From: an uncultured Actinomycetota bacterium
GTDB lineage: Bacteria > Actinomycetota > Actinomycetes > Mycobacteriales > Mycobacteriaceae
Assembly (NCBI GenBank): GCA_963750755.1
Contig: CAVVRW010000005.1
Coordinates: 72,605 to 136,604 of the forward strand
Length of the DNA stretch: 64,000 nt
Direction: 5' to 3'
Both the position numbers and the translations under genes were made by a program. Positions 1 through 64,000 of this stretch are shown piece after piece (position 1 is the first letter of the stretch; every line of letters begins with the position of its first letter). The notes under the pieces were generated by a model. The model did not search any database. It was not told the DNA's origin and was given only the letters and a program-made list of their open reading frames with translations.

Positions 1-1490
1 GCCAGGTCGCCGTCGCGCTCGGCACGCTCCGACTCGCCGCGCAGCGTCTCAAGCTGTTCCTTGAGCTCGCGCACCACGTCGATCGCGCTCTTCTCGTTCT
101 GCCATCTGGCGGTCAGCTCGGCCAGCTTCTCCTTGTGGTCGGCCAACTCGGCGCGCAGCTTCTCCAGCCGCTCGCGCGACGCATCGTCGGATTCCTTGGC
201 CAGTGCCATCTCCTCGATCTCGAGACGGCGGACCAGGCGCTCGACCTCGTCGATTTCGACGGGCCGGGAGTCGATCTCCATCCTCAACCGGCTGGCGGCC
301 TCGTCGACCAGGTCGATGGCCTTGTCCGGCAGGAAACGGGCGGTGATGTAGCGGTCGGACAGCGACGCCGCCGACACCAGCGCGGAGTCGGTGATGCGCA
401 CACCGTGGTGCACCTCGTAGCGGTCCTTGAGGCCGCGCAGAATGCCGACGGTGTCTTCCACCGAAGGCTCGCCGACGAACACCTGTTGGAAGCGGCGCTC
501 CAGTGCGGCGTCCTTCTCGATGTACTTGCGGTACTCATCGAGCGTGGTGGCGCCGACCAGGCGCAGCTCGCCGCGGGCCAGCATCGGCTTGATCATGTTG
601 CCGGCGTCCATCGCCGATTCGCCGGTCGCGCCGGCGCCGACGATGGTGTGCAGCTCGTCGATGAACGTGATGATCTGCCCGGCGGAGTTCTTGATGTCGT
701 CGAGGACGGCCTTGAGCCGCTCCTCGAATTCGCCGCGGTACTTGGCGCCGGCCACCATCGAACCCAGGTCCAGGCTGATGACCGTCTTGTCGCGCAGGCT
801 TTCCGGGACGTCGCCGGCGATGATGCGCTGCGCCAGGCCTTCCACGATCGCGGTCTTACCGACACCGGGCTCGCCGATCAGCACCGGGTTGTTCTTGGTG
901 CGACGGCTCAGCACCTGGACCACGCGACGAATCTCGTTGTCCCGTCCGATGACTGGGTCGAGCTTGCCTTCGCGGGCCTGCGCGGTCAGGTCGGTGGAGT
1001 ACTTCTCCAACGCCTGGTAGGTCGCTTCGGGGTCGGCGCTGGTGACCCGCGCGCTGCCGCGCACTTTCACGAACGCTTCCCGCAGTGCCTGCGGCGAGGC
1101 CCCGTGTCCGGTAAGCAGCTTGGCGACTTCGGAGTTACCGGTAGCCAGACCGACCATCAGGTGCTCGGTGGAGACGTATTCGTCGTCCATCTCGGTGGCC
1201 AGTTGCTGCGCGGTGGTGATCGCGGCCAACGATTCGCGCGACAGCTGCGGCTGGGAGTTGGCGCCGCTGGCCTGCGGCAGCCGGTCCAGGATGCGCTGAG
1301 CTTCGGCGCGGATGGTGGCGGGCTCGATGCCGACAGCCTCCAGCAGCGGAGCGGCGATCCCGTCATTCTGCGTGAGCAGAGCCAGCAGCAGGTGAGCCGG
1401 CCTGATCTCGGGGTTGCCGGCGGCGCTTGCCGCCTGCAGCGCCGACGTCAGCACCGCCTGCGTCTTGGTTGTCGGGTTGAAAGAGTCCAC
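1..1490 (-). CDS. clpB: ClpB disaggregase, N-terminal ~496 codons; the 3' end lies beyond the left window edge
   Basis: Reverse-strand translation from GTG at 1490 reads [21 protein letters not shown]. The same frame is still open at positions 59-3, reading [25 protein letters not shown] Shine-Dalgarno lies just upstream. It is absent from the ORF track because no stop falls in the window. Confidence 0.95.
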
Positions 1491-1557
1491 GACACCTCCG
1501 TTTCGAGTCTTGAGTGGGCCGGAAAATGGGGCCCGGGAAAATGCTTGTCGCCTTGTC

Positions 1558-1590
1558 CAACGCCGTCAAGGTTGAGTCTGTTCCGCTCAA
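1558..1590 (-). promoter_or_regulatory. SigH/SigE-type promoter overlapping an HspR HAIR-like inverted repeat, upstream of clpB
   Basis: The minus strand reads cGGAACA-N16-CGTTGg. The plus strand at 1572-1590 reads TTGAGT-ctgttcc-GCTCAA, matching the HAIR consensus CTTGAGT-N7-ACTCAAG. Confidence 0.7.
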
Positions 1591-1650
1591 CTCTAACAAA
1601 TTTCCCGGCACCCGGTCCGGCAGCTCAGCTGGGCACAACCTTTTCAACAC

Positions 1651-1686
1651 AGGTGACCATATTGACACGTGACATTCTAGTCACCT
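1651..1686 (+). promoter_or_regulatory. Candidate ArsR operator: AGGTGAC ... GTCACCT inverted repeat with a third GTGAC half-site
   Basis: The 7-bp arms at 1651-1657 and 1680-1686 are separated by 22 bp. An extra GTGAC lies at 1669-1673. The site ends 13 nt upstream of the ArsR GTG start. Confidence 0.3.
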
Positions 1687-1698
1687 ATAAAGGATCGC

Positions 1699-2022
1699 GT
1701 GGACAACGAGGACCTGATGTTCAAGGCGTTGTCCGACGCAACTCGCCGGCTCCTGCTCGACAAGCTATTCGAGCGCGCTGGAATGACGCTCGGTGAGCTG
1801 GAAGCGGAAGTCCCCGAGCTGACCCGGTTCGGGGTCATGAAGCACCTCGGCGTTCTGGAACAGGCAGGACTCGTTGTCACGCGCAAACGGGGACGGCACA
1901 AGCACCACTACCTGAATGCGGTGCCCATCAGGCTCCTCCTGGAGCGCTGGACCGACAAATACCGGGACAGGCGGGCCGCGGGACTCCTGGACCTCAAAGA
2001 TCACTTGGAAGGAACGAAATGA
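1699..2022 (+). CDS. ArsR/SmtB-family winged-helix transcriptional regulator
   Basis: 107-aa ORF. FKALSDATRRLLLDKL ... LTRFGVMKHLGVLEQAGLVVTRKRGR is a typical ArsR HTH. It overlaps the next gene by 4 nt. Confidence 0.85.
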   Translation: MDNEDLMFKALSDATRRLLLDKLFERAGMTLGELEAEVPELTRFGVMKHLGVLEQAGLVVTRKRGRHKHHYLNAVPIRLLLERWTDKYRDRRAAGLLDLKDHLEGTK

Positions 2023-2477
2023 CGATCACCGACGCGGCGGCAACTCAGGTCTACCAGCTCTACATCAAGGCGTCCCAAGAGCAGGTTTGGGATGCGATCA
2101 CCAACCCGGCGATCGTGGCGAAATTTTTCCATGGCGCTCGCGTCGAATCGACCTACGAGGTCGGCTCAAAGCTCCGCAGTCTGTCGCCCGATGGCAGCGA
2201 CGTATGGGGCAACAACACGATTCTGGAATGCGACCCACCGCGGCGACTTGTGCACACGTGGCGCAGCCTCTACGACCCCACGCTGGCAGCCGAACCAGAG
2301 AGCAGGGTGACATGGGAGATAGAGGCTGAACAGGACCGGCTTTCCCGGCTCACCTTGATCCACGACCGGCTGGACCACTCACCCAATACCGCCGCGAACG
2401 TCAAGGGGTGGTCCTACATACTCAGCAACCTCAAAACTGTCGTGGAAACCGGGGAATCGCTGCCGCCGGTGATGTAG
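2019..2477 (+). CDS. SRPBCC / Aha1-like (activator of Hsp90 ATPase homolog) domain protein
   Basis: 152-aa ORF translationally coupled to ArsR, a common ArsR plus SRPBCC pairing. WDAITNPAIVAKFF ... VTWEIE ... HDRL pattern. Confidence 0.7.
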   Translation: MTITDAAATQVYQLYIKASQEQVWDAITNPAIVAKFFHGARVESTYEVGSKLRSLSPDGSDVWGNNTILECDPPRRLVHTWRSLYDPTLAAEPESRVTWEIEAEQDRLSRLTLIHDRLDHSPNTAANVKGWSYILSNLKTVVETGESLPPVM

Positions 2478-2531
2478 CTATACCGCGATTGACACAGTAG
2501 ACGTTTCTTCATTCGAACGTATGATCGATTA

Positions 2532-2837
2532 GTGGGTGACCTCGCGTCGATCGGATACAACGGGCAGCCGGTGCGCAATCCGTTTCGGGTCGTGCGCCCA
2601 CCGCTCACCGTGCTGATCGACCTGACCGTCCTGTTCCCCCGCGAGCCACACCGCACCGGGCGGTATCACCCGCATGGCCTGCAGCTGCACAAGGTCGTCG
2701 AAGGCCGGCTGACCTGCTGGGGCGTCTGCGAGCAGGGCGACTGGTGGGGGCTGGTGACCTATCCGATCGCATACGGGTCCAAGCGAAAGACCGTGACGCA
2801 TTGGGTGCCGGCCTGGACGCTGCGGCGCAAGCGCTAG
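2532..2837 (+). CDS. Hypothetical small Trp-rich protein
   Basis: 101-aa ORF with strong GC3 codon bias and a GTG start. I recognise no family. Confidence 0.45.
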   Translation: MGDLASIGYNGQPVRNPFRVVRPPLTVLIDLTVLFPREPHRTGRYHPHGLQLHKVVEGRLTCWGVCEQGDWWGLVTYPIAYGSKRKTVTHWVPAWTLRRKR

Positions 2838-2871
2838 TCATCAGGCTCTGCGCAATGGGAGGATTCACCGC

Positions 2872-3546
2872 GTGACGCAAAGTTGGGTTCCCCTGCTGGC
2901 CACGGTGATTCCGCTGGCGCTCGTCGTCTCGATCTCGCCGCTGTCGGTGATTCCGGCCGTGCTGGTGTTGCAGACGCCGCGGCCGCGGCCGACCGGCCTC
3001 GCCTTTCTGGGCGGCTGGTTGCTGGGCCTAGTCGCGCTGACCGCGGTGTTCGTCGAGTCCTCCGATGCGCTGAGCGGACTGCACAACAAGCCAGCGGCGT
3101 GGGCCTCGTGGACGCGCGTGGTGCTCGGTCTCGCGCTGATCGCGTTCGGCATCTACCGGTGGCTGACCCGCGAAGGCCACAGCGAGTCACCCAAATGGAT
3201 GCGATCCTTTGAAACGCTCACGCCTGCCCGGGCAGCGGGCTTCGCGTTGGCGTTGACCGTGGTGAGAGTCGAGGTGCTGACCATGTGCGCGCTGGCCGGG
3301 TTGGCCATCGGCAGCGGCAACCTGGGCCGCGTGGGCGAGGCGGTCACGGGAGTGATCTACGTTGCCGTCGCCGCATCCACGGTGGCGATCCCGGTGCTGG
3401 CCTACGTGGCCGCCGGCCATCGTCTGGACAGTGCGATGGCCCGGCTCAAGGAGTGGATGGAGCGCAACAACGCCGCGATGATGGCCGGGGTCCTGGTGCT
3501 GATCGGTGGGATGGTGCTCTACCACGGCGTTAACGCGCTCGGCTAG
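2872..3546 (+). CDS. GAP-family (Sap-like) integral membrane protein
   Basis: 224-aa ORF with about 6 hydrophobic segments. The N-terminus LLATVIPLALVVSISPLSVIPAVLVL is typical of this family. Confidence 0.6.
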   Translation: MTQSWVPLLATVIPLALVVSISPLSVIPAVLVLQTPRPRPTGLAFLGGWLLGLVALTAVFVESSDALSGLHNKPAAWASWTRVVLGLALIAFGIYRWLTREGHSESPKWMRSFETLTPARAAGFALALTVVRVEVLTMCALAGLAIGSGNLGRVGEAVTGVIYVAVAASTVAIPVLAYVAAGHRLDSAMARLKEWMERNNAAMMAGVLVLIGGMVLYHGVNALG

Positions 3547-3579
3547 GAGTCTGGCCGGCCGGGCATAAAATCGGCGGCC

Positions 3580-4743
3580 GTGAGCCTCAACGATCGGGAT
3601 GCGCTGGCGGTGCTGCATGCCGCCCTCGACCCCGACGACGCCAACGGGCTCATCGGCCGGTTCTACACCCGCTGGTTTTCCTTCCAGGCGTCGCCGCGCG
3701 ACCTGTTCCCTCCGGACATGGCCACCCAGCGGGCCGCGTTCGCGCACGCGCTGAAGTGGCTTTACGGCGAGCTCGTCGCCCAGCGTTCGCACGAGCCGGT
3801 GGCGTTTTTGGCCCAGCTCGGACGCGACCACCGCAAGTACGGAGTGCTGGCCGAGCACTACGAGACGCTCGGGCAGGCGCTGTATGCGACGTTGCGCGAC
3901 GCGCTCGACGAGGCATGGACCGACGCCGTCGACGCCGCCGCCCGGCAATCGCTGAATCTGATCACCGGGGTGATGAGCGGGGCCGCCGAGGCCGAGCACG
4001 GACCCGCCTGGTGGGACGGCACGGTGGTCGAACACCTTCGGGTATCCCGCGACCTCGCCGTGGTCCGGTTACAACTCGACAGCCCCATGCCCTACCACGC
4101 CGGCCAGTACGTCAGCGTCGCCGTGCCGCAGTGCCCGCGGCGGTGGAGATACCTGACGCCGGCCATCCCGCCCGACGACACCGGCGCCGTCGAGTTTCAC
4201 GTTCGCGCGGTCTCGGGCGGCCTGGTCAGCAATGCCATCGTCAACGAGACCCGGGCCGGTGACCGGTGGCGAGTGTCCAGCCCGCACGGCGCGTTGGATG
4301 TCAACCGCGACGGCAGCGACGTCTTGATGGTCGCGGGCAGCACCGGGCTCGCGCCGCTGCGCTCGATCATCATGGACCTCACCCGCTGGGCCGACAATCC
4401 GCGCGTGCACCTGTTTTTCGGCGGCCGCTACCCCTGCGAGCTGTACGACCTGCAGACCTTGTGGCAGATCGCCTCCCACAATCCGTGGCTGTCGGTGACA
4501 CCGGTCTCCGAATTCAGCGGCGATCCGGCGTGGGCCGCGGATTATCCCGACGTGACGCCGCCGCGGGGACTGCACGTTCGTCAGACCGGCAAATTGGTCG
4601 ACGTCGTCACCAGGTACGGCAATTGGGGCGACCGCCAGATCTTGATCGCCGGCGGCCCGAACATGGTGCGCGCCACCGTCGACGCGCTGGTGGCTAAAGG
4701 CGCTCCGGCCGAACGCATTCAGCACGACCCGCTGTCCCGCTAG
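3580..4743 (+). CDS. Globin-domain / FAD-NAD(P)-binding oxidoreductase (flavohemoprotein-like, Rv0385-like)
   Basis: 387-aa ORF. The N-terminal globin-like region contains FYTRWF and DHRKYGV. The C-terminal ferredoxin-reductase fold contains RYLTPA and MVAGSTGLAPLRS. It is adjacent to clpB, as I recall for Rv0385. Confidence 0.75.
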   Translation: MSLNDRDALAVLHAALDPDDANGLIGRFYTRWFSFQASPRDLFPPDMATQRAAFAHALKWLYGELVAQRSHEPVAFLAQLGRDHRKYGVLAEHYETLGQALYATLRDALDEAWTDAVDAAARQSLNLITGVMSGAAEAEHGPAWWDGTVVEHLRVSRDLAVVRLQLDSPMPYHAGQYVSVAVPQCPRRWRYLTPAIPPDDTGAVEFHVRAVSGGLVSNAIVNETRAGDRWRVSSPHGALDVNRDGSDVLMVAGSTGLAPLRSIIMDLTRWADNPRVHLFFGGRYPCELYDLQTLWQIASHNPWLSVTPVSEFSGDPAWAADYPDVTPPRGLHVRQTGKLVDVVTRYGNWGDRQILIAGGPNMVRATVDALVAKGAPAERIQHDPLSR

Positions 4744-4755
4744 GCGCCGACGATG

Positions 4756-4774
4756 CAGAACGCGAAGCGTTCTG
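4756..4774 (+). terminator. Stem-loop after the flavohemoprotein-like gene
   Basis: CAGAACGC-gaa-GCGTTCTG, an 8-bp perfect stem, lies 13 nt after the stop. It has no U-tract, which is common in mycobacteria. Confidence 0.4.
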
Positions 4775-4809
4775 AGGAGGAGGTGACTGCTTTGGCATAA
4801 GCTCCGGTC

Positions 4810-5700
4810 GTGCGCATCGTCACGCTGAGTGATCCGTCATCAGACGTCGAGGCCCGGTTCGTCCCAGAGGCCGGCATGATCGGCATTTCGCTGACCGACG
4901 CGGGCGCCGAGCTGCTGGGCCAACGCCGCGGACTCGACGCCTACGTGGCCAACGGGAAAACGATGGGCATCCCGCTGTTGTACCCCTGGGCAAATCGCTT
5001 GGGCGCCAACACATACGAAGCCGAAGGCAAGACGATCACGCTGACCGACGGCGAATACGGGGTACGGACGGATCCCAGCGGGCTACCGATCCACGGTGTG
5101 CTCGCCGCCTTTCGCAACTGGCGGGTGACGCACGAGTCGGGTCACGAGCTCACCGGCGAGGTCAACTTCACCACCGATGAAGAGCTGCTCGCCAGCTTTC
5201 CGTTTCCGCACCGGCTGTCGCTGACGATCAACCTGTACGAGCGGGCCCTGCGGCTGCGCGTCGCGGTGACTCCAACCGGCGAATACGCGGTGCCGCTGTG
5301 CTTCGGCTTTCATCCCTACCTGCAGCTGCCCGACGTGCCGCGCGATCAGTGGGTCATCGAGACGCCGGCGATGCGACACCTGACGCTCGACGACAGGGGG
5401 CTGCCGACCGGTGACGCCGTCGTCCAGCCTGCCCTCAGTGAAGCACTGGGCGACAAGAGTTTTGACGACGGATACGACCAGGTCAGCGAGGGCTCGGCGT
5501 TCGCGGTGTCCGGAGGCGGACGCCGCATCGAGGTCCACTTCGAAAAGGGCTATTCCGCCGCGCAGATTTTCGCACCGCCCGGCGAGAGTGTGGTGTGCTT
5601 CGAGCCGATGACCGCTCCGACCGACGCGTTGCGCCGCGGCGGCTATCCGTCGGCCCGGCCCGGTGACTGGGGCGTCGCGCAGTTCTCGATCAGGGTTTAG
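4810..5700 (+). CDS. Aldose 1-epimerase family protein
   Basis: 296-aa ORF with GIPLLYPWANRL and FGFHPY motifs. Confidence 0.75.
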   Translation: MRIVTLSDPSSDVEARFVPEAGMIGISLTDAGAELLGQRRGLDAYVANGKTMGIPLLYPWANRLGANTYEAEGKTITLTDGEYGVRTDPSGLPIHGVLAAFRNWRVTHESGHELTGEVNFTTDEELLASFPFPHRLSLTINLYERALRLRVAVTPTGEYAVPLCFGFHPYLQLPDVPRDQWVIETPAMRHLTLDDRGLPTGDAVVQPALSEALGDKSFDDGYDQVSEGSAFAVSGGGRRIEVHFEKGYSAAQIFAPPGESVVCFEPMTAPTDALRRGGYPSARPGDWGVAQFSIRV

Positions 5701-6068
5701 CGGCGCGGCTTCCAGACCACCACCGCGGTGCTCTTGGGCACCACCGCGAGGTCGCGTCGCTGGTTGCCCCGCAGTACTTCGATCTCGGCGGCCATCTCCT
5801 TCAACCGCGACTGCAGCGCCTCGACCTGATTGGTCAACTCGATAATCCGTTTGATACCGGCCAGATTGACGCCTTCATCCTGAGACAGCCGCTGCACCTC
5901 GCGGAGCAGATCAACGTCATGCTGCGAATAGCGCCGTCCCCCACCGGAACTGCGGCTGGGGCTGACGAGTCCGAGCCGGTCATAGGTACGCAGCGTCTGC
6001 GCGTGCATACCGGCCAGCTCGGCGGCCACCGAGATCAGGAACGTCCGGGCGTCGTCTTTCTTGGCCAT
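5697..6068 (-). CDS. hspR: HspR, MerR-family heat-shock repressor
   Basis: [37 protein letters not shown]. The ATG at 6068 overlaps the dnaJ TGA by 1 nt. The track ORF begins 18 nt further upstream at 6086. Confidence 0.93.
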   Translation of the reverse strand: MAKKDDARTFLISVAAELAGMHAQTLRTYDRLGLVSPSRSSGGGRRYSQHDVDLLREVQRLSQDEGVNLAGIKRIIELTNQVEALQSRLKEMAAEIEVLRGNQRRDLAVVPKSTAVVVWKPRR

Positions 6069-7240
6069 CAGCGGTTGCCCGCCCATCCGGCTCGGGGATC
6101 GAAACCACTTGACCGCTCGGCGACCGCGTAGGCTTCGAGCGCTTCTTTGGCGGCACCCTCCAGGTTCGGCGGCACAGCGACTTTCACCGTGACCAGCAGG
6201 TCGCCCTGACCACCGGAGCGCTTGGGTACCCCGCGGCCGCGCACCCGCAGGATACGACCGTCGGTCGTGCCCTTAGGCACCCGGACACCGACCTTGCCGT
6301 CCAATGTAGGGACGGAAAGCGTTGTGCCCAAAGCTAATTCGCTGAAGCTCACCGGCACGGTGACGGTCAGGTCGTCGCCGTCACGAGCGAACACCTTGTC
6401 GGGCCGCACGTGCACGGTGACGTAGAGGTCACCCGATGGAGCACCGCGCAATCCCGCTTCACCCTGACCGGCCAACCGGATCCGCTGCCCGTCTTCCACG
6501 CCCGGTGGGATCCGGACGTTGATCGTGCGGCTGCGGGTGGTGACACCGGTACCTTTGCACTCGTCGCAGGGGTGCTCGATGATCGACCCGCTGCCACGGC
6601 ATTCGGTGCACGGCTCGGAAAACCCGAAAGCGCCTTGGTTGCGGCTGATTACGCCCGCGCCGTTACACGTGGGACAGACCTTCGGGCTGGTCCCGGGTCG
6701 CGCGCCGCTGCCATGGCAGTTGGTGCACGGCGCCGGGCTGGTCAGCCGCAGCGGCATCGCGACGCCCTTGGTGGCTTCCAGGAAGTCCAGCTCGGTCTCG
6801 GTCTCCAGGTCGTTGCCGCGACGCGGCCGGCTGGGCCGCGGCTGAGCACCGCGACCGAACAATCCGCCGAACAAGTCACCGATGTTGTTGCCGCCGCTGC
6901 GGCCGGCCGCGTCGAACAGGTCGTTGAGGTTGAACTCAGCGCCGTCGCCACCGAAACCACCGGCGAAGTCGCCCGCACCGCCGCCGTTGAAACGCCGACC
7001 GAATCCGCCTCCGGCGAAGAGACGACGGGTTTCGTCGTACTCCTTGCGCTTCGCGTCGTCGGACAAGACGCTGTAGGCCTCGGAAACCGCCTTGAACCGC
7101 TCGGCCCCGTCCGGATTTTTGTCCGGATGCAGGTCGGAGGCCAACTTGCGGTACGCCGTCTTTATCTCCTTGGCGCTGGCGTCAGAGGAGACGCCGAGCT
7201 CCTTGTAGAAGTCCTTCTCAACCCACTCGCGTTGAGCCAT
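6068..7240 (-). CDS. dnaJ: DnaJ co-chaperone
   Basis: 390-aa ORF with a J domain ([34 protein letters not shown]), a G/F region and four CxxCxGxG zinc-finger repeats. Confidence 0.97.
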
Positions 7241-7277
7241 TCTGCGTCACCCCCTTCGCCTTCCTGGAGTCCCGCCG

Positions 7278-7919
7278 TCATTTCTCCGACGGCTCTGATT
7301 CTGCGTGCTGCTCACCTTCGTTCGCGTCGTTATCGGCTGTGTCGGCGCTCCCAGAGTTGTGCGAGGCCTCCGCGACTGTGTCCACCACTCCCACCAGCGC
7401 GTGCCGCAGCACCTGCTCGCCGAGCTTGTAGCCCTGTCGCATCACGTTGCCGATCACCGGCTTGGAGCCCGGGCCGCCGTCACCTTCATGCTGGACGGCC
7501 TCGTGCAGCGCCGGGTCGAAGTCGTCGCCCTCCGCGGCGAAGGCCGTCAGGCCGAGCCCGGTCATCGCGCCGACCAGCTTGTCGGCCACCGACTTCAGCG
7601 GACCCGAATCCAGGTCGCCATGGCTGCGCGCCCGCTCGAGATCGTCGAGCACGCCCAGCAATTGGCTCACCACCGCCGCCTTGGCCCGCTCCGCGCTGGC
7701 CTCCTGGTCACGCAACGCCCGCTTGCGGTAGTTGGCGTAGTCGGCCTGCACCCGCTGCAGATCGGCGGTCAGCTCGGCGACCTTCTCGTCGCCGGCCGGC
7801 GCGTCCGGCGCCGCCCCCGCAGGGGCGGCACCGGCACGCGAAGTGGCGTACCTCGCCGGTCTCGGGATCGATCCGCCGCTTGTCAGTGACGGTTACCGGT
7901 TCATCTGCGGTTCCTTCGG

Positions 7920-7923
<4 letters not shown>
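7278..7923 (-). CDS. grpE: GrpE nucleotide-exchange factor; reading frame broken by an apparent 1-nt indel near 7827-7845
   Basis: The conserved N-terminus [27 protein letters not shown] is in the frame starting at 7923. The rest (..[44 protein letters not shown] ... VVDT..) is in the frame of track ORF 7278..7751. The start GTG overlaps the dnaK stop (GTGA). Confidence 0.85.
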
Positions 7924-9776
<1,853 letters not shown>

Positions 9777-9820
9777 GGTGAATCCTCCCTGATATTTCGA
9801 GCTTGGTATGCACTTCGTTA

Positions 9821-9895
9821 CTGAGTGAACCTCGCTCAACCTTGCCTGGTGCGGAGTGCCGCTGTCAAACCAAGGTTGAGTCCGACTCGCTCAAG
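9821..9895 (-). promoter_or_regulatory. Two HAIR (HspR-associated inverted repeat) operators upstream of dnaK
   Basis: 9821-9839 reads CTGAGT-gaacctc-GCTCAA and 9876-9895 reads TTGAGT-ccgactc-GCTCAAG. Both match CTTGAGT-N7-ACTCAAG. Confidence 0.8.
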
Positions 9896-9909
9896 TTTGT
9901 CATAGGGCT

Positions 9910-9937
9910 CAACGGGGTCAACCCGAGGTTTGTTCCC
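9910..9937 (-). promoter_or_regulatory. SigH/SigE-type promoter upstream of the dnaK operon
   Basis: The minus strand reads GGGAACA-N16-CGTTG. Confidence 0.6.
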
Positions 9938-10065
9938 CAACGGTCGAGGGCGTCGTCGGGATGCTGATCATTAGCAGGGGGCTGCGTCGGTCGACCGCAT
10001 GCCCGAGGTATCACCCCGGCCGTCTCGTAACGATCCGGGGGTTTGAGGCCGCTACGAGGCGCGCC

Positions 10066-10521
10066 TCAGGGGAAGAATGTTCCGAAGAGTGGGAAGTCCC
10101 CAAATGGGGTGATGAGCAGATCCGACATTACTGCGCCGGGTCCGGTGCCGGGGATGTCGATAAATTCGTTTTCCCAGCCGCCGCCGAAGTTGGCAAGGTC
10201 GAGGGTGATGTTGCCATTCGAGAAGTTGTCGTCGGTAAATGACCCGAACACGGTGCTGGTGTCGACACCGTCGAGTTGATCCGGGACCGTGACAGTGTTC
10301 GTCGTGAAGTCGAACCGACTCCAGGCTTCGTGCCCCGCTATCACCTCCGGTGACCAGGGCGGGAACCCCGATACGTCTGTGGGATTCAAGGTGTTTGGGT
10401 CCGGCACCCACCCGGTGTCGTCGGCGAACGCGACGGCCATCGGCAGGAACGCACCGACCGTGAGCGCGCCGGCGGCAGCGCCTAGGGCGAACGTCATGCG
10501 GCGGCGCCGATTCTCGATCAT
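10066..10521 (-). CDS. Hypothetical exported protein
   Basis: The likely start is MIENRRRRMTFALGAAAGALTVGAFLPMAVAFADD, a signal peptide. The mature part is about 115 aa and rich in D, F, G, N and T. I recognise no family. Confidence 0.6.
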   Translation of the reverse strand: MIENRRRRMTFALGAAAGALTVGAFLPMAVAFADDTGWVPDPNTLNPTDVSGFPPWSPEVIAGHEAWSRFDFTTNTVTVPDQLDGVDTSTVFGSFTDDNFSNGNITLDLANFGGGWENEFIDIPGTGPGAVMSDLLITPFGDFPLFGTFFP

Positions 10522-10606
10522 GTCGACCCCTTGTCTTGATGTGATACCCGATGTTGTGGCCAGTACTCGCAAGGCATTGTGCTCGCCCGACCGGCCCGCG
10601 CACATA

Positions 10607-10627
10607 GGGTGAATACCTGATATTTGC
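10607..10627 (+). repeat. Conserved 21-bp box, copy 1 of 3 (GGGTGAATACCTGATATTTGC); candidate operator
   Basis: It matches the boxes at 12962 and 16413 at 19-20 of 21 positions, with about 30 nt of weaker upstream similarity (..GCACAT..). Confidence 0.8.
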
Positions 10628-10650
10628 GTTCACGTCTGCGAACGCAAATA
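10621..10650. repeat. Perfect 11-bp inverted repeat (TATTTGCGTTC-n8-GAACGCAAATA)
   Basis: Seen directly. The left arm overlaps the 3' end of box copy 1. It lies at the junction with the LuxR 3' remnant. Confidence 0.85.
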
Positions 10651-10652
10651 CG

Positions 10653-10730
10653 CACACCCACGTGTGCGCCATCATGACCAAACTCGGCGTCCACAACCGC
10701 ACCCAAGCAGCCGCCTACGCCCAGCAACAG
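10653..10730 (+). pseudogene. Remnant of the 3' end (HTH recognition helix) of a LuxR-family regulator gene
   Basis: It encodes ..THVCAIMTKLGVHNRTQAAAYAQQQ. This is near-identical at the nucleotide level to 15575-15650 (THICAIMAKLGVHNRTQAAAYARQR) of the LuxR gene downstream. No upstream ATPase or TPR part is present. Confidence 0.75.
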
Positions 10731-10751
10731 CTCTCGCCTGGCCGCTCGTCG

Positions 10752-20518: not shown

Positions 20519-21174
20519 ACTTTGGAACCCAGCCCAGCAATCAAGTTGATCGTGACTGCCAGGACGACGGCGCCAAGCAGATACGACAGCAGCGCGTGCC
20601 GCAGGATCGTCGCCCTGATGGTGCTCGACCCGATCTCGGTGTCGGAGACCTGAAACGTCATGCCGATCGTGTAGGCGAGGTACGCGAAATCCCGAAAGCG
20701 TGGCTGGTTGGGATCGTGAAAGTTGATGCCGCCCGGTTCATCTGAGTAGTAGAGCCGCGCGTAATGCACGGTGAACAACGAGTGCACCGCGAACCAGGAC
20801 GCGCCGACGGTCAGAATGCCGACCAGGGCGGCCTCCAACGAGCCGTTGCCCGACAGTTTCGATCCGGCCGCCACCACGTAGCCGACACCCACCAGGCTCG
20901 CCATGCTCGCGGTCAGAATGACGACGTCGGCGACCCATCTGGTGGGGTCCTCCCGCGTCACCCAACGGCACGTCTGCTCGGCGTCCATTCCGCTCAAAAT
21001 GCATTGTGTCCACAACACATACAGCGTCGCGGCGGCCACCCAACCGACAAGCGCAAATCGCCAGCCGACCGTATTGCCCACTACAAGAGCGACGACGACG
21101 CCGAGCATCACCGAGACCAAGATCCGGACCGCGACGGTGTCGCGGAAAAACTTCGAGAGGGAATCCACGATCAC
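20515..21174 (-). CDS. DUF1345-family integral membrane protein
   Basis: 219-aa ORF with multiple TM segments and [16 protein letters not shown], which is typical of DUF1345. Confidence 0.65.
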
Positions 21175-21206
21175 GACCTAACCATTGACAGGCCGGTCGG
21201 CTCAGC

Positions 21207-21821
21207 TCATCGGATAACGCGATACCGAATGTGAATTACACCCGGAGCTTCGAGCACCCGGTCGAGCGTCAACGGGGGCTGTCCGGCCCCGAAGCCGTCG
21301 AACAGGCGCTCACCCGAGCCGAGAATGACCGGGTTCACCTGGAGGTCGATTTCGTCGACGAGGCCCGCGGCAATCGCTTGCCGGGCGCACGAGGCCCCGC
21401 CCGCGATCGAGATCGGCGCGCCGGCCGCCGCCTCCTCCGCCTGGGCATAGGCCGCCTCGATCCCGTCGGTGACGAAATGAAACGTCGTCCCGCCCTGCAG
21501 TTCGATCGGGTCGTGGGGGTGGTGGGTCAGCACAAAGACCGGGCAGTGGTACGGCGGTTCGTCACCCCACCAGCCCTGCCAATCCGAGTCACCCCACGGT
21601 CCGCGGATCGGCCCGAACATGTTGCGGCCCATGATCGTTGCGCCCATGCCGTCGAGCATCTCGGAGATCACCTGCCGATTGGCCGGATGATCTTTGGTGT
21701 CGCCGAGGTGCCAGTCGTGCAGCGCTTCACCGCCGACGCCGAGCGGGTGCTCCTGACATTGGCCGGGCCCCGCGACATAGCCGTCGGCGGAAATCGACAT
21801 CGAAAGGTTTGTTCTGCTCAC
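21207..21821 (-). CDS. Dihydrofolate-reductase-like (RibD C-terminal domain) family protein
   Basis: 204-aa ORF with the pattern SISADGYVAGP ... VFVLTHH ... VDEIDLQVNPVILGSGERLF. Confidence 0.75.
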   Translation of the reverse strand: MSRTNLSMSISADGYVAGPGQCQEHPLGVGGEALHDWHLGDTKDHPANRQVISEMLDGMGATIMGRNMFGPIRGPWGDSDWQGWWGDEPPYHCPVFVLTHHPHDPIELQGGTTFHFVTDGIEAAYAQAEEAAAGAPISIAGGASCARQAIAAGLVDEIDLQVNPVILGSGERLFDGFGAGQPPLTLDRVLEAPGVIHIRYRVIR

Positions 21822-21869
21822 CTCTGAACAGACCGTCGCCGCGCTCGATACTCATCGCGAGCGCCTAAT

Positions 21870-22808
21870 GTGGCGCTCGTGGACTTCCGGGTATTCGTCG
21901 AACCTCAGCAAGGTGCCAATTACGCCGACCAAGTCGCGGTCGCGGTGGCCGCGGAATCGCTGGGCTACTCCGCGTTCTTCCGCTCCGATCACTACCTGGC
22001 GATGAGCGGCGACGGCCAGCCGGGTCCGACGGACTCATGGATCACGCTGGGCGGCATCGCGCGCGAGACCTCTACCATCCGGCTTGGCACGCTGGTCACC
22101 TCGGCGACATTCCGCCACCCAGGTCCGCTGGCCATCTCGGTGGCCCAGGTCGACGAAATGAGCAACGGGCGAGTCGAATTCGGGCTCGGCACCGGCTGGT
22201 TCGAGCAGGAGCACCTCGCCTACGCCATCCCGTTCCCGCCGCTGCGCGAACGCTTCGACCGGCTCACCGAGCAACTCGAGCTGATCACCGGCCTGTGGAC
22301 CGCGCCGCTCGGTGAGAAGTTCGACTACGCGGGAACGCACTACGCCGTCAAAGATTCGCCGGCGTTGCCCAAGCCGGTCCAGCGCCCGCATCCGCCGATT
22401 CTGATCGGAGGGTCGGGCGCCAAGCGGACGCCGCGTCTGGCCGCCACCTTCGCCGACGAATACAACGTGCCGTTCGCGCCGTTGGACACCATCGCGACGC
22501 AGTTCAACCGGGTCCGCGAGGCGGTCGACGCGGTCGGCCGGCCCGCTGATTCGATGACGTACTCCGCGGCCTTCGTGGTGTGCGCCGGCCGTGACAACGC
22601 CGAGATCGCCAAGCGGGCCGCCGCGATCGGGCGTGAGGTCGACGAGTTGCGGTCCAACTCGCCGCTGGCCGGCACACCGGCGCAGATCGTCGATCAACTC
22701 GGCCCGTTCGCCGAGATCGGCGTGCAACGGGTCTACCTGCAGCTGCTGGACATGTCCGACCTCGATCACCTGCAGCTTTTCGCCGACGAAGTGCAACGAC
22801 AGCTCTGA
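21870..22808 (+). CDS. LLM-class (luciferase-like) probable F420-dependent oxidoreductase
   Basis: 312-aa ORF with the pattern FRSDHYL ... RVEFGLGTGW ... PPILIGGSG. Confidence 0.8.
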   Translation: MALVDFRVFVEPQQGANYADQVAVAVAAESLGYSAFFRSDHYLAMSGDGQPGPTDSWITLGGIARETSTIRLGTLVTSATFRHPGPLAISVAQVDEMSNGRVEFGLGTGWFEQEHLAYAIPFPPLRERFDRLTEQLELITGLWTAPLGEKFDYAGTHYAVKDSPALPKPVQRPHPPILIGGSGAKRTPRLAATFADEYNVPFAPLDTIATQFNRVREAVDAVGRPADSMTYSAAFVVCAGRDNAEIAKRAAAIGREVDELRSNSPLAGTPAQIVDQLGPFAEIGVQRVYLQLLDMSDLDHLQLFADEVQRQL

Positions 22809-22822
22809 CGTAGCATCAGGGT

Positions 22823-23278
22823 GTGGCTGGCCTTCCGGATGACCCGAGCGAGGCGTCGACGCGGATGGCGGACTACAGCGTCGACGGTCCACAGGTTCCC
22901 GCGCCCGACGCTGCGCCGAACCCGTGGTACCGCAGCCGTGCGCTGTTGGCCCTATGGGTGTTGATGGTGGCGCTGCTGGTCACGTTGATCGTCTACGGCA
23001 TCGTCGAGCTGTCGCGCGGCGGGACCAGCGTCCCCGCGCCGCACACGTCGACCACCACACCGACGCGATCGTCCACGACGTCACCGTCGACCACCACCAC
23101 GGCTACCAGCGAAGTGCCGCCTCCCGCGACGCCCGAGCAGACGCCCGAAGAGGCGCCGCCCCCGCCGGCCAACAATTCCCCTGCCCCCGCCGAGCCGCCG
23201 CAGCACCATCACCATTTGCACGTCCCGTCGACAATTACGTTGCCACACACGGTGATTACGGTTCCGCACGGTTTCTGA
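22823..23278 (+). CDS. Small single-pass membrane protein with a Thr/Pro-rich ectodomain and His-rich C-terminus (paralog 1 of 3)
   Basis: 151 aa. PDDPSEA ... PWYRSR, then a TM segment, then TSTTTPT.., then QHHHHLH. Confidence 0.6.
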   Translation: MAGLPDDPSEASTRMADYSVDGPQVPAPDAAPNPWYRSRALLALWVLMVALLVTLIVYGIVELSRGGTSVPAPHTSTTTPTRSSTTSPSTTTTATSEVPPPATPEQTPEEAPPPPANNSPAPAEPPQHHHHLHVPSTITLPHTVITVPHGF

Positions 23279-23318
23279 GCCGCCGCCGCTGCAACGCAGT
23301 CAGGTCCCGAGGCTAGGA

Positions 23319-23756
23319 TTGGCGTACGTGACCGGCATCAAACCTCCCGAAGACCCCAGCGAAGCGCCGACCGGCCTTTACGACTTCGGCACCGAGGGCC
23401 AAGGGGATCCCGAACGGGGCTCCGCCCCCTGGTATCGCCGGCCGATCATCTCGCTGAGCGCCGCCCTGTTCGCTGCAATTCTGCTCGGGTTGGCGATCTA
23501 CTTTCTCGCCGATCAGACCCGGGGATCCGGCGGTACGAAGCAAACACCCACCTCGCCGACCACGCCCACGTCGGCACCGCCGACCAGCAAGCCCACCACG
23601 ACCACCGAGCCCGCGGCGCCGGCGGAGACGACGACGATGACGTTCGCGCCGTCGACGAGCGAGCCGACCACCACGGCCCCCACCAACCCGCCGACGACGA
23701 CCACGACCGTCGACGGCCACCACCATCACCACCACCACGACGGCGGGACGCCTTAG
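23319..23756 (+). CDS. Small single-pass membrane protein with a Thr/Pro-rich ectodomain and His7 run (paralog 2 of 3)
   Basis: 145 aa (alternative GTG start at 23328). PEDPSEA ... PWYRRP, then a TM segment, then a T/P-rich region, then GHHHHHHHDGGTP. Confidence 0.6.
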   Translation: MAYVTGIKPPEDPSEAPTGLYDFGTEGQGDPERGSAPWYRRPIISLSAALFAAILLGLAIYFLADQTRGSGGTKQTPTSPTTPTSAPPTSKPTTTTEPAAPAETTTMTFAPSTSEPTTTAPTNPPTTTTTVDGHHHHHHHDGGTP

Positions 23757-23758
23757 CA

Positions 23759-24163
23759 GTGAACGGCAACCGACCACCCTACGACGGATACACGCAGGGC
23801 GTCGACGAGACCGAGCGCTTCAGCGCCGCCGAAAAGCCCTGGTACCTCAAACGGTGGGTCCTCGCCCTCTGGGGACTGGCCGTGGCGATCCTGATCACCA
23901 TCATCATCTACGGGCTGACCATCCTGGCGCGGGGCAACGGCGGCGGTACGCCGGCCCCGACCACCACCCGAACACCAACCACCACGTCGGAGCACACCAT
24001 CTCCACCTCGACGACACCGTCTACAACCGAGCCGACCACGTCGCCTCCACCGGAGGAAAGCACCATCGACCCGGCACCGACCGCGACCTGGACCCCGCAA
24101 CATCCGCGGCATCGCTGGTGGCACAGCAATTTGCCCCCGCTACCGCCGATCCCGCACTTCTAA
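23759..24163 (+). CDS. Small single-pass membrane protein with a Thr/Pro-rich ectodomain and His/Trp-rich C-terminus (paralog 3 of 3)
   Basis: 134 aa. KPWYLKRW, then a TM segment, then a T/P-rich region, then QHPRHRWWH. It starts 2 nt after the previous stop. Confidence 0.6.
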   Translation: MNGNRPPYDGYTQGVDETERFSAAEKPWYLKRWVLALWGLAVAILITIIIYGLTILARGNGGGTPAPTTTRTPTTTSEHTISTSTTPSTTEPTTSPPPEESTIDPAPTATWTPQHPRHRWWHSNLPPLPPIPHF

Positions 24164-24298
24164 CCTGGACCGGTACGCAGCGTTCACGGTCAGTCGCCAC
24201 GCGCGACGACACCCAAGTTAGGGCATCCTTCGTCGCGGTAGCCCTTTCGAGGATGTCACTATGAGCATGCTTACACGGCTTGAGCAGGTGCAGTATCA

Positions 24299-24341
24299 AG
24301 TTACTGGCGAGTAACATAGTCGAAGTTACCGGTCAGTAACA
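24299..24341. promoter_or_regulatory. Two tandem palindromic sites AGTTAC-N6-GTAACA, 25 bp apart, upstream of the Fe-S reductase gene
   Basis: 24299-24316 reads AGTTACtggcgaGTAACA and 24324-24341 reads AGTTACcggtcaGTAACA. The second site ends 21 nt before the GTG at 24363. Confidence 0.55.
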
Positions 24342-24362
24342 CTGAATATTGGGGAGAGCTTC

Positions 24363-27329
24363 GTGCACACGCAGATGCTGATCAGATTGATCGTCGGCCT
24401 GGGCGGGACCGCGGTCATCGCTTTGCTCGCGCTCCGCCGAGTGCTCTGGCTGGTCAAACTCACCATGTCCGGCCAGCCCGTCACCGGTAGGACCGACGAT
24501 GTCGGCTCCCGAGTCTGGGCCCAGGTCTCCGAGGTGTTCGGCCAGCGCAAACTGCTGAAATGGTCGGTCCCCGGCGTGGCGCACTTTTTGACCATGTGGG
24601 GCTTCTTCATCCTGATCACGGTGTACATCGAGGCGTACGGCGCCCTCTTCGTACCGAACTTCCACATCCCGATCGTCGGCCGGTGGGATGCATTGGGCTT
24701 CCTGCAGGACTTCATCGCCCTCGGCGTGCTCGTCGGCATCACCACGTTCGCGATCATCCGGCTGCGCTCCGAGCCTAAGGAATACGGCCGCTCGTCGCGG
24801 TTCTACGGCTCACACACCGGTGGCGCCTGGCTGATCCTGTTCATGATTTTCCTGGTCATCTTCAGCTTCTCGTTCTTCCGCGGCGCTTCGGCGAACGTCG
24901 GCACCCTCCCGTACGGGTGGGGCGCGTTCTTCTCGCACGGCATGGGCGTGCTCATGCATCCGCTGGGCACCACCGCCAACGAGTGGATCGAGACGGTCGC
25001 GTTGCTCGCCCACATCGCCGTGGCGCTGATCTTCCTGGTGATCGTGCTGCACTCCAAGCACCTGCACATCTTCCTGGCGCCGATCAACGTCACCTTCAAG
25101 CGACTGCCCAACGGCTTGGGTCCGCTGCTGCCGCTCGAGGCCGACGGGAAGCCGATCGACTTCGAAAACCCGCCGGACGACGCCACTTTCGGCCGCGGCA
25201 AGATCGAGGACTTCACCTGGAAGGGCAATCTCGACTTCGCCACCTGCACCGAGTGCGGGCGCTGCCAGTCGCAGTGTCCGGCCTGGAACACCGGAAAGCC
25301 GTTGTCTCCCAAGCTCGTCATCATGGACCTGCGCGATCACTGGATGGCCAAGGCTCCCTACATCCTGGGCGAAAAAGAGAGTCCGCTGCAGAGCACGCCT
25401 GAGGGCGGCCTCACCGAAGACTTGACCGGCGAAAAGCACGACGAGGAACACCACGTGCCCGAATCGGGCTTCGGCCGCATTGTCGGCTCGGGTCCCGAGC
25501 AGGCGACGCGGCCGCTGGTCGGCACCGCAGAACAGGGCGGTGTGATCGACCCCGACGTGCTGTGGTCCTGCGTCAACTGTGGCGCCTGCGTCGAGCAGTG
25601 TCCCGTGGACATCGAGCACATCGACCACATCGTCGACATGCGCCGCTACCAGGTGATGATGGAGTCCGAGTTTCCCTCGGAGCTCTCGGTGTTGTTCAAA
25701 AACCTTGAGACCAAAGCCAATCCGTGGGGCCAGAACGCGTCCGACCGGACCAACTGGATCAGCGAGGTCGATTTCGACGTCCCGGTCTACGGCGAGGATG
25801 TCGACAGCTTCGAAGGCTTCGAGTACTTGTTCTGGGTCGGCTGTGCCGGCGCCTACGACGACAAGGCGAAAAAGACCACCAAGGCCGTCGCCGAACTGCT
25901 GGCCACCGCCGGGGTGAAGTACCTGGTGCTGGGCACCGGCGAGACCTGCAACGGTGACTCGGCCCGCCGCTCGGGCAACGAGTTCCTCTTCCAGCAATTG
26001 GCCGCGCAGGCCAAGGAAAGCCTGGACGACTTGTTCGAGGGCGTGGAGACCGTCGACCGCAAGATCGTGGTGACGTGCCCGCACTGCTTCAACACCCTGG
26101 GCCGCGAGTACAAGCAGCTCGGTGGCAACTACTCCGTGCTGCACCACACCCAGCTGCTCAACCGGCTGGTGCGCGACAAGCAACTGGTTCCGGTGAGCCC
26201 CGTCTCCGAAGACGTGACCTACCACGACCCGTGCTTCCTGGGCCGGCACAACAAGGTCTACGAGGCCCCCCGCGAACTGATCGGCGCGGCCGGCGCGAAG
26301 CTGGCCGAGATGCCGCGGCACGCCGACCGCAGCTTCTGCTGTGGCGCCGGCGGCGCCCGGATGTGGATGGAAGAGCACATCGGCAAGCGGATCAACCACG
26401 ACCGTGTCGACGAAGCGCTGGCCACCGGCGCCACCACGGTCGCGACCGCGTGCCCGTTCTGCCGGGTGATGGTCACCGACGGCGTCAACGACCGCCAGGA
26501 GGCGGCCGGCCGGGAAGGCGTCGACGTCCGCGACGTGGCGCAGCTGTTACTCGAGTCGCTCGACCGCGGCACGATCACGCTGCCGAAGAAGGGCACCGCC
26601 GCCAAGGAAGCCGCCGAGCGTGCGGAGAAGGTCGAAAAGGCCGCCCCCAAGGCGTCCACCGCCACCGCGACCGCTCCGGCCGAGGAAGACGCACAGCCGG
26701 AGGCCGCAGCGCCGGCGGAGGACAAGGTCGCCGAAGCAACCACCGCGGCCGCCCCGGTCAAGGGTCTGGGCATCGCGGGCGGCGCTAAGCGCCCGGGTGC
26801 CAAGAAGGCGGCTCCCAAAGCCGAAGCGGCGCAAGCTCCCACGGCCTCCGAGGAGGACGCTCCCGAGGCCAAGGCGGCTGCCGCGCCCGTGAAGGGTCTG
26901 GGCATCGCCGGTGGCGCCAAGCGCCCAGGTGCCAAGAAGGCGGCCGCCAAGCCGGAAGCCGCAAAGCCGGACGCCACAGCGCCGTCCGCACCCGCTGCCG
27001 AGCCCGAGACGACGTCCGAGCCGGCGGCGGAGGCCAAGGCGCCGGCCGCACCCGTCAAGGGCCTGGGCATCGCCGCCGGGGCCAAGCGCCCAGGCGCCAA
27101 GAAGGCCGCCGCACCGACCGCAAAGTCGGAAGCCGCACAGCCGGAAGCGGCACCCGCGGCACCGGAAGTTAAGCCCGAAGCCGAGTCCAAGCCTGAGCCC
27201 GAGGCGAAGGAGGAGCCACAATCCACGCCTGCGGACGGCGGCGGCAACGGCGACGGTGACGCGGCGCCGGCCGCTCCGGTCAAGGGTCTGGGCATCGCCC
27301 GCGGGGCCCGTCCACCAGGTAAGCGCTGA
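24363..27329 (+). CDS. Membrane-anchored (Fe-S)-binding reductase with heterodisulfide-reductase-like CCG domains, Rv0338c-like
   Basis: 988-aa ORF with N-terminal TM segments, two 4Fe-4S motifs (CTECGRCQSQCP and CVNCGACVEQCP), CCG-type Cys motifs and an Ala/Pro/Lys-rich repeat tail. Confidence 0.85.
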   Translation: MHTQMLIRLIVGLGGTAVIALLALRRVLWLVKLTMSGQPVTGRTDDVGSRVWAQVSEVFGQRKLLKWSVPGVAHFLTMWGFFILITVYIEAYGALFVPNFHIPIVGRWDALGFLQDFIALGVLVGITTFAIIRLRSEPKEYGRSSRFYGSHTGGAWLILFMIFLVIFSFSFFRGASANVGTLPYGWGAFFSHGMGVLMHPLGTTANEWIETVALLAHIAVALIFLVIVLHSKHLHIFLAPINVTFKRLPNGLGPLLPLEADGKPIDFENPPDDATFGRGKIEDFTWKGNLDFATCTECGRCQSQCPAWNTGKPLSPKLVIMDLRDHWMAKAPYILGEKESPLQSTPEGGLTEDLTGEKHDEEHHVPESGFGRIVGSGPEQATRPLVGTAEQGGVIDPDVLWSCVNCGACVEQCPVDIEHIDHIVDMRRYQVMMESEFPSELSVLFKNLETKANPWGQNASDRTNWISEVDFDVPVYGEDVDSFEGFEYLFWVGCAGAYDDKAKKTTKAVAELLATAGVKYLVLGTGETCNGDSARRSGNEFLFQQLAAQAKESLDDLFEGVETVDRKIVVTCPHCFNTLGREYKQLGGNYSVLHHTQLLNRLVRDKQLVPVSPVSEDVTYHDPCFLGRHNKVYEAPRELIGAAGAKLAEMPRHADRSFCCGAGGARMWMEEHIGKRINHDRVDEALATGATTVATACPFCRVMVTDGVNDRQEAAGREGVDVRDVAQLLLESLDRGTITLPKKGTAAKEAAERAEKVEKAAPKASTATATAPAEEDAQPEAAAPAEDKVAEATTAAAPVKGLGIAGGAKRPGAKKAAPKAEAAQAPTASEEDAPEAKAAAAPVKGLGIAGGAKRPGAKKAAAKPEAAKPDATAPSAPAAEPETTSEPAAEAKAPAAPVKGLGIAAGAKRPGAKKAAAPTAKSEAAQPEAAPAAPEVKPEAESKPEPEAKEEPQSTPADGGGNGDGDAAPAAPVKGLGIARGARPPGKR
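26752..27326 (+). repeat. Four in-frame copies of a ~20-aa Lys/Ala/Gly-rich unit (APVKGLGIAGGAKRPGAKKAA) in the reductase C-terminus
   Basis: Copies start near 26752, 26884, 27050 and 27275. They are separated by Ala/Pro/Glu-rich spacers. Confidence 0.85.
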
Positions 27330-27384
27330 TCAGGCCGTCGAAAGAATTATTAATTAGATAGACAACCATGGCACCATTGGTGAT

Positions 27385-28650
27385 GTGACCACTCACCAGC
27401 TGCCGTGGCAGAGCGCGGGGCATCAGCCGCGGCAGCGTACGTTCGCGCAGTCGTCGAAGCTGCAGGACGTGCTCTACGAGATCCGCGGCCCGGTGCACGA
27501 TCACGCCGCGCGGCTGGAAGCCGAGGGGCATCGCATCCTCAAGCTGAACATCGGCAACCCCGCGCCGTTCGGCTTCGATGCGCCCGACGTCATCATGCGC
27601 GACATGATTCAGGCGCTGCCGTACGCGCAGGGCTACTCCGATTCCAAAGGCATTCTGCCGGCGCGGCGCGCAGTGGTCACCCGCTACGAACTCGTCGATG
27701 GCTTCCCGCGTTTCGACGTCGACGACGTATACCTGGGCAACGGGGTTTCCGAGCTGATCACGCTGACCCTGCAAGCGTTGCTGGACAACGGCGATCAGGT
27801 GCTGATCCCCGCACCGGACTACCCGCTGTGGACCGCCTCGACGTCGCTGGCGGGCGGCACCCCGGTGCACTACCTGTGCGACGAAACCCAGGGCTGGCAG
27901 CCGGACATCGCCGACATCGAGTCGAAGATCACCGAGCGCACCAAAGCGTTGGTGGTCATCAACCCGAACAACCCCACCGGCGCCGTCTACAGCCGCGAAA
28001 TCCTCACGCAGATAGCCGATTTGGCGCGTAAGCACCAGCTGCTGCTGCTCGCCGACGAGATCTACGACAAGATCCTCTACGACGACGCCGAGCACATCAG
28101 CCTGGCGTCGATGGCGCCGGACCTGCTGTGCCTCACGTTCAATGGGCTATCCAAGGCCTATCGGGTCGCCGGGTATCGGGCCGGGTGGCTGGCCATCACC
28201 GGGCCGAAGGATCACGCCGGCAGCTTCATCGAAGGCATCCATCTGCTGGCGAATATGCGGTTGTGCCCAAATGTTCCGGCGCAGCACGCGATTCAGGTCG
28301 CGCTGGGTGGTCACCAGAGCATCGACGACTTGGTCTTGCCCGGTGGGCGGCTGCTCGAGCAGCGCGACGTCGCGTGGTCCAAGCTGAACGAGATCCCCGG
28401 GGTGTCGTGCGTCAAGCCCGCCGGCGCGCTGTATACGTTCCCGCGACTCGATCCCGAGGTATACGAAATCGCCGACGACGAGCAACTCGTCCTCGATTTG
28501 CTGTTGCAGGAGAAGATTCTCGTCACCCAAGGGACCGGGTTCAATTGGCCCGCACCGGATCACCTGCGGATCGTCACCCTGCCGTGGTCGCGCGACCTGG
28601 CCCGGGCCATCGAGCGGCTCGGCAACTTCCTGGTCAGTTACCGGCAGTAG
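27385..28650 (+). CDS. aspC: PLP-dependent aminotransferase, AlaA/AspC (Rv0337c-like) type
   Basis: 421-aa ORF with LKLNIGNPAPFGF, NPNNPTGAVY and the PLP-lysine motif FNGLSKAYRVAGYRAGW. Confidence 0.88.
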   Translation: MTTHQLPWQSAGHQPRQRTFAQSSKLQDVLYEIRGPVHDHAARLEAEGHRILKLNIGNPAPFGFDAPDVIMRDMIQALPYAQGYSDSKGILPARRAVVTRYELVDGFPRFDVDDVYLGNGVSELITLTLQALLDNGDQVLIPAPDYPLWTASTSLAGGTPVHYLCDETQGWQPDIADIESKITERTKALVVINPNNPTGAVYSREILTQIADLARKHQLLLLADEIYDKILYDDAEHISLASMAPDLLCLTFNGLSKAYRVAGYRAGWLAITGPKDHAGSFIEGIHLLANMRLCPNVPAQHAIQVALGGHQSIDDLVLPGGRLLEQRDVAWSKLNEIPGVSCVKPAGALYTFPRLDPEVYEIADDEQLVLDLLLQEKILVTQGTGFNWPAPDHLRIVTLPWSRDLARAIERLGNFLVSYRQ

Positions 28651-29060
28651 CCAGTTTGCCGACCGGCCGGCGACGGCACGAGAAAACGCCCCGCCCAAAT
28701 TTGAACTTTCTATGAATCTGACCACTCAACGCGCGCCGTGATGAAACTTAGGCGCACTATGGGTTACATCTTGCCAATGTTTCCGCCTCGACGGCTTGCC
28801 ACGTAGTAGTGGCTGCGCGAGAGGTTCTGCGGTGCTTACGGGGGTGCGGCGGATCGACTAGCAGTTGATGCCTCGAGTGGCCTTCGCGTGCCCCCGCGCT
28901 TTTGCGCTTACGAAACCGCGTCAGTGGATCTGGCTAGGTCAGCTTCTACAGAAAGGAGAGTTGCGATGTTCTCTGTTGCAGAGCAGACACAGTCGCCCGC
29001 AGCAGCGGCCGACCGCAACCGATCGTGTACCTCAACGTTTCCGAGCTTGGACCGTTGACG

Positions 29061-30281
29061 ATGGACTACGGCGCGTTACCCCCTGAAATCAATTCTGGCA
29101 GAATGTATTCCGGCCCCGGCTCGATGCCCATGCGGGCGGCTTCAGCGGCCTGGAACCTGCTCGCAGCCGAGCTCGAATCGGCCGCTACCCAGTACCAATC
29201 GACGATCGACATCCTCGATGACGAGTGGCTCGGACCGACATCAGCGACAATGGCTGCCGCCGTCGACCCCTACATCGCCTGGATGACCGCGACCGGAGCA
29301 CTTGCCGGCCAGACCGCGGCCCAGGCTTCGGACGCCGCGACTGCCTACGAGGCGGCATTCGCGATGACCGTCCCTCCAATGGAGGTGGCCGCCAACCGCG
29401 CGCAGCTGGCCATGCTGGTCGCGACCAATGTCATCGGCCAGAACACACCGGCGATCGCCGTCAACGAAGCGATGTACGGCGAGATGTGGGCACAGGACGC
29501 CGCTGCCATGTACGGCTACGCCGGGAGCTCGGCGGCGGCATCGGCGGTCAAGCCGTTTACTCAGGCCCCGGAGACGTCCAACCCGGCCGCGCAGGCGATG
29601 CAGGGTTCGGCTGTCAGCCAGGCCAACGGCGCCAGCACCGGGGCCGGCGTGCAGTCGCAGCTGCAGCAGATCACGTCGGCGATCCCTGGCTCGCTGAAGC
29701 AGCTCACCTCGCCGATGTCCGCGGCGGCGGCCAACCCGCAGGGCTGGCTTGGCCAGTTCCTCGACTTCTTGGACGGCGCGGACGGTAACTCCCTCGGAAC
29801 CTTCCTGAACTCCAGCTTCGTGAACGGTTTCGTGTCTGGCTCATACGTCAGCCCCGCGATCGTTACACCCGCGATCACCAGCGGTTTGGCCGACATCAAC
29901 TCGTTGAACCCAGCCGTCGAGTCGGCGCCTGGCGGAACGGGAGTTACCGGACTGATCACGCCGCAACCGCCGGCGCCGCTACCGGCGGCTGTGCCGAATG
30001 TGGGCGTCTCAGTGAACACATCCGGCAGCACGTTGGTCGGCCGGCTGTCCGTCCCGCCTGCCTGGTCGGCGACGGCGCAGGTCGCCAACCACAGCGGGGT
30101 CACCTACGCGGGCGGTGGCTGGACCAACGCGGTGGGACCGGCCGGCGGCGGCACAGGAGCCGTCCCGGCCGGCATGCCGGGCATGCCAGGCGCGTCCGGC
30201 GCGCGTGCCGCCGGCTTCGGCCACGGTCCCCGTTACGGAAACCGGCTGACCGTCATGGGACGTCCGCTGTCGGGTGGCTGA
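29061..30281 (+). CDS. PPE-family protein (SVP subfamily)
   Basis: [21 protein letters not shown] ..., a C-terminal [10 protein letters not shown] motif, and an Ala/Gly/Ser-rich middle. I prefer the start at 29061 to the track start 29025. Confidence 0.9.
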
Positions 30282-30284
30282 GCG

Positions 30285-31154
30285 TCAGCGCCGTTCCAAC
30301 AGCTCGAGCAGGTAGGCACCGTAGCCGGACTTCAGCAGCGACTCGGCGCGCCGGGTCAACTGGTCGTCGTCGATGAAGCCCATCCGCCAGGCCACCTCTT
30401 CGGGAACGCCGACCTTCAGTCCTTGGCGACGTTCCAGGGTGCGAACGTAGTCGCCGGCATCGGCCAGCGAGTCGAACGTCCCGGTGTCCAGCCAGGCGGT
30501 GCCGCGGGCGAGCACCTCGACGGTCAAGCGGCCCTGGTTGAGGTAAGTGCGGTTGACATCGGTGATCTCGTATTCGCCTCGCGCGGAGGGCTTTAGCCCG
30601 CGGGCGATCTCGATCACGTCGTTGCCGTAGAAGTACAAGCCGGGCACCGCGTAGTTCGACTTGGGAGTGGCCGGCTTCTCCTCGATCGACAGCGCCATGC
30701 CGTCGTCGTTGAATTCGACGACACCGTACGCCGACGGGTTGGCGACCCGATAGGCGAATATGGCTCCCCCGTCCAGGTTTTCGAAGCTCCGTAGGTTGGT
30801 ACCCAGGCCCGGGCCGTAGAAGATGTTGTCACCCAACGCCAGTGCCACCGATTGGGAGCCGATGTGGTCGGCGCCGATCAGGAAGGCTTGCGCCAGTCCT
30901 TCCGGTTGATCCTGCACCGCGTAGGTGATGTTGATGCCGAATGCGCTTCCGTCACCGAGCACCCGCCCGAACGCCGGCGCATCGTTGGCGGTGGTGATGA
31001 CCTGAATGTCGCGGATGCCGGCCAGGATCAGCATCGACAACGGGTAGTAGATCATCGGCTTGTCATAGACCGGCAGCAGTTGCTTGCTGACGCCCAGCGT
31101 GATCGGGGCAAGACGCGTTCCCGCGCCGCCGGCCAGGATGATCCCGCGCATCAC
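30285..31154 (-). CDS. rmlA: Glucose-1-phosphate thymidylyltransferase
   Basis: [39 protein letters not shown]. 289 aa. Confidence 0.95.
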
Positions 31155-31160
31155 TTACTC

Positions 31161-31538
31161 CTAGTCGACGAGGTCGGCGTCGGTCAGTTCGGTCGCGGCC
31201 AGCGCTGCTGCCAAGTCGTCGTGACGGAACGCCGAGGTGATGTGGTCGTGGACAACCCGGAAGGCGGACGCGGCGGTGGAGCCGGATTCGCCTGGGCCGC
31301 CGACCTTTTGTTCGACGACGACCACGCCATCGTGAACGAAGATCCGACCGACTTCGACGGTGCGCGGGTGAGCCAGCACCCAGTCACGCAGCGCTGCATG
31401 GCCTTGGGCGGCGCCGTGCGCGTCGCCGACTTCGATGTCGTCGCTGGACAGCGCCAGCAGGGTGTCGGTGTCACCCGCATTCAACGCGTCGTGCCACGCC
31501 AGTACGGTGGCCATCTCCGATGTGGTCATGCAGAGCAA
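31161..31538 (-). CDS. SnoaL/NTF2-like small protein
   Basis: 125-aa ORF with the pattern WHDALNAGDTDTLLALSSDDIEV. The start may instead be the ATG at 31526. Confidence 0.55.
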   Translation of the reverse strand: MLCMTTSEMATVLAWHDALNAGDTDTLLALSSDDIEVGDAHGAAQGHAALRDWVLAHPRTVEVGRIFVHDGVVVVEQKVGGPGESGSTAASAFRVVHDHITSAFRHDDLAAALAATELTDADLVD

Positions 31539-31569
31539 CCTACCGCGTCCGGCGCGACAGGCAGGCGGG

Positions 31570-32895
31570 TTACGCTACGCGGCGCCCAAGGCAATGTACG
31601 CGCCACCCGGCCCGCTGCCAGCGTTGGACGTCGAGGCAGTTGCGGCCGTCGACCACGACGCGGGAGCGCACCCGGTCGGCGAGCGCGTCGGGGTCGAGCT
31701 CGACGAACTCCGGCCACTCGGTGAGCACCAGCACGGCGTCGGCTCGATCGCACGCTTCCTCAACCGAGACTGCGTAGTTCAGCGTCGGGAAGAGCCGCTG
31801 CGCGTTCTCCAGCGCCTTGGGGTCGAAGACATTGACCGCGGCGCCGTTGAGTTGCAGCTGGCCCGCGACATTGAGTGCCGGCGAGTCGCGCACGTCATCG
31901 GATTCAGGCTTGAACGCGGCGCCGAGAACGGCGATGTTCGCGCCCAACAGGGAACCGCCGCAGGCCTTGGTCGCGAGTTCGACCATCTTGGTGCGGCGCC
32001 GCATGTTGATGTTGTCGACCTCCCGCAGGAAGGTGAGTGCCTGATCCGCGCCGAGTTCCCCGGCGCGAGCCATGAAGGCGCGGATGTCCTTCGGTAGGCA
32101 GCCACCGCCAAAACCCAAGCCGGCGTTGAGGAATCGGCGACCGATCCGCGGGTCATGGCCGAGCGCGTCGGCCAGCAGGGTCACGTCGGCCCCGGCGGCC
32201 TCGCACACCTCGGAGATCGCGTTGATGAACGAGATCTTGGTCGCCAGAAATGCGTTCGCGGAGACCTTTACCAGTTCGGCGGTCTGCAGGTCCGTCACCA
32301 GGAAGGGCAGACCCTCGTCGAGCATCGATGCGTACATCTCGCGGATCGCCGCTTCGGCGCGCATCGAACCATCTTGCACGCCAAGCACAATGCGATCGGG
32401 GTGCAGGGTGTCGTGAATCGCGAAGCCTTCGCGCAGAAATTCCGGGTTCCAGGCCACTTCGACGTCCACTCCGGGGCGGGCCGCAGCGCGTGCCCGCCCG
32501 ACCAGTTCGGCAGCCGTCCCGACCGGGACGGTCGACTTTCCGACGATCACCGAGGGCCGTGTCAAAAGCGGTGCGAGGGTGTCGATTACGGCGTGGACGT
32601 GGCTCAGGTCGGCGCCGTACTCACCGCGCTTTTGCGGAGTCCCAACTCCCAGAAAGTGCACGTCGGCGAACTCGGCGGCCAGGTCGTAGTCGGTGGTGAA
32701 CCGCAATCGGCCCGCTTCGATGTTGTCGCGCAACATCTTTCGCAGACCCGGCTCGTAGAATGGAACGTCGCCGGCAGCCAGCTTGGCGACCTTACCGGGA
32801 TCGATGTCGACACCGACCACCTCGTGCCCCAGTTCGGCCATCCCGGCGGCGTGGGTAGCACCCAGATAACCCGTACCAAAAACGGTGCACCTCAT
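31570..32895 (-). CDS. udgA: UDP-glucose 6-dehydrogenase
   Basis: MRCTVFGTGYLGATHAAGMAELGHEVVGVDID ... GFGGGCLPKDIRAF. 441 aa. Confidence 0.93.
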   Translation of the reverse strand: MRCTVFGTGYLGATHAAGMAELGHEVVGVDIDPGKVAKLAAGDVPFYEPGLRKMLRDNIEAGRLRFTTDYDLAAEFADVHFLGVGTPQKRGEYGADLSHVHAVIDTLAPLLTRPSVIVGKSTVPVGTAAELVGRARAAARPGVDVEVAWNPEFLREGFAIHDTLHPDRIVLGVQDGSMRAEAAIREMYASMLDEGLPFLVTDLQTAELVKVSANAFLATKISFINAISEVCEAAGADVTLLADALGHDPRIGRRFLNAGLGFGGGCLPKDIRAFMARAGELGADQALTFLREVDNINMRRRTKMVELATKACGGSLLGANIAVLGAAFKPESDDVRDSPALNVAGQLQLNGAAVNVFDPKALENAQRLFPTLNYAVSVEEACDRADAVLVLTEWPEFVELDPDALADRVRSRVVVDGRNCLDVQRWQRAGWRVHCLGRRVA

Positions 32896-33008
32896 ACAGC
32901 GTGTGTAAGTCGCTGCAATGAGCTAACGGCATCGCTCTCCTGAGCGGGGGTCAAACGTCAGGTGACGATCTCGTGCCGACGATTAAACACGCAGGCCAGA
33001 CGGGCGGG

Positions 33009-34556
33009 TCAGTGGCCCCAGCCGCCGTGACCTCCGCCACCGAAGCCGCCATGGCCACCTCCGCCGAAGCCGCCACCGCCACTGCCGTGGCCGCCACCGC
33101 CGCCGGGGTAGCCGCCGCCACCGGGATAGCCACCACCACCACCGGGGTAGCCGCCGCCACCACCGGGATAACCGCCACCGCCGTGACCCCACGGACCTTG
33201 GCTTGGACCGCCAAAGATCGGCGGGACGCCGGGAATCGGGATCGGGACCGGGACGACCGCAGGCGGAGCTGCCGGCGCCGCCGGCGGCGGGGCCGGAGCG
33301 GGTGGCGGTGCTGCCGGCTCGGGGGCCGGAGCGGGCGCGGCGGGAGCGGGTGCCTGAACGACGGGCTCGGGTGCCGGCGCTGCGGGCGCTGGCGCGGGAG
33401 CTTCGGGAGCCGGCGCTGGCGCCTCCGGTGCCGGCGCGGGAGCTTCGGGAGCCGGAGCCGGCGCAGACGCTGGTGCCGGGGCCGCCGGCGCGGCGGGGGC
33501 CGGCTTAGCGTTGTGACCGGGGTCGGGACGGGTGGCAGCGGTTGGCCGCATGCTGACCGCCAGCGCGACCAGCAGCGCCGCGGCACCGACCACGAAAAGT
33601 GCCGCGACAGCGCTCGCCACCAGGAAGAGCGGCCTGCGGCCGCCCTCGGGCTGGGCTTCGGCGACCCCGGTGTAGAGGCCGGTCTCCGCTTCGCTCTCGT
33701 CGGCGAGTGCGGTGTATGCGTCGTCGCCGTCGGCAACCGCGCTGTAGGCCAGCGCCTGCTCACCGGTCTTGACGTCGGTCGCGGCGTCGAAGTAGCCCGG
33801 CGCGACGGCGTAAGGGTTGATGAAGCCGGTGCCGGGGTCTTGCGCGTACGCCAGGGCTTCGGTTGACGAGGTGAACAGCGGGGCATTCGCCGATGCCAAC
33901 GCCGCGCCGCGGGCCAACGCGGTCTCGGGCTCCTCGGGAGCGCTGACGATCAGGCCGGTCGCGGCCTCCAGCCGCGGCTTGAGCGCGGCGACGTCCACGC
34001 CGCCCGAGCCGACGAGGAACAGTCCGTCGGGACGAACACCCAATGAGTCCGCGCCCGACGCCAGCGCAGCGAGCTCGGTAGTCGGGTCGCCCCCTGGGGT
34101 GAGCGGCTGGCGGCGCACGTCGGTGATCGATCCGTCGGCGCTGTTGACGACGGCCAGCGTCGCGGTGTCGGGCTCGACGAAGAGCAGGCCGGTCTGGGCG
34201 TATCCCACAGAGTTGCCGACGACCTGAGCCAGCGCCGCGGCGGCCATGAACGACGACACCAGCATCACGTTTTCGACCTTGCGTGCGGCCAACGCGTCGC
34301 GGAGAGCAGCGGCCTCGACCGGATCGGTCCAGGTCACACCGATCGAACGCAAGTCGTAGCCGCTGTCGACGGCACCCTCCTGGGTGCCGAGAATCGCGGA
34401 CACCACCTGGTCGGCCGCGTTGATCGTCGGCGCATCAGCGGCCGCGTTGACGTTGAAACCGTCCTCGTCGACGGTTGCGCCGTCGGCATTTTCACCCTCG
34501 ACGAGAACCATGCGGACCGCAGTGGGTGCCATCGAGACACCAAGTACGGTGTCCAC
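33009..34556 (-). CDS. Membrane-anchored protein: degenerate Hsp70/actin-like N-domain, one TM segment, Pro/Ala-rich linker, Gly/His/Tyr tail (paralog 1 of 3; possibly DUF7159-like)
   Basis: 515 aa. GTG start preceded by GGAGGA. MDTVLGVSMAPTAVRMVLVEGENADG. The TM segment reads LFLVASAVAALFVVGAAALLVALAV. The tail reads GGGGYPGGGGGYPG ... GGHGGWGH. Confidence 0.7.
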   Translation of the reverse strand: MDTVLGVSMAPTAVRMVLVEGENADGATVDEDGFNVNAAADAPTINAADQVVSAILGTQEGAVDSGYDLRSIGVTWTDPVEAAALRDALAARKVENVMLVSSFMAAAALAQVVGNSVGYAQTGLLFVEPDTATLAVVNSADGSITDVRRQPLTPGGDPTTELAALASGADSLGVRPDGLFLVGSGGVDVAALKPRLEAATGLIVSAPEEPETALARGAALASANAPLFTSSTEALAYAQDPGTGFINPYAVAPGYFDAATDVKTGEQALAYSAVADGDDAYTALADESEAETGLYTGVAEAQPEGGRRPLFLVASAVAALFVVGAAALLVALAVSMRPTAATRPDPGHNAKPAPAAPAAPAPASAPAPAPEAPAPAPEAPAPAPEAPAPAPAAPAPEPVVQAPAPAAPAPAPEPAAPPPAPAPPPAAPAAPPAVVPVPIPIPGVPPIFGGPSQGPWGHGGGGYPGGGGGYPGGGGGYPGGGGYPGGGGGHGSGGGGFGGGGHGGFGGGGHGGWGH

Positions 34557-34686
34557 TTTTCCTCCAAAGCTGCTGCTCGCTGACCGAATGTGGAGCGGCG
34601 GGTTGATCGCCAGTAGTAGTTACTACAACGATACCGATCCGCCGGACCGGGCGGCTATGGGTTGTTTGCCCTATAGCCCGGGCGCG

Positions 34687-36147
34687 TTAGTGGCCGTGGC
34701 CGCCGAAGCCTCCGTGACCCCAGCCACCGCCACCGTGACCCCAGCCACCGCCACCGCCGCCGTGACCCCAGCCTTCGTCCCCGTGACCCCGCGGACCACC
34801 CCACGCGGGAGGCGGCGGAGCGAGCCCGGGGATGCCCGGGAGGATCGGCGCGAACGGTATCGGGATTGGGGCCGGCACAACCGCCGGCGGCGGCGCCGGC
34901 GCGAAGACGGGCGGCGGCGCAGGAGCCGGGTGGAACACCGGAGCCGGAGCGGGAACCGCCGCGGGGGCCGGGGCCGGTGCCTGCACGGGTGCGGCCACGG
35001 GAGCGGGGGCCGGAGACGGCGCGGGCGCCGGAGCCGGGATCGCTCGAGCCGGGGCCACCACATTGTGGCTCAGGCTGGGCCGGGTGTTGGCCGAGGGACG
35101 GATGCTGAACGCCAGCGAGATCACCAGTCCCATCACGCCGGTGACGAAGACCATCAGCACACTCATCGCCACCAGGAACGGCTTGCGGCTCTCTCGCTCC
35201 TGCTCGAGCCGATTGAAATCGGGATACATCCCGGTGGTGAAGTCTTCGTGCTCCTCGCCACCGACATAGGCGTCGGGGCCCAGCTGCGTGTAGACCGCGG
35301 CGGAGTCATCGGCGACGGCGCTGTAGGCCAGCGCATCCGCACCCGCGTCAGGGCTGGGCACCGCCGCTTGCGCGACGGCCAGATAGCCCGGCGCGTCGAC
35401 GTGTTGGCTCAGGGAACCGGTGCCGGGGTCCAGCGCGTAGGCGAGTGCGGCGGTCGACGACGCGAACAGGGGAGCGTGGGCCGAGGCCAGGGCCGCGCCC
35501 CGGGCCAGTGCGGTCTCGGGGTGATCGGGCACGCTCAGCGGCAGCGAGGTGGCGGTCTCCAGAGCCGGCTTGATCAGCGGGATGTCGACCCCGGAACCAA
35601 CCACGATCAGGCCTTCGGGCCGCTCTTCGAGTCCCTCGGCACCGGAAACCAGGTTGACCAGCGTGGCGACGGCCTGGTCGTCGTCGTCGGGCAACGGCTC
35701 GCGCTGGACGTCAATGATCGAGCCGTCGGCGGTGTTGACGACCGCAAGCGTGGCGTTGTCCGGCTCGACGTAGAGCAGCGCGCTGCGCGCGTACCCGGTC
35801 GCACTGCCGAGCGACTGCGCCAGCGCGGCCGCGGCCAGGAACGACGACACCAGCATCACGTTCTCGACCTTGCGCGCGGCCAGCGCGTCGCGAAGCTCCG
35901 CCGCGGCCCGCTGGTCGGTCCATGTCACGCCGGTCGACCGCAGTGCATAACCGGCCTCGTCGGCGCCCTCGCGGGTACCAAGAATCGCCGAAACGACCTG
36001 ATCTGGCCCGCTAAATGTTGCCGGGTCTTCGTCGCCGGTGACCGCGATGTGATCCTCGTCGACGGTTGCTCCGTCGGCGTTTTCCCCCTCGACCAGCACT
36101 ACGCGGACCGTCGTGGGCGCCATCGATACACCAAGTACGGTGTCCAC
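34687..36147 (-). CDS. Membrane-anchored degenerate Hsp70/actin-like protein (paralog 2 of 3)
   Basis: I prefer the start VDTVLGVSMAPTTVRVVLVEGENADG (GTG at 36147, GGGAGGA Shine-Dalgarno) to the track start 36216. The tail reads GWGHGGGGGGWGHGGGGWGHGGFGGHGH. Confidence 0.7.
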   Translation of the reverse strand: MDTVLGVSMAPTTVRVVLVEGENADGATVDEDHIAVTGDEDPATFSGPDQVVSAILGTREGADEAGYALRSTGVTWTDQRAAAELRDALAARKVENVMLVSSFLAAAALAQSLGSATGYARSALLYVEPDNATLAVVNTADGSIIDVQREPLPDDDDQAVATLVNLVSGAEGLEERPEGLIVVGSGVDIPLIKPALETATSLPLSVPDHPETALARGAALASAHAPLFASSTAALAYALDPGTGSLSQHVDAPGYLAVAQAAVPSPDAGADALAYSAVADDSAAVYTQLGPDAYVGGEEHEDFTTGMYPDFNRLEQERESRKPFLVAMSVLMVFVTGVMGLVISLAFSIRPSANTRPSLSHNVVAPARAIPAPAPAPSPAPAPVAAPVQAPAPAPAAVPAPAPVFHPAPAPPPVFAPAPPPAVVPAPIPIPFAPILPGIPGLAPPPPAWGGPRGHGDEGWGHGGGGGGWGHGGGGWGHGGFGGHGH

Positions 36148-36362
36148 AGTTCCTCCCGCTACTTTGCTAGTCGTCCGCGGGCCATCTGAGATGCACGCCG
36201 AGTCGGCGGCTAACACAGAAGGTATCGCCGCTTCGGATCGCGGCGTTACTACTGCGGACTTTGCTGTGCCCTACGAAGACGTCACCAGGAGCAACGGTCG
36301 AACGATGCCCCCCGGCCGACCTTCGGAGTTCACTTTACCTTGCCGCGCAACCCGCAACAGGG

Positions 36363-38267
36363 CTAGTGGTGGCCGCCGCCAAATCCGCCGCCAAATCCGC
36401 CGCCGTGGCCGCCGCCGAAGCCCCCGCCACCGTGCCCGAAGCCACCACCTCCGAAGCCACCACCTCCGAACCCGCCTGGGCTGTGCCCGCCGCCGAACCC
36501 GCCTGGACCGCCACCAAAAACTCCGGGACCGCCACCAAAACCCCCCGGACCGCCGCCAAACCCTCCGGGACCGCCGCCAAGACCGGGGTTGCCACCAAAG
36601 CCTCCAGGGCCACCACCGACGCCGGGGTTGCCGCCAAAGCCGCCCGGACCGCCAAATCCGCCGGGCCCATTACCCGGCGGATTGAATGACGGTCCCTGCG
36701 GCGGGCCGCCGGGAGGTGAGAGGCCCGGTATGCCGAGTCCCGGCAATCGGAGTCCCGGCAATCCGGGAAGTAGCGGAGGCGCCTGGGGAGCCGGGAGGTG
36801 CCCGGGCTCCGAGCCTGGGAATTGCACCGGCGGCCGCGGAGACACGATCGGCACCGGATTCTGCGGCTCGGGCACGTGCACAGGCGGCTGCGGCGCCGGC
36901 CAATGAACCGGCGGCTGCTGCACCGGGTCCGGAACCTGGGCGGGCGGCGGCGAGGGCACGTGCACCGGGATATGGACCGGAGCCGGGGCGCGCACCGGAA
37001 TCGGGATGGGGAGAGGGACCACCACCGGCGCAGGAGCGGGTGCCGGTGGCGCAACCGGAATCGGTGCCGGCGCAGCGGGAATGGGCAGCGCGGGAGCTGG
37101 GGCGGCGGGCGCCGGAACCGGCACCGCCGCGTGTACGGGAGCGGGCACCACCGCCGGCACGATCATGTGGTTGACCGCCGGCGCTGGTGCGCTCGCCTGA
37201 ACCGGCGCCGAAACGGGTGCCGGCGACTGGATGATGAGATTCTGCAGCGGTCGGGGCAACATCGCCACGTTAGGGCGAATGCCAAGTGCCAGAGCAACTT
37301 CCAGTGAGAGTGCGGCGGCGACGAAGATCACGGCGAGGATGCTGCCGACGAGGACCAGTGGACCCCGCTGGCGGCCGCTGTCGAGATGCTCGACGTTCAA
37401 CACCTCCTGTTCGACAGTGTGGGCGTCGGCTTCCTCATCCGGAACGGCGCTGTAGGCAAGGTCGTCTTCACCCAGCGGTGTGCCGAGCGGAACATCCGGC
37501 GCCACAAGGTATCCCGGCGACACGGCGTAGGGATCGACCGCTCCGGTGCCGGGATCCAGGGCGTAGGCCAACGCCGCGGTCGACGACGCGAATAGCGGAG
37601 CGTTCGCCGACGCCAGCGCCGCACCCCACGCCAACGCGGTCTCGGGATCTTCGGCCGCCGTGATGGGAAGGGTCGTCACCGCCTCCAGTTGTGGCTTGAT
37701 CGCGGCGACGTCCACGCCGGAGCCGACGATGAACACGCTCTGCGGTTGCGTCTCCAGTTCCGCTAAATTCGCCACCATCGCAGCCAACTCGGTGACGCTG
37801 TGGCCGTTCGACATCAGCTCTTTGTGGACATCGGTGATGGATCCGTCGGCGGAGTCGACGACGGCCAGCGTCACGGTGTCCGGCTCGAGGAACAGCAGGG
37901 CGGTGTGCGCGTCGCCGACCGTGCAACCAACCGTCTGCGCCAGGGCGGCGGCGGCCATGAAGGACGACACCAGCATCACGTTCTCGACCTTGCGAGTGGC
38001 CAGGGCGTCCCGCAGCGCGGCGGCGTCGATCGGATTCGTCCACGTGACGCCCGTCGAGGTCAAGGCATGACCGGCCTCGGCGGCGCCTTCGCGGGTGCCC
38101 AGGATCGCCGAGATCACCTGGTCGGCGGCGCTGAGCGTCGCCGCGTCGTGGTCGGTCGTGATGCCGAACGTTGAATCCTCAACTGTCACGCCGTCGGCAT
38201 TTTCACCTTCGACCAGCAGCATCCGAACCGACGTGGGAGCCATTGAGACCCCGAGCACGATGTCCAC
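36363..38267 (-). CDS. Membrane-anchored degenerate Hsp70/actin-like protein (paralog 3 of 3)
   Basis: I prefer the start VDIVLGVSMAPTSVRMLLVEGENADG (GTG at 38267, GGGAGG Shine-Dalgarno) to the track start 38345. It has a long Pro-rich linker and GGPGGFGG repeats ending GGGHH. Confidence 0.7.
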   Translation of the reverse strand: MDIVLGVSMAPTSVRMLLVEGENADGVTVEDSTFGITTDHDAATLSAADQVISAILGTREGAAEAGHALTSTGVTWTNPIDAAALRDALATRKVENVMLVSSFMAAAALAQTVGCTVGDAHTALLFLEPDTVTLAVVDSADGSITDVHKELMSNGHSVTELAAMVANLAELETQPQSVFIVGSGVDVAAIKPQLEAVTTLPITAAEDPETALAWGAALASANAPLFASSTAALAYALDPGTGAVDPYAVSPGYLVAPDVPLGTPLGEDDLAYSAVPDEEADAHTVEQEVLNVEHLDSGRQRGPLVLVGSILAVIFVAAALSLEVALALGIRPNVAMLPRPLQNLIIQSPAPVSAPVQASAPAPAVNHMIVPAVVPAPVHAAVPVPAPAAPAPALPIPAAPAPIPVAPPAPAPAPVVVPLPIPIPVRAPAPVHIPVHVPSPPPAQVPDPVQQPPVHWPAPQPPVHVPEPQNPVPIVSPRPPVQFPGSEPGHLPAPQAPPLLPGLPGLRLPGLGIPGLSPPGGPPQGPSFNPPGNGPGGFGGPGGFGGNPGVGGGPGGFGGNPGLGGGPGGFGGGPGGFGGGPGVFGGGPGGFGGGHSPGGFGGGGFGGGGFGHGGGGFGGGHGGGFGGGFGGGHH

Positions 38268-38381
38268 CGCGCCTCCCAGAAGCATGTCGTAGCGCGCCAC
38301 GGTTTTCGGCGGAGGGGACACCGCGTCCGGCGCTACAACTTGCATCGTCTTCGAGCAACCTGTGCCGCGCAGCAGCCGAAC

Positions 38382-38954
38382 TTAAGTGGACCTTATGAAA
38401 TTTAAATAGGACTTCGAGGGCGTCGGTCCGCGCTGCCCTTGGTACTTCGATCCGACCACCGCACTGCCGTACGGATGCTCGGCCGGACTGGTCAACCGCA
38501 GGATGCACAACTGCCCGATCTTCATCCCGGGCCACAACGTGATTGGCAGGTTCGCAACGTTCGACAGCTCCAAGGTGATGTGGCCGCTGAAGCCAGGGTC
38601 GATGAAGCCGGCCGTCGAGTGGGTCAGCAGGCCCAGCCGTCCGAGCGACGATTTGCCTTCCAGGCGTCCGGCCAGATCCTCGGGCAGCGTGCACGTCTCT
38701 AACGTCGACCCGAGCACGAACTCCCCTGGGTGCAACACGAATGGCTCACCTTCGCGTGGCTCGACCAGGGTGGTCAACTCGTCCTGCTGCTGCGCGGGGT
38801 CGATGTGGGTGTAGCGGGTGTTGTTGAAGACCCGAAACAAGCTGTCGAGGCGGACGTCGACGCTGGACGGCTGGACCAATGCGTCGTCGAACGGATCGAT
38901 TCCCAACCGGCCGGCGGCGATTTCGGCTTTGAGATCGCGATCGGATAGCAGCAC
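38382..38954 (-). CDS. dcd: dCTP deaminase
   Basis: [37 protein letters not shown] ... [20 protein letters not shown]. 190 aa from the GTG at 38954. The track ORF is over-extended upstream through the tRNA-like region. Confidence 0.95.
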
Positions 38955-39010
38955 GCGACGAGCGTAGCCGCTTGGTTGAGGCGCGAGTGCTCGCCTTGCC
39001 AGGCAACATT

Positions 39011-39098
39011 GCCGATGTAGTTCCATGGCAGAACAGCAGCTTCGCAAGCTGTCGGCCAACCGCACCCGCGCGGGTTCGAGTCCTGCCGCGGGCATTTC
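39011..39098 (+). other. Degenerate tRNA-like sequence (chimera): the 5' part resembles tRNA-Gly, then an 18-nt insert, a T-arm and a poorly pairing acceptor 3' strand
   Basis: GCCGATGTAGTTCcATGGCAGAACAgCAGCTTCgCAAGCTG matches the tRNA-Gly at 39988 at 38 of 41 positions. Next come tcggccaaccgcacccgc and GCGGGTTCGAGTCCTGC CGCGGGCA. Only 5 of 7 acceptor pairs form, and the anticodon would be CGC. Confidence 0.5.
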
Positions 39099-39213
39099 GC
39101 TGAACAAGGCACTTCCGCAGATTTGTTTGATGCCGGGTGTCGGCGCTCCGCTGCACCGATTGACCAATCGTCAACTCGCGTTTTCACGGCAGCGCTGCGG
39201 GTAACCTCCGAAG

Positions 39214-39774
39214 GTGCGCGCGGAATCTGTAATTGCCGCAGCTGCGGTCGGCGTGGCCGTCGCCGTTTGCTGGTGTCCCACCACTTCGGCTGACCCCGGG
39301 GCCGAAAGTCCACCGTTCCCGGTCGGTCAGATCGGCGTGCCCCTGCATGCGCGATCGGCTTACGGCGCGACCGCCGACATCACCGTCAACAGTGCAACGC
39401 GCCTACCGCCGGGGTGCGCGTCTCATTTTGCGAATCCGGCCGGTGACCCCGGATGCAGCGTGGTGGAACTGACTATCACCGGGACGTCCGAGCATTTTTT
39501 CGAGTTCAACTACGTCAATATGTTTGCCGGATACGGTGGCGGCAATCAGCCATGGACCCATCCCGACGATGCGCCCCAGGCTTCAACACTTGCGGTCGAC
39601 TACCGGAGGTTTGACAAGATGCCCCCGCTGCAATCGGGAGGCGTTCATGACGGCCAGACCGCGCATGGATTTGTCGGCTTCGTTATCCCGACGGGTAGCG
39701 ACCTGTTCGTCACGATCAACGATCCCGAAAATCCCGCTCCATACACCGAAGCGGGCTTTATCGTTCGCACCTGA
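39214..39774 (+). CDS. Hypothetical exported protein (possibly an MPT63/DUF4352-like beta-sandwich)
   Basis: 186-aa ORF with signal peptide MRAESVIAAAAVGVAVAVCWCPTTSADP. The family assignment is tentative. Confidence 0.55.
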   Translation: MRAESVIAAAAVGVAVAVCWCPTTSADPGAESPPFPVGQIGVPLHARSAYGATADITVNSATRLPPGCASHFANPAGDPGCSVVELTITGTSEHFFEFNYVNMFAGYGGGNQPWTHPDDAPQASTLAVDYRRFDKMPPLQSGGVHDGQTAHGFVGFVIPTGSDLFVTINDPENPAPYTEAGFIVRT

Positions 39775-39987
39775 CGCAGCCACCGCCACTACCTGTCGAC
39801 TGCAAGGTGTGCCGGTCGCGATCATGAAGGCTTGGATCGGACCAAGGACGCCAGCCTGACCATGCGGCTGTATGCTCACTCGCAGTTTGCTGCACTGCAG
39901 GACGCCGGAGCGATTTGTGACATCGAGTGACACTAAGCCGCGCGACCGCGCTCGCTGAACGGAGTTCTAGCAGGTCAGAGACGCCAT

Positions 39988-40058
39988 GCCGATGTAGTTC
40001 AATGGCAGAACATCAGCTTCCCAAGCTGAATACGCGGGTTCGATTCCCGTCATCGGCT
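39988..40058 (+). tRNA. tRNA-Gly (anticodon CCC)
   Basis: It folds by hand. Acceptor GCCGATG/CATCGGC, D-arm GTTC..GAAC, anticodon arm TCAGC-TTCCCAA-GCTGA, 4-nt variable loop, T-arm GCGGG-TTCGATT-CCCGT, discriminator T. Only CC (not CCA) follows. Confidence 0.92.
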
Positions 40059-40060
40059 CC
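40018..40060 (+). repeat. 43-bp direct repeat, left copy (the 3' part of tRNA-Gly); candidate attL
   Basis: TTCCCAAGCTGAATACGCGGGTTCGATTCCCGTCATCGGCTCC is identical to 43949-43991. Confidence 0.85.
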
Positions 40061-40101
40061 GATGTGATGTCTCAAGACATACGAATAGCGTGAACAATCG
40101 T

Positions 40102-41377
40102 TTAGGGTTCGCGTTTTTTCTTTGGGCGGCCGCAGGGCACGCCGCGGGGTTGATAGTCCCTGGTCGGATCCAGGGTGAGCTGGCGGAGGAGTTCGCCGGT
40201 GGCGGCGTTGATAATTCGGATGTCGAGGTCTTGGACGAGCACGAGGACACGAGTGCTCGCGTGGGTTCGGCCGACGCCGATGTGGTGCAGGCGGCCGGCG
40301 TGGCGCAGGGTGAGTTTTCCGAATTGGTCGATGCGATCGGTGCGGACCCGGTTGTGGGTGTCGATGCGTTGCCCGGGGGTGGCTTTGGGCCGGGCGGTGT
40401 AGGCGGTGGCGCGGTGTGGCAGTTCGCGGTGTGGGCGGCGGCGGTTGTAGATCTCGACGTAGGCGTCGAGCTGGGTCTGCAGCTCGTTGATTATCGCCGC
40501 TTTGGGTTGGCTGGTGAGCCACTTCTTGAGGGTCTGGTGAAAGCGCTCCACTTTCCCGCAGGTGGTCGGGTGATTGGGGCTGGAGTTGATCTGAGTCACC
40601 CCAAGGCGGCGCAGTTCGTTCTCGAGGTGGTTGCGCCCACATTTGCCGCCGGCGAATCGGGTGGTGAAGACCATGCCGTTGTCGGTGAGTGTGGAGGCCG
40701 GAATGCCGTGTGCCGCACAGGCTGTGCGGAATGTGGCGAGCACGATCGAGCCGGTGACGCGGGCGTGGGCGGTGACCGAGAGCGCGTAGCGGGCATGGTC
40801 ATCGAGCCAGTTGAGGATCTCCACATGAGTCCCATTGGCCAGCCACCAGTGGGTGAAGTCGGCCTGCCAGCGTTCGTTGGGTTGTTCGGCGGCACATCGA
40901 ATGTAGGACGACTTGGGCCGCTTCTGCGGGGTCGGGGTGATCAGCCCGGCCGCCCGTAGGTGGCGGTGGATCGACACCGGCGACACCGCCAGCTCGTGAT
41001 GGTTTCCAGGTGCCAGGCAATGGTGTGGGGGCCGTGGTCGAGCCCTTTGCTCGACAGCTGGTTGCGCAGGTCGATGATCAGATCGAGGGTGGACTGCGGT
41101 AACCGGCCGGGCTGGTCTGCGGGCGACGTGACCGTGGTTCGAAGGCAGCCGCACCCTCGCGGCGATAACGGGCCACCAGGCGGCTGATCCAGCCCTGAGA
41201 GACCCCGTACTCGCGGGCTACCTCGGATTGGCTGCGGCCCTCGACAACAACAGCGGTGATGACCAGACGAGAGACACAGTGCCCGCGTGGCCGGAACTGC
41301 ATCTTCCTGCCTGGAAGACGGTCGATCAGCGCGGTCAACGGGGGGGTCGCGGATTTATTGGCGCCCGAGTCAGCCAC
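40102..41377 (-). mobile_element. IS481-family (DDE, integrase-core) transposase gene, decayed by two frameshifts
   Basis: The N-terminal HTH is in ORF 41078..41377. The DDE core (ERWQADFTHW ... TDNGMVFT ... CGKVERFHQTLKKW) is in ORF 40102..41154. The segment LPQSTLDLIIDLRNQLSSKGLDHGPHTIAWHLE lies in the third frame. I found no matching terminal inverted repeats. Confidence 0.8.
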
Positions 41378-41429
41378 GTCGCCTGCGTCCGTCGCGCACG
41401 TGTTATATATAAATGCCGGGTAAATTCGC

Positions 41430-43766
41430 CTACGGGTGTGCGCCCCGCGCGAGAAGGTCGATCACCGCGGATGCCGTGATCGGTGAACTGTAGTAGAAGC
41501 CTTGTGCGAAGTCGCAGCCGTAGTCACGCAAGGCGGCCGCGGTTTCTGCGCTTTCGACGCCCTCGGCGGTTGTTGTCACTCCAAGCTCGTGCGCGAGGTC
41601 GACGACCGCGCGGACGATCGCCGCAGCGCGGGGATCGACCAGGATCGGCGCGATGAAGTCCCTGTCTAGCTTGACTTCATCGATGGGCAGCTCACGCAGG
41701 TAGCGCAAGGCCGAATAGCCGCTGCCGAAGTCATCAAGCGCGACGCCGATGCCGTGCCCGCGCAACGTGGCCAGCATGGCGCGGGCGCGTCCAATGTCCT
41801 CCACCAGCAAGTCTTCGGTGATCTCGATGATCAAGGCGTCCGCGGCCAGTTCGTGGCGGGCCAGCGCATCCACGATGTGCGCGGCCATAGTCACGTCTGA
41901 CAGCGACGCGGCAAAAAGGTTGACGCACACCGGGATGCGCGCGCCCCGGCGGTGCCAAAGGATGGCATCATTGAGGGCCTGCGCCAGGACCCGCTCGGTG
42001 ACGGCGCGCATCAGGCCGTGCTGGCGCACCAGCGGCAGGAACTGCTCCGGGCGCAGCAGGCCACGGTCGGGATGAGGCCAGCGCACCAAGGCTTCCACAC
42101 CGACAATCTCCCCGCTGCGCAGGTCGTACTTCGGTTGATACACCGTGACCAAGTCCCGCCGGTCGACCGCCTGTCGCAGCTCGCCGAGCAGTCGCACGGC
42201 GACGGCACCGTCGTGCGCCGATTTCCCGTCAAACTCGTGCGGTCGAGCGCGTTCCTCGACCGCAAGAAACTCCATCCCCGCACTGAACGTCTGCAGGCCG
42301 CCACTGCGTAACCTTTTGGCCGCATACATGGCGGCGTCGGCCTGTTGGAGCAAGGCCTCGGCCCGCAGGTGGACATCGTCGGGCGAGGCTACCGCCAGCC
42401 CGAAGCTGGGCCGCGCCAACAGCTTCTGACCAGAGAGCTCAAACGGTGTGTTGAAGGCCTCGGCGATCCGGCGGGCGACCAGATGGCAGTTCTCGCCTCC
42501 TCCCTCGATCACGACGGCGAACTCGTCACCGCCAACCCGGGCCACTGTGTCGCCGGCTCGGACACAGCCAACGAGTCTTTGCGCGGCCGCTTTGAGCAGC
42601 GCGTCGCCCGCCGAATGCCCCATGTTGTCGTTGATGAGTTTGAAATCGTCGAGGTCCAGCGACAGCACCGCGACGGGGCGCTGATCGCGGCGATGCATTT
42701 GCACGGCGTGCGCCAGACGTTCGTTGAACATCGTGCGGTTGCCCACGCCGGTCAGCGGGTCGTGCAAGGCCTCGTCCGCCACTATGCCTAATAGCCGCCG
42801 ATTGTCGGCGAGTGCCACGAATTGGCGTACCAAAATCGCCATCACCACAAACACTCCGACGCCGAGCACCGGACCCGTTTGCAAGCTGGAGCGATGGCCC
42901 ACGGCGATAGTCGCAGCTGCCGCAATGAACGGCAGATAGGGCAGCCACAGCGACACCGGCGCCGGCAGCGGTGTCGCCGGCGCTGACGCGTCAGACGGCG
43001 ATGCCCGCAAACTGAGCAGGGCTGCCAGGCCCAACGTCAGCATGGCCACCGCCCACCCGATCGCGGGCAGCTCACCGCCGCCATGGCTGGCGACAGTCCC
43101 GACAAAGGCGGTGCTTGAGACGGCCATCAGCGCGAGCCCGCCGGTGAGTAGCGTCAGCGTCAGCCGCTGCCGCGTGCGCGCGCGGGCCAGCACCAGGATT
43201 GCCACGGTCAGGGTCACAATGTCGGCAGCCGCATGCGCCAGCGAATAACTCAGCACGGCACTGTCGGCGCGGTCGACCGCGTACACGCGGTTCAGCACGA
43301 CCGCCCAGGCCACCAGGAACAGTGATCCCGCAACAATCAGCCCGTCGAACACCAGACGCGCTTGAGACTGACCCTCATATCCGACGGGAAACGACACCAG
43401 CGCCGCACACCCCGCAATGGGCAGAAGGAATCCGACTATTATCGGCGACGAGAAGGGGGCCGCGTCCATCCCGCGACTCAGCCCGTAGTAGGTCCATGTG
43501 ACTACACCGATGACCCAGCCCCACACCCCAGTGGCCAAAAATACCCACGCCCGCCGTTGCCGCCCCCGGGCCTTGCGCGCCGCCAACCCGGCACTGACCG
43601 CCGCGAACGTTGCGAAACCCGACAAGCCGAGATCGTTGACAGCACGGGTCACCCACGGCCCACCCCACCCCCCGATCCGCCATGCCGCGAACCCAGCGCC
43701 TGCGGCGGCTGGGAGCGCCGCCATGGACACAACCCCCGTCAGAGGCCCCCGCGATACTGCAGACAA
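41430..43766 (-). CDS. Multi-pass membrane sensor with GGDEF (diguanylate cyclase) and EAL (c-di-GMP phosphodiesterase) domains
   Basis: 778-aa ORF with about 9 N-terminal TM segments, ARVGGDEFAVV, and EALVRWPH ... DDFGSGYS. Confidence 0.9.
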   Translation of the reverse strand: MSAVSRGPLTGVVSMAALPAAAGAGFAAWRIGGWGGPWVTRAVNDLGLSGFATFAAVSAGLAARKARGRQRRAWVFLATGVWGWVIGVVTWTYYGLSRGMDAAPFSSPIIVGFLLPIAGCAALVSFPVGYEGQSQARLVFDGLIVAGSLFLVAWAVVLNRVYAVDRADSAVLSYSLAHAAADIVTLTVAILVLARARTRQRLTLTLLTGGLALMAVSSTAFVGTVASHGGGELPAIGWAVAMLTLGLAALLSLRASPSDASAPATPLPAPVSLWLPYLPFIAAAATIAVGHRSSLQTGPVLGVGVFVVMAILVRQFVALADNRRLLGIVADEALHDPLTGVGNRTMFNERLAHAVQMHRRDQRPVAVLSLDLDDFKLINDNMGHSAGDALLKAAAQRLVGCVRAGDTVARVGGDEFAVVIEGGGENCHLVARRIAEAFNTPFELSGQKLLARPSFGLAVASPDDVHLRAEALLQQADAAMYAAKRLRSGGLQTFSAGMEFLAVEERARPHEFDGKSAHDGAVAVRLLGELRQAVDRRDLVTVYQPKYDLRSGEIVGVEALVRWPHPDRGLLRPEQFLPLVRQHGLMRAVTERVLAQALNDAILWHRRGARIPVCVNLFAASLSDVTMAAHIVDALARHELAADALIIEITEDLLVEDIGRARAMLATLRGHGIGVALDDFGSGYSALRYLRELPIDEVKLDRDFIAPILVDPRAAAIVRAVVDLAHELGVTTTAEGVESAETAAALRDYGCDFAQGFYYSSPITASAVIDLLARGAHP

Positions 43767-43948
43767 GTCTCACCCGTGAGTTAGGACGACGCTTCGGCGT
43801 ATGCCCGTGCCCTCGCGACGTTAGCAACCGCCAGCACCCCGGGGGCGGCAAACGACCACCACCACGATCACTTTGCCCGGTCAGGCCAGGAGGCGTTGAG
43901 CGGTCATCAGACGGACGTGCTCGGACTCTCATGGACGGTTCGAACCCA

Positions 43949-43991
43949 TTCCCAAGCTGAATACGCGGGTTCGATTCCCGTCATCGGCTCC
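43949..43991 (+). repeat. 43-bp direct repeat, right copy (orphan 3' part of tRNA-Gly, followed by A to give CCA); candidate attR
   Basis: It is identical to 40018-40060. No tRNA 5' half precedes it. Confidence 0.85.
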
Positions 43992-44006
43992 AGGCCTAAG
44001 CACCAC

Positions 44007-44828
44007 TCACGGATGCGCGACGAGATATGTCTCGCGGTCCAACCCCTCGGTCAGGTCTTCGATCCTGAACGGTCGATCAAGGCGCGCATGCAGGTCCTTC
44101 GGGTCGATGAGCAGGCTGATTTCGGCGGTCTGCCGAGCGAAGAGTCGGCCTATCAACGGGTAGATCCGGCGCATCACGGCTCGCTCCGCGGATGTGCATC
44201 GTGACGCGCAATAGCCGACGTGTCCGATTTCGTCGGTGAGTATTTCGGTGTACAACAACTCGATCCGTGCGGACACGTCCGGTTCGTCGCCGAACAGTGC
44301 GATGCCGGCGCGGCGCAATTCGTCAAACAAAATGCAGCCGGCCATCTCTGCGGCTCCGACGAATAAAAAGCCCAATCGCGCGGGCATGAATACGCCCGCT
44401 TTGACGAACTGCCTCAGCACAAACGGGGGCGGAACGACTTGGAAGTTGAGATCGAACACGTCCAGGGCATAGGCCAAAAGCCTTGTGTGGTAGTGCTCTT
44501 CGAGTTCAAGGTAGACGTTTTCAGGCGGTAGATCCTCATCGCTATTGCGCCCGTAGGTTTCGCCGAGCCCTACACCGAATCGTTCGGCTTGGTTCAGCTT
44601 GGCGGTCGCCAGCAAGAACAGCATCTTTTTGTCGAGGCCGGATTCGGGCTTGCGGCGGCGAAGGTTTCGCAAGAACACCTCGCGGTTGGCGGGATGTGCG
44701 GAACGCACGGGATTCGATTCCAGGTCGTCGAAGAACTGCTCACGGTTCGCCAACCGCCGATTCAGCAGATCCGCCTCACCGTCGCGTTTAGCCAGGAAAT
44801 CCCGGTAGCCCTCGATCGTGTTGTTCAT
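44007..44828 (-). CDS. Ferritin-like di-iron oxygenase family protein (AurF-like)
   Basis: 273-aa ORF with two E..H motifs (LELEEHYHTRLL and LTDEIGHVGY). It overlaps the upstream TetR gene by 4 nt. Confidence 0.6.
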   Translation of the reverse strand: MNNTIEGYRDFLAKRDGEADLLNRRLANREQFFDDLESNPVRSAHPANREVFLRNLRRRKPESGLDKKMLFLLATAKLNQAERFGVGLGETYGRNSDEDLPPENVYLELEEHYHTRLLAYALDVFDLNFQVVPPPFVLRQFVKAGVFMPARLGFLFVGAAEMAGCILFDELRRAGIALFGDEPDVSARIELLYTEILTDEIGHVGYCASRCTSAERAVMRRIYPLIGRLFARQTAEISLLIDPKDLHARLDRPFRIEDLTEGLDRETYLVAHP

Positions 44829-45421
44829 CGGTTCTCCATTCCCTTGACAATCGTTGTCGCATAACGATTCAGCACTGCGGCGTCGTCGATGCCGGTAGCG
44901 AGAAGCGCGAACAGTCCCGTGAGGAAGAAGGTCGAGAGTTCGGCCGCGCTTGCGCTCGAGGTGATCTCACCAGCGGCTTGCGCCCGATCAACGACACCGA
45001 TCAGGTATCCGGCGAGCGGGTGCTGCTGCAGTTCGTCTTCCACCGGACGTGCAGACGAGAAATGCAGACCCAGCATGTCTCGAAAAACGTTTGCGCCCAA
45101 ACGAAGTTGAGCGTCTAGCACCTGCCGCACCATCTGTGACAGGACTGAAGCCAGATCGGCGCTACCCTCTCCTAGCTCGGTCACGATCCGAGCTTCTTCG
45201 TTGAGCTCCAGCTCGACCAGGACGTGTTCTTTGGTCGGGAAATGAAAGTAGAACGTCCCCCGCACCACGCCCACGGCATTCGCGATGGCGGCAACGTCTG
45301 CGGCCGCTAATCCCCGTCGCGCTATCTCCGACAGCGCAGCGTCGAAAAGACGTCCCCGAGTTTCGAGTCGGCGCGCCTCGCGAGCGCTGATCCCAGCAGA
45401 CGGCGCAGTCGGCGAGGGCAT
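44825..45421 (-). CDS. TetR-family transcriptional regulator
   Basis: 198 aa. HTH VAAIANAVGVVRGTFYFHFPTKEHV. Confidence 0.85.
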   Translation of the reverse strand: MPSPTAPSAGISAREARRLETRGRLFDAALSEIARRGLAAADVAAIANAVGVVRGTFYFHFPTKEHVLVELELNEEARIVTELGEGSADLASVLSQMVRQVLDAQLRLGANVFRDMLGLHFSSARPVEDELQQHPLAGYLIGVVDRAQAAGEITSSASAAELSTFFLTGLFALLATGIDDAAVLNRYATTIVKGMENR

Positions 45422-45452
45422 GCGGTCACGCTACGCCAGCCGCTGACGCTCG

Positions 45453-45868
45453 TCAATGACGGCCGTCAGAGTCGAATCGATGAGTCAACTCGGTCAGCCA
45501 CTGCGACACACCGCCATGGCGGGAGCACGTGCCGGAATGGTGTGTGCTGAACGAGTAGTCACCGTCGCGGCACCTCGCCGTGGCACCGGGAGGCGGCCCG
45601 CCCGGGCTGCCGCCGCCAACGCCGGGACCGGTTTCAGCGCCCGGACCGACCAGGTGGGGCGCGACGGCAAGACCCGGAGCACCATCCGCCGGCAAGTCTC
45701 CGACGGATCCTTCGAGGGCTTGGGGATGCAATCCCCATCCGAATTCTTGTAGAAGCCCGACCCGCATCCGGTCAGATATGCGGGCGGCTCGCTCAAAGCC
45801 ACCGGAGCCGCGCCGATACCCACCGCGGCGATCCCGACAGAAACACACAACGCAATACGAACGCGCAC
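45453..45868 (-). pseudogene. Exported DUF3761-domain protein, frameshifted
   Basis: The signal peptide and N-terminus (MRVRIALCVSVGIAAVGIGAAPVALSEPP..) are in the frame from 45868. The conserved C-terminus ATARCRDGDYSFSTHHSGTCSRHGGVSQW is in the frame of ORF 45453..45926. The shift lies near 45690-45720. Confidence 0.65.
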
Positions 45869-45980
45869 AACCCACCCCGTGAGAAAATCTGACTTTCCGC
45901 GAATGAGCTGCCGACGCCCGGCGCACAGCCTAGGGGTTCTTGCTCGCTGTCGTCACGGTTTTGGCTTAAGCAATCAGCGC

Positions 45981-47036
45981 CTAGCCGAGGCTCTTCGCGA
46001 AGCCGGTGAGGTCGCGCACGCTGGCGGCGAACACGTCGGGCATCACGCCCGGGAACAACAGGTCCCCGCCGTGACAGGTGCCCGCGACCACTCGACCGAC
46101 CGCCGGCACACCGGCGCGAACCAGCCGCCGGTAGTAGTCGAGCCCCTCGTCGCGCATCGGATCGAGCTCATTGACCGAAATGACATGTGGCGGCAGACCT
46201 TTCAGGTCTTCCTCGGTGGCGGCACCGGCAAAACACGTGGCGTCGTTCACGTGCTCACCGCCGGGGTCGTAGATCGAGGCGAGCAACTCGGCCTGCTGAA
46301 GATTGACGAAATACCCGTCGCACTCACGCAGCGAAGGCAAGTCGTCGGGCACCTCGTGCCACTTGTTCGAGATGTACGGGCATTGCGCGTAGAACCCGGC
46401 GATCTCGTGCAGCCAGCCTTCTCGTTTGGCCTTGTGTCCCACGGTAAGAGTGAGATTGCCACCGCCCGACTCGCCGGACACGATCAGATGGCTCACACCG
46501 AGCTCGGCGCGATGCGCCGCGACCCATCGCACCCCCGACGCGCAGTCGTTCAAACCGGCCGGAAAGGCATGTGGGCCAAGCTTTCCCCCGGAGTTGCGGA
46601 ATTCGACGCCGACGACGACGAGACCAGTCCCCGCGAGGTGCTCCCGAATGCGGAAGTACATCGCATCAGCCGCGCTGGCGATCGCCATGCCGCCGCCGTG
46701 CAGATGCACAACCGCCGGCAGAGGGCCCTCGACGGCCGGGCGACTGACGTAGAGGGTGACGTCGTTGCCGTCCTCCCCCGCGATCGTGGTCGTCGTCGTA
46801 GTGACACCCTCCGCGTCGGGAACGCCGGACGCGAAGGCGTCAAGCACCGCACCGATGCCCGCCTCGCACATGTCGGCATACGCGAGGCGTTCCTCGATCG
46901 GCGCATCGATGGTGAGAGGTACGACGGGCATGTTGGCTTCGAGCCCGAGGCGCGCCATCGCCTCGACCATTCGCGGGTCCGACCGAGGGTCGGTCCCCAA
47001 CGAACGATCCGGATCTGCAAGACGACCCTCAGCCAT
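45981..47036 (-). CDS. Alpha/beta-hydrolase, hormone-sensitive-lipase-type esterase
   Basis: 351 aa. VVHLHGGGMA oxyanion motif and the nucleophile elbow SGESGGGNL. Confidence 0.8.
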   Translation of the reverse strand: MAEGRLADPDRSLGTDPRSDPRMVEAMARLGLEANMPVVPLTIDAPIEERLAYADMCEAGIGAVLDAFASGVPDAEGVTTTTTTIAGEDGNDVTLYVSRPAVEGPLPAVVHLHGGGMAIASAADAMYFRIREHLAGTGLVVVGVEFRNSGGKLGPHAFPAGLNDCASGVRWVAAHRAELGVSHLIVSGESGGGNLTLTVGHKAKREGWLHEIAGFYAQCPYISNKWHEVPDDLPSLRECDGYFVNLQQAELLASIYDPGGEHVNDATCFAGAATEEDLKGLPPHVISVNELDPMRDEGLDYYRRLVRAGVPAVGRVVAGTCHGGDLLFPGVMPDVFAASVRDLTGFAKSLG

Positions 47037-47067
47037 GCGGTGACGCTACCCCGACACCCATCCTGTG

Positions 47068-47529
47068 TTAGCCCAGATGCGCCGGTTCGTCGGGCAACAC
47101 GGTTTCGGGTCGCACCGGGTAGGTCTCGTCGTTGAGCAACCGCTCATTGACCATGTACCCGCCTATGCAGTCGGAGTACGACGAGTACGAGCGGCTGGAG
47201 CTTCGGCTGGTACAGAGGGGCGTGGTGTAGTGGGCCGGCACTACGACGGTCCGTTCCCGGCTCCAGCTGCCGTCGCCGGCGACCGGGCCGTCGCACAGCG
47301 TGCGACGCCATGAACCGAAAGGGCCGAAAGGGTCCGTCTTGCAAACCGATTCCGCCCTTACAGAACTGGCTACGTTTGGTGGGGCGGCGCTGTCGTCGGC
47401 GTGGCTGATTGCGGCCAGGCCGATGGCCGTCCCCGTCAGCCCGATGGCCATCAAGGCGGCGGCGATGGTGCGGTGCCAGAAGCCCGCGCTGGTGTTGTCG
47501 TTGATGTCGAAGTTGGTGTGTGTGTTCAT
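47068..47529 (-). CDS. Hypothetical membrane-anchored or exported Cys-containing protein
   Basis: The likely start is MNTHTNFDINDNTSAGFWHRTIAAALMAIGLTGTAIGLAAISHADD. The longer track ORF runs antisense into the LysR gene. Confidence 0.55.
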   Translation of the reverse strand: MNTHTNFDINDNTSAGFWHRTIAAALMAIGLTGTAIGLAAISHADDSAAPPNVASSVRAESVCKTDPFGPFGSWRRTLCDGPVAGDGSWSRERTVVVPAHYTTPLCTSRSSSRSYSSYSDCIGGYMVNERLLNDETYPVRPETVLPDEPAHLG

Positions 47530-47677
47530 GACATTGATCGTCGAGTCTGCCGGCGCGGCGCGGAAGTGGTCGCGTCCTTGCAGGGGTACAAGCCAACCTT
47601 GTAGCCCGCCTTCCGGTCGGGTCGGCTTCACCTGGCGTTTTGACCCGGATGCCGGCCAGATCTCGCTACCATCAGGT

Positions 47678-48604
47678 ATGCCGTTAAGCGCGCGGATGCC
47701 CGAACTGTCGGCGCTCGAGCTGTTGTCCGCGATAGCCAAAACGGGCAGTCTCAACGCGGCCGGCCGCGAAGTGGGCACCAGCCAGCAGGCCGTGTCGGCC
47801 AGGTTGACCTCTATCGAATCGCAGATCGGCGTGCGTCTGGTGACGCGCACCACGCGTGGCACGCAATTGACCGCGGCGGGCGAGGTCGTGGCCGAATGGG
47901 CGGACCAGGTGCTGGATGTCGCGCAGCGTGTCGATACCGGCCTGGCCTCCTTGCGCGCCGAGCGTCGCAGCCGACTCTCGGTGGTCGCGAGCCAGACGGT
48001 GGCCGAGCAACTACTGCCGCGGTGGCTGGTGTCGTTCCAGACGGCAGCCGCACGCCACGGCGTCGTCGCGCCCGAAATCAGCTTCACGGCAACCGAAAGC
48101 AAGGATGCGATCGCCAGCGTGCGAGAAGGCGAAGCCGAGCTCGGCTTCATCGAGACGCGTGGCGCACTGCACGGCGTACGCAGCCGCGTCGTCGGGCGCG
48201 ACGAGCTGATCGTCGTGGTCCCGCCCGATCACAAGTGGGTGCGCCGATCGACCCCGATCTCGATTGCCGAGCTGCGCGAAACACCATTGGTGTCAAGGAA
48301 ATCGGGATGGCAGCTGCTGCTGGGCGACGACGAGCCGATAGACAGTGATCACCCCGAGCCCGCCGCCCATCCGCTCGAACTCGCCTCTGCGGCAGCGGTT
48401 CGCGCCGCAGTGCTGGCCGGCGCCGGGCCTGCGGTGATGAGCCGGCTGGCCATCAGCGACGACCTCGCTCACGGTCGCCTGCGCGCGATACCGGTCGCCG
48501 ACCTAGACTTGCGCCGCGACCTGCGTGCCATCTGGCTGGGCTCCCAGAACCCGCCCGCGGGCGCGGCACGAGATCTGCTCCACCACATCGCCAGCACCCG
48601 GTGA
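47678..48604 (+). CDS. LysR-family transcriptional regulator
   Basis: MPLSARMPELSALELLSAIAKTGSLNAAGREVGTSQQAVSARLTSIE. The start is 47678 or 47696; the track ORF is over-extended upstream. Confidence 0.85.
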   Translation: MPLSARMPELSALELLSAIAKTGSLNAAGREVGTSQQAVSARLTSIESQIGVRLVTRTTRGTQLTAAGEVVAEWADQVLDVAQRVDTGLASLRAERRSRLSVVASQTVAEQLLPRWLVSFQTAAARHGVVAPEISFTATESKDAIASVREGEAELGFIETRGALHGVRSRVVGRDELIVVVPPDHKWVRRSTPISIAELRETPLVSRKSGWQLLLGDDEPIDSDHPEPAAHPLELASAAAVRAAVLAGAGPAVMSRLAISDDLAHGRLRAIPVADLDLRRDLRAIWLGSQNPPAGAARDLLHHIASTR

Positions 48605-48705
48605 TCGCGGCCGCCTCGACACATCCGGCAAGGCGTGCACACTGGTGTGATGACGCTATCCAGGTCCTCCGCCCTCGCGCCGCCGTCAACCCCGGGATCG
48701 GCGTG

Positions 48706-50169
48706 ATGGCGTCCGAATCACCGCGACGGCTGAACGGTCTGTCGGACATTCGTGCGTTCTTCCACACCAATGCCGTACCGCTGTTCTTTATCTCGCCCAC
48801 CCCGTTCAACCTGCTGGGCGTCGACCGCTGGATACGAAACTTCTTCTACCTCACCTACTTTGACTCGTTCGAGGGAACACATTCGCGCGTGTTCGTGCCT
48901 CGACGTCGGGACCGGCTCGACTTCGACTCGATGGGCGATGTCTGCAATCACCTGTTGACCGACCCGGAGACTGTCGAGTTCATCGCAAGTCGGGGCCCCG
49001 GAGGCAAGGCGTGCTTCGTGATGATGGACGAAGAAACGCAGCGGTTGGCCCGGCAGGCGGGTCTGGAAGTCATGCATCCGCCGGTGCGGTTACGTGAGCG
49101 TCTCGGCTCCAAGACCGTCATGACGCGTCTGGCCGACGAGGCAGGAGTGCCGAGTGTTCCGCATGTGATGGGCCGGGCCAGCTGCTATGACGAATTGCTG
49201 AAGCTGGCACAGGACGCCGATTTGGGCGACGACCTCGTCATCTCCATTCCCTTCGGTAATGCCGGCAGCGGCACGTTCTTCGTTCGCGGGCAGGCCGACT
49301 GGGACGAGCATGCCAAGGAACTGACCGAGCAATCGGAATTCAAGGTGATGAAGCGCATTCGCAACGTCGAGGTGTGCATCGAGGGCGCGGTCACTCGTCA
49401 CGGCACCGCGATCGGCCCGGCGATGACCAGCCTCGTCGGCTATCGGGAACTGACGCCGCACCGAGGAGCCTGGTGCGGCAATGACATTTGGCGCGAGGTG
49501 CTGCCGCCCGATCAGACGCACGCGGCCCGGGAGATCGTGCGCAAATTGGGCGACATCCTGAACCGCGAGGGTTATCGGGGCTATTTCGAGGTGGATCTGC
49601 TGCACGACCTGGACTCCGACGAGCTCTACCTCGGCGAGGTCAACCCGCGCTTGAGCGGAGCCAGCCCAATGACCAACCTGACGACTGAGGCCTATGCCGA
49701 CATGCCGTTGTTCCTCTTCCATCTGCTGGAGTACATGGACGTCGACTACGAGCTGGACATCGACGGCATCAACGACCGTTGGGAACGCGGTTACGGTGAG
49801 GACGAGGTCTGGGGCCAAGTCATCATCAATGAAACATCCTCGGATGTAGAGCTTTTCACCGCGACACCGCGCACCGGGGTGTGGCGGATCGACGACGACG
49901 GGCGTGTCTCGTTCGCGCGGCCGGCCAACGACTGGGCCACTTTGCTCGACGGGTCAGAAGCGTTCTACATGCGCGTGGCCGCTCCGGGCGATCTCCGCTC
50001 CGAGGGCGCTCAACTCGGCGTCCTGGTCACCCGCGGACACTTGCAGACCGACGACTACCGGCTAACCGAACGCTGCCAGCGTTGGGTCAAGGGCATGCGA
50101 GCGAAATTTGTCTCGACGCCGTTGGCTCCGGCCGCGCCGATCGTCTCTCGGCTCGTCGCACGAGCGTGA
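48706..50169 (+). CDS. ATP-grasp family ligase-like protein, substrate unknown
   Basis: The start MASESPRRL is preferred. GSKTVMTRLADEAGVPSVP ... FKVMKRI ... YRGYFEVDLL ... LGEVNPRLSGASP is typical ATP-grasp. About 487 aa. Confidence 0.7.
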   Translation: MASESPRRLNGLSDIRAFFHTNAVPLFFISPTPFNLLGVDRWIRNFFYLTYFDSFEGTHSRVFVPRRRDRLDFDSMGDVCNHLLTDPETVEFIASRGPGGKACFVMMDEETQRLARQAGLEVMHPPVRLRERLGSKTVMTRLADEAGVPSVPHVMGRASCYDELLKLAQDADLGDDLVISIPFGNAGSGTFFVRGQADWDEHAKELTEQSEFKVMKRIRNVEVCIEGAVTRHGTAIGPAMTSLVGYRELTPHRGAWCGNDIWREVLPPDQTHAAREIVRKLGDILNREGYRGYFEVDLLHDLDSDELYLGEVNPRLSGASPMTNLTTEAYADMPLFLFHLLEYMDVDYELDIDGINDRWERGYGEDEVWGQVIINETSSDVELFTATPRTGVWRIDDDGRVSFARPANDWATLLDGSEAFYMRVAAPGDLRSEGAQLGVLVTRGHLQTDDYRLTERCQRWVKGMRAKFVSTPLAPAAPIVSRLVARA

Positions 50170-51347
50170 CAGCCGGCCAACCGAAGAGTGCCCCGGCCGG
50201 CATCTCGTTGGAGAATTGGCTGTCGCCGCCTTACTCGCAGTGGTCGTTTCAGCACGTGGACGACTTCGTGCCGACCACGCTGATCTCTCGCGGCAGCGGC
50301 CCGGTTGCGCGCTTCCGTAAAGCCGGTGTACCTGTGGCCGACTTTCCGGTCCCCGTGTCCGACGGGCGAGTGAGCAGCGTCGCAGCGGTCATGGCCGCCA
50401 CCGCCACCGACGGGTGGGCTGTCGTACACCGGGGACGCCTGGTGGTCGAGGACTACCTCGACGGGATGACGGCCGATTCGCGGCATCTGGTGTTCTCGGT
50501 GAGCAAGTCTCTGGTCGGCACGGTAGTTGGCGTATTGCACGCCGCAGGCGCCATCGACCTCGATGCGGATGTCACGAATTTCATTCCCGCGCTTGAGAAT
50601 TCAGGCTATGCCGGTGCCACCGTCCGTCATTTGCTCGATATGCGGTCGGGCATTGAGTTCCGCGAGGATTACAGCGAACCGGCCGCTGAAATACACCTGC
50701 TGGACCAGGCGATGGGCTGGGCTCCGAAAACGAGCCCGACTGCGCCCGCCACGGTGCGCGACTTGTTGCTCACCTTGCGGAAAAAATCGCCGCACGGCGG
50801 GCGGTTCGAGTACCGCTCGTGCGAGACCGACGTGCTCGGTTGGGTCTGCGAAGTCGCGGCCAGCCAGCCGATGTCCGAGCTGATGTCCGAATGCCTGTGG
50901 GGACGTATCGGCGCCGAGTACGACGCCACCATTGCCGTAGACCCAGCCGGTACCGGATTCTTCGACGGCGGTGTTAACGCTGCCCTGCTCGACCTCATCC
51001 GGTTCGGCTCACTTTTCCTGCACGAAGGCGTGTCCTTGACCGGCAATCAGGTGGTGCCGGCGGCGTGGATCGCCGACACGCTCGCCGGTGGACCCGACTC
51101 GCGTCAGGCCTTCGCCGCGAATCCGGACGACACTGATCTGCCGGGTGGCATGTACCGCAACCAGGTGTGGATCCCCTACCGGGGCAGCGACGTCGTGTTG
51201 TGCCTGGGCATGTGCGGACAGATGATCTACGTCAACCGTGCCACCGACACGATTGCCGCCAAGGTTTCCGCGCAGCCCCACTCGCACGAGCCGCACATGC
51301 TCGACACCCTGCGTGCGTTCGACGCTGTGGCGCACGAACTGGGCTGA
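50166..51347 (+). CDS. Beta-lactamase-fold serine hydrolase family protein
   Basis: The GTG at 50166 overlaps the ATP-grasp stop (GTGA). SxxK motif FSVSKSLVG. About 393 aa. Confidence 0.75.
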   Translation: MTAGQPKSAPAGISLENWLSPPYSQWSFQHVDDFVPTTLISRGSGPVARFRKAGVPVADFPVPVSDGRVSSVAAVMAATATDGWAVVHRGRLVVEDYLDGMTADSRHLVFSVSKSLVGTVVGVLHAAGAIDLDADVTNFIPALENSGYAGATVRHLLDMRSGIEFREDYSEPAAEIHLLDQAMGWAPKTSPTAPATVRDLLLTLRKKSPHGGRFEYRSCETDVLGWVCEVAASQPMSELMSECLWGRIGAEYDATIAVDPAGTGFFDGGVNAALLDLIRFGSLFLHEGVSLTGNQVVPAAWIADTLAGGPDSRQAFAANPDDTDLPGGMYRNQVWIPYRGSDVVLCLGMCGQMIYVNRATDTIAAKVSAQPHSHEPHMLDTLRAFDAVAHELG

Positions 51348-51371
51348 CGCCGAACACTTGGAGATTCAGCG

Positions 51372-52199
51372 CTAGTCAGCCGATGAGCGTTCCACTTCGT
51401 CACGCTCCTGATAGAGGCGGTCCTTGCTACGCAGCAGCCGCGGAAGGGTCACCAACACCAGTCCTCCGACCACGTTACCGATGGCGGTGTAGGCGAACCA
51501 ATACAACCAATCGAGATAGCCAAACGGCGCCTTGCCCGTGACGAGGGCGCCAAAGATCAACAGCGAGTCCAGGATTGAGTGGAACAGCTGCAAACCGGCG
51601 AGCAAGAATGCGATAGCGACGGCCGCCGCCATCTTTCCGACCATCGCATCGGTGCCGTGTTGCATGCGCGTCATCAGGGTGATGGCCATTCCGCCGAGCA
51701 CTGCCAACGACAGCGTCTGCGCTGACAGCGGGGCCAGCGCGAAGTGCGCGCCGGACTCGATCGCCTGGGCGTGAAGCTGGGGAAATGCTTCCATGATCAT
51801 CCACATCAAGAACCAGCCACCGGCGAGGTTCGCGGCCAGAGTGCCGCCCCACAACTTCAACAGCTGCGCGATGCTGGCACGCTTGGCGGCCACCGTCGTA
51901 ATGGGGATCAGAAAGCCTTCGGTGAACAGTTCGCTGCGACCGAGCAACAGCGCCAAGAAACCGATTGAGAAAGCGATCCCGCCGAGCAGCGGGTTGTGTG
52001 TCTCGTGCAGCACCGATAGATAGGCAAGGACGCCCATCGCGACCTCCGTGCCGCCAAAGAAGCCCGTCACCATCACTCCGCGCCACGTCCGGTGCAAGCG
52101 CTGGGTGCCTTCGGCGACCATTCTGCGGAACGCCCGCTCGAGTTCGTCCTCGATAGGGCTGTCGGACTCGCCGAGCTGGCGCTGGCTCGTTTCACTCAT
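51372..52199 (-). CDS. Formate/nitrite transporter (FNT) family channel
   Basis: 275 aa, 6 TM segments, LLGRSELFTEGF motif. Confidence 0.8.
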   Translation of the reverse strand: MSETSQRQLGESDSPIEDELERAFRRMVAEGTQRLHRTWRGVMVTGFFGGTEVAMGVLAYLSVLHETHNPLLGGIAFSIGFLALLLGRSELFTEGFLIPITTVAAKRASIAQLLKLWGGTLAANLAGGWFLMWMIMEAFPQLHAQAIESGAHFALAPLSAQTLSLAVLGGMAITLMTRMQHGTDAMVGKMAAAVAIAFLLAGLQLFHSILDSLLIFGALVTGKAPFGYLDWLYWFAYTAIGNVVGGLVLVTLPRLLRSKDRLYQERDEVERSSAD

Positions 52200-52373
52200 G
52201 TCGGTCCTTACGAATAGTCATACATTGACCTCACGGATACCCCACAACACGTCGCCTACCAGCGATGTGGCACAAGACACGACCTCGAGACCACGCCGGT
52301 GACCGGCGCTGGAACGGCGTTGGCGCGCTGACACTCGCTGCACGACGCACTCGAGGAGGTAACTTCGTCCGCT

Positions 52374-53177
52374 ATGGGTGCTTTGGACGGACGCGTTGCC
52401 TTGATCACCGGCGGAGCTCGTGGGCAGGGCCGCGCGCATGCGCTGGCGCTGGCCGCCGAAGGTGCCGACGTCGTCGTCGCCGACGCGCCGAACGCGATGG
52501 CCGACCTGACCTACCCGCTGGGCACCGAAGACGACCTTCGCGAGACCGCGAAACTGGTCGACGAACTCGGCCGCCGCTGCGTGCCGCTGACTCTGGACGT
52601 GCGCGACGGTGCCGCCGTCGAGGCGGCGGTGAAGCAGACCGTCGCCGACCTGGGCAGCCTCGACATTGTCGTGGCCAACGCCGGCATCGTCAGCACCGGG
52701 CCGCTGGACGAGGTCAGCGACGGCGTCTGGCAGCAACTGATCGACACCAACCTGACCGGCGCGTTCCACACCCTGCGCGCGGCCATCCCGGTGATGCGGC
52801 AACAGCGATTCGGACGGATCGTCGTCACCTCCTCGATGGGCGGCCGGATGGGCATCCCCGACCTGGCCGCTTACAACGCCACCAAGTGGGGCGTCATCGG
52901 CCTGGCGAAGTCCGCCGCGCTCGAGGTCGCCAAGGAGGGCGTCACGATCAACGTCGTCTGCCCGACCACTACGCAGACCCCGATGGTGCAGCCCCCCGGC
53001 GGCGACGACATCCCGGACGACCTGGTGCGCCGGATGATGAAGGCCAACCCCATCCCGCAGCCGTGGCTGCAACCCGAAGACGTCAGCCGGGGAGTGCTGT
53101 ACCTGGTTACCGACCCGGGTGTGATCACCGGCAGCGTGCTGGAGATCGGCCTCGGCGGTAGCGCTCGTATCCACTGA
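52374..53177 (+). CDS. SDR-family oxidoreductase, carveol-dehydrogenase / mycofactocin-coupled SDR type
   Basis: GRVALITGGARGQGRAHALALAAEGADVV and the insert ..LTYPLGTEDDL.. are typical of this subgroup. The Y..K motif is AYNATK. Confidence 0.75.
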   Translation: MGALDGRVALITGGARGQGRAHALALAAEGADVVVADAPNAMADLTYPLGTEDDLRETAKLVDELGRRCVPLTLDVRDGAAVEAAVKQTVADLGSLDIVVANAGIVSTGPLDEVSDGVWQQLIDTNLTGAFHTLRAAIPVMRQQRFGRIVVTSSMGGRMGIPDLAAYNATKWGVIGLAKSAALEVAKEGVTINVVCPTTTQTPMVQPPGGDDIPDDLVRRMMKANPIPQPWLQPEDVSRGVLYLVTDPGVITGSVLEIGLGGSARIH

Positions 53178-53234
53178 CGCTCAAGCGTTTACGAATTCGC
53201 TCCGCTGCGCGACGGGAGTCGGGGACGGCGACGG

Positions 53235-54446
53235 CTATGCAGCGGATTTTTCCAGGATGTGGACGCCGCATGCCGAGCCGAGGCCTATCACGTGAGCCAA
53301 CCCGACCTTGGCGTTCTCGATCTGCCGGTCGCCGGCTTCACCGCGCAGGTGGTGGCAGATCTCCCAGATATTGGCGATTCCGGTGGCCGCGATGGGATGC
53401 CCTTTCGACTGCAACCCGCCCGAGACGTTCACCGGCGTCGAACCGTCCCGCCACGTCGCGCCGGTGTTGAAAAAGTCTGCGGCGCCGCCCTTTTCGCACA
53501 GCATAAGGTTGTCGTAGTGCACCAGCTCGGCGGTGGCGAAGCAGTCGTGCAACTCGACCAGGTCGAGATCGCCAGGGCCGATGCCGGCCTGCTCGTAGGC
53601 GGTCGCGGCGGCGTTGCGGGTCAGCGTGTTGACGTTCGGCAACACCTGACAGCCGTCCTCGAACGGATCGGTGGTCAGGATCGAAGCCGCCACCTTCACG
53701 GCTCGCTTGCGCTGCTGCAGCGACAGCGACTTCAGCGTTTCCCCGTCGCACACCACCGCGGCCGCGGCGCCGTCGCAGTTGGCCGAACACATCGGTCGCG
53801 TATTCGGGTAGGCGATCATGACGTCGTTCATGATCTGCTCGAGGGTGAACTTCTTCTGGTACGCGGCTAGTGGATTCAGCGTCGAATGGGCGTGGTTTTT
53901 CTCGCTGATCTTGGCGAACAATTCGAAGCTGGTGCCGCCGTATTTGTGGCCGTATTCGGTGCCGATCTGGGCGAACACGCCGGGCATCGACTCGGTGCCG
54001 ATCCGCCCGTCCACCGGGGCGACGGCGCCGTAGCGGCCTTTAGGCTCCCAGATGTCGGCGTCACCCTTCTTCTTGCCGGCACCGCCGAGCAATCCCGCGC
54101 CGGACAGCTTTTCCACCCCGACCGCAAGGCCGTACTTCACCTCGCCGGCCTTGACGGCCATGATCGCGGTGCGCAACGCGGTGGCACCGGTGGCGCAGGC
54201 ATTGGCCACGTTGTAGACCGGGATACCGGTCTGGCCGATTTGCTTCTGCAGCTGCTGGCCGATACCGGCGTTGGCCGCCATCAGATTCCCGGCCGCGATG
54301 ACGCCGATATCGGCCATCGTCACCCCCGCATCGGCGAGGGCCCCGCTCGCCGCCTCGGCCGCGAGGTCAACGGTGTCTTTGTCGGCGTGCTTGCCGAATT
54401 TGGTCATCCGGATACCGAGGATCCAAATGTCGTCACTGGCGCTCAT
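53235..54446 (-). CDS. Thiolase-like lipid-transfer protein (SCP-x/Ltp type)
   Basis: 403 aa. VYNVANACATGATAL and GGLQSKGHPIAATG motifs. Paired with the upstream OB-fold gene. Confidence 0.85.
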   Translation of the reverse strand: MSASDDIWILGIRMTKFGKHADKDTVDLAAEAASGALADAGVTMADIGVIAAGNLMAANAGIGQQLQKQIGQTGIPVYNVANACATGATALRTAIMAVKAGEVKYGLAVGVEKLSGAGLLGGAGKKKGDADIWEPKGRYGAVAPVDGRIGTESMPGVFAQIGTEYGHKYGGTSFELFAKISEKNHAHSTLNPLAAYQKKFTLEQIMNDVMIAYPNTRPMCSANCDGAAAAVVCDGETLKSLSLQQRKRAVKVAASILTTDPFEDGCQVLPNVNTLTRNAAATAYEQAGIGPGDLDLVELHDCFATAELVHYDNLMLCEKGGAADFFNTGATWRDGSTPVNVSGGLQSKGHPIAATGIANIWEICHHLRGEAGDRQIENAKVGLAHVIGLGSACGVHILEKSAA

Positions 54447-54471
54447 GTGGCTGCTCCTTTTATATGGTTCG

Positions 54472-54873
54472 TCAGGTCGCGGGCTCGAAGCCGAAGCCGA
54501 TGGCCTCGGTTCCCGCCGAGTCAGTGCCGATCGGGAACGTCGTCAGCCGCACCTTCATGCCGTCGCGGATGTGCTCGGGATCGGGCTCGATGTTGACCAA
54601 ATTCGCGCGTACCCGGGTCCCGTCGCAATCGACCACCGAGGCAACGAAAGGGGTCTGAATGCCCGGTGCGGCAAACGTGACGATCGTGAACGCCCGCACC
54701 GTGCCTTCGGTCGGGACCGCAACAGTCCTGAATTCCGACGAGAAACAACTGGCACAAGCGTTGCGCCGATCGAAAAATCGGGCTGCGCAGTTTGTGCATT
54801 CCTGCGCGACCAGGTGTGGGTTACCGTCGTCGAGCACCAAATAGTCGACCAGCGGAATCTGCCCCGTCATCAC
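54472..54873 (-). CDS. Zn-ribbon / OB-fold (DUF35) protein, thiolase partner
   Basis: 133 aa. CTNCAARFFDRRNACASC zinc ribbon followed by an OB fold. Confidence 0.8.
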   Translation of the reverse strand: MMTGQIPLVDYLVLDDGNPHLVAQECTNCAARFFDRRNACASCFSSEFRTVAVPTEGTVRAFTIVTFAAPGIQTPFVASVVDCDGTRVRANLVNIEPDPEHIRDGMKVRLTTFPIGTDSAGTEAIGFGFEPAT

Positions 54874-55141
54874 ACCTCCGATGTCTGTACTGTCGACCGT
54901 AGTCAGTTCGGTTCAGCCGCAGAAGCCGATTATCAAGATCAGGCATAGCAAAACGAGACTTCCACCGCCAGCTCTGGTGAGACTGGCGCGCGCTGAACTC
55001 ACGCGCTTCAACACGTTTCCGCAGGCTGTAGCCGAAACGTGACCGATGCTTTACCGAATTGCTAACGCGCCCTTGCCGGTCCAAGATTCCGGACGTGCCT
55101 AGTATCGCTATTGCAACGTCGTCTACTAAAGGAACTGGTGG

Positions 55142-55948
55142 ATGCGCACGGTCTTTCGGTCTGTTCTGTTGGCGGCTGGTACCGCCGCATCGGTTGTAGC
55201 CGGCCCCGCTGGCGTCAGCCTCGCCGCATCGGACCAGTCGTTCCGATTTCCAATCGCGTCGGTTGGACCGACCGCGGGCGAGGTCGTGGGCGTCGCGTAC
55301 CCGGTTGCCGTCACGTTCCGCTCCCCTGTGACCGACCGGGCCGCCGCGGAACGCGCCGTGCGCGTGAGCTCATCGCCACCGATGACCGGAAGGTATGAGT
55401 GGGTCAATAACGAAGTCGCGCAATGGGTTCCGGACCGGTTCTGGCCGGCTCACAGCACGATCGCCCTGTCGGTGGGCGGCGCGTCGGCGGAGATCAAGAC
55501 CGGCCCCGCGGTGCTCGGCCTCGCCGACATCTCCGACCACACGTTCACGGTCAGCGTCGACGGGATTCCGAGCGGTCCATCGGAGCAGCTGCCGACGCCA
55601 CACCATCAAACCCACTATGGGGAGCCGGGCGTGATGCCCGCCTCGATGGGCCGGCCGCATTTCCCGACGCCCGCGGGCATTTACACGGTGCTGTCGAAAG
55701 AGCGCACGGTCATGATGGATTCGAGCAGCGTCGGCGTTCCGATCACCGACCCCGAGGGCTACAAGACGCCGGTGGAGTATGCGACCAGATTCACCAACCG
55801 AGGGCTGTTCGTCCATTCGGCCCCGTGGGCCGTCAACGCCCTGGGTCGCGAAAATGTCAGCCACGGCTGCATCAGCCTGAGTCCTGCCGACGCCGAGTGG
55901 TACTTCAATCACGCCAACGTCGGTGACCCGATAGTGGTCAAGGAGTAA
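55142..55948 (+). CDS. L,D-transpeptidase (YkuD domain)
   Basis: 268 aa with a signal peptide. The catalytic motif is HSAPW ... SHGCISLSPADAEWYF. Confidence 0.88.
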   Translation: MRTVFRSVLLAAGTAASVVAGPAGVSLAASDQSFRFPIASVGPTAGEVVGVAYPVAVTFRSPVTDRAAAERAVRVSSSPPMTGRYEWVNNEVAQWVPDRFWPAHSTIALSVGGASAEIKTGPAVLGLADISDHTFTVSVDGIPSGPSEQLPTPHHQTHYGEPGVMPASMGRPHFPTPAGIYTVLSKERTVMMDSSSVGVPITDPEGYKTPVEYATRFTNRGLFVHSAPWAVNALGRENVSHGCISLSPADAEWYFNHANVGDPIVVKE

Positions 55949-55976
55949 GTCTCACAGCGTTTTTCACTAGACGCAA

Positions 55977-56012
55977 GGAGATGCCCCCCGACTTGAGCCG
56001 GGGGGCATCTCC
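55977..56012. terminator. Strong bidirectional stem-loop between convergent genes
   Basis: GGAGATGCCCCCCG-acttgagc-CGGGGGGCATCTCC, a 14-bp perfect stem, followed by TTTCTG. Confidence 0.8.
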
Positions 56013-56020
56013 TTTCTGTC

Positions 56021-56584
56021 TCAGGCTCCAGGGCCGGGCGGCAGCGGGTCACCGGGAAGTGGGCCGCTCGTCGGCACCGAACCGGCCGGCGCGCCTTTAC
56101 CACCGGCCACGCCGGCCATGTCCGCGATCGGTGCGCCGGGCACACCGCCCAACGCGATCAGCGGGGCACCGGCCGGAACGGCAACGGGCAGTGGGGCTCC
56201 GGCGGGGATCGGAGCACCGGCAGGCACCGGCAGTCCGGCGGGGATAGGAAGTCCGCCGGGAATGGGCGCACCACCCAGAACGGGAGCGCCGACGGGTAGC
56301 GGCGCTCCGGCCATGTCGGTCACCGCCGCGCCCGCGGGCGCACAGGCGCTCCCGGCTCCGGCGGTGCCAACTCCACCGGCTCCACCGGCTCCGGCGGCAC
56401 CTGCCGCACCTGCCGCACCTGCGGCGGCCGGCGCGCCGACTTCACCGGACGCGCCGTACATGCACGCGGCGCCACCCGTCTTCAACGGCATAGCTCCAGC
56501 GTGGGGACACAGTGCTATGGCAGCACCGCATAACCCAACGCCAGCAACAACTTTGATGCTGAATCGGTCAGTCATCGACGTCAA
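56021..56584 (-). CDS. Exported Ala/Gly/Pro-rich low-complexity protein
   Basis: 187 aa with an N-terminal hydrophobic signal-like segment, followed by GAAGAAGAAGAGGAGG and (G)AP(I/L/V)P(A/G)G repeats. Confidence 0.5.
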   Translation of the reverse strand: MTSMTDRFSIKVVAGVGLCGAAIALCPHAGAMPLKTGGAACMYGASGEVGAPAAAGAAGAAGAAGAGGAGGVGTAGAGSACAPAGAAVTDMAGAPLPVGAPVLGGAPIPGGLPIPAGLPVPAGAPIPAGAPLPVAVPAGAPLIALGGVPGAPIADMAGVAGGKGAPAGSVPTSGPLPGDPLPPGPGA

Positions 56585-56865
56585 CTCTCTCTATCACGGC
56601 GAGGCTGGAGCCTGCAGATCAACACCGGTGCAACCGCACCGGAGCCGCGCTTCTTGCGGCCACCTAAGTTCTAGTGGACCTGTGTTCAACACGCACCACG
56701 CCGCACCGCACCGTTTTCAAATAGAGACGTTTGATCCGGTTTATTGGACAACCGACTCGGAAACGTCGACCGATTGTAATTGTGTGCGAAACCTACAGCA
56801 GCACTTCGTGTTTGACCTGTTACATCACGAATCGGTCTCGAACACGTTGCAAGGCAACGTATTTG

Positions 56866-57537
56866 TCAGCGAATGTAGACTTCGCGGCCGGTCGGGTAAC
56901 CTCCACCGTGCGTGGTGATGTGCACGTGGTCGTAGTGGCCGTAACCGGATCCGGACGGACCCTTGGGCGTGTAGTACGTACCGCGCCAGATGCAGTCCTG
57001 CAGCGAGAACTTGTCCGCGTTCTTGAGCGCGAACGCGACGATCTGGTTGCCGAGTGCGATACCAGCCGCGCTGGACGGATTGGGGATCATCACGTCGATC
57101 GCCAGGCCCCGGGGGTGCCAGGGAAGCGCGTCGGGTCGGACGCCGCCGATGTTCTTGATTTCCGGGAAGATGGTACTGATGGTGCGAGCCACCAGGATGG
57201 TCTTCACCTGCATGCCGCGTTCGGGGGCCACATCGGCGGTCAACACCTGCGGAGCGTTCATGGAAGCGACGTGCCAACGCGATGCGCGCGACGCGGAGGC
57301 CGTCTCGGCCGCGGCGCCGTCGGCCTGCACGCCCGACGCGGACCACGAGGATGCCATCGGCATGCCGGCTGTCAACTGCAGTTCACAGCACGGGGTCACG
57401 TCGTCAGCAACCTTGCCGTGACGGTCCTCGGAATGGGCGCTGCCCCCGAGGGCAAATATGACGGCGACCGGGGCGGCGACCGCAGCCATCAGTACCGGCG
57501 TTTTACGCCTACTGCTGGCTAACCTGTGACGAGGCAC
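56866..57537 (-). CDS. Exported LAS-type (Hx6D ... HxH) metallopeptidase-like protein; putative peptidoglycan hydrolase
   Basis: 223 aa. WHPRGLAIDV (H-x6-D) and HYDHVHITTH motifs. N-terminal TM or signal segment. Confidence 0.6.
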   Translation of the reverse strand: MPRHRLASSRRKTPVLMAAVAAPVAVIFALGGSAHSEDRHGKVADDVTPCCELQLTAGMPMASSWSASGVQADGAAAETASASRASRWHVASMNAPQVLTADVAPERGMQVKTILVARTISTIFPEIKNIGGVRPDALPWHPRGLAIDVMIPNPSSAAGIALGNQIVAFALKNADKFSLQDCIWRGTYYTPKGPSGSGYGHYDHVHITTHGGGYPTGREVYIR

Positions 57538-57605
57538 GGCAGCAGCTTACGAGGTAATCGCGAAATAGTCACGATCAGATAACGAGCCGCAGGTGAGCGC
57601 CTGCT

Positions 57606-58265
57606 TCAGATCGGCCAGTTACCCGGTTCCGGCCCGAACCGAAGAGTGGCCACTGGCGGCAGCGGACGCCGTTCACCGGCCGAAATGGCATCCAGCATCA
57701 GCGCGACATACCGGCGCCACCCGTCGCTGCCCGGGTCCATCGTCTGCAGCACGCTGTACAGCATCGCCATCATTCGCGGCAGGTCGGCGGCGGCCAGATC
57801 TGAGCGGATGACCCCGGCTTGGCGGCCGCGGTCGGCCAGCTCGGTGAGCACCTCGATGAGTGCCGTTGAGATGTCGGAGGTCAGCGAACCTGCCTTGTGC
57901 GCGGCGATCAACAGGTTGCGCTCGCGCGCGCCCAGCGATATCGCCGCGTCAATCAATCGCGCAAATCCGGCCAGGGGGTCGGCGGCGCCGCGGGCCGCCT
58001 CGATCGCCGGGGTCAGATCTTCGGCGATGCACTGGTCCAGGGCGGCGCGTACCAGCTCGGCCTTGGTCGGGAACCTGCGGTAGAGCGTGCGCTCACCAAC
58101 GCCGGCCCGACGGGCGATCGCCTCGATCGGGGCCTCCGGCCCGAGTTCGTCGTACACATCTCGGGCGGCCCGCAGGATTCGCTCGGCGTTACGGGCGGCA
58201 TCGGCGCGCAACGGCCGGTCGCTTACCGCGGTCATCAGCTCAGAGTACTGACTATTGACTGCCAC
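57606..58265 (-). CDS. TetR-family transcriptional regulator
   Basis: HTH IEAIARRAGVGERTLYRRFPTKAELV. The true start may be the internal MTAVSDRPL. It is divergent from the P450 gene. Confidence 0.85.
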   Translation of the reverse strand: MAVNSQYSELMTAVSDRPLRADAARNAERILRAARDVYDELGPEAPIEAIARRAGVGERTLYRRFPTKAELVRAALDQCIAEDLTPAIEAARGAADPLAGFARLIDAAISLGARERNLLIAAHKAGSLTSDISTALIEVLTELADRGRQAGVIRSDLAAADLPRMMAMLYSVLQTMDPGSDGWRRYVALMLDAISAGERRPLPPVATLRFGPEPGNWPI

Positions 58266-58325
58266 TTAGCCGCGTTTTACGCTTCGGGTAACTGACAGCC
58301 ACCTGACATTTAGTAAGAGGCACCA

Positions 58326-59522
58326 GTGACTGCTACGAGATCCGATCTGCCCGTCCTTCCGATGCGGCGTCCCGCACAATGCCCGCTGGCACCGCCCGTG
58401 GAGTTCGAGAGTTGGCGAGACGAGCCAGGCCTGCGCCGGGCGGTGTGGAACGGCGAATTGGTCTGGAGCATCAGCCGCTATCAGGACATCCGCGCCGCGC
58501 TGGTCGATCCACGCCTGTCCGCCGAAACGCTCCCGCAATTGGCCACGCCGTCGGAGGACGACAGCGCGCCGAAGGTGTTCGCACGCATCGACGATCCCGA
58601 GCACCACCGGCTGCGGCGAATGATGACCAGCCAGTTCACCTTTCGGCGTTGCGAAGCAATGCGGCCGCAGATCCAGGATCTCGTCGATCACTACCTGGAC
58701 GGGATGATCGCCGCCGGGCCGCCGGCCGACATCGTGCGCGACTTCGGACTGCCAGTGCCGTCGATGGTCATCGCCTTGCTGCTCGGTGTCCCGCCAGAGG
58801 ACCTCGAACTCTTCCAGCACAACACCAGCGCCGGCTTGGACGTCAATTCCACCGAAGAGCAACGCATCCAAGGTTTCGGCGAGATGTACGTCTACATCCA
58901 GCAGCTGGTGGCGCGGAAGGAAGGTAATCCCGGCGACGATCTGATCAGCCGACTGCTCAGCGAGTACGTTGCGACCGGTCAGCTCACCCGCGACACGGTC
59001 GCGGTCAACGCGGTGATCATGATGCAGGCCGGCCACGAAACCACCGCCAATATGATCTCGCTGGGAACCGTTGCACTGCTGGAAAATCCAGAGACCTTCG
59101 CGCTACTCGGCCAGACCGACGACGCCGCCGTTATCGCGCACGCCGTCGAGGAGTTGATGCGATATCTCTCCATCGTGCATGCCCAGGTCGACCGAATCGC
59201 ACTTGAAGACCTGACCATCGGCGGCCAGCTGATTCACGCCGGGGAACGGGTGTTGATGAACCTGCCCGCGGGCAACTGGGACGCCGAGTTCGCTGCCGAC
59301 CCTGAAAAGCTTGATATCGAGCGAAATGCCCGCGGCCATCTCGCTTTCGGTTACGGCACGCACCAGTGCATCGGAGCCAACCTCGCGAGAGTCGAAATGC
59401 AGGTCGCGTTTTCCACGTTGGCGCGTCGGCTCCCCGGGCTGCGACTGGCGGTCCCGGCCAACGAGCTGAGGTACAAGGACGCCGACATCTACGGCATGAA
59501 AGAGCTGCCGGTTACCTGGTGA
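58326..59522 (+). CDS. Cytochrome P450
   Basis: 398 aa. AGHETT, EELMRY and the heme-Cys loop FGYGTHQCIGANLAR. Confidence 0.93.
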   Translation: MTATRSDLPVLPMRRPAQCPLAPPVEFESWRDEPGLRRAVWNGELVWSISRYQDIRAALVDPRLSAETLPQLATPSEDDSAPKVFARIDDPEHHRLRRMMTSQFTFRRCEAMRPQIQDLVDHYLDGMIAAGPPADIVRDFGLPVPSMVIALLLGVPPEDLELFQHNTSAGLDVNSTEEQRIQGFGEMYVYIQQLVARKEGNPGDDLISRLLSEYVATGQLTRDTVAVNAVIMMQAGHETTANMISLGTVALLENPETFALLGQTDDAAVIAHAVEELMRYLSIVHAQVDRIALEDLTIGGQLIHAGERVLMNLPAGNWDAEFAADPEKLDIERNARGHLAFGYGTHQCIGANLARVEMQVAFSTLARRLPGLRLAVPANELRYKDADIYGMKELPVTW

Positions 59523-59530
59523 GCAACGAT

Positions 59531-60487
59531 ATGCGGTTCGACGATCAGGTCGCTGTCGTCACCGGCGCCGGTGGCGGACTGGGCAGGCAGTATGCGTTGC
59601 TGCTGGCATCGCGCGGCGCGCGGGTCGTCGTCAACGACACCGGCGGCTCGGTGACCGGTTCGGGCTCGGACAGCGACGCGGCCTCCGCTGCCGCCGAAGA
59701 GATCCGCAGTCAGGGCGGTGCGGCGATCGCCGACACCCACAGCGTGGCTACACCCGAAGGTGGCCAGGCCATCATCGAGACCGCCCGCGACGCGTGGGGC
59801 CGGGTGGACATCCTGATCAACAACGCGGGCATCGTGCGCGATGCGACATTTGAGGACATGACCGCCGACCGACTCGATCCGCTGCTCGACGTCCATCTCA
59901 AGGGCGCGTTCCATGTGACCGGCCCCGCGTGGAAGCTGATGCGCGATCAGCGTTATGGACGAATCTTGCACACCTGCTCGGCGGCAGGACTGCTCGGCGC
60001 CGAGCGGATGAGCAACTACGCCGCAGCCAAGGCGGGTCTGGTCGGGCTCACCAGAGTCCTCGCCGCCGAGGGCGCCGACCGCGATATCAAGGTCAACGCG
60101 ATCGCCCCGATCGCCCACACCAGGATGCTTGCTCAGTCGCTGGAGGAAGCCGGGCCACCAGATGATCCGGCAGCCCAGGCCGTCCTAAATGACCTTGTGG
60201 CGCAATATCTTCAGAAGCTCGACCCAGCGCTTGTCGCGCCGGTGGCGGCGTTCCTGACGCATCGCGACTGCCCGGTCACCGGCGAGATCTACACCGTCGG
60301 CGCCGGACACGTGGCACGGTTCTTCATCGGTAGGACCAAAGGCTTCTACAGCCCCGGCCTGTCGGTCGAGCAGGTGCGCGATCATCTTGACGAAATCCGC
60401 GACGAGACCGGCTATTCGGTACCAGGTGGGCCCGGCGACGAGATGGCCGAACTGTTCGCCACGATCATGGCGAATCAGACCCGTTGA
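59531..60487 (+). CDS. SDR-family oxidoreductase (hydroxyacyl-CoA / hydroxysteroid dehydrogenase-like)
   Basis: MRFDDQVAVVTGAGGGLGRQYAL ..., NNAGI, YAAAK. The start lies 8 nt after the P450 stop. The track ORF is over-extended upstream. Confidence 0.85.
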   Translation: MRFDDQVAVVTGAGGGLGRQYALLLASRGARVVVNDTGGSVTGSGSDSDAASAAAEEIRSQGGAAIADTHSVATPEGGQAIIETARDAWGRVDILINNAGIVRDATFEDMTADRLDPLLDVHLKGAFHVTGPAWKLMRDQRYGRILHTCSAAGLLGAERMSNYAAAKAGLVGLTRVLAAEGADRDIKVNAIAPIAHTRMLAQSLEEAGPPDDPAAQAVLNDLVAQYLQKLDPALVAPVAAFLTHRDCPVTGEIYTVGAGHVARFFIGRTKGFYSPGLSVEQVRDHLDEIRDETGYSVPGGPGDEMAELFATIMANQTR

Positions 60488-60490
60488 GGG

Positions 60491-61207
60491 CTACAGGTGG
60501 CTGGCGGCGAAGTCCGCTGCCTGCTGCGTCATTCCGTTCGCGGGATAGGAGGCATGCGCGAAACTCGGCAGGCCGCCCGGATCACCGTTGCAGATCGTGT
60601 CGCCGTCGGCGCACAGGTCGTCGGTTTTCGGCGCGTACAGCGGACCGATGGTCACCACCGGGGCGCCGTAATTCTGCAGCCACTGTGCCGAGGGCTTGCC
60701 GAACAACGTCACAGCGGCCACGTGATTGGCGACCTCCGGCGGCATGGGCTTGGGCAGGAAGGACACGTATTCCGCCGGGATCCCCGCCGGGACCGACGCC
60801 GAGGTGGTGAACCCTGCCACCGCCGCGCCCTGGGAGTAGCCGCCCAGCACGATGCGGGTCTGGGGGCAGTTCGCCGCGGTGGCCTCGATGTGGTGGCTGG
60901 CGTCGGTGATTCCGTCGACGACGCTGCGGGCGAATTCGATGCGGTCATTGAAGTTGCTGCTGGCTTCGTAGTTGACCGGGTACACATCGAGCGATTTGGG
61001 CGCGATCGCGGTGCGCAACTCCTCCACGAATGGCTCTCCGATGCCACCGACACCCGTCGGCTCTCCGGTCCCGCGCGCGAAAACCGCTTCGACGTCGGGA
61101 CACGGCTGGGCGGCAGCGGTCGGGATGGGCGCGATCAGCAGGCCGCCGACGAGGACGGCTGCTGCGGACAGGGTAGGGCCAAGGAAACTCTGGGGCATGG
61201 TGCTCAT
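60491..61207 (-). CDS. Cutinase-family secreted serine esterase
   Basis: The start is MSTMPQSF or MPQSF (61207 or 61198). Signal peptide, then CPDVEAVFARGTGEP and GYSQGA. Confidence 0.88.
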   Translation of the reverse strand: MSTMPQSFLGPTLSAAAVLVGGLLIAPIPTAAAQPCPDVEAVFARGTGEPTGVGGIGEPFVEELRTAIAPKSLDVYPVNYEASSNFNDRIEFARSVVDGITDASHHIEATAANCPQTRIVLGGYSQGAAVAGFTTSASVPAGIPAEYVSFLPKPMPPEVANHVAAVTLFGKPSAQWLQNYGAPVVTIGPLYAPKTDDLCADGDTICNGDPGGLPSFAHASYPANGMTQQAADFAASHL

Positions 61208-61256
61208 TCTGGCGTAAAGAACGGCGACGTGCCGCAGAAAGCGTTTGAACAGCGCC

Positions 61257-61640
61257 TTAGGAGGCGTCGTCGGGACGGTCGAGCACGCTGACCGCGATCC
61301 CGTAGGGCAGGAACCGGACTTTGCGGGCCGGGTCGGTGCTGTTCTGGTTTGCGCGCAGGGCGTCGAGCTCGGTGGCGTACACCTCTTCGACACGCGCGAC
61401 ACCGTCGGTGCTGACCGTGTAGATCGCCCACACCCCGTCGCCGGCTTCGCCGGCGGTCTCGGGCCGCGTCCGTGGGCGGCGCGTCAAGTCTTCGAAGACC
61501 GACGACCACCCCGCCCGCTCGCCGGGGAACGTGAGGAACCTGCCGACACCCTCGAAGACCTCGCGGAGACCCTCGGTCGCGTCCCGGAGAATGTGCTCGA
61601 AATCTTCCGGCTCGAATCCGAACCGACCGTTGTCATCCAT
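61257..61640 (-). CDS. Conserved hypothetical acidic protein
   Basis: The start MDDNGRFGFEPEDFEHIL is preferred. About 127 aa. It lies immediately downstream of the Hsp70-like gene. Confidence 0.55.
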   Translation of the reverse strand: MDDNGRFGFEPEDFEHILRDATEGLREVFEGVGRFLTFPGERAGWSSVFEDLTRRPRTRPETAGEAGDGVWAIYTVSTDGVARVEEVYATELDALRANQNSTDPARKVRFLPYGIAVSVLDRPDDAS

Positions 61641-61708
61641 TGCGGCCTCCTGGCTGCTCACGCACGAATACACCCAGTGTGCGCATTTCGGCCGGCTCGC
61701 GCCATGCC

Positions 61709-63745
61709 CTAATAGCCGTAGCCAGGGCCGGCGTAAGGGTTCTGCGGCATGTACGGGCTCTGCTGGTAGGGATTCTGCTGGTAGGGGCTCTGCTGATACG
61801 GATTCTGGTAGGAGTTCTGCGGCTGCTGCTGGCTCGCCCCACCCTGGCCTTCGGGAACCTGCACCGGGATCGGCACCGGCACGAACGGCAGATTCAGGTA
61901 CGTCGTCGTCATCGCCGGCGCCGTCGAGGTGCTCGCCGGTGGGGGTGGAGGCGGCGTCGTGCTCGGGGTGGTGCTAGTCGCCTGCGGGGTGGTGGTGGTC
62001 GTCGGCTGCGGCACGGTCGTGGTGGCCTGCGCCGTGGTGCGCGGCGGCGCGTAGGTCTGCACGGGCGCCGGAGCCGGTGCGGGCGCGGGAGGAGGCGGGG
62101 GCACCTCGCTGGTCGGTGGAGGAGGCGGGGGCACCTCGCTGCTGGGCGGCGGAGGCGGCGGGACGGGGCTCGAGGACGGCAACTGGGAACTTGCCGGAGG
62201 CGGTGGCGGCGCCGGAGTGCTGCTGCTGGGCAGCGTTGGTGCGCGATTGCTGCTGGTCAACGTGAAGGCGACACCGCCGATCGCGACCATCGACACCAGT
62301 GCGGCCAGCCCCAGGAACAGCTGAGGCAGCCGCGTTCCGCGCCGCCGAACCGGGTCGATCGGGGTGACTCTCGGCAGCTGCATCAGCTGCGACGGAGTCG
62401 CGCGGTCGTCGATGGCGTACGGCTCACCGGTGTAGACGACCGGCTCGTCGTCGGAGTCGTCGGCCTGCGACCAGGCCAGCTCGGTCAGGCGCTCCGAGGG
62501 GTCATCGAAAAGCGCGCCGGCGGTGGGAATGTCGAACGTGCCGGTCGAAGCGGTGAACGCGCCGGTGGAGGTTCCCATTTCGTCGGTCGGCGAGCCGAAT
62601 CGCCCGGTGGTGGCCAGACCGCCGGTCGAGGTCGCGAAACTGCCGGTAGAGGCTCCCACCAGCGCCGCCATCGTGGTCTCTTCGCGTCCCCCGGCCCGCT
62701 GCGCAATGGGCTGGCGGGCCGAGAGCTTCACGGCCCCGACGGCCGTCGCGAGCGCCGGCTGAGTGGCGGTGATCACCGACGACTTGGTGTGCATCGAAAG
62801 ACGCTGGGCGACAAGAGGAATCTTGGCCGTACCGCCGGCCATCGCCACGGCTGCGAGATCCTTACCGCGAATCCTGTTGCGGCGCAACATGTCGTCGAAG
62901 GCGGCGAACAGATCGTCGAGCCGGCCGTCGATCAGACCGTCGAGTTCAGCCCGGCTGACCTCGAGTCGGTTGCGCTGACCGGGCAGGTCGAGGGCCAGTT
63001 CGGTCGTCTTCTCGCTGGAAAGCCGCTCCTTGGCGAGTTGGCATTCCTGGCGCAGCCCGGCGAATTGCGCGACGACGGCGGTGCTGGCCGGGTCAACGCC
63101 GTCGCCCTGTCCGGCATTGTCCAGCGCGTGCAGCATCAGCGCCTGATCAACCAGGTCACCGGAGAAGTCGTCAAAACGCAGAGTGTCGGTGATCGGGGTG
63201 AAGTCCGATGCGGCGTCCGCCAGGGTGATGCTGGTGCCGCTGCCGCCGAAATCAAGCAGCGCGACAATGCCCTTGGCGGGCAACCGGGAATCGGCGTTCA
63301 GCGCGGTCAGCGCGGCAACCGAATCGGGCACCAGCCGCGGCGACATGCCGCCGTGGACGAAGTCGCCGTGGGTATTCAACGCGGCCTGCACGCCCCGCAG
63401 GGCTTCCGGGCCCCAGTGCGCCGGAACGGCCATCGTGATGTTCGAGGTCGCGGCTTCCCCGCCGGCCTCGTTGATCAGCGCGTCCAGTGCCTCGACCAGT
63501 AACAGTGACGGGTCGTGGCTCGACCCGTCACTGGATTTCAATGGTTTCGACCGGCCGACCCGCTCGACGAATCCCGTCATGAGCGTGCCGGTGCCGTCAA
63601 TGTCCGAATCATCCTCGGGTATACCAAGTTCCGGCGCACGGTCTGGGAAAAGAGTCAGCACCGCGCGACGCGAGACGGGTGGTTTACCGTTGCGGACCGC
63701 GACTAAGTTTGTGGTCCCGATCGATAACCCCAACGGGTCATACAT
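61709..63745 (-). CDS. Membrane-anchored Hsp70/actin-like ATPase-fold protein with a Pro/Thr-rich linker and Gln/Tyr/Pro-rich tail (possibly Rv0312-like)
   Basis: 678 aa. LGLSIGTTNLVAV, LLDFGGSGTSITLAD and MAGGTAKIPLV resemble the Hsp70 phosphate-1, phosphate-2 and adenosine motifs. The TM segment reads LFLGLAALVSMVAIGGVAFTL. The tail reads QNPYQQSPYQQNPYQQSPY. Confidence 0.75.
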   Translation of the reverse strand: MYDPLGLSIGTTNLVAVRNGKPPVSRRAVLTLFPDRAPELGIPEDDSDIDGTGTLMTGFVERVGRSKPLKSSDGSSHDPSLLLVEALDALINEAGGEAATSNITMAVPAHWGPEALRGVQAALNTHGDFVHGGMSPRLVPDSVAALTALNADSRLPAKGIVALLDFGGSGTSITLADAASDFTPITDTLRFDDFSGDLVDQALMLHALDNAGQGDGVDPASTAVVAQFAGLRQECQLAKERLSSEKTTELALDLPGQRNRLEVSRAELDGLIDGRLDDLFAAFDDMLRRNRIRGKDLAAVAMAGGTAKIPLVAQRLSMHTKSSVITATQPALATAVGAVKLSARQPIAQRAGGREETTMAALVGASTGSFATSTGGLATTGRFGSPTDEMGTSTGAFTASTGTFDIPTAGALFDDPSERLTELAWSQADDSDDEPVVYTGEPYAIDDRATPSQLMQLPRVTPIDPVRRRGTRLPQLFLGLAALVSMVAIGGVAFTLTSSNRAPTLPSSSTPAPPPPPASSQLPSSSPVPPPPPPSSEVPPPPPPTSEVPPPPPAPAPAPAPVQTYAPPRTTAQATTTVPQPTTTTTPQATSTTPSTTPPPPPPASTSTAPAMTTTYLNLPFVPVPIPVQVPEGQGGASQQQPQNSYQNPYQQSPYQQNPYQQSPYMPQNPYAGPGYGY

Positions 63746-63898
63746 AACTCACATACTTTCGTCGACAGCGTTCGGTGGCCAGCGTCAACGATAACGGCGG
63801 GTCGCGCTATGACGATCGGGCACAACATCATCGGTATCCGGTCGATGCGGTTGCGTCACCTAAGTGATACAGCCTCCGGCTTGACAGAACGGCCCGGA

Positions 63899-64000
63899 TC
63901 AGACCACGGTCAAGGGCAGCGATCGACGCGGCTGGAATTCGAACGTTGCGCCGCCGCTGACTTTGGCGACGGCTACCTCCGGTAGCTCCTTTGCCGCAGA
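63899..64000 (-). CDS. C-terminal 33 codons of an unidentified gene running off the right edge
   Basis: Reverse translation reads ..SAAKELPEVAVAKVSGGATFEFQPRRSLPLTVV*. GC3 is high. It is too short to classify. Confidence 0.35.
   Translation of the reverse strand, partial: SAAKELPEVAVAKVSGGATFEFQPRRSLPLTVV

Follow-up and report, generated by a model that had tools for sequence, protein, structure and literature searches.

The family to which the genes of this locus belong is catalogued in Pfam as PF23717 (DUF7159, "family of unknown function") and at NCBI as "DUF7159 family protein", e.g., in M. paraterrae and, as MAB_4296c, in M. abscessus. The three genes described here, P1, P2 and P3, are direct members of it, with no structural difference. 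The annotation consulted mentions neither an ancestry in Hsp70 nor the linkage to udgA or the sigma-D promoter, which are the subject of this report. In M. abscessus, the sigma-D motif was defined by ChIP-seq, and deletion of sigD lowered both MAB_4296c (DUF7159) and MAB_4295c (udgA) more than 3-fold, with a strong ChIP peak (PMC13537577). The same MAB_4296c was found in the surface-biotinylation proteome of biofilm cells, a dataset that also holds cytosolic proteins. A preliminary description of the locus had stated that this architecture had no assigned function; a function is indeed still unassigned, but the architecture itself is that of PF23717, and data on the regulation of one ortholog have been published.

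The dcd-udgA interval and its sigma-D motif

The window, i.e., the whole 64-kb stretch of DNA that was analysed, has three minus-strand, co-directional paralogs between dcd and udgA, and on this the ORF listing and alignment agreed with the preliminary description:

31570..32895, minus strand: udgA (UDP-glucose 6-dehydrogenase; Pfam), 113 nt downstream of P1, same strand
33009..34556, minus strand: P1, DUF7159 paralog of 515 aa, the copy nearest to udgA (ORF; Pfam PF23717, E 3.2e-17)
34687..36147, minus strand: P2, DUF7159 paralog, 486 aa, middle copy (ORF; Pfam PF23717, E 2.3e-15)
36224..36249, minus strand: candidate sigma-D promoter with the motif GTAACG-N16-CGAT, 77 nt before the start of P2
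36363..38267, minus strand: P3, DUF7159 paralog of 634 aa, the copy nearest to dcd and the one with the longest tail (ORF; Pfam PF23717, E 1.1e-17)
38382..38954, minus strand: dcd (dCTP deaminase), upstream flank (Pfam DCD, E 8.9e-46)

All three are paralogous members of DUF7159, with matches to PF23717 above the gathering score; their identity to one another is 61-63% overall and 63-68% across the first 240 aa, and they have in common the N-terminus (M/V)D(T/I)VLGVSMAPT.VR..LVEGENADG. Each starts with GTG, 3-5 nt downstream of a GGAGG-type Shine-Dalgarno sequence (GGAGGA in P1, GGGAGGA in P2 and GGGAGG in P3), and terminator-like sites were not above chance. The dN/dS values against orthologs, 0.05-0.40 in every segment of all three copies (0.05-0.27 for P1), revealed purifying selection, and the copies are therefore real, functional genes. 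An IS-type integrase is located ~1.1 kb past dcd. No foreign island was detected by GC content.

In every mycobacterial locus sampled that had both dcd and udgA (22/22), 1-4 DUF7159 genes were present between the two and directly downstream of dcd, and none was present there in the sampled loci of Nocardia, Rhodococcus, Gordonia and Tsukamurella. The nearest named relative is 94% identical. The P1/P2/P3 triplet represents three orthogroups common to at least six related species-level genomes, including M. paraterrae, in which the gene order is dcd, three DUF7159 genes, udgA. The idea that the triplication was an accessory expansion was not supported by the 22 loci, as the lineage-specific feature here is copy number (1-4) alone.

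The candidate promoter is the single exact match to its motif in the window (0.16 expected), and in 13 further loci the same motif precedes DUF7159 genes by 71-83 nt, with -35 and -10 elements that were invariant across the promoter alignment. In 1.48 Mb searched, 14 of the 15 matches were within 83 nt upstream of a DUF7159 gene. Single-copy orthologs are preceded by a sigma-D-type motif, and in the window genome it is the middle copy, P2, that has it; the motif was not found upstream of P1 and P3 even with one mismatch allowed, nor was the exact motif found in M. avium-complex-like genomes, whose arrays have 3-4 copies. The evidence for a link between DUF7159 and udgA is genomic and transcriptional.

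Architecture and ancestry of the three proteins

The segments of the three proteins, and a further Hsp70-like protein of the window, are as follows:

33882..34556, minus strand: P1, predicted cytoplasmic minimal ASKHA domain, aa 1-225 (AF2 model, Foldseek, hhalign to an Hsp70-family relative)
33624..33881, minus strand: P1, disordered juxtamembrane linker, aa 226-311 (pLDDT <50; motif P-L-F-x-S-S-T232-x-A-L-A-Y-x-x-D-P)
33552..33623, minus strand: P1, transmembrane helix, aa 312-335 (Kyte-Doolittle 2.79; AF2 helix 312-335)
33012..33551, minus strand: P1, predicted extracytoplasmic tail, with Pro/Ala stalk, VPVPIPIP motif, then Gly/Tyr/His repeats (composition, DNA repeats, motif enrichment)
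35470..36147, minus strand: P2, predicted ASKHA domain, aa 1-226 (68% identical to P1 domain; Pfam match residues 2-226)
35113..35184, minus strand: P2, transmembrane helix, about aa 322-345 (Kyte-Doolittle 2.58)
34690..35112, minus strand: P2, tail with Pro/Ala stalk, VPAPIPIP and IPGL motifs, GWGHGGGG repeats (alignment, composition, DNA repeats)
37596..38267, minus strand: P3, predicted ASKHA domain, aa 1-224 (68% identical to P1; Pfam match residues 2-224)
37293..37370, minus strand: P3, transmembrane helix, about aa 300-325 (Kyte-Doolittle 2.78)
36366..37292, minus strand: P3, tail of about 310 aa, with Pro-rich stalk, VPLPIPIP motif, GGFGGGP / GGFGGGH repeats (alignment, composition, DNA repeats)
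61709..63745, minus strand: full-size Hsp70-like NBD, one transmembrane helix (476-494), Pro/Thr tail (PF00012, E 5.7e-16; PDB Hsp70 NBDs, E 1.9e-8)

Structural modelling identified the ~225-aa N-domain of each protein as a minimal ASKHA core that consists of lobes IA and IIA only. Residues 1-225 of the AF2 model, with pLDDT mostly >90, formed two beta-beta-beta-alpha-beta-alpha-beta-alpha lobes (a duplicated topology), and of the 499 Foldseek matches against the PDB at E<=1e-3 the best 50 were all ASKHA proteins, including EutJ, ROK kinases, HgdC-type activators, PilM, Ppx/GppA, PanK-III and YeaZ. A sequence profile search of the PDB had a similar outcome (11/12 matches were ASKHA proteins). 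The Hsp70/actin fold proposed for this domain from the letters alone was thereby supported, although its size was not: the region of ~330 aa that was thought to be one domain is shared by the three proteins, but its folded part is ~225 aa, and the ~85 aa beyond this form a disordered, though conserved, linker that was not docked onto the domain in the AF2 model.

The likely origin of the domain emerged from hhalign comparisons with the Hsp70-family proteins encoded beside udgA in Nocardia and its relatives (Nocardia type). These gave probabilities of 99.2-99.7% (E 5e-20; 0.4% for a reversed-column control) and aligned DUF7159 residues 1-225 with residues 2-287 of the Nocardia type across one gap of ~65 aa. 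The Nocardia type itself matched PF00012 at 46.5 bits (cut-off 20.6 bits) and the Hsp70-like protein of the window at 99.7%; direct profile similarity between the latter and DUF7159 was limited to the last 50 aa. By these alignments, the DUF7159 N-domain is homologous, over its full length, to the membrane-anchored Hsp70-family proteins that adjoin udgA in Nocardia and Rhodococcus. Compared with them, it has lost lobe IIB (~65 aa) and the canonical phosphate-binding Asp/Gly, and the deletion of the one and replacement of the other therefore support its being a degenerate Hsp70. The three motif correspondences that had been drawn by eye were reproduced by the alignment to the Hsp70-family relative, and sit on structurally equivalent elements, namely the first hairpin in each of lobes IA and IIA and the adenosine strand-loop-helix. 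Replacement of the nucleotide-binding residues, also anticipated, extended to the 44 diverse DUF7159 members compared: position 8 was Ser in 42 and Asp in none, position 126 (aligned with the Asp of YDLG) was Phe, Leu, Tyr or Val in all 44, the phosphate-2 Gly loop now reads E-P-D, and the connect-1 Glu was kept in just 14. ATP binding would seem, from these residues, to have been lost; among the conserved residues, G183-x-G186 and the acidic E128/D130 loop could potentially form a non-canonical nucleotide or metal site.

Beyond the N-domain, the order is the conserved disordered linker, one transmembrane helix and a Pro-rich tail with terminal Gly/aromatic/His repeats; the helix, the Pro/Ala segment and the Gly/His tail are much as first described, based on Kyte-Doolittle values and composition. 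In the linker, T232 was conserved in 42, L235 in 34 and Y237 in 33 of the 44 diverse members. Each protein has a single strong hydrophobic helix (Kyte-Doolittle about 2.6-2.8), preceded by an acidic N-part in which no signal peptide was found, an architecture that recurs in 77 of 90 diverse DUF7159 representatives, and the predicted topology has the N-domain in the cytoplasm and the tail outside. The tails, of 140-310 aa, contain 25-28% Pro, 17-26% Gly and 6-12 His (P1: P 28%, G 26%, A 22%, with tandem DNA repeats of 21-39 nt).

A proposed role and its alternatives

Taken as a whole, the explanation that we consider the best, and judge to be somewhat more probable than all others combined, is that the DUF7159 proteins are sigma-D-controlled ASKHA scaffolds, N inside and C outside, that join cytoplasmic envelope biosynthesis to a Pro-rich stalk. 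The N-domain would be cytoplasmic and the tail extracytoplasmic, and the former, without ATP hydrolysis, would be a scaffold on the inner membrane face that binds proteins or oligomerises. The proteins would be co-expressed with udgA in a sigma-D cell-envelope programme, a rigid Pro-rich stalk would push the sticky terminal segment into the wall, and gene duplication would diversify chiefly the outer tails.

It is unlikely, in our view, that the outer tail is the functional part and the ASKHA domain little beyond its anchor, with the three copies providing alternative surface Pro/Gly/His segments (for adhesion, biofilm, wall cross-bridging or Cu/Zn/Ni capture). The tails do diverge far more than the N-domains, they have expansion-prone tandem repeats (12-42 nt, in frame), GWGHGGGG repeats in P2, His at the end of all three copies and a shared PhiP-x-PIP-Phi / IPGLPG motif that is strongly enriched (26/86 vs 1 expected), and the recovery of MAB_4296c by surface biotinylation would be in keeping with exposure. 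However, conservation is highest in the N-domain and linker (dN/dS 0.05-0.22, with hardly any variation in T232 and A-L-A-R-G-A-A-L-A), which is unexpected for a mere anchor, the tail His are not conserved in other DUF7159 subfamilies, and the tails are under purifying, not diversifying, selection. Elsewhere, membrane BY-kinases are paired with Ugd, i.e., Wzc-Ugd in E. coli and YwqCD-YwqF in B. subtilis, a functional analogy for the N-domain being an active nucleotide-dependent enzyme or switch, such as a non-canonical ASKHA kinase or ATPase that regulates UdgA. The pairing with udgA is tightly conserved in Mycobacteriales (DUF7159 then udgA in mycobacteria; udgA then an Hsp70-like TM gene in 16/19 Nocardiaceae loci), and the co-regulation in M. 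abscessus, the sugar kinases (ROK, ManNAc kinase) among the fold matches and the conserved G183-x-G186, E128 and D130 are also in its favour. Nonetheless, such an enzyme is quite improbable, with the metal-/phosphate-binding Asp of both phosphate motifs missing in 44/44 members, the Gly-rich loops gone, lobe IIB, which closes over adenosine, deleted, the ROK zinc motif absent and no Pfam kinase match.

Even less weight can be given to the idea that, in a clade without MreB and FtsA, the N-domain serves the elongation or division machinery as an actin/FtsA/PilM-like scaffold that polymerises or binds peptides, and is recruited via Ser/Thr phosphorylation of the conserved Thr in the linker and via FHA-domain proteins. 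EutJ, PilM and MreB-type proteins are among the best structural matches. FHA domains prefer pT-x-x-(I/L/V), which T232 and the Leu at +3 from it in the disordered S-T-x-A-L-A-Y resemble. Also, MSMEG_0692/Rv0312, a related bitopic Hsp70-like protein, probably of the 61709-63745 type, was among 25 proteins exclusive to cross-linked FhaA complexes (PMC11898655), but that result concerns a sister family, not DUF7159, through what is a presumptive assignment of MSMEG_0692. Actin-like filaments, moreover, normally depend on nucleotide and on lobes IB and IIB, none of which is present in DUF7159. Lastly, copy numbers that range among lineages and the integrase past dcd might recall a recent strain-specific accessory amplification, or copies in decay, but this is scarcely credible: it was refuted by the orthogroups shared by at least six species-level genomes and by the purifying selection on all three copies, which are, in addition, only 61-68% identical and in no GC-content island.

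Relationship to known systems

The udgA-linked Hsp70-family proteins of Nocardia, Rhodococcus and Antrihabitans (PF00012, uncharacterised), to which the N-domain is homologous over its full length, resemble DUF7159 at the N-terminus (MSSVLGVSVGAGAIR vs MDTVLGVSMAPTAVR) and in the last helix (PADPETVIVRGAAL vs PEEPETALARGAAL). Both are encoded next to udgA, and both have an RRR-TM segment and a Pro-rich tail in which a VVPGLPPIVVP-type motif occurs. Unlike DUF7159, they retain lobe IIB, the YDLGSSG phosphate-2 motif and IGGCARIP, and their gene is downstream of udgA, whereas DUF7159 is upstream; the region upstream of the Nocardia-type gene yielded no sigma-D-like motif. The window protein at 61709-63745, which is probably an Rv0312/MSMEG_0692-type "proline and threonine rich" Hsp70-like membrane protein, is likewise bitopic, has the tail motif PFVPVPIPV and is homologous to DUF7159 via the Nocardia type, but differs in having a full-size NBD of ~345 aa with GTT, DFGGSG and GGTAKIP, and a direct PF00012 match. 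In M. shinjukuense, a gene of the Rv0312/MSMEG_0692 type is immediately followed by a DUF7159 gene.

With the NBD of canonical Hsp70 (DnaK), DUF7159 shares the ASKHA fold, the order phosphate-1, connect-1, phosphate-2, adenosine, connect-2 and the signature P-x-x-A-x-A-x-G-A-A; it differs in being membrane-anchored and in having no substrate-binding domain, lobe IIB or catalytic Asp/Glu. TsaB/YeaZ, PilM, FtsA and EutJ, which are among the structural matches, are degenerate or scaffold ASKHA proteins, i.e., small cores that serve to bind partners, and PilM and FtsA do so at the membrane. All share the fold of DUF7159 with no sequence-level relationship, PilM, FtsA and EutJ bind nucleotide, and no protein of this group is integral and bitopic with a Pro-rich tail outside the cytoplasm. 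TonB and RodZ, unrelated to DUF7159 in sequence and fold, provide an analogy that is architectural only, as bitopic, envelope-spanning proteins in which a cytoplasmic or membrane anchor is combined with a long, rigid, Pro-rich extracytoplasmic spacer.

The udgA-dcd array and its distribution

Between udgA and dcd lie three co-directional paralogs, P1 adjoining udgA, P3 adjoining dcd and P2 between them, which share 61-63% pairwise identity over their full length and 63-68% over the first 240 residues, and no further copy of their DUF7159 family was found in the 64-kb window.

Features of the udgA-dcd region
29025-30281 (+): PPE-SVP gene, past udgA
30285-31154 (-): rmlA, past udgA
31161-31538 (-): SnoaL-like gene, past udgA
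31570-32895 (-): udgA, flank of the array
33009-34556 (-): P1, open reading frame of 515 aa
34687-36147 (-): P2, open reading frame of 486 aa
36363-38267 (-): P3, open reading frame of 634 aa
38382-38954 (-): dcd, flank of the array
39010-39095 (+): tRNA-Ala(CGC), 84-86 nt, just beyond dcd
39988-40060 (+): tRNA-Gly(CCC), beyond dcd
40102-41154: rve-family integrase gene, adjoining tRNA-Gly(CCC)

The open reading frames, their alignment and their dN/dS values confirmed the three-paralog reading of the preliminary description, and its start codons also proved right, because GGGAGG or GGAGGA lies 3-5 nt 5' of every GTG start and strand beta-1 already starts at residue 2. In M. paraterrae (locus L081, CP092488.2; 8349 and 10001), public annotation has the P2 and P1 orthologs begin at Met9, 8 codons late and 24 nt 3' of the GTG, which would cut most of strand beta-1; the P3 ortholog is annotated from its GTG. 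Against orthologs from three related genomes, dN/dS was 0.05-0.40 in each segment of each copy, and P1, P2 and P3 are functional genes under purifying selection.

Against the Pfam model PF23717 (DUF7159), labelled a "family of unknown function", the three proteins score 57.3-64.8 bits (E 2e-15 to 1e-17), well above the curated gathering cut-off of 27 bits, and each match covers positions 1-198 of the 206 in the profile. More than 3,100 relatives were found in a search of 5.8 billion proteins; among the 120 matches listed, the named relatives are all Mycobacterium, and the closest is a "DUF7159 family protein" of M. paraterrae with 94% identity. A search of 50%-identity representatives gave 769 clusters, and the layout of domain, linker of about 80 aa, TM helix and Pro-rich tail (52-416 aa) was seen in 77 of 90 diverse long representatives. 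P1-P3 are thus ordinary members of a catalogued, uncharacterised family, with near-identical orthologs already bearing its name. Two representatives (P0125 and P0147) have a DUF7159 N-domain with two or three second-lobe repeats, fused to a MacB/LolD-type ABC-transporter ATPase; these fusions could be real, hinting at a functional partner, or else merged gene calls.

The distribution of the family was examined in 80 dcd-anchored loci from the Mycobacteriales and beyond, together with M. paraterrae, a sample that holds no MTBC locus. DUF7159 genes lie between dcd and udgA in all 22 mycobacterial loci holding both flanks, as one copy in fast-growing Mycolicibacterium-type genomes and Mycolicibacillus, two in Mycolicibacter and two to four in slow-grower-type genomes (four in M. 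colombiense and M. vulneris). None was found at the dcd-anchored loci of Rhodococcus, Gordonia, Nocardia, Tsukamurella or more distant taxa, and where Nocardia or Prescottella carry additional DNA from dcd to udgA, it encodes an unrelated permease and a sugar transferase and no hidden DUF7159 gene. In a neighbour-joining tree the single-copy genes fall outside the multi-copy clades, and the window's clade contains one orthogroup for each of P3, P2 and P1, every one of them spanning at least six genomes. The DUF7159 locus, kept in all sampled mycobacterial genomes, is probably ancestral to them; copy number alone differs between lineages, and other genomes have the triplet too. Because of the 22 conserved loci and the shared orthogroups, the "accessory expansion" does not stand in the form originally proposed for the triplet. 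A recent accessory amplification is refuted, and it and a pseudogene interpretation were both ruled out by the tree orthogroups and dN/dS.

A more divergent DUF7159 paralog (53-63% identity) occurs upstream of dcd in some relatives, in loci L001 (8043-8756, -), L006 (984-1709), L021 (91-813) and L022 (1986-2675); at that position the window has tRNA-Gly, the integrase gene and a GGDEF-EAL gene (41430-43766). The integrase gene, directly after tRNA-Gly(CCC), suggests an IS or integrative element there, and tRNA-Ala(CGC) is atypical, since its Rfam score is just 41.9 bits. Rfam returned nothing besides these two tRNAs from 28-42 kb of the window. On the udgA side, the SnoaL gene of M. paraterrae is separated from udgA by an additional MDMPI-family gene that the window lacks.

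Fold and descent of the N-domain

An AlphaFold2 model of P1 residues 1-345, built from a 117-sequence alignment, has pLDDT above 90 across most of residues 1-225, which DSSP resolves into two tandem beta-beta-beta-alpha-beta-alpha-beta-alpha lobes (lobe 1: E2-9, E13-20, E28-35, H47-64, E68-76, H79-91, E97-101, H102-117; lobe 2: E121-127, E131-138, E144-151, H158-171, E178-183, H189-199, H210-224). In the same model residues 228-311 are disordered and helix 312-335 is the TM segment. Foldseek comparison of the model with the PDB gave 499 matches at E<=1e-3, and the best 50 of them are all ASKHA proteins (probability 1.00, E 4e-9 to 4e-7; TM-score, normalised by target, up to 0.54), among them EutJ, Mlc and ROK kinases, ManNAc kinase, HgdC-type activators, PilM, Ppx/GppA, type III pantothenate kinase and YeaZ. 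As modelled, the N-domain is an ASKHA core reduced to lobes IA and IIA. Sequence-only searches point weakly in the same direction, to MreB, CoA-enzyme activase, Sse1/Hsp110 and AlfA at E 0.07-1.6, and these matches always fall on the last strand-loop-helix-helix of DUF7159.

Direct comparison of DUF7159 with Hsp70 proteins gave similarly short matches. PF00012 did not match P1-P3 at E<=1, NCBIfam HscA/MreB models matched the last 50 aa at E 0.03-0.05, and phmmer and profile searches of PDB sequences matched the last 45-65 aa at E 0.07-0.23. The window also encodes an Hsp70-like protein of 678 aa (61709-63745, -), which matches PF00012 at E 5.7e-16 and Hsp70 nucleotide-binding domains (NBDs) of the PDB at E 1.9e-8, and which has one TM helix and a Pro/Thr/Gln tail after the NBD. 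With this protein or its family, hhalign aligned the C-terminal 50 aa of DUF7159 alone, at 1.2% and 51% probability, and a forced global alignment was discarded as mis-registered. The phosphate-1 motif of the Hsp70-like protein is GLSIGTT, with Ser where Asp is usual, its tail contains PFVPVPIPV, and a cutinase gene (60491-61402) comes after its gene. The NBD is a genuine Hsp70-type one, and the protein is probably of the Rv0312/MSMEG_0692 type.

The link was made decisive by an intermediate that aligns over its full length, namely the membrane-anchored Hsp70-family proteins of Nocardia, Rhodococcus and Antrihabitans (the Nocardia type), whose genes are the immediate, co-oriented 3' neighbours of udgA at 16 of 19 loci of these genera and come straight after dcd at one further locus. 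The Nocardia type matches PF00012 with 46.5 bits and aligns with the window Hsp70-like family at 99.7% hhalign probability, and its residues 2-287 align with DUF7159 1-225 at 99.2-99.7% (E 5e-20), against 0.4% in a reversed-column control. DUF7159 is therefore homologous to the Hsp70 family via this intermediate. A block of about 65 residues absent from DUF7159, the DISGDY...AKEQLSS segment of the Nocardia type, corresponds to lobe IIB. The Asp of Nocardia-type YDLGSSG becomes Phe126 and its Gly/Ser loop Glu-Pro-Asp, and IGGCARIP becomes VGSG(G)VD.

Column counts over 44 diverse DUF7159 members extend these replacements to the family. At position 8, where Hsp70 and actin have the phosphate-1 Asp, 42 members have Ser and none has Asp; position 126 is hydrophobic in all 44, and the connect-1 Glu is present in 14 members and in none of P1, P2 and P3. 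The sequence of the last helix, E-P-E-x-A-L-A-R-G-A-A-L-A, hardly varies. The Asp residues of phosphate 1 and phosphate 2 and the Gly-rich loops that ASKHA proteins conserve were not found in these members. P1-P3 have no C-terminal substrate-binding domain; past residue 225 there are just the disordered linker, TM helix and low-complexity tail. It is reasonable, on such sequences, to regard the N-domain as a probable pseudo-ATPase. The ASKHA fold that had been suggested for the N-domains is borne out by model topology and the Foldseek matches; because the full-length alignment and the column counts agree, the three motif correspondences drawn by eye (phosphate 1, phosphate 2 and adenosine) are in correct register, and "degenerate Hsp70-like" is an apt term for a homolog that has lost lobe IIB and replaced its canonical residues.

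In M. shinjukuense, a close MTBC relative (locus L082, AP022575, 10001-13504), a DUF7159 gene (Pfam E 9e-11) lies away from dcd-udgA, directly after an Hsp70-like membrane gene and before an Rv0313 homolog (Rv0313_N domain), so the two families can be neighbours too. Since this DUF7159 gene fills the slot before the Rv0313 homolog, the assignment of Rv0312 and Rv0311 to the Hsp70-like and DUF7159 families is ambiguous. Rv0312/MSMEG_0692 is probably the Hsp70-like sister type and not DUF7159, based on its size, Thr-richness and "ATP binding" annotation, and on the name carried by an Hsp70-like protein of M. lentiflavum.

A candidate sigma-D promoter

In M. abscessus, a 2026 ChIP-seq study (PMC13537577) defined the sigma-D promoter as GTAACA/G-N16-CGAT and described the regulon as envelope-directed. 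The DUF7159 ortholog MAB_4296c ("DUF7159 family protein") was one of the nine genes that depended most on sigma-D: its expression fell 3.2-fold when sigD was deleted, its upstream intergenic region had a peak (score 173), and the next gene, MAB_4295c (udgA), was co-regulated (3.6-fold) (PMC13537577).

The exact motif has one match in the 64 kb (0.16 expected), at 36224-36249 (-), where it precedes the P2 start by 77 nt. Related loci totalling 1.48 Mb contain 15 exact matches, and 14 of these are correctly oriented and precede a DUF7159 start by 39-83 nt, at 11 of 13 single-copy loci and at the P2 orthologs of the window's clade. Over 14 aligned upstream regions (alignment A4) the -35, the -10 and the ribosome-binding site are invariant and the spacer between the elements varies. 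A candidate sigma-D promoter of the DUF7159 gene is conserved across mycobacteria, at most of the single-copy loci and at P2 here. Allowing one mismatch or a spacer of 16-17 nt did not reveal such a motif upstream of P1 or P3, and the exact motif is absent from MAC-like multi-copy arrays. Because sigma-70-type promoters and intrinsic terminators within the array were not above chance, operon structure was read solely from spacing and the M. abscessus data, and transcription from the P2 promoter could plausibly continue into P1 and udgA, as terminator-like sites between P2, P1 and udgA do not exceed chance. The sigma-D-driven leaders also carry a conserved (C/T)AGCAAAC element some 12 nt 5' of the Shine-Dalgarno sequence (36160-36175 in the window), and the rest of the 5' leader is variable.

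Membrane architecture and possible roles

Each of P1-P3 has a single hydrophobic helix (Kyte-Doolittle 2.6-2.8) with RR or RK just before it, following an acidic N-part (43-50 Asp+Glu against 9-16 Lys+Arg) that has no signal peptide. Given this N-part of about 300 aa, the Arg pairs and the cytoplasmic location of ASKHA folds, the proteins would be oriented N-in/C-out. The disordered linker, which would lie in the cytoplasm, contains a strikingly conserved motif, P-L-F-x-S-S-T-x-A-L-A-Y-x-x-D-P, with Thr232 in 42 of 44 members, a conservation taken from column counts, the strict pattern matching just 1 of 77; it looks like a short linear motif or phosphorylation site. The tails hold 25-28% Pro and 17-26% Gly, end in Gly/aromatic/His repeats and are encoded by DNA with in-frame tandem repeats of 12-42 nt. 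A tail motif, PhiP-x-PIP-Phi / IPGLPG, is common to DUF7159 and the Hsp70-like sister families; it occurs in 26 of 86 representatives (1 expected) and in 15 of 41 (0 expected). At the end of the P2 tail (34690-34800), GWGHGGGG / GWGHGGFGGHGH repeats resemble the copper-binding PHGGGWGQ octarepeats of the prion protein; P1 and P3 are also His-terminated, and His is not conserved in other DUF7159 subfamilies.

Taking identity and scaffold as one statement, we consider it fairly probable that these proteins form a scaffold that spans the envelope, is under sigma-D control and has a functional tie to UdgA; our confidence in any one partner is far lower. A still active, non-canonical kinase or ATPase that regulates UdgA would share the udgA linkage and has kinases among its structural relatives, and is quite unlikely when set beside the replaced phosphate-1 and phosphate-2 residues. 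A function centred on the tails, at the surface or in metal binding, has to be weighed with the single finding of MAB_4296c in a surface-biotinylation proteome, a noisy dataset, and with the near-invariant last helix of the N-domain, and we regard it as unlikely. Recruitment of an FtsA/PilM-like scaffold via FHA proteins is brought to mind by MSMEG_0692/Rv0312, a bitopic Hsp70-like relative that belongs to a set of 25 proteins specific for cross-linked FhaA complexes (PMC11898655); that protein is probably of the sister type, and for DUF7159 we find such recruitment very doubtful. Broader still, and quite improbable as a whole, is the idea that DUF7159, the Rv0312 type and the Nocardia type are Mycobacteriales-wide, envelope-spanning pseudo-Hsp70/actin-fold scaffolds that physically couple the cytoplasmic supply of envelope precursors (UdgA / UDP-glucuronate) and the FhaA-linked elongation machinery to the wall by a Pro-rich stalk, partly filling the membrane-scaffold role of FtsA and MreB under sigma-D control.

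Judged by the databases and papers searched, three findings go beyond existing annotation: DUF7159 is homologous over its full length to Hsp70-like membrane proteins linked to udgA and has lost their lobe IIB, its linkage to udgA extends across the Mycobacteriales, and the sigma-D promoter is conserved across mycobacteria. The family is present at the dcd-udgA locus of every sampled mycobacterial genome, expanded to 2-4 copies in slow-growing lineages, and its operon belongs to the few in M. abscessus that depend strongly on sigma-D. Together, the degenerate Hsp70 descent, udgA linkage and sigma-D promoter make a domain of unknown function into a testable hypothesis of envelope homeostasis, with the N-domain boundaries, linker Thr232, the PIPIP tail motif and the promoter as experimental handles.

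If the sigma-D-controlled scaffold is the true reading, these proteins would be a new class of envelope-spanning organisers in bacteria without MreB and FtsA. The 140-310 Pro-rich residues outside the membrane would form an extended stalk, capped at its outer end by the Gly/aromatic/His repeats, and duplication would mainly diversify the outer tails. At the inner membrane face the ASKHA domain would act as a nucleotide-independent binding or oligomerisation module, a role modelled on ASKHA proteins of the TsaB/YeaZ, PilM and FtsA type, which serve as binding modules.
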